From the NCBI RefSeq assembly GCF_964204645.1, contig NC_134028.1:26222345-26286344 (forward strand): a DNA stretch of 64,000 nt. The letters are read 5' to 3'. Positions 1 to 64,000 of this stretch are shown piece by piece. Numbering within the stretch: the first letter of the stretch is position 1; every line of letters begins with the position of its first letter. The notes beneath the pieces were generated by a model. That model made no database searches. It was not told the DNA's origin and saw only the letters and a program-made list of their open reading frames with translations. The DNA is from Tubulanus polymorphus. Its lineage: Eukaryota > Animalia > Nemertea. The position numbers and the translations under genes are program-made.

Positions 1-3000
1 AGAGGTCGCATTGTACGGTCTCCGAGGCTCTCTTCTCTCCCTCAGGAATCACCAGTTTATAAACGAACACGAATCCTCCGTTAGTTCCGACCCATAAACT
101 CGGGTGATGAGTCGACGCTGCAAATAAAACAACGTTTCTTACGGATCAGGTAAACTAAAATTCCTTCATTTTCTGGGACCCATTGTAAGATTGTAAGATA
201 TAGAATGCGGGGACTATAATTTCTAATCAAAGAGGTTCCTTGTACCACTTGGTCACCAGCACAAACAACAATGTACCAAAAATTCCATTTTCTACATATT
301 TACAAATACCCAGATTATTCCATGATATAACACAAAAATCCCTCTGAATAAATCTGAAGAATTTTCAGGTTTAAAATATTCCATTTCTTTATGAATTACG
401 TATTGATAAAGAAACACCTGGTCAATATCCGAATTCCTGGAATTTTCATCTTTGTAAAGACACTTACGTTCGAGGATGAATGTTTCAGCGAAGTGGAACA
501 ACCTGACGACGCTATTCATACTATCATCAGCCGCACGAGCTTCGATCTTTCTCTCTTCCGGTTTCACCTCAGCTGCCGCAGCTGCTTCTGCTTCTTCTTT
601 CTTGTCTTCGGTCGGAGATGCGGTAGCGGATTCCGATTCAGCTGCAGCTGCGGCTGGTTCCTCTTCGCTTTCCTTCTTCTCGACCTCCTTCACTGGCTCT
701 TCGCTCGTTTCTGCAGGTTTTTCCTCTTCAGTTGGACTGAAAAAAATCATGTTCAAAATCATAAATGATGAGGATTATAGGAATGAAAGTTTCCTGAAGT
801 TTTCCTGATTCCAGGTAAGTAGCCACCCAGCGAGGATCCACCAGGTGGCGCTAGAAAAACGATTTCAGATTTCTCTCGAGATTAAATTAAAATCTGTATC
901 AACAATTTCCTAACATTAAACGAATGGCTAAGAGTTGTCCTACTGCCTGGCACGCCATCTGGTGAGATAACCCGGTGTTCTCATTACCTTTCTTTCTTTT
1001 CTTCTTCTTTCTCCTCTTTAGTTTCCTCCTTTGTCGCATCCTCTTTCGACGGACTCTTCGATGGACTCTTTTTCGGCGATCCAGCCTCTTTCTTCGTGGT
1101 GATGGTGGCGCCACCGTGTCTCTTACGTACGCGCAGACGACGGATCGATTCGCGCAGCGACTTTTTGAATTTCTTGCCGCGAGACATCGACGATTCCTGC
1201 ACGTGTTCTTCAGGGTTCAACGTACAGTTCGTGAGAACTTCTTTCTTCTGCGCGTAATCGAACACGGTGAATCCGTGAGCCGTTCCTGCTACTAGTCTAA
1301 TATACACAATATACAACGTTTTAGTTTTAGGTAAATATTACATTTTCATGGGTCTAATTGAAGAACTCTGGGATTTTCATATCCTTTCAATCGGTTTTAT
1401 TGCTTTTCACAAGAAAATAATACAAGGATTTCAACTTTTTTCCCCAGATTCTAGAAGAACAGATGCAGCCGTTCAATAGATTCAATAAATTGCAGAAATA
1501 ACTTACATTTGCCATTCAGGTTGGAATGTAAGAGCTGTAGTAGCTGCCGGTGGGAACACCTGTAACACGACCGTCGGCTGGAATCCGGCTGCGAATTTAA
1601 TCTCGCCCGATCTCGCTTCCAGGGCCTGATGTCCCTTCCAGACGAAACTGTCGCGATCGCTGACGATGTTACTCTGTACGGTGGCGACCTCTTTAGTCGT
1701 CTCTTCGCCTTCGATGTTCATCATGACGACCTGACCGGCGCTGCCCCCGACGACGAGGGTCTCGCTCAACGGACACAGTTCGATTCTCTGTATCGCTAGA
1801 CGAGGATCGTCGCTGAACGGATCGTACGTACTGACCTAATTAATATCAACAACTTCAATTAAATTACGACTCCAAAATAGAAATGATTTCAGTAAAGAAA
1901 CGACTTTTGCTTAGTAAATTGTCGAATTGGAAATACAAATTGGGACTCGAGAAATTCAGATGACTTCAGTTAATGGGAGGATTTGTGGAAATAACCACTC
2001 ACTAATGCACCTAGTAGTAAATTCAAATCGATTTGGAAATGTAAATTTTGACTCAAAATTAGAGACTTCTATCTAGTGATCCGTAACCGGATTATCATTT
2101 TTCGATTTTGATACCTTTCTGAATGGTGGCCATTCTTCCTCTCCGTCGTTCGCTGAATCTGCAGCAACATCGTCGGTGAATATAGTCGACGTAGATAGTT
2201 TATAGAGCAGGCTGGCGGCCGGGGTCGACGCGTCCCAGAACTGAATAGTTCCATCTTCGTGTCTACAAAAATCAAATTTGTTCAATTCTCATTTTCTGTG
2301 AGTGGATGTTTCGAAAACCCTTCACCTCCCATGGTTAATTAAATGAATTTTGATATTAGGTCCATTTATTTCAGGAAAATGAAAACTCACCCGGTGAGAA
2401 GCAAATCTCGTGCATCTTTGTCGCGGTCTTCAACTGCATTGATTCCTCCGGTTAACGGCCAATCCTATTAATTAACATTCATGACATACGCATAAATTAA
2501 CATACATTATCTACACAGCCAGATATTTACACGGATTATCTCGATGAAGGACGTTACCAGGGTGCTGTGACCGGAATCCTGACCGAGTCCGATCTCTTTG
2601 ATTTTATTCCACAGATCCTCGGGAACGTGGCTGATATGCTGGGCGCAGGTGATCGCTGATGAATGCATGCTGGCTAGGTATGGCAGACGGAACGTAGGCC
2701 AATCCTTCGTCACCAAATCAATAAATACAATCTCTTCTTCAGCAAGGATTATCAGGGTATGTGGACTGCCATTTTCTATAATAGCAAACAAAATAAGCTT
2801 TATTTAACACAGGGTTCCTACAGATATCAGTCATTCCTGGATATTAGGAGTTTTTTAGGAGAAAATTTCAAACTTCGAATAAGTGTCTACATCACTTTCA
2901 TATATCTCAATCACTGTAGACTACTAAGTGACCAGTGACATCACAGCCACTCATGGCTTCCAGCTAACCCTAACCTTAGGTCAGCTGTCCAGTGATATCA

Positions 3001-6000
3001 CAGGCAGTCATGACTGCCAGCTAACCAGTGACATCACAGGCACTCATGACTGCCAGCTAACCCTAACCCTAGGTCAGGTGACCAGTGACATCACAGGCAC
3101 TCATGACTGCCAGCTAACCCTAACCCTAGGTCAGGTGACCAGTGACATCACAGGCACTCATGACTGCCAGCTAACCCTAACCCTAGGTCAGGTGACCAGT
3201 GACATCACAGGCACTCATGACTGCCAGCTAACCCTAACCCTAGGTCAGGTGACCAGTGACACCACAGGCACTCATGACTGCCAGCTAACCCTAACCCTAG
3301 GTCAGGTGACCAGTGACACAACAGGCACTCATGACTGCCAGCTAACCAGTGACATCACAGCCACTCATGACTGCCACCTAACCCTAACCCTAGGTCAGGT
3401 GACTTGGATAGTAAGAAGCCAGCCAATCAGAATCAAGCTTACATATGCTCCAGCTTACGAAGTGACCATGACAGTTATTCATTATAATTCATTATTCAAC
3501 AGACTATTGAATTGAGGTTGGAATTACTGAGGCATTGCATGTAGGCAGAATTCAATCTGCACATAATCAAATTGGATCAGATTAAAAATCCTTTCATTGT
3601 GAGCATTACCCTTAGAATTAAAATTCAGTATAAATAAAATACTAGTTTAAAGCCTTTTCAATGATTTTGTCGATTCAGTAAAATTATGATTAGCTAATTT
3701 TAATTTTTGTTGATTCAGCAAAATAACGATTAATCATTTATGACTAGATTTGTTGATTCTCTAATAAATCTATGAATACATTCTCATTATTTCTCTTCAA
3801 TCCGAATAACTTCATTGATTTGATAAACGCACGATTTGAACAATACGAATGAATTACTAAAGCGCTGTGTAACGCGCAGGGCCAATTTGAATTTCAGATA
3901 ATTCAACGGTAATTTCTACAATACCTTCATTATCCATGGTAACGAAATCAATAACAGGCGAAGTGACTTCGAAGACGACGTGTTGAGTATCCTCCATGAC
4001 GGTTACGGTGTGACGATCGTCGTAACTCGCACGCGGCATACCGCCAGAAAATATGATAAACGGCTCTCTACAAAATTACAATATCGCATATTAATTCATT
4101 TTCAAAATGTAGGTAATAGTTCAGGAAACTATCAATCAATACAATTAATTTCATCTTATCAGTATTTAGAGTTTATTGAAATGAATTTTTTCGGGATCAT
4201 ATCTTTCATTAGGTGAACCACACAAGAAAACTACAGATTTACATATATTTTAAAATTATCAATTTGATAAAATACATGGGTTCTAAACTATTCGATTCTA
4301 AACTATTTAACGACAAAAGAAGCTCATTTTTGAATACATTAAGCATATGAGATGAGTAGTCATTGGTTTCGTAAGGGCCCTCCTGAGCTTTCAAACAAAC
4401 AGGGCCTGCCCTAATTTTAGAGTGCCATTACAGACTATAACTTATTTTCTTAGCTCTCAAAATACCGGGAGATTCACTTTTCATTTCTAGACAAACTTAC
4501 TTTGATGTCGATGGTTTGGTCAGAATCTTGGTGATCGGCTTGCATGGGAATGGTCCTAAAAATCAGAATTAAGAATAACACTGTTACATGAAACACAGGG
4601 CGAATATTTTAGCCCGATTTTCAACATTCCCAGGACAACCCCCGGTACCCGCATAGCCACGGGCAGCAGAGGACTGCTGGGGTGAGGGCCAATCCTCAGG
4701 TCAGGACAGGTTAACCTGACTACCTCACAATCTATCTATCTTCATAGTGGTTTTCATCACAATTTAACATCGAAAAACGGATCAAGTCTAATAGAAAAAT
4801 GTGATTTTGAGCATATTTGGAAACTTTCAGGAGTAATTGAGCTCTATATTCAAAACAGTAGGTTTTCTTTAATAGAAAATGAACTAGAAACCATTCTGTT
4901 TTTAAGCGTATTTTGATGTACATTAGATTTTTATAAAGAATGGTTACTACAAGCACTCATGCAAATAGTAGTGGTAGTAAAGACTTCAAATTGAATAGCA
5001 CAGTGGTAGTCAGGACAGCCCCGGTGGGTATCAACAGCACAGAGTATATCATAGTAGCTGCAGGGTACTCGGGTATCAGGGTACTCGGGTATCAGGGTAC
5101 TCTGGTTCTCTTACCGTAAGGAATAGCAGTTCGTTCACTTGGTTTCACCGGTTCACGTTCGATTGTTGTCGGCCAGTTGATGTAACTGCCGTCATTGTGT
5201 GACGTAATAAATTGAGTTCCGTCTCGATTCCAACTAAATGATTCTAATTGTTGAGACGACGCGAACTGACCTTGAACTCGACTGTGAGTCATATCCCACA
5301 ACACGCACAGGCCTTTATTGTAACCGATCAAAACCTAATGACGACAACAGAAACATTTATCATTTCAATCACAAACCCTGAACTAAAAATACTGAATATT
5401 CATCATTATGAGAAATCTGAATTAATTATCACATTTCACATCTATGTAGTTTGACAATATAATGATAACGAAAAAAGTCTATATTCAACTAAAGATCCCA
5501 ACAAATCAGTCATTGGGGATATAAGTTTTTAAGGAGAGAATTTCAGATTTCGAGGATGTGTCTGCATCACTTTCATATCCTAATTACTGTAGACTCTTCC
5601 TAAATCGGTACTGTTTATCTCGGTAAACCAGTAATTCAATGGTTTTCTAAGCAAATTTCTATCATTTATACCATCTCTGTTTTTATTTCGGTAACCGCCT
5701 AATTGGGTTAAAAAAAGATTCCGTTTTCATCTGCACCGATTGAGGCATAGTTTACTGTACAACTTCTGAAGTATCTTAGATTTGGGCATTTTGCTCAAAT
5801 TATAGGAGTTTTAAGCACAATTAAAAGCATTTTCTGTTTAGAAAGAGTTTTTAGGGAATCAAGTAGTCGTAGGGACCTTGCTAAGGGTAGACTTGTATAA
5901 TTTGATTTTTGTTTTTCAATTTTTAACGTCAATATATGAGTCACAAGTTTAATCTAGACGTGTCTAGTTTGAGCTTATCATTTTCAACGTGTCGATTGCA

Positions 6001-6414
6001 TTAAGATATGGGGGAATCCCAGTCTCTATTGTGAGCGCCCGAAATAAAATAATATAAAATTATCTCCAGACACAATACGCCATCATCAAATTTTCGATGA
6101 AATATCACTTCGACGAACAAGCACTTAATAATGTACACGGTATTTAGAACAATTGAGGAAGTTAGTCTCGTAAAGACAGTCGAGGAAGCTTTTTGTTCGA
6201 CGAGAACTAACCTTATCAGGAGTACAAGGATTAATTTCGATGGCCTCGACGGATCCAGGGTTCAATTTAAATTCATCCGGAACGCTGAAAATATAACATA
6301 CCGAATATATACATACATGATATAGAGAAGTATTAGTCATCAGGTTATAATTGTAGCAATTGCTGTCATGTAACAAGTGATGAATATAATTATAATGTGA
6401 CCAGTAATATAGAA

Positions 6415-6502
<88 letters not shown>

Positions 6503-9055
6503 CAGTAGAGTTAGAGATGAATCATTTATTATACAGTAATCAGAGTCACACAGATTTACAGCTCGCTCTCTCTCTCTCTACTAATTATATGCATATTTCA
6601 TGTATCTGTTACACGACTTCTATAGAGAAACGATGGTTATATAGAATATGTAACGCGCTCTTCAGATATTTATGATCGCGAATCGCTTTTCACAAATGTA
6701 ATAATAAAACACTGGCGGCGTTTGTTCATACGTACTTCTGCATGACGACATCCTGGTAGATAACGGCGTCTGCTTTCAGCGTGAAATTCTCCAAGTCGAG
6801 TTGATGGATGTTTCCGCTTTCGGTGCCCAACAATAAAGTTTTACCGTCAGCTGTTAAACAAGCTACAGTCAATTCCATCAGTCTCCTGTTAAATACAATA
6901 CATACATTGTATTTTATTACGATATATACAAATTTAAATCACAAAGCCTATCAATTGAAAACTATCGTTATGAGTTAGTGATTTCATAAGGATTGAATTT
7001 CTACACCAAACTGGTGCCTATCGAGGCCTTTTTTTATTTTGCTCTTCTGGAAGATTTCATATTCTTTCTGCCACCACAGATATGGAAGAATCGAAATTCT
7101 AGAAGAGTTCTGCCAGAATACGGAAGAATCGGAAATTTCTGCACATCATAGAAATCTAATGTAGAATCCTCTACTTGGGACTGACAACCACTTTACTAAC
7201 AGTCTTATCAAGCCTATAAGATTTGTTAGGCCTATATCGTTTTCTTTTTTACTTTTATAGGTAACTTCCCCTTTTTCGGGTATCTTTCCCAGTAATCACC
7301 CACAAGAATGGTATCAAATTCATTCCGTGCCATTTGGGTCTCGAAAAGAATGGAACAATATTCATTCCCGAAAGCGTAGTTAGGTCAGACAGAACGATTA
7401 GCTATCGATAACTACAGCGTTTATCGCATGTTGCTAGCGGCAACGGTACTCATCTCTCAAGTAACGCGCGCGACGACGACGGCAACAGATCTCAGACAAT
7501 GAGAGCGTAACGATACACGAATTCAGAGAACGATACACAATTCAAAACCGTTGCCAAGAATGTATTGATTTTAAACTACTATTCGTTATCTCTTACTCAG
7601 TATATGACTCAATTTGATACTGTGTGATGATTAATGGTGTTTGAAAAACATGTGTAACCACTAAAGGTTATCTTATGTAACTTGTTCAAACGTACCCTTC
7701 TTCCATTGTAAATGTTCGAACGTGATCCAAATCACTGCCGTTGATCTCCCACAAGTGAACCGTGTTGTCGCGACACACGCTCAAAAGTCGACCCTGAAAT
7801 TTTTTTAAAACAATTCAGACATTGCTCCCACAAAACAATTCTCAAGTTTTTTCCTAAGTATTTCATGGGTGATATTTCAATTTTGCCAAATGAAAATGTG
7901 GTCTCTGTATGAAACATGGTTTGTAGCAGCAAGACTATAAGTAGTCACATGATAGCAGTTCATCATTATTCGCCAAACATAACAACAATCTACAGACAAA
8001 TTGCCCAGAATTTTTTTAACCAAAAAATATCACTTATTAGACTTGCTACCAGCATGCTACGGGGACGTCAACATTTTAGTGGTGAGAATTTTAGTGGTGA
8101 GTTTAAATTCCCAAGCTTTTCCTGATTCCCGGCAATGAAGCATGCGTTGACGACTATTCTGACAGCAATTTCAAAATTGACTCACCTGCTCTGGGAGGAA
8201 GATCAACTGCCCGACCGTTTCACCGCTCTCCAGGACATTGTCAAATTCGACCCCCGGCTTTCCGAAGCTTCGATCGCGTCAAGGAATTTCATAATACCGC
8301 GAAACGAAATTCAATATCGATTATAAGGAAATTAATTTTAGCTCGGGCTGTAAAAGGATACATCTTGATGACGCCGGTCTTGGTGGCAATCGCCAACAAG
8401 TTGAGGGAAGGATCGTAGGCAAGAGCTGACGGTTTGTGTGGAAATCCATGATCCGTACACTAATAATACAATTAAACAAACTTATAAATATGAAACCCCT
8501 GAAATAGTAAACACACAGTCACTCGAACACAACCAGCTCCACAGCTGTGCGTATTGCATTCATAAACACTCTGATCAAACTCAACAACCTACAACAGTAC
8601 AACTGGAGAACCAAGATTCTGATTCTATAGAAAACGTATCCATGCACGCAGGATCTGAAGGTCTAAACGAATTTGTTCCGAGGCAAATAAATCAGAATGG
8701 TACACTTCGACAAAATATCATTTTCAAGAATATCAAAAAATGAAATTCTACATTTGCTTCACACAAAATGCTCTTTTTAGATTTATTTACTCGACAACAA
8801 TTTGCTCCTTAAAATGAATAAAGCGCTTGAGATTACACAAGTATCATTAGTCCCTCTCTAGATCGGCCCATGTCTTGAAATGGGTCTAAGGAACAAAACA
8901 ATCATTAGCTACAGCTGAAGATCTCAGTAGAGCTGTGAGACTGTACAACTACTGGTACTTACTTTTTGGAATTGTAACAGATCCTGTGCTAATTTAGTCT
9001 TACGACTGCTGTCCTTCGGTTTCATTCGACGAAACTGTTTAAATATCGCACTCAT
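1..9055 (-). CDS. LLGL1: Lethal(2) giant larvae protein homolog (LLGL/Lgl), multi-exon, 3' end outside window
   Basis: Phase-consistent GT-AG exons (minus): 8963-9055, 8362-8459, 8186-8267, 7696-7793, 6736-6885, 6212-6284, 5115-5334, 4501-4555, 3925-4067, 2558-2775, 2391-2464, 2115-2262, 1507-1835, 988-1296, 468-736, 1-117. Lgl-family motifs: [98 protein letters not shown]. Confidence 0.95.
2928..3403. repeat. 57-bp minisatellite containing telomere-type (CCCTAA)n units
   Basis: About 8 copies of gtgaccagtgacatcacaggcactcatgactgccagctaaccctaaccctaggtcag plus shorter variants, in an LLGL intron. Confidence 0.95.
6418..6499. repeat. (TA)n microsatellite
   Basis: About 41 uninterrupted TA units. 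Confidence 0.99.
8268..8361 (-). other. U12-type (minor spliceosome) GT-AG intron of LLGL
   Basis: 5'ss GTATCCTTTT at 8361; branch site TTCCTTGAC at 8286-8278 about 10 nt from the AG; no polypyrimidine tract. Joins ...[13 protein letters not shown] in frame. Confidence 0.9.
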
Positions 9056-9140
9056 TTTGTCGCGGTTTCTTTTACTTTCTTCCTTTTTAGTAGATTTAAC
9101 TGAATTAAACAAAACAGAAGCAATTTTATCGATTTTAATT

Positions 9141-9265
9141 CACACAGTTCTGAACCCAGTACTACAGTCCTGGACCGAGTACTACAGATCTGTACCAAGT
9201 TTCACAGTCCTGGACCCAGTTCCACAGTTCTGAACCCAGTTCCACAGTCCTGGACCCTGTTCCAC
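9141..9265. repeat. 20-bp tandem array of cacagtcctggacccagttc (MITE-TIR-like unit)
   Basis: About 6 degenerate copies; the unit matches the GGACCCAGTTCCACAG terminus of the MITE at 29591-29701. Confidence 0.8.
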
Positions 9266-10396
9266 CTTTTTTCCCGCTTAGTTTGACAACAAAATTAAGA
9301 TTGTTAGTTCCATTCATTTGCGATGAAATATTCTAAGCTCTAAAAGTCAAATTTTATCTCGAAACAGAGGAACTGGGTTCATTAATTCTAAATATCTTTA
9401 AGTCATACCCTGGCAGCAGCAGCAGATGTCTCTGAGCAATTCAAAACACTAGCTCTGTGTATGAGTCTCACTGTATCTCACTGTATGAATATAACTACAG
9501 TTTTTCTCATATATAAACAACGTGTGCTTGGTTTTTGTCGCAATACACGCGTCATATACAGAAATACAGACAATGTAGCAATTCATTTCAAATGTGTGAT
9601 CATCATTGCGTCACACGTGTTGTTTTATTGTCGTCTCTCGACAAAATGTGTGCTCCACAAAACAATTACTAGAAAACTTAGTAAATTTAGATCATTCGAA
9701 CAATGCTGCACAGTCCAATAACTGCCCGCAATAGTTCGAAATCATGAGTTCAAATATAAACAAACGCATATAGCCTATAAATAAGCTGGTTTTGGAATGT
9801 GAAGTTCAATCCAGTTTGAATATAGCCTAACCGTTGGAAAATATTTGAAATTTGAATAGCGATCTTGACACGTGAAAAATTGTCTAAAAGTGCAAAATTT
9901 TCTATATTAGAATACCTAGTCGGATTTTAATTCAGGGCTTGTTCCCACAAACTCCTAGGCCTAACTGAATTTACGAATGAAGAAATTAGAGATTTGAAGA
10001 TTCTCGTGATCCAGCAGAAACTCGATTGTCTCCCCTCCCAGACATCGTTTTTATAATCCGGGCGTTAATATAGACAGTGCACTACAATTCGTTTTTTATG
10101 CGTGCGATTATTATTATGAATAGCAGGCGTTCCAACAAATAATTTACCATCTATTCACGCAAGAGCAGTAGTTAGTAGTGTGTAGTGTTATATGGGTATA
10201 TTATGTAATTCATCCGCTAATAAATAAAGAGGCAAACTCTACCAGTAAATGGCTGGCCTAGTAAAAAGAATAGATGAGAGGAGACACAATACCGAGTGAG
10301 TTGAGACTGCGAGCGAGTTCTCTCTGTGCGACGCGGAGTGGTTGAGATAGAGAGAGGAATGACTGATCGATAATGTCTGTTGTTTATTGCACGTAC

Positions 10397-10660
10397 CTGG
10401 ATGTCTCTAGACCCGGTCGCAGCTTCTCCTGTAGCGAATCAGCCGAAATAATTCCTCAGTTATCTAGCAGTAGACGTTCTAGTTGTGATGGGCCGCTAAT
10501 TGTCGCAGGCCCTCGTCGAAATAATCACCGATATTCGAATATAATCCTCGCCGAACGAAGTCGAATTCGAGCTGAGAGTCGGAGTCATAGACTGAGAAAA
10601 TCCCGCCGCGTTTATTCACTACCTACACACCGAACCGTCTCAATACGCGACAATGTCTGA
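10397..10660 (-). other. Probable non-coding first (5'UTR) exon of LLGL
   Basis: Strong minus-strand donor CCAG|GTACGT at 10397/10396 in a CpG-rich region upstream of the ATG exon (acceptor at 9100). The 5' end is approximate. Confidence 0.55.
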
Positions 10661-10900
10661 CACGTTTCAAAAACTAAAATTCAACTGAACTATCAAATTT
10701 TATTACCTAAAAGTTCGGTCTTTCGCATAGAATATGAACGATTTAAGTTGATATATCGTATTTTCAAAGTTATACGGTTTATATCTGTGAACTATTTCGA
10801 AGCATTAATACGTTCGCCGGCTGGGCGTTGCTGACGTCATATTGTATTTAGGGAATTCCCTAGTTCGTGCGCGTGCGAATAGGTGGCGAGTTCGTCGCAC
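10660..10900. promoter_or_regulatory. Candidate bidirectional promoter between LLGL and the collagen gene
   Basis: Divergent genes; CpG-rich; CRE TGACGTCA at 10832-10839; kB-type palindrome TAGGGAATTCCCTA at 10849-10862; NRF1-like GTGCGCGTGCG near 10867. Confidence 0.55.
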
Positions 10901-11656
10901 GGTACCGGCACTTGCCAGAGACAACTCTGCGTTGACCGGGTCAAAGCAATGTTGCTATGACTGATTGAACTGATCGTGGACGTACTAGAGTAAACTAAAC
11001 TCCAGTTCAAACGTCCATGAGCTGATCAGTTATTGATTCAATACATGGATACTTCATTCAAAATGTGAAATCATGATTAATTTAATATTCTCTCTAACTA
11101 AAAAGGTTTCATAATTTATCTATCAGTGAGAGTTTGCAAATCTAACCCCTGACTGAAGTAGACACTTCGCTTTTATACAATTTGGTAAATAGACGAGAGA
11201 ACACGTTTAATGCTCTAACGAACCGTGAATTGATAGTTTCTCAAAACTTCACTGTACGGTTTCGCCATCTTCTGATCATACGTCGAACTGAAAGTCGAAG
11301 AAGGTTGGGCAGCCTTCGACGAATCAACCAGTGAAAGCATAAAATTCACATTTCCCAGATAAATTTATAGAATACACAATAATAGACTAACAAACGATAT
11401 CTTTTGAAGCTAAAACTGTGTTTTAAAATTCAGAGCGTTTTGCATCATTGCATATTGAGATGCGAGAAATTCGGCCAATAACCTGCCCTACCTATTGAGA
11501 AACTTTTTCGATTCGTCCCGTTTGTTTTCTTACGGCGGTTTCATTAATGATGGTGAAGTGATACGAGCGATATCTGATGAGTTCTACCAGTTAAAAATCG
11601 GTGTTTTCTAATTGTCGTACGGCATGAATTAGGTGTCCCGGCGGACTAACGAAATT

Positions 11657-14600
11657 ATGGGCACGACAAAAGACGATACGGTCGTAGGATCGAACCCGGG
11701 ACTGCGTCTCGGAAGGAATATATTCGTATCGATTTTGTGTATCGTAGTATTAGTTACGACGGCGTGGGTTTTTTATTTGAACACCTATAAATTCCGACAG
11801 TTACACGATCGTCTCGAAACGTTAGAAAAACAATGTAACAACAAACATCAACAAACGCCGGATTTAAGCGTACATATCGAAAAATATTTAGAGAATAATA
11901 TCGATCGTCTTCTTGAGCAGGTAAGTTATGTATTAGAAAAAAATGAATATATCAATAGACTTTGACCATGTGCTCCTTCATTAAAAATGAAAATCGCTAT
12001 TATTTTGATGATTGGTGCTACGTTGTTAAACTCATGCATTTAAATATCGATTTGATATCCTTGCATATTAGTGGTTAATTCGTTTTATTAATTAGATTAG
12101 ATTAATGATTCTAAGGATTAATTGTGTGTGCTAAAATCTGTCACCAATGTCTTTTTTGAGTATTTGTAAAATCATAGTTTTTTAATGTGTTTAGATTTTG
12201 AATGGTGTAAGAATATTAGATTATTTTAGATGTAATTGATTGCCTATTCTATGATTTATGTTTCAGCATTTGAAAAAAGTTAAAACCTACAGAGCAAAGC
12301 GTTCTGTAGATAGTGGATGTACATGTCCCCCTGGTAAGTACGCATGCAATACAAAACCATATGAAGTTCACGAGTAGAAATGTATTTTGAATTGAAGGCA
12401 ATTGTTAAGTTATAGAGATGTACTTTTTAAGATTGCAATATTTTCTCCAAAAATTAAAGATATTCATTCGAAGAAAGTTATGGAAAATTCTTCCCCAATT
12501 TCAGAAGAATATTTATAACAAAGCTAAAATGATGAAGGTTATTTCTATCTGTATAATGCGGTATTGGGGAAGAATTTCTCTATACCAATCAGGGGGGAAC
12601 TCTTGAGTAGCATCTGTTAGGTGCATTATAACTATGTATCATCATGTGCTGCATGTCATGTATCTCTCTACAGAGAGATGGAGCATCTATTGTAAAATAA
12701 GCTAAACAAAGTTAATAATATGATATTGTGTTTAATCGATTTAAATCTGCGGGTTTTATGGTGTTTATAGTAGGATTTCTATAAGGTTTATTTACGAAAA
12801 GAAGCCTAAATGCATTGACTTGTGACAGATTATCACATAGTCTGGTGAACTTTAGTATTGTATTCCTATTGGGCGCGATTTTGGGTTATAAACATTCCAT
12901 CTTTTACAGGAAAATTCTGATTGAGTTGCTGATTTAGGCTTTGAAGATTAACCATAGTTAAAATGCTTTAACTTTTTTTATCCCTCTCCTCGACAGATTA
13001 TCCGAGTCTGGTGAGCTTTGTGTTTCTATTGGGCACAATTTTGGGTTGCAAACATTCCATCTTTTACATGAAAAAATGAACAAAATATTCTGATTAAGTT
13101 GCTTATTTAGGATTTACCGATCTAACCATTTTAAGCTTTAAATTTTTTGCCTCGCGGATGGATGGGGTTCGATTATCATAAAATCGTTCAGTAATTTTTG
13201 ATGGCTGGGATTTTCTGATGGTTGGTATTTTCTGATAACAGCTCACTGATTTCCACACTCACTCATTGACTCCCCCTCCATTTATCAGCCTCTGATAATA
13301 AACCTATACAGACTCTCTACGCTTTACTCTACAGCTGCTGCGCCGGGTATTAAAACATAGATCGCTTTTTTTCCAGTTCATGTAACTCCGCAGCGAAACC
13401 ACCTGAAATCTCCGCCTAAAGTTCTGCTTCATTGAAATCTGTCTTTTACCACACCACACTTCCCTTCAATAAAAACTACTGTTATCTACTGTGTGTATAC
13501 CACCGTCTACTGCAGGTTCTTCAAAATACTTTCACCGAAGAATGAGAAACATACACACCCTAAATTCTATCTATGCAGGGCGGATTCAAGATCCCTGCCT
13601 CCCCATTAGAGGTTGCCATTTTCTTTAAGACAGAGATTGTTTAAAAACCTGCAAATTTTATGCTAATCCTCTTGGAAATTTCATCTTTTCATAGATTGAT
13701 TTCTTCAAATATATCGAACACTGAGGGTGTGGCTCTTCTTAGGCCTTCACCATGGCTGCTTTATCAGAGAAATCCTGAAAATTCTAGAGCCCAGCTTTTC
13801 ACTTTTCCTAGATCCGTCCTTGCTATGAGGAATCTTTATTTCAAATGAGTATTCTAAATCCGGCTACAAAAAAGGGAAATTCAATTTGAAGGCTTAAATA
13901 CCCTACAAGAATTATTATTCTGGTGTAGCCATGGTTATAATCTATAAACTGGAGCGACCAGAAACTATCTCGTATCTACTGACAGAAAGACTATAAGAGA
14001 CCTTAAAAAATCTTAACTTCTTAAAAATCTGAGTTAATCTGTGTTTGTTTAGGTTTTCTCATTACATAAGTGTTAATACATATTAGTTTTTCTTCTTCGC
14101 TACTAGAAATGACTAGTTATATAATAGATAGCTAGTATTGTTTTTTTAGTTAGTCGGTGGTGTATATGTGGAACGTGGAGTGTACTCTGAAAACTATCGT
14201 CGATGTTTATCGAGATATGAATGAATACATTAAGTTGGAGAGGTGCCACGTCCCGCCTTAAAATTCAAGTGCTTTATTTTTCGTAAAGTCGTAAAGTCAA
14301 TATGAATAGAATCGACAATCCCGGGTTTTCAATCCCAGGTTAAAGACACCGACACTGTCACCTTTTAGATTATATATTCATGTTTTCTTTTATCTACGAC
14401 AACTTCGGAAGATTTTTTAATGCGATCAAAACGAATTTACTCGAAACGAAGGAAGGTTCTAGATCTAGAAACCTCTAGATCTCTCTAACTGTTGTATTCG
14501 AAGTTAATTCCATAGATTTCTGAGTTTGCTATGATTAGTTGATATGAGAATCAGGTGGAGAATATCTCTTCGGTTATTAACACCTCATTTATAAGACTGA

Positions 14601-17600
14601 AATGAATCAGACCTTTCCCCCTCTACTCTCTTCCCTTGCCCTCTCTCATATCCATCTTCTTTCCTTCACTCTCCCATCTTCTCAGATCTTCACCGATACC
14701 GTAATGTATCACTTTGTATTGTGCCATGGACTGGTATTTTATAATTTGAGCTGTCCAAATGATAAACTTATTAGCGTCATCAGAGGGGGTGGGGACAACC
14801 CCCTTTTAAAATCCAAGTTCTATATTTTTTTAGATCCGAATTGCATTTTTTTTTCATATTCCGGAAATTTCATTAATATTTTGCATTATTTAGTCCAGAA
14901 AAAGCTCCTCTTAATCTTCAGATTTCAGAAAGTAAAACTATTTAAGAACTTTCAAGCAATTTCATGGATTCAGAAATACTTGTTTGACTTCAGTGCTCGG
15001 CGGATACAGTGCAAAGTATTGCATAATAGTACCGCTTGTATCAAATCTGACCCCCTTTAAAAATTCCTTGTGACGACCCTGTAATTTGTCCTGAAACTAA
15101 GGAATTATTTCAATAAATCGATTTATTCTGTTAATTAATTGGTAGAAATTATAATTGTGGGTTTTATCTGCAGGATGAGCTGAATGAAAGAGTTAGATGA
15201 ATTTAGTTTATATCTCGCAGAGAGTTTCTGCTTACCGGTATCTGATGTATTCATTGCAAGTTGAAATCTTGACATTTAAACAGTTTTATGGTGAACTATA
15301 TAGAAACCTTTCCTGTGTATAATGAATTCTCAATTAATAAACCCGCTATAGGTCAAATCGTAATTGTTTCAATTCAATTTTGTTCAGAGATGTGTTATAT
15401 CTGAATGAGTGCTATATCTTACTACATTTAGCTATTCTATAAGAAAATGTTGTAAAACGATATAGTGGATTCTAGGTCAGGTCTGTAGCATGGCAGGTTT
15501 GGGGGTTTGAACAAATTAGTTTTGCTCATTTTTAATTCAAAAAAATATTTAAAAACTATTACATCATGGTACATTAACTATGTTCATTTACTTAAACCTT
15601 CTTTGTCAGGCGCATTGGAAGCAATTGCTGATTTCCGACAGGTTCTAATATTGCTGCGGCGAATTGACTTCACACTTGTCAAAAACATAGAAATGAAAAA
15701 AATGTCATCCAGTAAATTATTGCTGTGGCTTTCATCTCTGCAATTGCTACAGTTGTAACACCTCTGGTTGCATCATTAGAAATCGCTCAGAGGCTATATC
15801 TGAGCATCCAACGTTATAAGGCTTTTCTTGGGGAGGGCTACAGAACCCACTTCACGTATAAATAAAGTTTAAAACGACCCCACCCACATATTCAGCATGT
15901 TATGGGCCTGTTATGAGTTATACTTCATGGACCATTTATTCCTGTTCCACATGTCTTGAATCATTAAGTCTGTAGATTCTGCTAATAGTTTATTATCATA
16001 TGAAGTAACTTATGCTGTAATTTTAACTCTGGGTGTTTTCAGGCTGAAATTGCTAATTAAGTATTTCTTGTAGGTGTAATGATTATTAGGTGAACTGTAT
16101 AAACAGTCTGCCAGGGTGATTATGATGTAAGAATGTAAACATGAATAGAGTCATTCTATAAGCTTCATTAGTCCCGGTCCGATCCAGAAGCCTGGAGTTC
16201 TTACCATTTCCTAGAATGAATGAACCGCAGTTCGCTGATCTGATTTGATTTTATGCTTCACTTCCATCTCTAGTTCAACTTATGTTTAGGCGAAACTATT
16301 TCGGTAGTTTTGTTTGGCTTGACTTCAAAAGCATAAGCCAGTTCCCTACGGCTGAGTACTAACAACCCCTGCAGAGCCAGATCTGGTATAACACTGACCT
16401 ACCCAACCCTGTTACCAGCATGTTTCACCCAAAATGAGAACGTATTGTAACAACAAATTGGGAGGTGTGGACCCCCTCAATCATTTCTGTAGTTGTAATT
16501 CGATAACACATGATATTTGTGCTGGAAATATTTGAGGAGAATTGTTTTGTTGCGGTTGAAATATTTTTCACAGGAACGAATAGAAAACCTGTATCATTCC
16601 AACACAACCGACCTCATAAACAGTTTACGCGTAGATGATACCGCGGCTGAACGTATTTCTTAGATTTCTCCAAGTTACCTGAGACAAAAAACCATTTCCT
16701 TGTGTATCTCTCAGTTTATTTATTGCCAACAGCTTCTTCTTATATCGAATGACGGATTTAAACCATCGTCAATGATCCCCCCAGGAATCTGTTTCAAACT
16801 GTCTTTCTTAGATATTGTGTTTATTGTCACTAATAAAACTAATGAAAGCAGCTATTACACGGGCATGTTTTGGGCCGAGCCAACCATTCACATTAGTGCC
16901 AACAGGCTCGTCCATCAGACGAGGTCCAAATTATTCCATTTGCTTGCAACATCATCCAGCATCTTAGTAATGAGTTAATGATTTACGCATGAATTTACTT
17001 AGACACGGAACTATGAAAGTAGACCCTGTGTTTGTATGTTCAATGTATTTGAAGTAATTTAACTGAAATAAATACTGATATAAAATGATTTACTGGCTAC
17101 ATATCGTATAGGTACCAATAGGTTAAAAGCGGTGCTGTTTTGATCAAAGCTCTTTATCTCACCACCCTCTCTCTCTCTCTCTCTCTGTGCGTCTCATAAA
17201 TTTCAACAACTCTCTCTCATTATTTGCTCGGGTAAACACTAATTTAATATGATACACGTTGAACAACCAGAAACAACTGATACAATCAAAGCGTTGAAAA
17301 TATCAAAGTAGAAAATAAGCCTTGAAAAGAGATTGCATCGCGTTGCATATTGAATGAAAGCCTGGTGCAAACTTGATGATTTTTATTTGCAAATGGTAAC
17401 AAAATTGAAGCGAATTTTTTACTTTCAGCGAAAATGACAACAAATCGTTGATTAGTGACTGGATTTACAACTGCCGTACTGGGCACTTTTTCCTGCAAAA
17501 ACGGCACCGAAAACAAATCCTCTGTCTATTCTCAATTTCACATAACATTAGATTTTGGGTACAGGTTAATAATATATTCTAATTGAAGCCAATGTGGCAG

Positions 17601-20600
17601 ACAAGAAGCCATTGTGGCAGAGATGATGGTGGCAGATATTTCGTCTGGTTGCTAGGGTTAGAAGAAATATTTTTCTGTCCTCCCCTGGAAAAGTGCCTGT
17701 TAAAAATCCTTCCTCTAAGTAATTTAGAAAAGGCCTCTTGATCCACTAATGTAGCGTAGATCGTTGATTCTTTAGATGCAAGGATTCGATGATAATAAAT
17801 TTCGTTTAGAAGAAGATTTAACGTTGTCGGTTTAATTCAGGGTATGAATATTTTCAAAAGAATTTCAAATAGACGAAAATAAGACGAAAAACTGTCGTCT
17901 ACATAGAAAATACAATAGAATTCAATTGACTTCAATTAGGTCAACAATATTAATGTGAAACGCATTATAAACTGTATCAAGTGACATTTTATACAAGAGT
18001 TTATTGCTGCATGTGTACAGGACTGACAGGTCCTTGACAAAAAAAAATAAATATTGTATAGACTTTTTAATGTTAAGCTTTATCAAAGCTCTCTTGAGTT
18101 GTTTGTTTTGGGGAGGCACCAAACGGATGGACCTGGAATATATTTCTTAAAATTGTACTTAAGTTTTTTTTGGGAAAAAATATCGATTATCGTTTTAAAT
18201 TTCTACAATATATTTTCTCCTGGAAAATATATTGCAAGTTACTCTAATTCATCGTGATTACAACCCGTGCCTGCTCTAACCCGTGCCTGCTCCAACCCGT
18301 GCCTGCTCCAACCCGGGCGTGCTCCAACCCGGGCATGCTCCAACCCGTGCCTACTCCAACCTGTGCCTGCTCCAAACAGTGCCTGCTCCAACCCGTGCCT
18401 GCTCCAACCCGGGCCTGCTCCAACGCGGGCCTGCTCCAACCCGTGCCTGCTCCAACCCGTGCCTGCTCAAACTGCCGTGGAATTCAGGCTCCTTGCGGAG
18501 AATTTATTGGTCTATTGTATCTAACCAGGATTCATATCATTTGTGTCGCAAGTCATGATTTTCATGGCCGTTTTCAGTCGTGTTCTATTATCAGCTTTTC
18601 TGATATTTTTGAAATTTCATTCAGTTTTGTTCAATCTTCTTTTATTTGCTGTTGTCTTTCATTTAAACAATACTCGTTAACCAGATAGAAGTGAAACAAT
18701 ACTCGTTAACCAGATAGACGTGAAACAATACTCGTTAACCAGATAGACGTGAAACAATACTCGTTAACCAGATAGACGTGAAGAATAGTGGAATGTAGAC
18801 AATTTAACAATCTGAGAACTGAAGCCTCGGTATCAGTAGGAGGCAGCATAACTCATCACACCTGTGACCGATTATTGTTAGAACCCCTCCCTCTCCCTCA
18901 CCTCCTCTCACCCATACCCCGTCGGGTCAGTTCACTGATACCAGTGAACATTCATCCTCTGTTATTTTATGTATTTCAACTAATAATTGACTCATTCACA
19001 ATCGCAGGATCCGCTGGATCCCAATCAGCTGATGATACGTTTCACAATAAAACACGTCTATTTTCAATGTTTCTCATTTTCCAGATGTGAAATAAATCAC
19101 GTAGATTATGTATCTTTATTCTCGAGATTTTATTGTGTGTGAAATAAACATACGGATATATAAATGATAACCCACACAAGATGAACTGATTATCTTCGCT
19201 ATATGATGATAAGAGTATGTTGATACACAGTGGCTAGTAGTAGATGATCTCAAAAGACCAGATGATATTTTTTGCTGCCTACACGTGCTCTCTCTCTCCT
19301 CTCTCCTCTCTCTCTCTTTCTCTCATCCGTAAAAAATCTGTTGATAATCAATTGCACATGTCACCGTTTGAACTGGGGGTTTGTCAATCCAGTCTTACCT
19401 ATGTTTTTTGTACTTTGGATACTTCTCATTTCCCTAGCCTTCATTCTGTATTTGACATTGAAAATTTATCATTTTTGTAATTTGCTGTTCAAGACTCGAT
19501 ATATTCCAAGTATCTTCTTAGAATACGAATGATTATTTCAATGATGAATCCAGTTTATAAACTAGGAGACAATGGAATTTATTAAATTAAACATCTTCTT
19601 ATCTGTGAACTGCTAAAATCGAGGCCTGCTATTCAACTGGGATATTTTTTTTAAAATATATTTGTGACCATATACTTGAGTCATGACTATCGCTCACAAA
19701 TTTCCAGTACAAAAAAATCCTATTTCGTAAAAAAAAAAAATTTTTTCCCTTGAAAATCTGAAGAAACCGACCTGCTTTCAACAGAATAACTTTGAGTATA
19801 CTGATGGTGTATTGTAGGAGGTCAGATAGTGCTGCAAGCGACTTTTAAACTGAAAAATGTTGCCCATTTGTTATTTATGTTCTGATAGGCGCCAATTAGT
19901 TTCTAGTTTTATAATTACTAAACAAGAATCGAAGGCAAGTTGTACATACAGTGAACATATACAACATCTACGTACATCTCCTCGTCAGTGGTTTATAATA
20001 CTCTGAAATACTCTCTCCCCTCTCTCCCCCTCTCTCCCCCTCTCTCCCCCTCTCTATATACCTGTATATATTGTGTGATGTATCTGTGCTGAGTTGCTGC
20101 TGTTATTTCACCTTCGCGCAGTCAGTTACTGGCAGAAGATTTTATATCGGAAGATTTTAGATTAATCTGACGTACCCAGGGTTTTCACTAGGATTTTTTA
20201 AAGAATTGATACAAGCGGTACTATATGCCATACTATGCGCCGAGCGCCGAAGTCAAACGAGCATTTTCGAATCCTTGAAATTGCTTGAATGTTCTTAAAT
20301 CGTCTTAATTTTTTAAATTCGAAGCTTGAGAGGGGAGAAATTTCCGGAAAATGGAAAAACAAAAATTAAGAAATTCGAAACTTGAATTTTAAAGAGGGGG
20401 TCGTTTAAATTCGAAGACCGATGATATTCTACGCGAGGATGCTAGATGACATTGCATATGGGTATATGAATTATAATGCTGACTGGTGGCCATCTTTGTT
20501 TTTAAAAATGAGCATTTTGTTGTATAACTGAAGGTATTTCATAGAGCCATGATTTCTTATTTATGAATTAGTTTTTGGGGTATAACTGATAACACTGCAA

Positions 20601-23600
20601 AGCAATATTCAGCAACCTTTTTCTAAAGTAATTGAACCTAAAAGAATATTTCAAAAATTCTAACGGCCCGTAGTTTAAGAACATGCATTACTGGGAATGG
20701 TTGCAGCTAGGTACCCCTACCTTCATGCTGTTCGTCTATTCTTTTGTTAGGGAGAGATTTACTCATGAAAGAGTATAAATGATTTACGCCTCAATGTTTG
20801 ACTACAGTTGATCACATAGTGAACTATGTATTACAAGATGTTTCACTTTTCTCTTCCCTCTTTTACTCCCCATCTGTAGTAACCCATAGTTTCGGCTATA
20901 TTTACTTCTCTTTATCTTTACTCATAGAGGAAATGTCTGCATTTCTCGCTACATTCATAGCATTACGAACTATCTCTCGCCGTTAACTGACTGTGCATCT
21001 TGTGACATAAGAAACAAAACTGTTTGATACAAAGCGAGTTGTTTACTGTAAGAATTCAGCAAACAACTGTTCACACAAATATCTATCCAACAGAAAAATT
21101 CAATTACGAATTTAAGGATATTCAATAACAATGATGGTGAGAACGAACGCTCTTTTTGACGTTGGTTTGATTTTGCAATATAAACACCTGCTACAGTAAA
21201 CGTCACCTTACTCGTACGTGGCTAAAATCCACACTGTCGTGTACACTATACGACCCACACTAACCCGAACTCCCTTAAAAAATTCCTCACGTCACCTTTG
21301 AATGATCGATCGATTTTCTTTTTTGTTTTTCAGGTGACCCGGGCCCACCAGGTCTTCCTGGACCTGAGGGTAAAAAGGGCAAAAAGGGGGAGGCTGGTAG
21401 AATGGTAAGCGGAAAGAATATATGTTTTTCCTCCAATTCTTCTTAAATGCAGTTTGATTTGTGAAATAATATTGTCGTAACCTGCAGTTTTTATCTGTTG
21501 TAAACGGTGAAAATGATGTTCAAGTGAAAGTTGTATAAATTGAAAAGTGAAATGTACAAAGACCTCCCTTGTCATTGAGTGAAAACTCAGAATATAAATC
21601 TAAACAACTGCTATTGTTTTATTGCTAAAGATGTGTGGAAGTATTCCACCAGAAATGTAAGGAAAAGAAACAATAGCAGTTGTGTTAGATTTATATTGTG
21701 GGTTTTTTGCTCAATGATATTCAAGGTTGGAAGTGGCCTCAACCATTTACAACCAAAGATCGACCTCTTCGAGTGTAAAATAATGTAACTGTCTATCTGT
21801 TTGAATATTGATAGGGCATGAATGGACCACCAGGGTTAACTGGTTATCCGGTATTTTCAAATTACTCACGTATTCATATATATATATATTCCTTATAATA
21901 TATGCACACTAAGTATATTAGAGAATATGGTAGCGGGATAAATAGCTTTATAATCATCTAAAATCTTTGAAATTCTGATATCGCTGCAGATTTGGTCAAT
22001 TTTGTTATCATATCTCGTAAACAACAGGTCAGTTTCCCGTTCATGGCTTAAACCTAACGCACATGCCGATTGAAAGATGTTTCTGAGCGTTGTTTCCCTG
22101 TGCATTTTAACAAGAAACATGGTTTTGAGAAACATCGTTTCCGAAATCAAACATGTTTCATTCCGTGTTTCATCATCTGCATTAGGCCTTAGATTTAAGA
22201 CCAGTCTATAAGTCTGAAATTAAGTCTCCACCGTGCAACTGACAATGCACCTGCAACCGTTCAACTTTGTTTTATTCTTACTGTTGAAATGATACTTTGA
22301 AAAATCGAAGGGAACAGTTGTTCAAAAGTTGTTAACAGTTAACAAACAGATAACTACTGTATGGTACCAGTTTTGATTGTTCAGTTATCCCTTGGAGTAA
22401 TCACCTTTTGCTATACTGGAGTCTCTGATATAGGATGAATGTCTATATTCGCCTTTACTGATAACTGAAATTGACCAAATGAATCTAACACTTGTAACGA
22501 GGTTCTTAATAAAAACACTGAACCAGTGATATATGTGATGTGAATCATCTTTTTAGGGTGCCATTGGACTTCCTGGCTGGCCCGGGCCAAAGGTAAATAT
22601 AACGGATATAAAGATAATTCATTCATTAATCGAGAATTACAACAAAGTTGAGAACTATTTGGGATACATTTTCTATATCAAAGAGGGATTGAGGTTGCGA
22701 ACACCCCTCCATTTTGGAATAATGAATAATGTTTTTTTATCTGATAAATTACGCAGTCATTTTCTTTAATTTTAAAAAGCCCTAACAGCAGGCAGTGTGT
22801 GTAATGTGTATACTGTATATTTCTACTTGCAGGGTACGTCTGGTCCTAAAGGTGATAAGGTAAGAAGAGTATATCGAATATTGCAATGGATTTACGTTCA
22901 ACATATTACTATAATGTTGTGTATTTGTTTATTTTCCATAGGGTGATTCCGGTGATTCCGCTAATTTTATATCAGATTTAAAAGGACCACCCGGTCCGCC
23001 GGTAAGACTATCTCCCCCACCCCCTCCCCGAAATAGGCTATCTAACTGTGAATAAACCATGAATATGCAAACCATTAAATCAATGAGATAAAAATTCTTG
23101 CATAAGAAATATTTGTAGTTCGAGTTTTTCTTGCTTACAATTCAAAGTTATATCTCAAACTCTTTGAATTTGCTTATCATTGTAGGCTATTTAAAAAAAG
23201 ATCCCTCTGTAGCCATGATCACATGACCATTTTTGGCCCAGAACAACTGTTCACACGGGTGCCAAATGTAGCCCGACCAAAAATGCTGGACCAGGCCCCT
23301 TTCTAGCACAGGCCAAATTTGACTCTGGCCTGATCTGTGCCAATTTGGTCCCAACCAAATTGTCTCCCTGCGATCGCAGCTAATATTCCCTTCACAGAAA
23401 TATTCATGTTCTCATTGTATTGAGATATCATATTGATAACATTGCTTTCTTTTGTTGTGATTTCAGGGACCGAAGGGTAGTCGTGGTTATCCTGGTTTTC
23501 CGGTTCGTAGCTCTCTCGTTCGTTGCATGCTGCCGCTGTGTTGAAATTGGAATGCTCCACGACGAGGAGAGAGAATGACTGTGATCTCCGATAGTATGAT

Positions 23601-26600
23601 ACTAACCATTAATACATAAAATCCTATTTTTCATTATTTATTAGGGAAAAAATCAGGAAGATTAGATTTTTTTTCTGAGGTTGCTGGGGTCAGGTACCCT
23701 GGATCGATCACGTTACCTTCGTTCTTCATGTCGATAGATTCGACTGTGTTTCACGGCCTATAATCTCGATAACGAGTATAGTTTTTATCGGAACCTGTTG
23801 CGATCTCACGCAAACTCTGTAGAATATAAATCTAAAAGTTTGCGATACCGGGTTTCGGAATTGTTTCGCGGACCTGTGAAATTGTGATTAGTTTATAGCG
23901 TTTTATCTATGCGTGTAGTTTCTCTGACTAATGTTTTTCTTGCACCGGAACAGACTAAACACTAAAACAATTGAAATTCCATTCCTCGCGCACAGCATCG
24001 GTGTCAGTCATTTACAAATATCTGTCCCAGCATCGCGGCATAGTTAACACCTACGATGTGGTTCTTGAGAAAGAACTGAAAGATTTATGATAATTTGAGG
24101 GATTTTTCAATGTCAGTAAATTGTCCGTGTTGAAATACTGCTTGATCTATATGTAACTATAACGCAATAAGGCCAGCGTAGAATAGACCAGGAGCCTAGG
24201 GCTAGGTTAGTTTTCTGTAGGGAGAGGGTAAGGTAAGTGACTTATATTCATGATCGCAATGATGACACTTATTGAATATTTTGGAAGTTATATTTTTTTC
24301 TGCACTGGTATCAGAAATATAAATTTGCTAACACATAATTTATACATTCATCCATATCTAACTAGCTTATATCAATTGTATATTTATGAGCTAATATTTT
24401 CTGGGAGCATGAGTTCTAACAATGACTAATGAATATATCTAAAATGATTGGGCAATTTAATTTGATTTGAATTAAAATATAAATTGATCAAATATTGCAT
24501 GGTCCTCAAAATACACAATACCTTTGATTTATGATACATGTTTGATTAATGATTGTTTGAGTTTCTCGATTTCAAAGTTTCTGAAGTCATTAATTTTTTG
24601 AGAACAATTAGATATTGTATTATATTATCTGTAATTCACAGGGTCCTATCGGAGTACAAGGACAACCAGGCGATTCGGTAAGTTTTTAAAAACCTTTCTC
24701 AAAGTGAAGTTATGAAAATGTTCTCGATTAGAAAAAGCCAATTCAACTTCAGAACCGCGATCCAGGATTCACAAGTTTGAGAGTTTGGAATTGACTTTAG
24801 AATTGCAATATTGAAAATGAATAGATAAAACTCATAATTGAATTCAATCAATGATAATTATGGAACTGGAACCTGAAAAAACTCACGCGATTTCAAAATT
24901 ATATCTTATTTCTGTAGGGAATTATGGGACCAAAAGGAGATGGTGGTACTAAGGTAAGCAACCTATATACCTTTAAATCTTTTTACTTTGTCAAAATTTG
25001 CAAAATTTCTACAATCCTTAGTTAGATTTGACTATATTTTAGTGCATTCATATCAAGAACTGTAGAACTGTGTCTTTTTGTCAATTTCTATATTTTGTAA
25101 AACTGTTCTTGTTGTTTCTAGGGTCAAAAAGGCGATCAAGGAATAAGAGGTAAAGCTGGACTGCCTGGATTCGATGGAATTCCTGGACCAAAGGTTCGTA
25201 TATATCATTATTTGTTGGTGATATTGTTATTTACTTTTTTTAAACATTTTCACTATAATTGTATGGATGAAATTCATGCTCTTGAGACCTCAAGATTCAG
25301 TAATTCAGTTTTAGAATATGGCCGTGATCACGTTTTGGACTCGCGCTTAATTTGGCCCGGGCCAACCAGTGCCAGATGGGTGCGTGCCAAATTGTGCGTG
25401 ACCAAAAAATTCGAATCCAGGCTAAATCATCTCTGCAGTTCCTATATGGGTTGAATCTGAGATGGTAATTTGAGATTATTTTCCTATCACTGTGCTGTAG
25501 TATATAAAATGATGATGTATAATCACAGTTTGTTACGGTATATAAACTGTGAAGTGAGCTATGTTTATAATTGTGTAATATATCAGTGTTTTTTGTAAAT
25601 ATTTATTTGAATCGTTCTCTCAACAATCACCGTATGCCGAGGTGCGTCTTGTACACACGCGTGCACACACACACTCATGGCTTTAGTTGTTATTTCATCA
25701 CTCCTTGATTCACCAGAGGTATTCAAAATTATTTTCCAGTGACCTCTTCCTGCCATTGGCAGTTTCAGATGAATGATCAACCACTAAAAAGTATCTAATG
25801 CAAAAGTTTCATTCCCCAAGGGCTTACCAAGCAGACAGTTACCTGTTAGGAGTACAAGTAATACTAGGGGCAGATCCAAAAGAAAAGAAATTTTCAAAAA
25901 GGAGAAAAAATAAATCAGATGGGTCATGATGAGGGCCAAAAAGGCCTCTTGTTGTCCTAGATTTTCTGTGTGAGGGCCACCAGAAGCCGATTTTCTTGCG
26001 TGCAGCCCTCACTGCCAAATCTGCCATTTACGAATTGAGTACCTATTCCAATTTTCAGGTTCACCCGCTTCAAACAGTCCTAGATCGGCCCTCGTTATCA
26101 CTGAATTCACTTATGTCACCGTTTTTGTAATGTTATTTATAGGGTGTAAAGCGATCTATACAGTTACAAGATGGAACGACTTTACAAAGTGTTGACGTAA
26201 TATCACTAAAGGTTTGTTTCACCACCACCAGCAGCATGATACCGCCACTACCGGCATGATCCCACAATTCTTTCACGTCCATATTCTCATTTTCAGTTAT
26301 TTTTATGATAGAAAATATTTGTTGTAATTTTGCAGGGATTTCCGTATGAAGTTTTACGAATAAAGGTGAAAAGCATTGATGGCACGTTTTCAGCATGTAG
26401 CAGTATTTCATTTTCAGACTTGCTTTCTTCTTTTTTAGACTAACTTTGCATGATTTGCACAGTTTTAAACTAACCTTTGAAGTTATTACTTTACATTTCA
26501 GTTAAAAATAGGACAAGCATGTAAATGAATACCGTATTCTCTAGAATGTTGAAACTTTTCATCTAAAAGATATTTCTCACATTGTACCAATCTGAAATTG

Positions 26601-29600
26601 CATGAACAGCATGGATTCCGCGTCAATTTGCTTTGAGATCTTTGTTAGAATGTGGAATCACTGAAGTCATCTCAATCCGACAGCTTGAGCTGCGATCACA
26701 CTAGCATTTTAGGCTGGTACCTGTTTGGCCCGACCAAAAACGTCTGACCAGGCACTTCACTCTCACTTTGGTTTGTTTAACATAGTTTAGCGCTCTCGAA
26801 TTAGACACGGCCAAATTACATTCGGGCCTGGTCCGGGCCAAATTGTTTCAGTGTTATCGTGGTTTTAGATGGACTAAAGTGACGTTAGGTGTTGCCTGTT
26901 GCATGTCAAATGTAGTTATTAGTAAAAGCATGTACCGCATGTTTATAGGGAGATCGTGGACCTAAAGGTTTAGCAGGAATCTTACCTCCTGAATGGGACG
27001 GGAAGATAGAAGCTTTGAAGGTATGTGATAATGGATGCTGAGACGAGTTTAAATATACAAATAAACGCAAATTTGCATGAAGTGACTTTATTCATTGCAT
27101 GAAATATTAATCATCTTCCTCGAAACTCTTTCGTCATATGTTCATAATTTTTATGTAATAGCTTATTTTCTAATGTAGCGAACTGCATATTTTCTCATAC
27201 ACTGTTAGATCAATTTGGCTCAGTTACTTTCTGAGTAAATACCAAACTTCTATCTACGGATCTTTTTATAGTTTAGATGAATAAAATGATTGAATGCATT
27301 AATTGCAGGGTGAACCGGGTGAATCTGGATTACCAGGACCTGCTGGCCCAGCCGGTACGACAGGATTACCAGGATTCGATGGATTACCCGGTAATCCAGG
27401 ACAAGCTGTAAGTTTATATACTGCGCTGTGAGTGCAGACCATAGATAAATCTCATCCGTATCATAATTGTGAGAATTCATATTTTAGGGCCCTAAAGGAG
27501 ATCGTGGTCAACCCGTAAGTACCATATACATTTCTGATCCACAATCGCCATCTAACTTCAAATTGGGCATGTACCATAGTCATTGTTCAAACAGTAGTTG
27601 TAGAATTAGGTCTATTATTACAAAAATAGGATATTTGTCTCAAACTCATTTTTGTTTAATTTGCGTTTTGAATACTTTGTTTCAGGGACTTCCTGGAAAG
27701 GATGGACAACCAGGCATGGCTGTATGTACAAAAATCTTAGTTGCTAAATTAGATATCAAATTCTGAATTGCTGCTAAATGTGTGTATTTCACTGATTTGT
27801 ATTTTTAGGGCCAACCCGGACCACAAGGACAACCAGGCCCATCAGTAAGTATAGAGACTCGTAGACTCGTAGACCCAGTCAGTGTGTATAGAATTTATAA
27901 CCGATGTTTATGACTGATGAATCTTTAGGGTAGTAAAGGCGATGCTGGACGCGACGGAGCACCTGGTTACCGAGGCGATCCCGGTTATCCCGGTATTCCC
28001 GGCAGTAAAGGAGAAATCGGTAAAATAGGACCTCACGGGCTTCCGGGTGATCGCGGGTCAACGGGCCATGCGGGTAAACCGGGTCCACCCGGTATAAGAG
28101 GGCCCAAAGGTCCCCCTGGTCCAATAGGCCCAGCTGTAAGTCTGTTTTACACTGTCAGCATGCAGCATGATTCCTACAATTATTTCTATCCAGCAGTTTT
28201 CTTTTCGATAAAAAGTTCCAACCCATCAATGTTCTTTATTCATGATCACAGGAGTCTGTGAATGAATCTGCATCAATTACTGATTGATATCGAATCAGTG
28301 CATGATGATGATATTATTCCATAGGAAAAAATTCCAAAATAGAATTTTATAGATCTTTCTGATTCTGATCATTTCACCTGATGATGGTAATGAATATGAA
28401 ATCGGAAATCGAAGTACTGATATAGTTATGTGACCAGCGGTCGAAATTTACTGAATTTGTTGTTGAAATTGAAGTGCATAATTGGAAATTTCAGTTCCAG
28501 TTCATGTTGATAACCTTGCAACCTTGTGGGTGATTATTTTAACGTAGGAGTCAAATCTTAATTCACAACTGTAGAACTGTATCCAGAATCCTAGTTATTC
28601 CTGTGTAAATCCTACTACTTTGTTTAAAATTTTCTATGTCATTGCAGTTTTATCAATTTTTCAATCATGCTATATGTGAAATTGTTATTTAGGGTCAGAA
28701 AGGAGAGCGTGGTGATGCAGGACAGGCCAATATAGCAAGCAGCGGTAGCAGTTTCCCAGGAGTGATGTTAGAAGGACCGCCTGGTCCTCCTGGCCCGCGT
28801 GGAATTCCCGGAAAGAAGGTACGTTTATCAAACTGTCAGAAAAAAATATACCAATAGAAAATAATGGTTCAAATTATGTCGAAAATTATTCAAATTTTTG
28901 CAGTAATTGATAAAATGAAGGTGGTTTTTGTGTCTGCTCAATTGACTCAGTCTTCACCTGCACTTAAAGCACCAATACTCATATATTTATCTGCACAGTT
29001 TTCTATATTATCTGTCGTCATTTCTCTTTCTCTGATTGAAGTATTTTTAGTTTGTTTTTTGAGTTTATGATTCTCGCACCTGCATTTGCTGTTCATGAAT
29101 ACAGTCAATCTCGCCTCAGTCATCGACGGATTTAAAGTTATCCCATTAACGTTCCGAATTCATCTCTATCTTTTGAGTCACAGGCCCCAGTTGCTGATAT
29201 CCTTTTTAAAGCCCAACGCACATGCGCAGTAGTATCCATACCTCATACTATAACCCGCGAGGCATGGAACAACAGAAACTTGAGAAACAAGCATTTCCAT
29301 ACGTCATGCGCATTTATGAGAAATGAAAAATGTAGTTTGGGAACAACTTATATCAACTTCTGAACAATTGGCCCCAGCTTACTAAATGCAAGAAGTTGAC
29401 ATTTGGATAAGTCGTGAAAGGTAATGATCGAGCCCCACCTATGACTTAAGTGAGATTGACTGTATTTAAGTAGCATGTTTTATGATAATAGCAGTATTAC
29501 TAGTGCTTGCAGCCTGCAGCCACCATGCAAAGACTTTCCAAAACAAAATGAATTGAGATTTTCACGCATTCTCTGGCTGCTTATTCCTCCGGATCCAGTT

Positions 29601-32600
29601 CCATAGTTGATATTTACAGTTAATTCTGAGTTAGAATTAGCTAAGTTTCAACCGAGTTAACTCTTAGTCAAATCTTAACCAGGAACTGTGGAACTGGGTC
29701 CCGTCGTTTTGATTTTGTTCTTCTGATTTTCTTCTTAACTTGTTTATTGTTTCTTTGCATGCTGGCCGTGGTTCTAAATTTAAAAAACGCGCGTAGAAAC
29801 GAGCCAAAACTTGTAAAATCGAAGTCGTACCGCTGAATGGTCGCCGGGGACGACGCAGCAGACGTCGTTATACTCGATGCATGCGTCGCCGGGGACGACG
29901 ACATCGCATGCGTTCGGTGTTGCGTACTCTTACGCACGGTCTGCCAGAAATTGTCATTAAACCGAAGGTACAATGAGCTTATGTAGCTGATTATTACTAT
30001 TCTGTAGCTTGTTATTAATCGAGAAATTTTCTACTTTTATTTAACGGCTTCATACAATATCGCGATAACTGATCACTGATAACTGAACTGCTTTTGAAAT
30101 TAGATTTTTAATTCATGGGCCAGTTCTACGGGCAAGACTTATACGGGTATCAATCTGCTGCATGGGCTCGGCTCCCTGTTTAGACATTCAATACTCTTTC
30201 ACCATTCATCACAGTTTTTGATCATCCAGACTTCAAACATGTGAGAATGGACTTATGTGCGGCATATCTCATGTAAATATTTCCGATCGAATATGAAGTA
30301 AAAACATCAGACATCTGATGGGTATTCTGTCCAAAACTGATCATTCGCACTTCACAGTTAGATGGTGAATGTCAAAAGGAGTCGTACAAAGGCTGCATAT
30401 TGATAGCGGTATTATGATAAGACTCTTTTGTGACAATCAGTTGAAGATTTGAGATCATTTTTCAGGGTTTAAGTCTTGACTGAATAACTGAGCCCTGTTT
30501 AAAAGCGCTTTTAGTGCAAATTTCTATTCATCTCAACATTTCTGTACCTATCTCTCTGAAATCTTTTCTGTCCCATCTTTCTTTCAAACTCTTCTTTTCC
30601 TCAAAATCTCATCAAAATTTTAAATTTCAAACGTAAAAGATTCGAGTTCTGTAGTTTTCATACTGTAATAATGCATACACAGGGTGATGTTGGGCCTAAG
30701 GGAATGATAGGTCTACCCGGTCAACAAGGACCTCGAGGAAAACGGGGAAAGAAGGTATGACATTCAGAATAATGCATGAATCGTCTCAGTCTCTCTCACT
30801 CAGTATAGACAGGAATAGACATCGCTTCTAGTCAAATAATGGATAAAACAAGACAACTTCATCAATAGATAATAGACACAAATCATTATTACCTCCATAA
30901 ATCCCTATAACTCTTTAAATCACTTGCAAAGTTAAACACGTTTAGAAAAGATCATATGAAAATTGGTGCTAGCGTATTTTATCATATTGTATTGTATCGT
31001 ATTCTGTGGAATGAGTTGATGCATCTTTCTATAGAAATTATGGAAGCCCGTCGGTGAAGATTTTGAATATAAAAGTTTGACATGGTAACCTGAGATTTGA
31101 CGTGATAAGTCGAAATCATGAAAAAATCATCTCATATGTCACCAATGGGCTTCCGTAGGATACGCATAAACTTTTTAGTATTCTTATCTGAGATTTTACA
31201 ATTCAGTTAGATTTAGTGCAAAATGATACTTAGATATTTATGTATGTGATAATGGTTGCATTTTATGGAATGTAAAACTGTGATGTAATATAAACTGTAT
31301 TGAAATTGGAATGATGCTTGTTAAACCAAACCTGCATGCCTTTAGAAGTTTCTCTGCACTTAGTTTCAGACACAAATATACCTGTAAATGTAATATGTTA
31401 ATGAAATGATTAGAATAGTCTTTAGCGTTTGTAAGACATTTTCTGTAACAGTTTTGGGTCGTTGTTTAGGTTAAAGGTGACAAAGGCGAAGCAGGTGTCA
31501 ATGGATTAGTTGGACCTCGTGGTCCTAAAGGCAGCCAAGGTTTCCGTGGTCTTCCCGGACCGAGGGTATAAAAATTTAGTTCTCAGCATGTTTCGAATTC
31601 CCAAATAAGTCGTTGAGTCTATTGTTGACAATCTCGATCGGTATTCTAGTTTCAAATTGACACAAATTTGAAACAAGTCTCAAGTTCAAAATGTTTCAAA
31701 TTCATCCCATATATATTTACATATTGTTCAAAGCTTGTATTTCATATATACAAAGCATCAGATGTTGTTTTTTATCACAACCGTTAATTTTCAATTAGCT
31801 GTTCTCACATCTCTGCTTAGATTGTTTGATTTTCTTTGATGATTTATATTTTTGCTCATTCGTCTTAGATATAGATATTCATAGACGGCACTTATTGCAG
31901 TCTAGCCTGTATAAAGAGGTACTTGCTATAGAATCCTGCATGAAATTGGGCAAAAATTGTTTTATTTTTTCGAAGAATATCTTGTTCGCTTTTTATACTT
32001 TTACAAATATATATGTACATATGTATATAAGATATTAGCATGGTACTTCTGTTGTTCAGTGCATTTGTTAAGTATCCTGTTGTTGAAGGTATCAATTGAA
32101 GTACCTTACGAGGGGATCTAAGTTTATAGCACCTAGGGTTGGCTATTGCTCTGGACACCTTGGGTAACAGCCGACTAACCCTAGGGCTTGTGTATAATGG
32201 ACTAACCCAAAACTGCTGGGTTCCCAGAGTCAAATTGAACCCACACATCTGTGGAACTATGGGTCCAAACAAAAATACCTCGAGAAAGACTAATTTCATC
32301 CCGGAAACTGTGCACTTTATCTTATTAGAAATTTTCTTTAGTTCAAAATAGTAAAGCGAACCCTAAAGAGACCCCTCAGTTTAAGGAGTCTCCTACAATA
32401 CAATACTTATATATTTATATGAGAGATTGAATATATGTTACTGATACTGTTCTTCCTCGAAGGGTGAAACAGGAGAACGAGGATTACCAGGTTTAGACGG
32501 TCTCGACGGTGAACCCGGTATACAAGGCCCTCCAGTGAGTTGCCCAATCTGTGTTTGCATGCAGCCCGATCTACACAACCCCCTCATATCGATGTTGTCT

Positions 32601-35600
32601 GGTGGCTATTGGTGGCAGCTTTCTACTCGGTGAAAATATCGCTGACTTGTATTTAGAAGTGTTTTCAAGACTGTAAGGTTTTCTGCAACTTCCCTGGGTT
32701 TATGCTTGATGCAGAGATGCTAGTTTTCCGGAAATATCCGGAATTTCGGAAATTTAGGATCGCCGATGTCAATAAGACCAGGTCAAATACGGTAGTGGCG
32801 GGAAAAAAGATATTCTTCGTCACCTGGATAGCGCGCGGCATAAGAAGGCAGCGAGGGATGTGAAGCACAACGAATGCCTGCCGTCGTATTTTCAGATGAA
32901 AGATGCCGATCGTGACACTGCATCTCCGGCGATGCAAAAACGCCCGTTCTAAATTCCGGAATTTTGGTACTTTGGCCCTAGCATCTCTGTTGATAAATCA
33001 GTCTTGAATTCACTTCGTAGCTTGTGAACTGGTAAATCGTTTTGAGTGTAAAAAGTTTAATAAATCATTGAAAATAAAGGTATAATGTTTCATCATCCTG
33101 GATCCAAATACACAGCTCCAGTTAAAAGTTGATTCTCAAGGCTTAAAACATTGGAAATGAACTAGTTTTAACCTTTCAGTGCATCTACACTGCAGTGCGG
33201 TGTATAAATCGATGATGGATTTTGCTAGTATACCGCATTGCATTGTACCGATGTGATTATTTATTAGGTTACATCTCTATCAAAAGGTGGCAGCACCTCT
33301 TATAGGCAGAACCTAACGGTGACATATCAGTAACTAAGGATACACCGCACGGAGGTGGAATCTTTTAAAATTAACAAATTATCTCCAGCACTTTTGGGTA
33401 TTAATTAGTCAGCGCTGAAAGTCTAGAGAGTCAAATTTAACCTAGAACGGTGGAACTGGGTCCCAGGGCAAAGAATGTACTTGGTTTGATGTGCTATTTT
33501 TTGGTAGATCGTAGATAATATGAAAATCATCAAGAATCTTTCGTCTCAAAGTTTCAAATGAAGTGTTGAATATTTTGGAAAAAATGAATTTTCGATTATC
33601 TCCTAGATTCTTGATTATCTTTATCTTTGTGATGCTCAATTTAAAAACGGTTGCCCGCTGATGAATGGAGATCATCAGTGTTTGACTCGCGATACTAGTT
33701 TATTAATTGTATTAATATATGTTCACTTGCAGCAAAAATGCTTAAGTCATCGCAGCACAGTTCAAACACCAAACTCATCACAACCAACACAAATAATTAT
33801 CTCGTCTAATACCGTTATTATTATTGTCAAGTCGTTTTCACCTAAAAAGATTTTCATGACACGTACTAAAAATACATCGCTACCTCAAATAATGAATAAT
33901 CAAGACGCAGCTCCAGATTTCTCGACTCTTAAAACCCAACGCACATGACGCACACGGAAACACAGAAACAGAAATTGTTTCCGGGCGTATGCATTTATGA
34001 GAAACAAGAAACATAGTTTTGGGAACATTTCCCAGATCAAACACGTTTGCTTCTGTGTGTTTCCCTGCTTTGTGTGCTTTGGACATCAGGAAATTAGTTA
34101 ATATTCAATCCCTTTTTCACTATAGATAGAAAAATTTCAACCGAGATCTCTGGAACTGGGTTCAGAATCATGAAAAATCCAAACACCTGTAATTAACATA
34201 AAACTGAGATAAATTGTCTCTCTTTTTCTCTTGATAATCTTCTCTTCTATCTATTGATTCACTATTCTGCACATGTATCAGTTTTGCTTTCTGGCTTGTT
34301 AGGGACCGATGGGTAACAAGGGCTCGCCCGGTGATATGGGATTACCAGGCCGAGACGGCTCAATAGGAAATCCTGGCCTGCCCGGTCCTCCAGTAAGTAT
34401 CCCGACTATTCACTACGCAATCATCACTCTGCTAACTCGCTATAGCTTTCATTTGAAAAACATAATCAATAAATGAATCACATTTCAGGACGTGTTCTAT
34501 TTTCTGGGATATATGATCATTTTCTCGTTGTTTTCTGCAGGGTGAACCAGGAATACTTCAAATGGAAAATGGAGATGTGAATTTGGTAAGAACCGTTAGA
34601 TTTATTCATTTATTAGACCTGATAAAACATACAATATGATTATAGCTGCGATCACATGAGTATTTTCAGCCCAGCCAAATTAGGCCTGGAACAACACTGT
34701 ACCATACCAAATCATCTCTGTGTGATCGCGGCACCTTGTATTTATATGTACATATATCATCAATTATCAACCTCTAATATTTTGTAGATTCCAGGACCAC
34801 CCGGTCCGTCTGGTCCACGAGTAAGTGCTATTTAAAGTAATCAATTGATAAATCACCCCATAGATTCAAATGCCTTCACCTTGGTGGTAGTAGTGGTGGT
34901 GGTGGGATGCTGCGTACTTTCTGGAACTCGCTCTGCTGAAGAGGCAATATTTCTGTCTTAATGCCACTATGAATCTTGATGAAAGGGAAATCCCACAATT
35001 TGAAGAATGAAAATTTGAAAATTGAGAAGATTATTGTTACCACAACATTCCGCCGTTTACAAACAGTGCCATCATCGCGGGGCAATGTTGATATTACATC
35101 AGTTTTTGTCTGGATCTCAATATTTCTGCTGTAGTTGTTTTACGGCTTTCTAAGCTCATATATTCTAATGATAATTCTGTGTGCCGTTGTTTAGGGACCT
35201 ATGGGATTACAAGGTCCACCCGGTATTAAGGTAGGTTTTCTGTGTGCCCCGAGTGGTGAGTGTGATGCATGTTTCTGAAAATATTTAGTGAAAATATTGA
35301 AATCAAGAAAACAAGTCCTTCGCAAATGAAATAAACTACGAATCTTCCAGTAGATCAGGATCCAGTTTCCATTTGATAAAGAGTTAAATAAAGACATTTC
35401 AACATCACTTAAAACTGCTATTAACAATTGTCATTTGCAAAATGAAATTGTATTCAGGGATCATTGGGAAGACAAGGACAAAAAGGAGAAGTGGTAAGAA
35501 ATCTGCGGAAATGATTGTTTGATTACATAATATCACAATCACTGCTCGTTACGATTCCAGTTACTGAATCCAGTTCTAAATTTATGGTTTAGAGTCAATA

Positions 35601-38600
35601 TAAAGAGTGTGGATCCAGTTCCAGTGATCGCAGTTAAGTTGACTCTAGAGTTGAATTATTCATTGAAAAAATATCTTAACTATGAAAGTCAAGTCTTAAC
35701 CATTCCAGTACGTCTAAACCCTTGTTGTGTGTAAATTGGAGATAAACTTTACTTGTACATCGCATCACGGTGTATTGATGCTATTAGAAATAAGTTTTTA
35801 CCGCACACGGCAATGGGATGGAATTTTTCACTTTCAGATATTAATTAGTCGCCACTGAAAGGGTTATATCCGAACTGTGGAAATGGTTCCAGTTATTCAA
35901 TTCTGATTTAAGATTCAAGATAGAATTTAAATAATTTCATTTCAACTCTAAGTCTATGAGTCAAACCTTAAACCAGAATTGCGGTGCTGGGTCCAGCTTT
36001 TTAGCGCATATCTGCAGGACTCTTGTTCTTAAACTGGAATTCTAACAGGTTGTGTGAGATAAAATACACACGATCTTACTTTCGTTTGAACCCAAAAAGT
36101 TTATCTAAGCACCGAATTCAAATATAATTTTATGTGCACTGATTTACACGTTTTAGAAATGTTTCAAATATAATTAATTGTCACTATCAAATAAAATTGC
36201 CATGCAAAAATAATGAAGAAAAGTTTTAACAAAACGCCAAACATTTCATAATGATAAATACTGAATGACTGTTTAGATTTATTACATGATAAAATTGTGA
36301 TTAAAATGTTTTATTAAAAAATCTGATGAATTAGTGATTGTAGTTTGAGTAGAAGACAGGGATATAACAGATACAGAGTGTTGCACAACCGTCGTTTGTT
36401 ACACGTGTGTTCCAAAACAAAAAAAACGTCTTCGTTAGAATCTTGTCAACCATAAAACAAAACAAAAAAAACATTTTAATTTTAATACCTCTTTTGTTAA
36501 AATTCGTAACTTTTTGTTTAAACGAATATTAAACTTTAAAAGAGAAAAACCCACCAAATTCCGACACAAAAACTTTTAAAAATTTTGGTGGTTGACAAGA
36601 ATCAACTTTATTTTGATAAAAACAACTAAAAACATTTAGAGTAAAATTCGAGAGTTTTGGATAGAAAAATAATCAACTGACTTTACAAATTAATAATTAA
36701 ACAGCCACCCTTCGCTTTATTGAATGTTTTAACAATGTTGCAAGACTGAAATAAACTCATATCATAGTTAACTATTAATTAAACTAATTTCATACCATTT
36801 CAAAATGCCAAATTTCACTTGATAATCAATAGTTTTTGTATGATAGAAACTGGTTTTGAAGATAATTTGGTGTCGCACATTAACAATCAGACTACATCTC
36901 TATATAGACAAATTAGTGCATGGTTCGTTTGCATGTGTCTGAGTGCTTGTGATTCCCTTTCCAACACCCCTTGCCTCCGATTGGCATGTTGATACGAGTA
37001 ATTTCGATCTAGTTTTCAAGAATTTTTTGACTTCCATTCTTTCGTTTGAAATTTATAAAAGGCTATAGTTGGAAACTCAGAATGCAGCCTGTTGAAATTT
37101 TGTCTTCCATTTTCGTCTCTTGTCAGTTTTGTTGCATGTTGCATGGATTCTTGTTTTGACTGACCACTGTATCTGTGAATAACAGCAACTCGCGGTAATG
37201 AGGAAGTTTTGTACTGGTATAGTGTTTGTATCCCTGTCTCCCCTCTTGGTTTGTACAATACATCATCAACGCGCAGGGAATCAATCTCCAAAAAGCGATC
37301 GTCCCTCGGCGACGATTCAAACCTGATGATATCGTGAGACTCTGCCACGTTACAAACTCCTGCCCAAATAGACCCGGCGCGCATATAGTTGCGCAGTTTG
37401 CCGATGAAAAATATTCCAACCCAATCAGATTGCCTGTTTGCTTTATAACTCTTTCAGTGTGAAATATAAATACCATATTGAATGTTAGAAAAATGGCTTA
37501 TAATGACATCACGGCATTGTAGTCAGGAGTACTAAGGCAGTCGTTTAATGCCCATCAGTTGGGAATGCCTGTCCCTATGGGAGTATGAAGAATTGCGGAC
37601 AGCACTGTCCCAGTACAATAGTGAGCCTACTGAGGATTACAGAAATCAACAAACCAAAGAAGATCAAAGTTTTGTTGAATGGAGAATTAAGGTGAAATCC
37701 TTGGTTCATGTTTGAATCCTGCTGAATGAGGAATGTGGCAGAGTCTCTCGATGCTATCAGGTTCGAATCCCGGCCGAGATAGGATGGAAATTCCCAGAGA
37801 TTCTATATTCATGATCGAATCCACACTAGAAACGTTATTACAGATTATTCAGCGATATCGCTAACAAAAATAAATTCAGATATGCGTTTGAAACGCGTGG
37901 GATGATGTACTGTATTTAGAGGGTTTGAACTATGTTTCACTGATCACCCGTCTCTGACTCTATAGGAGTTGAGTCTCTTTAGTCTTTGTCGCTTACTGTG
38001 ATCGATGTTGTCACTAATACACTAGAATCGTGAAAATTGTTTTTTTTTGTGCTGGCATTGTTTTAGGGTAACAAGGGTGATCGTGGCCTGTCCGGATCAA
38101 TTGGATTACCTGTAAGTCTGTATATATACGCATGCCCCTGAGCCCCGTGAAACCCGGTCAAACCTCGTTCCTTGTTCTGTGTTTTCTATGTCTACGGTTT
38201 TTCATATCCTAGCATTCAAAAACACAGTTGGTTTTTCTGATCCTAGGAATGAACAACTCGAACTATTTATTCTCGTTAAATTTTGATGATGGGTATAATT
38301 GCATCTATTATTCGCATTCTTGTTTTATTGTGGATCCTCTGTATCAGTTGCGTTGAGAAAAATTAATGCTTTTATCATCGCGTCACGTCAAGGTTAACAA
38401 TTGATATTCAGCTAAATACATCTTGTTAAATTGGTGCTGTACAGTTTGATTGCTCTATCGAGGTCTCCAGGAGTTACTGCCATCTACAGTATATACGATG
38501 AACTAATATTTCTCGTATAGCCCTGTTTTTGATGTATATTGGACAATTTTTATACTTTATGCGATTGATTTCTCGCTGCATCCTTTTTATAATGATGTTC

Positions 38601-41600
38601 GACTGAGAAAAAATCTTCCGAATGAAGATATACTGATGAATTTCACCTGCAACATAAATCTAATCCGGTATTTTTGATTGAATTCTAAGAAGTCGAACAT
38701 TCCTGTCTTCATTCTCAGAGTAGTAATAAGTGGTTAACCACAATGATCCGGCAACGAGCAATACCTGAATGATGCGTCTGTGAATAAGAGAGTATTTTAA
38801 AAAATCAGCGGAAATTTCTCTACATTCCTTTGCTGTAAAACAGGTTTATAGATTGTCAGGTTGGCAGATTCGAGAGGTCTGGAATTTCAGATTTTTGATA
38901 GTCCGCACATAGTTAGGTCGAAAGATCATTTTAGCTGCACGGCAGACTTCTATCTAAAAAGTGCAAAATAAATAAAGGTTTAGCGTCAACGCATTGTTCA
39001 AATAACAGAGCAGCTAAAATAGGTATTATCATATTACACTGTTTAGAGGTAGTGTGCGCCTGACATTTGGGGAATAAAAATTCCTAATCAATATGTCTGT
39101 AATTTACTGGTTTAACAATCTGGTTAATGGTAATTGTGTATATGACATTGGCATTTATCAAAACAATGGTTTGTAATGATTAAAGGAAAAACTCATAAAG
39201 ATTCTAAACATTCAGGAAAGTGATTTATATCATAAGAAAAAAATGATTGCCTTTTATATAGAAATCATTAAGTTCAGTACGGGTTATAACAGGATATAGA
39301 TACAGTCCCCTGGATCCTTCATATGACATAAACAGAGTAAACTATGGGCGCTTGTATGACAGCAGCTGTCCTTAAAAAGATGCGAGCGCATTAGTCATCG
39401 TTGATAATGTGCTCATTATGTCATATGATATATAGCTAATTCCCAGGCATAGTAACTATACCCATTACCATATCTGAATAATATAGGAACAAACTGATTG
39501 TCACCAATATCTCTGAGAAGTAAATGAGTAAGACTCTGATGCTGTATGTAAATGGCGATATCTTTAAAATCATGTAGCCTTCAGGATTGGAAAAAATCTG
39601 CGTTCGTAAAAAAATATTCGGCTTGTTTGATAGATTGGTGTTAACTTCGATTCAGGGCCGGTTTTGCAGTATTATCTTTAATCCAGGGGTTAACTCGACA
39701 GAAAACGAATTGAGTATGAGTATTTGGGTTCGATTCAATTTCAATTGAGTCGATAGCAATCTATGAAACTGGGTCCTCGGTTTTTCAGTTTCTTAGATGC
39801 CAGAAACAAAGTAAGGGTATGGATACATTGGCAAATAGTGACTTTGGAAAGGGCGGTCAGTAAGTACGTCGATGATCATTCAAGCCAAGCTAAATCTGAA
39901 AAGTTGAAGGTATCCTATAGCTAAAAAGCACTTTGAAAAACTGTGACTACCTTTCAGAGGCATGGTGGCATGCTGTACCATATACCCACTGGTTGTTCTA
40001 AAGAATATACCTAGACACTGCCTGGATTATATCAGCTGATTCAAGTCACGGTTCTAGGATAACCTATTTGTTGTGCGGCCTTTGCACACTGGCCACTATT
40101 TAGCTCTACTTTTTGCAACAACAGACTTTTTTGATTGATAATTTGACATATGATCAGCGATCAAAGGTTTCGGTGATATTTTAAGATGAACAAAGGTTTC
40201 CTTCATCCTATTCAGTAAGTCTATTATAGATAGAACATTTTTGAGGACAGATTGGAAGGCCTTGTTTTAGTGGAGCATCTTACTTCTTTGAGGTCGCGGG
40301 TGTATTTTGAGGGGACCCTATATTTTCAATGGAGTGTTGAAGCAAACATTGGGAAAATGCAAGGAATATTCATTTTTTGTAAATAATGATTCTAAAATGC
40401 ACGAAATACTACCGGTATCTCAAAGCATCCATTTAGGTCCCTGCGACAACAAAACTCTTTCACTAAAGTGCGTCCCCCCTTTCAAATTTCGTAGAATCAG
40501 CCCTGATGATCCAGCACTGATGTCTTATGATCAAATTCTTCAAGCCCTTGTCATTCTTGCTATACTTTAGAAAATTTGATAGATTATGAAAATTGTTTCT
40601 CTGTAAATACGTCAATTCATCGGTTCAGTCATAAGAGACGTCAGAACTGACCTTCCATTCTCTCTCTCCTCACGTGACATGGCTCTGTTACCGGTTTATC
40701 AACCATTCAAATTCAATAACGAAATGTCATATAAAACGTAAGCATTTCAAATCTAAAAGGTTATCTGATAACTCTTTATCTTATTGACGATAGTTGTTAT
40801 AACGTCAATCACCAAAACAACTTCCGATTATGAAAACAAAATGATTTAAATGATTTCTGTAATAATTACCAGGTTTTGTTCAAGGTTGACGTTCTGAGGA
40901 TGTTTTAATTTGGGCCATTGTTATCATAGTAGTGACAATTAACGGTGGCCACTTAATCAGAGAAAAATCAGGGAATTTCTTTTCTTTAAAAAAGTGTAAA
41001 CAGTTTTTATAACTGTGCAACTGGGGCCCTGAATTTTAGACTATGAATAAAATTCAACTGACAACTGAGGAACTGAGCCCTGGAGTTTCATACTTCATTC
41101 CCTTATGAATCTTTGATTGTTTTTTTGTCCTTGATCTTTAATGGTTTACAGGTGACAAATGCTACGTGGTGATATTGAGAAATATATGATTCACTTTAAG
41201 TTGTAAAGAACAATCTAGAAAAGTGCATTGAGAGCGGCTTTTTATATCCGGTTCTTACAACACACAACAAAGCAGAGTTATTCAAACTGTCTCATTGATT
41301 AATCATTTTTTTTACTGAAGAATACGTTATGGAAAAAACCGTTGAATTGAAAGTCACGCGATCTCAATAAAAACTACCGTAAAAATTTATCAGGAACCGA
41401 AAAAAAATGTGGCGAGAGCGAACTTCAAATCTACAGCACCAAATTTCATTCTTCCACTATGTGCACAAACCTCATTTTACATAAACCCGGGTTCTAGACT
41501 TAAATTCTAGGCCTAGAATAATTCGGACCTGGGCTCGGTTTCACAAAAAAGTTAAACTCAAATTTTTGGTGTAATTGCCAATGGTTACTTCATGTTTTCA

Positions 41601-44600
41601 ATGAGGACAACAATTCAAACTTAACCGTTTTAGGCTTAAACTTTTTCGTGAAACTGGGCCCTGGGAGAATTTGTGTATTTATGTAAAATGAGGATAGAAT
41701 TTTTTCCAAACCTCTGTTGATTTTAATAAATGCCTCCACTGTCTTTTTAACCGATGCTTATATGCTTTTAATGCTCGTCGAACTTTAGGGCACCCCTGGT
41801 TCACCAGGCATGGCAGGCCGACCAGGAAAAGATGGGATCCCAGGATCGCGGGTTAGTATAACGTACAATCAGCGTGAAGATTTATGGCCATTTTATCCAG
41901 ATTGCCGATTATATCAAGGAAATGAATGTCATTTTCTGGGGTTCATTTCTCTAAAAGAAAAACAAGTTTAAAGTTCTGTTTTGTATCAAACATTGTTTTG
42001 TGCAAGAAGTTGTAAAAACAAAGATACAATGATTTATGACAAATGTATTGAATTTATTGCCCCAAATTCGACCACAAATACTTATTGTCTCGGTGATTCT
42101 AAATAAGAACAATTTTTATCTCGGTCCAGGGCCAAATTACACAATAAGCAATAAACGATAGCTTCTAAATTCTTTTAATATAAATTCAATTCATGAAGAA
42201 ATTGCATTTGGTTAAGAGCTAAGCTATTTCTATATCTTACAGTCGTGATTTGAGACCAAAATTTGATTAAGTATTAGTTCATTTGAGAGAATTAAAATTA
42301 ATTCATTTGAAAGAATTAAAATGATTTCAGTTCAAATGTTTTGATTGTCGAATCAAATCATCACTTGCGAAACTGTAGAAATCTGGATTGTGGAGCAACT
42401 GAGTCCAGAAATAGAATATGTTCTTTTCATAATATTCTACTGTAAACATTGAAACTAATGACGTAAAATTCAGTTACGTCAATCTTTCATCTTTTATCGA
42501 TCATTGGTATTGATTTTAGAGGTAGATATTGATAATATGGGTGGAGGGAGCAGTTATCGTGTATCTTTTAATTTCTAGTATGAGCTGAATATTTATTGAT
42601 TTACAGTTTTCATGATCTGTAATTGATAGATAAATAGAACGTAGATCTGAACCAATGTCCCGGATTCTAAAAATGTCAAGTTCTTTCTTCATTATTGACT
42701 GTTTGAGCACTAAATCATTCACATGAATCTGGCCTACATTGTATTTGTATAAAACGATTACAGCTATTCTTAGCCTTTAGCCTAAAATCTGACGCCTACA
42801 TTTTGTTCAAAATCCTTGAAAATCTGAGGTCGTTCGTGATCGAGATTCACGTGTTAGCGTTATAGCGTACTGTGTGCAAATCATCCCGAGACAGTTCGGC
42901 ATGGATCTTTAAAAAAACCTGAATGTCGTGGGCCCACCTGCCAGTGCCCTACCCCAGCACTATCTGCACATACACTCTAAAAACATACGCTTTGATAAAG
43001 AGCTCGTTTATGTCCTACTCTAATAACCGAGGCCTTCTTTGTTTTTTGGGGTATTTCAGGGTGCAGTTGGAAACCCCGGTGCTGATGGAAAGAAGGGTGA
43101 TATAGGACCAGCCGGCCCATCGGTAAGAATCACCCTTTATTACCAGAAATTTGCGCACATTTTGGAGTCGTCAAATATTCAGTTTCCTTTGACTGGACGG
43201 ACATAGTTAATACTCTGATTATCAGTTTACCCCCAATGGACTTTGGTTCACCGTGGACTCAACTAATTACATAACTAATTCAGGGCACTCTCGGGGTAAC
43301 TGGGTCAGTATAATATTTGATCCAAATATTTGAGTACAAAGTTCAAAGTTCGATGATGCCCTGATGGTGTTCAGTCCTTCAGATGAAACTAAATTCATTA
43401 TTTAGGATTTTTACGATGCATATAACATTAATTTTATTTGATTATGTTGATTTTTTAATGTATTTCGCGATCAATGTAAGCATCGTTCGTGAGCCCTCAG
43501 CTCGTGAAGGCGTTCGTAATGTGTTAATTGTCCTGTGTCTGATTTTTCTTTAGTTTAAGCTTGTTTTTATTCTGTGTCGTGTACTGTGTATTTATTTCTG
43601 TGTATTATTGTGTGTATGTAGGGTAGAGATGGTGTACCTGGTTTACAGGTAAGGAAGGTTCTGCAGCTAGCCCATTTCATTATTATCAATTTCTCAGATA
43701 ATCTTAAGCTTTAATACTGGCACTAGTTGCTCAAAAGTTGGCTAGAGTTAAGTTAACCATTGCATATATACCATAGAAACCAGGGGCGGATGCAAGGAGA
43801 AGGTACGCACCCCCTACCCCCCCCCCCCCAAAAAAAAAAAAATGCCCTGAAATATTACAGAAAAAATGAAATAGATTAAACTGCTACCTACAAAAGTTTA
43901 TAGTCATAGTCTGGTTCTCTGTATTTCCAAAAATGAGTTATTGCTTCTTTCAGGTTGCTCTTTTATGTATTTATGATATACCCTATTTTGGGGTTAGCAC
44001 CCCACCTTGAGTCAGACCCTACCATCCGTTCTAGAAATAATGCAATTTTGATCGTCACTTTTTAAACTATTAACCTGGTTTACTTTAACCATCTTTTGAG
44101 TGACTGACCCTTGTACAATAAAACAAGAAATCTACGTACAATAAAACCTCGGCTTACTGGGACATGGCCAGCTCGAACTTTTGATTAAATTGGGCAAGAA
44201 TTAAAATCTTTTTAATTTCTATCTTAGTAATCTGTTTCGTTACTCACAGTGGTCGTAGTCAGTCTCAGTAAGGGTGAGGTTTACTGTAAATACAAAGTCT
44301 TCTTCAATGAGAGGTGTTTATTATTGTATATCTGTAGGGATTATTAGGCGAGAAGGGTGAAGCCGGAGCCAGGGTGGGTTCATGTTTTCGTTTCATTTAT
44401 TTTTCATTTTTGTGGCGATGCTCTGTGCATGAATTCACTGCAGGCCGAATATCAGCTTTATTACTGAAATTAATGAATAAATCTGTCTAAAAATTATATA
44501 TATATATGTTCGGGACAAATACGCTGTTTTCTGCATGGACTGTTTATATTTGGGTGTAAGCACTCATGTTGGTTATTGAGTAATATGAACTAATTTGTGT

Positions 44601-47600
44601 TTTTCACACAATGCTTCACACCTTCAGCAAATGGTTTTACTTTCACTACATTGTAATAATTGCACATTGAATATGATTACGTAATATTGCAATAAGATAT
44701 TAATGGATATTCAACCAGTCGTAATAACTGTAATAACAGCAGGACTGGATCTAGGAAATTGGAAGGCAGGGGGGGGGGGTTGGTTCAGAAGAAAATAAAA
44801 GATATATCTCAGACGTAGCAGCTATATCAAAGGCGTCTATCGGGGTTCTACCCTCTATTTTAGATGAAATAAATGCAAAAACATAAGATGTGTCAAATTG
44901 CAGGTTTTAACAATCTTAGTCCTGATGAAAAGGGCCACTTCAGTGGGAAGGCAAGGCTTGTAATATTTGTTACTTTTCTGTTAAATTCATGGCAAGGTTT
45001 TTCTTTCCTTCCACTTTTTGTTTCTATGCAATCTTGTTCTTTGTTGATTGAGATTGACGATCATGACCGATGAAAAGTGACTGACTAAGAATCTTTTTAG
45101 CGCACGTTCACAGCCAGCCACTACCACCTCCTTACCTCCTCCGCCCCTCAACCCTGTAAGCCACCATACCCTGATTCCCTCATTTTTGTTCAGTTTGTTC
45201 GATATATACGATATCTCCCTCGTTTGTTGTTTCGAGATACGACATAAAATGAATAATTATTCTTTTGATAAAACTAATCGTTTGATAAAAACCGTCTCAA
45301 GTGTTCGGCTCGATATTGAAACATGGCGGCACGTAAACTCACCCTGAAGGACTCCTCAGAGGGTCATATCAATTATATCAATGTCATTTTAGTTTCCAAA
45401 GTTGAAAAAATTGAAAATCTAAATTACCATTATTAAAACGCTATAACCATGATGGATGATGTTAGATTTTACGTTATTATTGTGGGATTCTCTTAATATT
45501 GAAAAATGCAGCAGTTTTATTTATTGTTTTTTCTAGGGCACTCGCGGCAGAAGAGGCAAAAAAGGACCAAAAGGCGATAAAGGAGATCAGGTAGGGCAGA
45601 TCGGGGGCTGGTCGATGATCAATTCATAGCTGCTGCATTAAACAGGAATACTGGAATATAAAGTGTATGATTATTTCAATGTCTATGTCCATATAGGGAA
45701 TACCCGGTCTAGATGCCCCTTGTCCATTGGGCCCTAATGGACTACCGCTACCTGGTTGTGGTTGGAGACCTCCCCCGGTAACGTTTTTAAAACTCTTCCT
45801 ATTGGCATGAAAACGGTTTACGATAAAGCATGATAGAGATTCATTCGTATCCTAGTGAAGCATGTTGTGAGAAGGCTTTTTTCATAATTTATCTGCATAG
45901 ACTACACGCAGGACGTAGCCTAGACAATTACTGAGTCCCCCGGTAAGGCTACATCTAGTTCAAGTTTGTTAACATTCTTTGAGATATGTTAAGAATGACA
46001 AAAACATGTTGTTTATATGCTTGCTGTTTATCTGTTCGTTCTATCATTTCTGATCTGATCCGGAATGTTTTCGCCGGTGTGGAATGCCTTATCGCTTTTG
46101 AAACCTTGAATTCATGAATTTGTAGAAGTTTCGCAGATTGATGCATGACTTTTGATTAACAAATATCGTTGATTATGTATGAAAAATGTTCAAATGTTTG
46201 TATAGATGATATTACGTTATCAATACAATGGTTATAACCCATTGACCAATGACCAAAAATAGGTTGAAAAATAATTCTACCTGATCCAGGGCTCTGAGCT
46301 GTTATAGATGTAGGCCAAAATGACTTGCGCGTGACGAGGGGGATTTCCTGTTTATTGTTCATAGATATCGGCTTTAAGATTGTTTCATCACAGATATTGT
46401 GATCTTACTGATTTATTCGTAGTTCATCAATAAAAAGTGCACCCCTCACCCTGAGTACAGGACCTGCAATTGAGGGTAGAATTCCTTATTCATACATTTG
46501 CTTTATGAATCTGAGAACCAGCAGCAGCCCTGGGTGAACCTGTCACTATTTCCAGGTCGATATGTGATGAGATATCGAAAAAGTGCATTGGCACAAATAC
46601 CAGGTGTGCGTGCATGCGGAGTGTCCCTGATATCGTACTGTGTACTGGATTGATCTACTTCGTTCTTGTTCTACTGTATCCTCCACTCTTGTTTTATTGA
46701 AGCCTTCCGATATATTGACTGACTTTATTTTTATCTCGTGTCCTTGAGCTAAATGCTAGTTAAAGAATAATAACAGCTGAAAAGATCAAACGTAAAGGAT
46801 TTGCGTTATGAAGAATTTTCTTTCCTTTGATAGAAATTACTAATACTACTTAATATTTTTTTGCAATTTGTTTGACATCTGCAAGTGGTAAATCAGGGTT
46901 TACACAGCTTGCAGTAACTGTCTGACAGTGCCTCGTCCTGCAATATCTAATCGGCACTGATAATAGTGACTAGTATGTCATATATCAGACAGAAATATGA
47001 TAGTAATATCCAAAGGAGAATAGGTTACTGTGTTTAGATCATGCGAGTGGGGCTGCTCTCAAAAAATTCATCTCATTACTTTGAAATGAAGTGTTGAAAA
47101 GTGAAGGATATTTTCAAAAGGGGGCCTTGCTTTAGCACCCAAAGCAGCCCTCACTCGATCTGCACCTATTATTATAGAAAGTGCTCGATAAAACATGTTG
47201 TGATATGATAAGGAATCTCTCCACAGGGATAAATGAAGTTTTGATAATCTCTCTCAAGTTCAGCCTCATTGACTTGGTAATAGATGGAACTAGATTTTGT
47301 AATTACCCACATTGTCTCATGAATTCGGGAATATTTCAAATTTTAGTGTTACACCGTAAAATAGGTACCTGCAATCCAGGGGTGGATCAAGGGGGAACTT
47401 ATGAGACTTGTACGAGTCCATCAAATTCTTATGAGTACCTTTTTCATCATCTCAACAATGAATAGAAAATTGGTGTATTCCTGTACGGGAGTACGTTTAA
47501 TATTGCCTTTTTGGACATAATGAAAAAGCACCCTTTCTGCAATCCCGTGTAAATATTTATGTATATGAGTAAAATGCGGTAACTAGCAAATAACTTGAGT

Positions 47601-50600
47601 CGGAATTGAAGAAAAAGTCGTTCTACTCAATAAGGTAAGCATGATATTTCCACCACGTAAACATTCTGTGGTATATTGCTGACACATATTTCACTGCTAT
47701 TAAAAGAAACTGTGTTATTGGCACTTGTTGTAGGTCGATGAGAACGAAATGGTTTCCTTCCCATTTCCTTATTTCCGACCGTTATATTTACAAAGTGTTT
47801 ATACATGTATATAGAAACCTATAGCAGTGAATGTAGTTACAGCAAGTTGTTCTCTTCTTATAACGCATGAATAACTGCTTTATTAAAAATGCACTGCTTT
47901 CATTGCGTAACCAACAGATATTTATTCATTGCACTTGAAATGTTGACAATTCGATCGTCCGTCATATGATATGATGTGTATGTACCATATGTTCACAGAC
48001 GTCTGTCAACTAATGTCTCGTGAAAATCAAATTGTTTGTCTTTAGGAAATAGAATCTGTGCGCAAGCTGTTTCTATAAACACCGGCAAAAAAAAATTCAT
48101 AGACGTTTTACTTGTACAGTAAACCTTAGTGGAATCACTCGGAAATATTTGCATATTGCTTCTAATTTATTCACGTTATCAAAGTTGACAGACGCCAATA
48201 TTCAAATGTTTGATTCATAGATGCTAGTCACGATCACACATTTTTTACCTGGACCAACCGCCTAAAAATGGGTCCATGTCTTTTCGCTAAATTTGGTTCG
48301 TCCAAAAATGTCAGACTACCTATGGCTCATATCAAATTTTAGCACTGATGAAATTATGTAAATGCTAATGACTCCACAGCATTGTTTTGATAGGATTTTA
48401 GTAACGAGTCAGTGGTTTACATGTGAACTCTGATAATCTAAATATGACTGTGGATGTGGTCTGAGCCTAGTCATCTCATTGTGATTGTGGCTATTGATGA
48501 ATTAGACGATAATCTTTGTCTTATTGATGAAATTGCTGATGAAATCACGCGCACTAGTTGCACAAAACACCAGCCACTGCACAACAGACAGCACTGTTGC
48601 ACTATAAGCAGATAAAAAACACTCTTGTGTCAACTTCCAAAGCAGTCTGCTCAAATTACATTCTTCACCCTTGTTGAGAGGTAGGGCACAGACGGTGCCG
48701 TCCCCGTAACAAGTGCCCTCCAATACATACCACTAATTACAGAGTGACCTTCAGTAAAATACTGATTCTATCGCAAATGTTAGTTCTCAGAATAGAGAAA
48801 TCATGTTTCTTGAAGCACAGATATTTATATCGTTGTCTTTTGCCCCTCTTACTCTTCTTACTGGTATATCAGATAGTTTGTCATATTCACCACCAGTTTG
48901 TTTCAATATTAGTAAAGTTTCAGCAGTTCGTTTTTCCAGTTCAATTTACTAAGTGTAAGTCGTCGCTGTCGAAGTCATCATGACTGATTCTATTTCTAAA
49001 ACGGTACTATATGAGTTTATAGAAATATTTCAATGAGAAAATACTGGAAATTCTTTTGCTTGATTATCAAAAGACGCGCTTCATTTCAGTCTAGTTTTAT
49101 ATAAAACATTGATTTGATTTCATGGAACACTCGTCGCTTGCGACGTGACTGCGTGCAGATGTTACCCGTTATTTAAAAAACACCAATACGTATATTCTAG
49201 TAAAACTAGCAATAATAAAACATGTTATAAACATGCGGTTTTTATTTCCAGTGAAATTGTCATTGATATCGCGATAACGTTCGTCGGATTTATTTATTCT
49301 GAATGAGTCAACAATTCGTCATTAATATCCTTGATCGATGATAATATATTTTATTGTACCTATTATTACAATTACTCTACCATTGATGAAACAGTACGAG
49401 TCGGTGTTGTCACAACGACATATAAAGAATCCCACGAGAATGTTGTAACGATATAAAGAGAATGCCACCACACTAATAAAAAGAAGGATAAAGTCCAAAA
49501 AGTTTCTTTAAAGCTAATAATTTATTGATTCGAAGACGAATATTATGTTTTAGTCAAAAACGTTGAATCAATAAATTATGAGCTTGATGGAAACTTGATG
49601 AAATTTACTCTGTTGCGGAACTGCTAAAGACTGCTTTGGAAATGAAAAATTATCATTTTGCTTCTCTTTTCTTAATTTTCTGGCTCTGAGCACATATTAA
49701 CACCAAATTACGTAGACTATCATCAGAGGTGCAGCTAGCTGGTCAGTGATTATCGATATGATCTGATAATGTTTTTTCTCCTGACCTGACCGCAGTGTGT
49801 TTATTACCATTTTATTAGGGTTTTATACCAGATATTCCTGATCAACCATGTCCTCTAGATGATAAAGGATTACCAGTTAAAGGTTGTCCCTATGTAACCA
49901 TGCTTAAGGTAGGCTTTCATCCTTCTATATCCACATTAAACATAAGAAAAACCAAGACCGTAACTGTCCGCCCATACCACATTTAGTGAATGCCCAAGTT
50001 GAACTTGCCCAAGATTTGGCCAAATTGACCTTGCGCGAACCACCATTAGAGGCTGCCCCTATCAAGTGACCCATATTCTACCCATCTACCCCCCTCTGGT
50101 AATTACTGCATAGTTCCCTGTTCCTCGGCAAGTTGCTTAAAGTACGTTATTATTGGAAAACATAATGTGTAAGATAAAACCGGCACTTTTTGACCGAGAA
50201 CGTCTTCGGGGATGTTTTTATTCCGTTGAGTTCGTCATGGTTTTCACATTCACAGTGCCTGGATAGAGAGAGAGAGAGTAAACACGGCCATCAAAATGTT
50301 ATCTATGAGTGCAGAAGAAAACACAGTGCTTTTCACTGGAGAGCACGATCTGTCATCAATAATACATGATGCAACCCCCGTTCCTAGAAATGTCAAGGTC
50401 GATAGTGTTGTTATTGGTGTATGGCAGCACGTAGGCCTGCAGACGAGGGTCCCCAAAAACTAGATCGCAATAAGTACATTTAATGTTATAAATATATAAT
50501 TGGAGGCCATGTTTTTGGCTTTAAATGATAATTAATGATTAGATAATGATTATAATTATCCTTTCATATGAAAAATTATATTCAAACTCGATCATCAATA

Positions 50601-53600
50601 TTGAAAGAATCGTTTTCGATCACGGAAGAATGTTCCGATTTACGCGATATTAAATCGAGCAAAAGCTGACACACATCTTCAATTGATGATTAATACGCTT
50701 CTTATGTCTGGGCTTCTGATATAAAAAAGTGACAGGGCTTCGATCGCGATATCATTGTGAAATAAACTATGTGTATTATCAAATTTGATATCGCTAAGAT
50801 AAATAGTGATTGTATATATATATATATTTGGAGACACCACTGACTGTAAGGTCTGGATATCGAGATGAGACGATAAAAATGAAATAGTAAAATCTCTTGA
50901 TCGTGAATAATGAACAGTGACACATTTTATGAATTGGTCATCGTGAAATATACGTGTAATTCATTCAATAACAGCTGATTCCTGTGAAACATTAACAAGC
51001 TGATGCAATACATATAGCAGTAAACATCTAAGTCATGTGAAAAAGCTTGAATACAGTAAACCTTGCTTTACTCGTATATGGCTAAATAATTTTTCTTAGG
51101 TATTTTTTTATCCTTACTTGGACAGTTTTGCCAGTCCGAGTTAGGTGAAGGTTACTGTAGAAAATCTTTTGGATTGTAAGCGGTCTGGGCTGAAATCTTA
51201 GCATAAAATTCTGCATTTCCATTACTAAATTGCAAAAATTACATGACCTCAGTAAAATATATCAGCAAATATATTTATGATGCGATATTGTCAATTATTT
51301 GTTTGTCATGTTTTTATCATCATCAGTCAATAATTATTATGATTAATTAAGATCAATTTTCATATTCGGAATGATAAATATTTTGCTAAAATTACATTCA
51401 AATAGTTGTGGAAGCAATTACATAGTAAATCATCTAGTTAACATTCAGGCTATTTTTGGATTGCATCAGCTTCATCATATATGTTGTGCTCGAGAATAGT
51501 CGATAGATTCCTGGAAATCAATGATTTCACGTCCCTCGACTCTGCAACGATATTTTTAATTGAACTCTAAATGAACTCATTCAGTCTGGAGCAAATATTT
51601 CCATCAGCTGTTTACATGTTTCCTATAGTTCCTAGAAACACCAGGCTATGCGTTCATGTTCATGCCGGCAAAAACCTGTTTCTAGCACAGCAGCGTGTTG
51701 ATAGAAAAATGAGCTTTGTATGAAGAAATCCCTGGAAAAATATATTCTTGACATATAGTCATATACGCATATTTAGGTCATTTTTGTAAAAACGTGTTAA
51801 AAAGAGATCTCAAGTTGACATGTCTAGTGCTATGCTTGTCAACAGACATGTGTAGTATTCTGCATGTCAACATCAGCAAACATTTTTCTCAGTCACGTTG
51901 GTTTCAAATGAAAAGTGAATTGTAGTTCATACTCTCATGCTAAAGCTAGAGTTATTCTATAAAAATGCAGATAAGAGCTAGTGGCCCGAAAAAGAGTTGA
52001 TATATGCTTTCATTTCTAAAGATGTCAAATGCCAATGGTTTACTACTACTGTTTACAGGATAAATATTCTGATAGATCAATTATGAAATTTGCGGAATGT
52101 GAAAAAAAAGGAACTAAAAAAATGTGGAACTTGGATTTGAAAGGGGGTCTTCCGCACCCATGACCCTCCTCAATCAATATCTTAGATATTTTGAGATTTT
52201 TGATATTGCTATAGCATTTTTCGATTTCTCATAAATCATAATGATTATATCAATGATTATCAATGATCAACCTTGATAAGTAAATTACTGAAATTATCAA
52301 AAAGACTCATGATATAAATACAAGTGATTTACTAGTTGTTTTTATTATGATTTATTTATTGGTCAGGTATTTAACACTTTACTCCAGCTATTTGTCACTT
52401 TCAGCGGTGAATAAAGCAGTTATTTCTTTATCAACGTGCTAATTATTGATCCAATAACTAATCCCCTTTGATCAATTGTCTGAAGTTAATCCTCTGATAT
52501 CAGATTTATCTCCAATATTTCACCTGCCAACATCACTATGTAATATCACTTTCTTTTGTTCGTAGTTACTGAAGTATATCTTCTATTTTTGCAACATTTT
52601 CGGCGCTTGGGACAAAGACATTTTCTTTTGAGTTTCAATATACTAGACTTTGACAACTTGCAGTGCCCCTTATCTCGGATAAGCCGTACTACGACTTATC
52701 AGTTGCCTTATTACCTTACCGGTTACCCAATAACCCCTTTATCCCTGTAGCCCTTTAAAACTATTATGTATTTAGAGCATTTGCTGTAATTCGAAAGTTT
52801 TTGCTGATTTCCAGACATTTCAAACCTCAAAGTACCCCTATTACTGTTTTGGTAAAGCCCTATCACCATTTATCAGTAGCCTTACCTGTTGCCCTACAGC
52901 CCTTTCAGCCCTGTAGCCCTGAAACCAATTTCATTGTAGCCCTGTGCTTTCAATCATAGGTGCTTTTAACCTCGATTACCAAGAGATAGCGATCATATTC
53001 GATTTAAAAAAAGCTCTTAACTAATTATGAATAATTCTGCTTTTCTTTCTTCACTCTTTGCTGCACTTTTTCACACACTGAATGTCGTGTCTGCACCTCT
53101 CAACACAAACACAGGGCGTAGGACCGACGTTCCCTCCCTGTCCTATAGACACTAACGGTAAGCCTAATAGAGAATGCGTGAAAAGACGAGCGAAATGGCA
53201 GCGAAAATGGTCAAAAGAACTCGATAAAATGGAGACAGAGGTATGTACGTATAAAACCTGATTGGAATGGAATCCGTGGAACTAATAACGTCATTGATTT
53301 AGATCCAAGTGGTCAAGGGTTCATAAACAGTCAGATATGGGACTGATTGAACAGTTGTTTACTCAGTTCTTGGCACTCAGTACCAGTTCTCAGAGTCCTC
53401 ACCATAATTCTTGATTGTGCAAATTATACACAATCACAAAAGCGTTTTTGACCCGGACCAACCATTCATTGGTCCGACCCGAAACAGACCAGGCCCGAGC
53501 CAAATTTAAGATTATTCTATCAGAATCTGGAAGTGACTCACCTCATGTACCTCAGATTTATTTTTGATAGTATGTTAATAATGAGTGAGTAATTTACACA

Positions 53601-56322
53601 TGAACGCGCTCGCTAATTAGGCAAATTTTGACTCTGGGTCTGGTCCAACCAGTTTGACCCAGGCCCAAATGGTCTCAGAACGTTTTAAGAGTCCATGATT
53701 GTGAAGTCATTGATGGGAACGAAACCTCTGATACCACGTGAACATGATATATGGTGCCACCTGTCAGGAGTATGAGCTGACCGTACATCATGTCCTGATC
53801 ATTTGAGTTCCTTGAACACTCTTATCTTTGTCTCAGAATAAGTTCATATCGATATTAGTTCGATAAGTTCAAACATATCATTCATAAGATCATTGTCAAA
53901 CATCAAGAAATCTATCAACAGGGAAATTAGATTAATGCATTCGCATAATATGCATGTTTTTAATGAGAATATATTCATATTACAGTAAAACGAGTTAATT
54001 ATTTTTGCATGGATTATCATTTATACTTTTACAGTGAATATTTATTGCTATTGTCAAATTCAGTGAACATTTTGTTTAAATAGTTTTCATATTTATTTCG
54101 GTATGTGACGTGAATGTATCGGAATGAGTTTCATTCATTCATACATCGGCTTAATTAGCAAACACTCATCTAACTGGGGGAGGGGTACGGTTCATAAGCA
54201 TGAATATTAAAATTCATAAAGTCATTAAATTATTTTGAAAATATTGAAATTATTGAAATTGATAACTATTTATTCCATTGCTCTGTATCACTAGTATCAC
54301 CCAGCACTAGTACATGACTCAATGTGAACTTACCCTGCAAACATTTTCTCGAGGCTCGCTGTAGCTGAACAACAAATTCTCTTCAAGGTCTCTTAAGTCT
54401 AGGCGGCAGATTTCTTCGAAGTTAGTACATTATTTCAGGAACACAGATAATAGGAGTCCCTTGTTATCAACAACTGGTCAGTCGATAGCGTTTCAGTTCA
54501 ACGGAGTCAGTCTATTTCCTGGAAACTTTCAACTGAATATCAGATCGAATTTCTATGTGAAATCATGACCTGCAATTGACTATCTTTTCAAAGTTATAAA
54601 TCATTGAAATATGGATGGATTTGATTATAACCTCTGAATAGAAAACTAGAAACTTTTTATTCTATTGAAAACTATAACAAAATCTCCAAAATCTCTTCTC
54701 TATATAAATATTAAGGAAGATGATTTCATAAGAAATTCACTTTTTATTCCAGTATTCCTTGTTATTCTTTTCTAGAATTAATTCTTTTTTTGTAATAAAA
54801 GTTCATTTTCAAGATATATTATGTATTTATTAAGCATGTTTGCATGATGCATGTATTTATTTTGTTACTAAACCAGGGGCTGCCCGGATTCGATGCTCCG
54901 TGCCCTGTCGATGAAGAAGGGTTACCCATAGCCGGAATTCCAGGTTGTCCCGGCCCCGGCGACACTAAGGGGGGTTTCAGTTCTAACAACAGACGTCAAA
55001 GGATTCGAATAAATCAGGTAAAGACTGACTGGGATTGGTGAAGTTGTAAGAATGGGGGTCGTAAGGATTGACTTTCTGCAGGAAGGTCGAAATCATCAGC
55101 AATAAACGGAATTCTAGTCGGCTGTGCCTAACATTTGGATTTGGGGAGGCAGCAGAGAAACCCGAAAAAGGGCAGTTCTAGCAAAAAGGGCACTTCTCCA
55201 AAATTAACAGCCGTGCTGATGAATAGAATTTAGTTTTGAAAAGGGAGATCATTGGGACCCCCAACCCCTCCTGGTGATGCCTTGCTGGGTAATTTTTATA
55301 CGGTGAAATTGATCCTCAGAGTTCCGGATCGCCTTCTGCATGCGAAAGTTAACGCTTTATAGCGCATGCAATCTTATATATTTTTTGAGAAAACAATTCA
55401 GACCGATGCACCGTATCATTAAAACGGTTATTTATATAAGGCTCTGTTGTTAACTACAACATATTATACGCAGAAAAACTGTATGTAAAGAAATGGCAGA
55501 TTTATCTGTGGGTACAGGTGCAACGCGCGCCTTCCTTTTCTTACCTCATCTCTCTTACTGACTGTTAAATCTTGAGCGATTACCTCGGTAAACCACTCAC
55601 CCACAGCCATCAAATAAGTGTTTTGTTGATTTCTCTTCAAGCTAAGAATATCTGTTAATTGTTTATTGCTTCATAAACACTTCTAGGTAAAAAACGAAAA
55701 GTGTCATCTCCAAGCAGTAAACATTAACTGGGATATTGGTCGAATAACTTGAAATAAGTCCTGACTTCATGTCAAAATCGAGGACCAGTTTCAATGCTTT
55801 CAAGTCGAAAATTTATAATCGAGTTTGATAAATTTAGGACCTGTTTTAATTTAAGAAATATTGATTGAAGTTTTTTTTGGATGGAAACCCGTGGAATGAC
55901 AGGGGCGGATTTAGACTGTATTTAGAGCGGATTTAGAATTTTAAAGTGCCTTTTTATTTTTTCTCTGTATTAAGATTTGCTGTTGTAACCACCTGAGATA
56001 CACAATAGATATTTGTCCTAAATATGTAACCTATGTTTCTTGACTAAATGCCTCTCAGAGATGCTCAGAAAGCTCTTAAATGATAGTAAAATTTCGAAAA
56101 TGAAATTTGCTGATATGCCTTTTCGCCCTAAATTAAGAATATATGCCCTTTTTATTGGTCGACATGGTCACAACACGTCCCTGGATCCACCCCTGAATGA
56201 TCCTGCATGATGTTACAAATAAGGCCGAATTAACTTGAACTTTATAGTGCCACTGATTCTGCCACTGATTGTGGGAAGGTTTTAATCAATTGTCTTTCGA
56301 TTAATTTTTATAGGAAAACTGA
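11657..56322 (+). CDS. Membrane-associated collagen with interrupted triple helices (MACIT; collagen XIII/XXIII/XXV-like), type II transmembrane
   Basis: Exon 11657-11920 (short cytoplasmic N-terminus, [22 protein letters not shown], coiled coil); exon 12267-12333 (furin site RAKR, GCTCPPG). Gly-X-Y/NC exons: 21334-21404, 21815-21850, 22557-22592, 22833-22859, 22942-23001, 23467-23502, 24642-24677, 24918-24953, 25122-25193, 26143-26211, 26949-27020, 27309-27407, 27488-27514, 27686-27721, 27809-27844, 27929-28135, 28693-28818, 30683-30754, 31470-31565, 32463-32534, 34303-34392, 34541-34585, 34788-34820, 35195-35230, 35458-35493, 38067-38111, 41789-41851, 43060-43122, 43622-43648, 44338-44373, 45537-45590. 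NC4 exon [18 protein letters not shown] at 45697-45777; terminal GAA AAC TGA at 56314-56322. Confidence 0.93.
13576..13822. mobile_element. MITE with CAGGG(G)CGGAT TIRs and 5-bp TSD (hAT-like)
   Basis: CAGGGCGGAT...GATCCGTCCTTG flanked on both sides by CTATG. Confidence 0.75.
18261..18468. repeat. 17-bp minisatellite (caacccgtgcctgctc-type)
   Basis: About 12 tandem copies; explains the overlapping repetitive ORFs in the track. Confidence 0.95.
18665..18780. repeat. 29-bp tandem repeat x4
   Basis: aaacaatactcgttaaccagatagacgtg x4 with no spacers. Confidence 0.95.
23211..23381. mobile_element. MITE family with GCTGCGATCACA-type TIRs and GGCCCG/GGACCA core
   Basis: Related copies near 25320-25440, 26688-26863, 34645-34732, 48229-48330 and 53428-53700. 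Confidence 0.6.
29591..29701. mobile_element. MITE with GGACCCAGTTCCACAG-type TIRs
   Basis: ggatccagttccatagtt ... aactgtggaactgggtcc; related termini near 33446, 34150, 35610, 35873, 39655-39776. Confidence 0.7.
29797..29967 (+). CDS. Candidate Arg-rich cassette exon of the collagen
   Basis: TAG|...AAG|GTACAA, 171 nt, phase 0/0, stop-free: [57 protein letters not shown]. Long AG-free pyrimidine tract upstream. Confidence 0.65.
32712..32989 (+). mobile_element. Internally deleted hAT-like DNA transposon with transposase Zn-finger remnant
   Basis: Perfect 12-bp TIR CAGAGATGCTAG; flanks TTGATG/TTGATA; internal frame [24 protein letters not shown] resembles the N-terminal zinc finger of hAT transposases. 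Confidence 0.7.
33933..34083. mobile_element. Dispersed repeat/MITE (AACGCACATG ... GAAAC-rich)
   Basis: Similar copies near 22050-22190 and 29211-29350. Confidence 0.55.
37730..37800 (+). mobile_element. tRNA-derived SINE-like fragment (B box GGTTCGAATCCC)
   Basis: gtggcagagtctctcgatgctatcaGGTTCGAATCCCggccgag; diverged inverted copy at about 37300-37350; no complete cloverleaf seen. Confidence 0.45.
41470..41693. mobile_element. Nested MITEs
   Basis: Outer perfect 16-bp TIR CCTCATTTTACATAAA; inner element 41531-41661 with GGGCCCAGTTTCACGAAAAAG-type TIRs. Confidence 0.75.
43781..44033. mobile_element. CAGGGGCGGAT-family MITE
   Basis: Same TIR family as 13576; flanks GAAAC/GAAAT. Confidence 0.6.
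45697..45777 (+). CDS. Collagen NC4 exon variant A
   Basis: [27 protein letters not shown]; canonical MACIT C-terminal motif; AG/GT, phase 0/0. Confidence 0.92.
49819..49908 (+). CDS. Collagen NC4 exon variant B
   Basis: [30 protein letters not shown]; TAG|...AAG|GTAGGC; phase 0/0; CX11C retained. Confidence 0.85.
53115..53240 (+). CDS. Collagen NC4 exon variant C
   Basis: [42 protein letters not shown]; CAG|...GAG|GTATGT; phase 0/0; CX11C; distant branch point-like ACTAAT near 53020 with an AG-free tract. Confidence 0.8.
54877..55017 (+). CDS. Collagen NC4 exon variant D
   Basis: [47 protein letters not shown]; CAG|...CAG|GTAAAG; phase 0/0. Confidence 0.88.
55900..56195. mobile_element. 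CAGGGGCGGAT-family MITE with 5-bp TSD
   Basis: CAGGGGCGGAT...ATCCACCCCTG flanked on both sides by AATGA. Confidence 0.8.
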
Positions 56323-58130
56323 TGAAATTCCTGTCCGTATGAAATTGTGATGTCTGTTGAATCTCGCAGGGGAAAGTGTGTGAAGCCTGTGGTGTAAATA
56401 CTTCAGTATATGTATACAGCTTGCTGCGGTTCATAAAAAAATCACACCAAGGAAATGGATAAAGAATTCTTTGGTATCAACAAAATTTGTCCTGTGTAAA
56501 AAATTAGAGTTATGAAATAACATGAAAGAAATTCTGAGCTGCCAACTGTTCCAAATGTTCAGTATTTGTTACTACTCTATTACGAGAAATACTGATTTGA
56601 TTTGTTTGATGTCACTAAAGGTCTTACTGTTGGTTATTGAATAATTTGAACATTTTCTTTCAATGAAATATTACAAAAGAAAATTCAATTTGTTACTGAT
56701 AGCAGTTTTCAGAGGTTGGCAGCCCTGGACATTCGATGATAAATGAACTAGGCCTATATGTAAAGAGCAGTTTTTCTGAATTTTTGGTACGACTGATGAT
56801 GTTATATCACAGAGTCTGCTCATATCAAACAGGATTCAATATAGAATATATTATTTGTTTCGTATAATTTTATTATGCTGTAAATTATGTGTATGTTAAT
56901 ACATATACACAAGAGAAGTATATACATTACTTATATAAGATATAATGCATATATGTTATAGCTATAAACCCTTATATATATATATAGATAAATATGAATA
57001 TCTTATATATATGTATGTGTATAAAATTATTTGTGTAATCCTCGTAAAAAATATCTGAGATTTGTATTTGATTTTTGTTGTCATGCAGTAAATATATCAT
57101 AAATAATGGCTACATCAAAAGTAAAAAAATGATGCAACTTGATTGGAAAAATATTGATACTTTAAAGATGTTTAAAACGTACCTGAGTATTGGAGCCTTG
57201 GATTTGTGTTTTCTCGCGTGCACCGACGATTAATAACATGCTTTGACTAAAACTAAACATCCGAATAATTTCAATACTAAACAAATATGCAGTGAGTGTA
57301 TGAAATAATGGAAAACTTTCTACGAGTCTATTATCATTAAAAGTTAGGAGTAATAAATATTAATTAGTGAATATTGTTAATTACGGATGTGTGAGAGACC
57401 GTAAAATTAGTGTTTTACCAATTTCTCGATCGTGCAGTTGATACCGGTATCTGTCGGATACACAATGTTTCAAGCGTTAATGAACAAACTGTTTGGAGTC
57501 GATGAATGTGTGGCGATGCTTAGTTTGTACTTGTTTCATATTGTACACATCATACATGGCTAGTTTAACATTACAGATTTTGTCGGCGTTTTGTTTAAGA
57601 GTTGTCGTTATTTCGGACGTTCCCGATATTTAAATCTAAACTAGTTTGAAACAGATTTCGAAGAGAAGAAAAACCATCGTTTGTAATATGTAAAAGATTA
57701 TGTTTATCGTAGTATTTTTCCACCTGATTGAACTTTATACCCCCGGGCAGCAGGTGTTACATAATAATAGCGTTGATTCTAGGAATTAACCTTTAGTCTC
57801 TGGGTGCTTAATCCCGCTATTGCCTCGCCTCATTCACATACTGGCTACGTTCGAGAGGTTGCCATTGATAAAGCTCTGAATTAATCGAGGACGACGATGT
57901 GAAAATGAAATCCATATAATAATGTCCTTACTGTATTAAGAGCTAGAAAGAGTTATGGCTTTCTAATTTATTTTTACTGGCATGTCTTTGTGCGCCCGTC
58001 GTATTTTGCGTAAGCAGAAAGATTTTTGTTTAATTTCAACCGATCTGCTGGATACAAACGTGTTAAAATGTAAATGAATGAAATAATATACGACAAATAA
58101 AGATATCATTTTTGCCATTTGTAATATAAA
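56323..58130 (+). other. Probable collagen 3'UTR with poly(A) signal
   Basis: AU-rich tract after the stop; AATAAA at 58096-58101 followed by GT-rich sequence near 58138. Confidence 0.5.
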
Positions 58131-58614
58131 AAATCCCTGTGTCGTGTTTTAAATGCTTCCTGTTACTCGAATGTTCGAACGTGCTTTCGGTCTCGATTAA
58201 TCCTGGAAATATATTTTTATGCCGGGACGATGTGACCTATATGATGTACTATTACGAATAACCCGAATAGCATCCAAAATTGATTCAGAGCAATTTATGC
58301 AAAAAGAAAAAGCTATGTAAAGCCAAACTTTAGTTTACCCATGCGATATGTCACTACCCTGAAAGAAACTGATTTATTCAGCATGCCCTTCGCTTGATAA
58401 ATCTCCTTTCGCATCATGTTGCGTCCAGTCCATCGCATCTCAAGCTCGCCTTGATTTGTTTTTAGGTCTACGAAGCATTTTGCGTTATGAATCGACATAG
58501 CTTTTATTTTGCTCTATCAATTAAATTCTCTGTTTTGCATTTCGATTGCTCTATTGGGGTCATATTCATAGTGATGATAACCTTGTTAGAAGAAGAGTTC
58601 CGGCGAAAATTATC

Positions 58615-59400
58615 GGCCTGTTTACAACGCAAGCTGTTCACATGTGTCACCCCTATAACGACACTTCGTGGAATCGTCCATTGTCATTATTATTCATGCA
58701 CGTATTTGTTTCCCGGGGTGGTAGAGTCAGCTGACTGAGTATTTATAGTCAGCAGAGAACCTGGTACCGTCGCACTCGACTGAGAGAAGTCGGCTAGTTC
58801 GCCTCGCTCGTCTTTACACGAGAATATCATTTACGGAAAGAGAGATAAAGAGATTAGAAAGAGTGGAATATATTTTTCGAGTGCTCGGTAGTTCTGAGTG
58901 ATGGTTGCAGAGGTAACGGTTAAATCTACGTTTCAAAAATTAATCATGAAGGTTCAAGAACTGATCGAAAGGGATTATATAACAGAAGCAAACAACAATT
59001 CTACTCAACTTCGGAGGAAACGAAGTAAGTATCAACTTGAAACGCTTCCATAAATTATAAGTCTGATTATTTTCTAAGTTTTTTTTTAGTTCAATCAGAA
59101 ATGAATTAAATTCCAGGTCGTGTTTTAAATCTGTTATAATCGGGATTTAGAATCATATAAACGTTACTATTCATTTACGATCAATACCGGCTTGAAATGA
59201 ATGCTGATTGAAATGTGATTTTCGAATTTCCTGGTGATCTATACTTGACGATTTAATGTTATTTTAAAGATTTGTTAAATCGTGTTGCACACACTGTGTC
59301 AACACACTGTGTCAGTGACACAGTAACGACAAGTATGGCACCTGCTTATGTGAATTACCTGAATGTAAATGATGCAATATTAGATAATGACGCAATCGGG
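58615..59400 (+). promoter_or_regulatory. Stress-response elements of DDIT4
   Basis: FOXO TGTTTAC 58619-58625; HRE (TACGTG, minus) 58699-58704; TATA-like TATTTATA near 58740; intronic C/EBP-ATF sites TGATGCAAT 59370-59378 and TGACGCAAT 59388-59396. Confidence 0.55.
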
Positions 59401-59943
59401 GAATCACGCCAAACATGTTGTCACGGTGAAACTAAACGATGATTTATTCCTATCATTTCAGGTGAAAATCGAAGAGCTTCGTTAAGTTATATGATGTCTG
59501 CCGATGCTGTCGGATACAACAGTTACGAGGAATCGCTCGTCTTACAAGAACGACTATTTCTAATCGGACAAATCGAGGAGTTAATGCGGACTGCTAAAAT
59601 CGATCTTTCTCTGGACGATGTTCTCATTCCGAGTGGACTTACTTCGAAAATATCTCAAGACGTTTTAAACATGTCTCAGAATGAGCCGTACGGACTCAGA
59701 GGTTGCGTGATACACGTCAATCTAGAGTGTGCCACAATGTGCCATAGGATCGGCAGAATACACTGCGATCCCGACACCGTTTCGACGTTCGAAATCTATC
59801 TGACTTTGAAGGAGGATAGCAAAAAATGGACCAGTATTACGAAAATGATCCCCGTGCTGGATAAATTTATGCAACAACGCAAGAAAACTGTTCTAATTAG
59901 TGCGGCGTATACTGCGGAAAAAAGAAAACTTTACGGAAGCTAG
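58901..59943 (+). CDS. DDIT4: DNA damage-inducible transcript 4-like / REDD1 (scylla/charybde family), 2 exons
   Basis: Exon 1 58901 (or ATG 58946)-59024, A|GTAAGT; exon 2 59462-59943. RTP801_C motifs EPYGLRGC, DPDTVSTFEIYLTL and C-terminal KRKLY. Confidence 0.93.
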
Positions 59944-61810
59944 TCACATCTTACGAAACATATTTATCAAATCAGTCAAAAGCGCAGCCGAACGCCTGTA
60001 ACCGTATCAGTATTTCCGCAGATCGTTAACCACAAGACTTGATAAAATTCGCTCAATGGACTGGATGTTGGATCGAGACATTTTATGCATTTTACAACTA
60101 GAATATAAGATTGTTATTAATCATCTCCGGCTCATAGTCATAGTGTTTATATGTAAACACGTTTAGTTACTTTCCACCGAAATAATTCACTGTCCAAATA
60201 GTTATTTGAATTACTTCTGCCAAAATGTGCTGTAGTTTAAAAATGTTATTATTTCATGACTGTTAGTGTTGAATTGCGCAATAGAGCAATTAAAAAGTAT
60301 CTCATTAATTGGAAGATCCCCGTACCCTTGTTGATTGTATCTGTGTGAATGAGATTTTCAAGGCCACTGGCTAGATCCGTACGCTTTTCTGGAAATTTCC
60401 ATTCAGTGCAAATCCTAGCAGAGCGGCACAATAGCTGAGCGGTCAGATTTCTAGAAATCGTTATAATATAGTTGACTCATTCATTGATTGTAGTATTTGA
60501 ATTATTTCCGGGACACCAATCATTCTATGACTAATTCACCTATCACGTGCGTGTGTGTCTGCGTACCTTACTAGATCGATAGGTTTGATAATTCGGTTAT
60601 CATTCAATCAGAGATTTCGTTCCTTTTAAATCTAAACTTTTCCGCGATATTTAAAAATTCGTATTTATATCAGAATCGGCATCTAAAACACGTTTGTGCT
60701 AATAATACGTAGAATTATGTTCCAAAAATTACTGCTTAACAAATAATGTCTGTTGTTAGAAAAACTGTTGATTAACAGTTCTTTCGATTTCGTTTTCGTT
60801 CCATAATCGAATAAAGTGAGTGGTCAGTATAAAGTAATTTGTGATAATTAATTGTGAATTTTTTTTACCAAGATGATAACATTTCTGTACATAACTACTT
60901 GTCTAAATAAATGTGCAAAGAAGAAAGTGACTGTGTATTTGTTCGTTTATCGCCAGGGAATACTGGTATTATGAAATCACTTATCTCTATGGTTGTATTC
61001 ATATGGACCTACGAGCAATTCAGATAATTGCTCGTAGTAAGGACTGACTCGAGTACTGCTTTCCTTATCATTCTGCCAGTCATTGACAAATGGATCCCAA
61101 TTTACGTCCAACAATTGAACCCGAGTCCACGGCAACGGCGCACACGACGCAGGGCGGAATCAAACTTACGTCTTGGAAACGTTTCCCAAATACATCTACG
61201 ATATTCGCTACCGGGAAACGATTGTTTGTCATGTCTCCTATGCCAGTACCCGGTGTGGCTCAGGCGACTACGAGTTTTGCGTGGGCGTATCCCTCGACCA
61301 CGGGAGTTGTCGGGTTTGTAAAAACTATAATATGAACAATCCAGAATCTGTAGCTGAGCAGTTAGGCGATAGAACATTTTCAAATACTAATATCGGCACT
61401 ACTCTCTCAGGGCCACCCGTATTCACCCAAGTTGGTACCGAACGACGGGTGAACACTAATTTTCACCCCAGCGGGCAGTCCTGGCCTCGAATTCACGGGA
61501 ACTCAGTGATACGAGACTTACGAACAGCATAGAGAGAGTTCATTTTTCATGGTGTCATTTTTGCTATTTCTGTATTTATATCGCATCAAGCACGGAGTAT
61601 GATGAAGGAACCTCCGAATGAATATAATAATAAGAAAACTGAATGTTTGAGTTTGTAACGATAGTTTATTTTTCACAATCGGTTTGGTGAAACTGGATTT
61701 CTGGTGGTTTAAAGTCACAGTGATTTAAGAGTATCGAGAAAATGTCGTTCGTGTCTTAGTGTCTGTGGTACATCAGACACTAAGGTTCTTGGTGAAACAG
61801 AGAGTGGCTG

Positions 61811-62003
61811 ATCCGAACCGGCGCTCACCCTTTTGGTTAGCTTTGTGTTCAATAAAAAGTGAATTTAAATCGGCGTCCACCCCTGGTAAGCGAGAATTTC
61901 AATAAAGTGAATTTGAATCGACGCCTATCCCTGGTAAGCGAGTGTTTCAATAAACTGAATTTTAATTTATCGGCGCCATGTCTTTGTAGTGCTTCCGGTA
62001 AGT
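61811..62003 (+). repeat. ~49-bp tandem repeat (3 clear units plus 1 degenerate) with AATAAA and GGTAAG in each unit
   Basis: AATAAA at 61851, 61901, 61949; G|GTAAG at 61886, 61934, 61998. Confidence 0.85.
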
Positions 62004-62628
62004 AAAAATGTTTCTAATTTTTCGATTTTTCGAAATCAGTTTTCACCTTTTCATCCATTCTTAAACCGCGCATTTCATGGGCAAATGTTTCAATGATTAT
62101 TTCTCGTGTTCTGCTGATAATTCTCTGTTGAATTGGAGCCAAGATTTAGTCTGAATATGTCAAAAACCAAAACGTGATTCGCGCACCGACCGGTACTACT
62201 CGCTTGCCAGGGCGAATGGATCATTTAGGAGCATAAAAATTCATTTGGTTTATGAAAATCCTCACTAAACATCCTCATATTTTATATTAGTTTATGAAGA
62301 ATAGATGGAGGAGTGACTGTTGTTTATAGGTATCCGTCCGTAATGCCGGTTTATACACCTAACCTCACTCACCTCTATTTCTCCACAGAAACATGACCCC
62401 CGAGCGTAGTCATCTTGTCGCCCCCCTTGTTAACATCTTAATGTACTTAACTATACTCGATTTATTCCTGTTTCTAGTCATTTCATAGAAGCATCTATCT
62501 CTGACTGGTATAAACACACATAGATAAATCCAGGGCAGTTAAAAAAGTTGTTTGTTTTTTAACATTTCCAGTTGTAAATTCGACTTAAAATTCGTGTGCG
62601 AATTTCTAAAAACGGGCGAAGAAACAAG

Positions 62629-64000
62629 ATGGCGTCGAAAAAGGGCGTACCGGACGATGTGGCGTCGTTCGTTCCGGATAAAGTGAAAAAAGCGGAAAAA
62701 CGAATCGAGGAATTCCCGTACGACACAGAGGCGTGGAGCGTGCTGATACGCGACGCTCAAACCAAACTGATTGAAGAGGCGCGAAAAACGTACGAACGCC
62801 TCGTAAATCAGTTCCCGAACGCCGGCAAATACTGGAAAATATACATCGAGCAAGAAATGAAAGTGAAAAACTACGAACGCGTCGAAAAACTGTTTCAACG
62901 ATGTCTGATGAAAGTTCTCAATATCGACTTGTGGAAGACTTACATCACGTATATCAAAGAAACGAAGAGTAAATTACCGTCGTATCGTGAAAAGATGGCG
63001 CAAGCGTACGATTTCGCGTTGGATAAAATGGGTATGGATATCATGTCATACGGCATCTGGTCGGATTATATCACGTTTTTGAAATCGGTGGAAGCTGTCG
63101 GTTCCTACGCCGAGAATCAGCGTATAACGGCCGTACGTAAGGTTTACCAGCGCGGAGTAATCAACCCGATGATCAGCATCGAGGCGTTGTGGAAGGATTA
63201 CTGTGCCTACGAAAACAGCATCAATCCGTTAATCGCGAAAAAAATGACCGAAGATCGTTCGCGCGATTACATGAACGCGCGTCGAGTGGCGCGCGAATAC
63301 GAGCTCGTGACGCGCGGGCTGAACCGGTCGACGCCGTCGACTCCTCCGCAGAACACGCCCGACGAGGCGAAACAGGTCGATCTGTGGAAGAAGTACATCG
63401 CGTGGGAACGGGGTAATCCGCTGCGTACGGAGGACCACGCGTGCGTCACTAAACGCGTTATGTTCGCGTATGAACAGTGTTTGTTGTGTTTGGGGCATCA
63501 TCCCGACGTCTGGTACGAGGCTGCGTCGTATCTCGAACAGTCGAGTAAATTACTCGCCGAGAAAGGCGATCAGAACGCCGGTAAGCTGTTCGCCGATGAA
63601 GCTGCCGCGATGTTCGAACGCGCGACGTCGACGCTGCTTAAAGAGAACGTATTGTTGTATTTCGCGTTCGCCGATTTCGAGGAAAGTCGCATGAAATACG
63701 AAAAAGTTCACGGCATTTATAAGAAATTGATCGGTATCGAAACGGTCGATCCGACGCTGCCGTACGTGCAGTATATGAAGTTCGCGCGACGCGCCGAAGG
63801 CATCAAATCGGCGCGTAACGTGTTCAAGTTGGCGCGTGAGGACGTGCGGTCGAATTTCCACGTATACGTGGCGGCCGCGCTGATGGAGTACTACTGCAGC
63901 AAGGACAAAACGGTCGCGTTCAAGATATTCGAACTCGGTTTGAAGAAATACGGTCACATCCCGGACTATATCACGGCGTACATCGATTACATGTCGCATC
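62629..64000 (+). CDS. CSTF3: Cleavage stimulation factor 77 kDa subunit (CstF-77 / suppressor of forked), intron-free, 3' partial
   Basis: Continuous ORF, absent from the track because it has no stop in the window: MASKK...[15 protein letters not shown]...[16 protein letters not shown]...[11 protein letters not shown]...[13 protein letters not shown]...[18 protein letters not shown] (HAT repeats). Probable 5'UTR intron 61998-62571. Confidence 0.96.

Follow-up and report, generated by a model that had tools for sequence, protein, structure and literature searches.

The collagen gene in a stretch of 64,000 nucleotides from the palaeonemertean Tubulanus polymorphus (contig NC_134028.1, positions 26,222,345 to 26,286,344; hereafter the window) is a complete MACIT collagen, and its C-terminal NC4 motif is present in four paralogous exons, A to D. 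In the sole sample that informs on RNA, the main spliced form joins the last collagen exon to D. We propose that the four exons provide three alternative tips of the ectodomain, namely A alone, B and C in series, or D, a reading to which we give a probability of roughly 0.63. The diversity of tips is then probably three, not of Dscam scale.

The gene is read on the forward strand, as are all of its features given below. The first coding exon (11657..11920; ATG at 11657, donor GTAAGT) encodes a short cytoplasmic tail, a transmembrane helix at about 11720-11779, and a juxtamembrane stretch. The type II topology of this helix is predicted from simple hydropathy: the exon has a single hydrophobic stretch, residues 22-41 (window hydropathy 2.51), preceded by an N-terminus of 21 residues. 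An exon at 12267..12333, ahead of COL1, carries a CxC and the juxtamembrane sequence RAKR (12291-12302), a furin-type site predicted from the motif only; by eye, the juxtamembrane sequence looks heptad-like. More than 20 interrupted Gly-X-Y exons extend over 21334..45590, with interruptions in 26949-27020 and 28693-28818. One of them matched Pfam Collagen at 1.6e-17, and the last (45537-45590) is entered at 45537 by junctions in sequencing run X4. The same run showed optional use of 43622-43648 and paths skipping 44338-44373. A shared last coding exon (56314..56322), with an AG acceptor and an X4 junction from D, encodes Glu-Asn-stop and leads into the 3' UTR. The gene thus displays a predicted type II topology, an interrupted triple helix in the ectodomain, a two-Cys C-terminal motif, and a juxtamembrane furin site (as a motif). 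We assign it to the MACITs because the three criteria used by Tu et al. apply to it (PMC4678570).

Several other features were recorded in the window. An RTP801/DDIT4-like exon at 59443-59940, downstream of the collagen gene, shares 99% identity with a protein of Tubulanus polymorphus. At 62629-64000 lies a Suf/CSTF3 gene (Pfam 1.5e-176) of raised GC content, possibly intronless, in which a single frame continues unbroken for 457 codons or more. Long, repetitive open frames resembling tandem repeats occupy 2928-3512 and 18248-18685. High-copy repeats, with X1 depth in the thousands, occur at 41500-42033 and 55918-56985, among other places inside the final intron of the collagen gene and in its 3' UTR region.

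Downstream of the helix lie exons A (45697..45777, 81 nt), B (49819..49908, 90 nt), C (53115..53240, 126 nt), and D (54877..55017, 141 nt). A preliminary description, made from the sequence, had placed these four exons and the Glu-Asn-stop exon at these positions and had called A to D stop-free, of phase 0/0 and beginning with Gly, all of which was borne out. AG acceptors precede A to D and the exon at 56314, GT donors follow A to D, and the length of each of the four is a multiple of three, so that any combination keeps the frame. Exon A is a canonical MACIT NC4 ending in GCGWRPPP, B and D are variants, and C, which has a basic tail, diverges most. As described beforehand, the translations have the spacing CX11C in A, B, and C and CX14C in D. 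The predicted tips comprise 29 residues with two Cys (A), 74 with four (B plus C), and 49 with two (D, which has an R-x-x-R motif near its end).

That the exons arose by duplication, as had been suggested, is supported by all 6 of their 6 pairwise alignments, each better than 2000 shuffles (p <=0.0055). A degenerate DNA pattern, present in 0 of 100 shuffles, matches A, B, and D. The PCP-type consensus attributed to the whole set is loose for C, which has G-K-P and is missing the second Gly. A profile scan of the window found no fifth NC4 copy. Pfam gave no family for any of the four exons (0/4), and a PDB search gave one chance match (E 0.33). When exon D and the first exon served as queries for homologues, 4 and 54 candidates came up, respectively, none of which was scored, and an Atlas search with the first exon returned low matches only.

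Four runs, X1 to X4, cover the stretch. We treated X4 as RNA-like from its GT..AG joints alone; it consists of contigs from one run of one study, and expression is poorly reflected by the depth of contigs. The four X4 joints listed on the array comprise three splices, all GT..AG, and one 35-nt gap that is not a splice. The first splice (45590>54877, contig depth 853.6) runs from the last collagen exon to D and skips A, B, and C; the second (55017>56314, depth 907.3) joins D to the end exon; and the third (49908>53115, depth 35.9) joins B to C in series. Among these four joints, none leads into A, out of A, into B by splicing, or out of C. We did not count the missing X4 cover on A as evidence, because contigs drop rare variants. 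No exon-exon joint was found in X1 to X3 among the 15 of 56 joints listed; an X1 contig is continuous across 49502-55185, and X1 has none of the three X4 splice joints.

Alternative use of the exons, as anticipated in the preliminary description, is therefore observed, since the collagen>D joint leaves out A, B, and C. The two joints expected there that connect D with the last collagen exon and with 56314 are both present, but so is the joint of B to C. With collagen>D and B>C together, X4 fits neither a four-way exclusive choice nor the splicing of all four exons in series. The latter, named beforehand as an outcome contrary to the proposal, is ruled out for the X4 sample by collagen>D. The idea of four independent, mutually exclusive tips is not supported, given the serial joining of B and C and the lack of an outstanding selector for C described below. 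The D path does carry one exon per mRNA; the B>C joint is serial, but occurs in a contig that retains intron sequence.

The 106-nt intron ahead of A is predicted to form a docking/selector system with two segments. We tiled this intron (12 tiles) against the 10.5-kb array, the docking tiles being chosen after the scan. Segment 1 (45610..45640) pairs with a putative B selector (49727..49758, -92 to -61 from the B acceptor) at -33.7 to -34.4 kcal/mol, 9.7 better than the next site. Segment 2 (45640..45666), which ends about 30 nt 5' of the A acceptor, pairs with a putative D selector (54737..54764, -140 to -113 from the D acceptor) at -31.6 to -31.7 kcal/mol, 12.3 better than the next site. In a search for inverted repeats, 45639-45668 proved complementary to 54735-54764, and the D pairing has a perfect core of 14 nt that is unique in the window. 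Neither the energy nor the gap was reached by any of 95 dinucleotide shuffles per docking tile (means -23.3 for segment 1 and -19.6 for segment 2, sd about 1.5), the margins being 6 to 8 sd. Natural control tiles, 69 in all and taken from 23 other introns, likewise stayed short of both -31.6 and a gap of 9. Over the whole 44-kb gene, both selectors and the docking intron are reciprocal best partners. A helix between segment 2 and the D selector would loop out A, B, and C, and so predicts exactly the collagen>D junction that was observed.

The tiling of the 106-nt intron against the 10.5-kb array produced no outstanding selector for C, which fits C coming after B. The Dscam-like mechanism envisaged earlier is supported by the candidate docking/selector pairings ahead of B and D. 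In a classical cluster several selectors compete for one identical docking sequence; the B and D selectors would instead use 45610-45640 and 45640-45666, which are adjacent. Three further candidates were rejected. The pairing of 45613-45628 with 50928-50943, considered as a C selector, reaches -22.6 kcal/mol, an energy that shuffled sequences also attain, and is 2.2 kb away from C. For the B acceptor paired with the intron that follows C, 13 of 50 shuffles did as well as the -22.1 obtained, and two X3 variants fall in the arm of this pairing. The best downstream docking in the D-end intron (-26.8) is within the range of the control tiles. The gene scan revealed no downstream docking pair to account for skipping after A or C.

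Clusters of GCATG flank the first and the last of the four exons, at the sites where the preliminary description had reported them. Three follow A (45805, 45828, and 45860, within 45805..45864; +28/+51/+83) and make up a predicted RBFOX enhancer; three precede D (54834, 54842, and 54849, within 54834..54853; -43/-35/-28) and make up a predicted RBFOX silencer. At the gene's own GCATG density, the Poisson P is 5e-4 for the cluster after A and 8e-5 for that before D. In the gene, the motif is biased to the sense strand (72 copies, against 30 on the opposite strand), and of the 23 small collagen exons in 21815-45590, 8 have GCATG 19-54 nt downstream (P 2e-4). Together with the optional exons in X4, this suggests a wider RBFOX programme across the helix.

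The opposite polarity at A and D, from which an A-versus-D switch had been forecast, recurs in one other locus, L003, an animal locus in which the last collagen exon is followed by a canonical NC4 exon and, 1.1 kb on, by a variant terminal exon. There, GCATG stands at +29/+56/+61 after the canonical exon and at -44/-24 before the variant. Among the other 55 locus rows (AG before the motif), which are partly redundant and come from a profile scan that took in loci of 55% GC or less only, none has three downstream and one has two, and two upstream occur in 0 of the 53 with flank. The L003 arrangement, although a single locus, is independent support for a switch between A and a variant. An equivalent of the outstanding docking pair was not found in L003.

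A profile search with A to D returned 124 proteins, 123 of them with the NC4 motif; the top match (P0003), an unrelated repeat protein, was set aside. Exon A shares a median of 20 of 24 residues with 122 of the protein matches, including a collagen XXIII-like scallop protein. We therefore regard A as the canonical exon and B to D as derived; being so conserved, A is also unlikely to be dead. The 16-residue core of B, by comparison, agrees at 13 of 16 positions with the variant exon of L003, against 9 with its own A and at most 11 with the 123 protein matches. This suggests that the NC4 duplication is older than the split between the Tubulanus and L003 lineages, convergence being the alternative.

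In two further loci, L017 and L030, a terminal exon of the variant type directly follows the last collagen exon of its own paralogous gene, and in canonical-type genes (L004, L013, and L043) no second exon was found within 7-10 kb downstream. This looks like a gene duplication that may have resolved the choice, and a variant exon alone in its own gene is what would be expected if the exon types were alternatives. The orthology of the exon type in L017 and L030 to that in L003 is indicated mainly by the shared terminal position and by the ending in L030 and L052, the core being intermediate. In one group of animal contigs, at least five distinct NC4 exon types occur in separate genes (L004, L013, L017, L018, L019, L030, L033, L051, L063, and others), implying several MACIT paralogues in an invertebrate. 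MACIT-type proteins are also present in the scallop Ylistrum balloti and in Seison nebaliae (P0084 and P0113), which extends MACITs in Spiralia past the 2015 survey. An Atlas search with the scallop protein led to a collagen cluster of 50 members, mostly nemertean. In the metagenome scan, which extended over 25 of 64 parts, 121 of about 310 stretches were returned; many were bacterial sequences matched by chance, and most were too short to hold a second exon.

The four exons might instead be loosely combinatorial cassettes, used for example as A+B, B+C+D, or D, so that a tip would hold a single Cys loop or several, with the pairings merely biasing the outcome. Such use would agree with the serial B>C joint, with a frame that never shifts, and with a scan that found no element to enforce downstream skipping. 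It would also agree with a RefSeq isoform of Ylistrum balloti (XP_060063382.1) in which the canonical repeat is followed serially by a second CX11C repeat with a B-like end, so that exclusivity is not universal. However, the best-supported path contains D alone, selectors lie ahead of B and D only, the opposed placing of GCATG around A and D points to a switch, and the variant exon of L003 is terminal. We consider free combination unlikely, while giving it some weight.

A second possibility is that only D, perhaps with A, is productive, B and C being duplicates in decay. A lariat, an intermediate of splicing, or a non-coding transcript of the intron would then account for their junction. The B>C contig itself lends this some substance. 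It begins at 49034 in the intron, leaves the B acceptor unspliced, and retains 785 nt of intron with an in-frame stop just ahead of B; it may represent a retained intron, an intermediate, an internal start, or a non-coding RNA. In addition, collagen>B and C>end are missing among the X4 joints listed, and C combines the greatest divergence with an acceptor of weak score, although this acceptor is used in the RNA. We take the contig to be the product of a minor path, collagen>B>C>end, that was fused to pre-mRNA after assembly had dropped its weak junctions. Assemblers may drop weak junctions beside a strong path, and the implied exon depth would then be about 97-155. The contig stops one base past the C donor, which suggests a splice fork at that point. 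X4 has 13 substitutions in the 785 intronic nt, whereas the 217 exonic nt have none (P about 0.03, a weak result because the variants are clustered). The depth of 35.9 at the start of the contig (49034-49818) compares with about 3-13 for other intronic contigs. Decay is further opposed by the absence of stops from B and C, by their preserved frame and both Cys despite divergence, by the strong selector that B has of its own, and by the match of the B core to the L003 variant exon, closer than to any of the 123 proteins or to its own A. We therefore judge it improbable that B and C are dead. Strict four-way exclusivity with a single exon per mRNA, as in Dscam, is very improbable: it is favoured by paralogous phase-0 exons, a main path with D only, the predicted docking intron, and 16 nt between B and C that are complementary to segment 1, but the B>C junction exists and those 16 nt pair no better than shuffled sequence, far from C.

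We thus favour three tips, A, B plus C, or D, and picture their choice as follows. The 3' segment of the docking intron would pair with the D selector and loop out A, B, and C, while the 5' segment would pair with the B selector and loop out A. The two helices would adjoin and cross in a pseudoknot topology, and probably compete, for steric or topological reasons. In cells with active RBFOX, GCAUG downstream of A would favour A and GCAUG upstream of D would block D, yielding the ancestral tip A; neurons or muscle may be where this happens. Since MACIT helices fold from their N-terminal end (PMC7848082), one trimer could contain chains that differ in their tips. That the NC4 tip has a binding function is conjecture. 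The system is real and probably regulated, and its mechanism has firmer support than the sequence-only description could provide. More tentatively, and with somewhat less than even confidence, we suggest that an RBFOX-run switch between canonical and variant NC4 is ancestral in lophotrochozoan MACITs, and that it became a three-way choice with a two-part docking intron in Tubulanus and was divided among separate paralogous genes in other lineages. If so, the most conserved motif of the family, still without a function, would be a regulated and exchangeable recognition tip that varies by cell type and within trimers.

The MACITs comprise collagens XIII, XXIII, and XXV, C. elegans COL-99, and Drosophila CG42342/CG43342 (PMC4678570). 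The type II anchor, the juxtamembrane furin-type site, the interrupted helix, and the two-Cys C-terminal motif described in that article are all found here, and exon A ends in the WRP-type motif given there for invertebrates. The same source reports that alternative splicing of collagenous exons is frequent in the family, that collagen XIII keeps its one conserved C-terminal motif across all splice variants, and that this motif is highly conserved across bilaterians, its role being stated as unknown. In contrast to the MACITs treated there, the Tubulanus gene has the motif fourfold, its best-supported RNA omits the canonical copy, and it belongs to a nemertean. Tu et al. (2015) did not find MACITs in Lophotrochozoa (PMC4678570); contrary to that absence, our gene adds Nemertea to their range, and database evidence adds a mollusc and Seison. 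MACITs have a guiding role for motor axons and neuromuscular junctions (PMC7848082), and many alternative exons of COL25A1 are documented (PMC12669723). The accessible portions of PMC12669723, PMC12562938, and PMC11945623 yielded no duplicated NC4, and the open-access literature no report of one, nor of docking-site splicing in a collagen or in Lophotrochozoa. Invertebrate C-terminal sequences in the supplements of PMC4678570 may be relevant to the novelty of the array, and isoforms of the gene may already stand in automated annotation, such as the 50-member nemertean cluster.

The Dscam exon 6 cluster and the 3' region of PGRP-LC (PMC6071210 and PMC6191721) share with the Tubulanus array tandem duplicated exons, upstream docking, and selectors located just upstream of the exons; like the array proposed here, PGRP-LC has three 3' variants (PMC6191721). 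Whereas those genes, as described in these two articles, use a single docking site, we predict two adjoining segments with one selector each; one option would be a two-exon unit, and the first exon, A, would need no selector. Dscam has thousands of variants and the present gene about three, and the pairings in Dscam and PGRP-LC are backed by conservation and mutation, those in Tubulanus being predicted from sequence. In C. elegans egl-15 and unc-32 7a/7b (PMC3585155), (U)GCAUG likewise stands beside duplicated exons, and RBFOX typically acts as an activator when its sites lie downstream and as a repressor when they lie upstream (PMC11874969). Unlike in egl-15 and unc-32, the clusters here stand downstream of the first exon and upstream of the last, a reversed polarity, and predicted long-range pairings accompany them. 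A gene with swapped motifs supplies natural variants for testing what the NC4 motif binds. Its mechanisms are of known kinds; measured against the open-access literature, what is new is their setting in a MACIT tip, the two-part docking intron, and the two-exon option.
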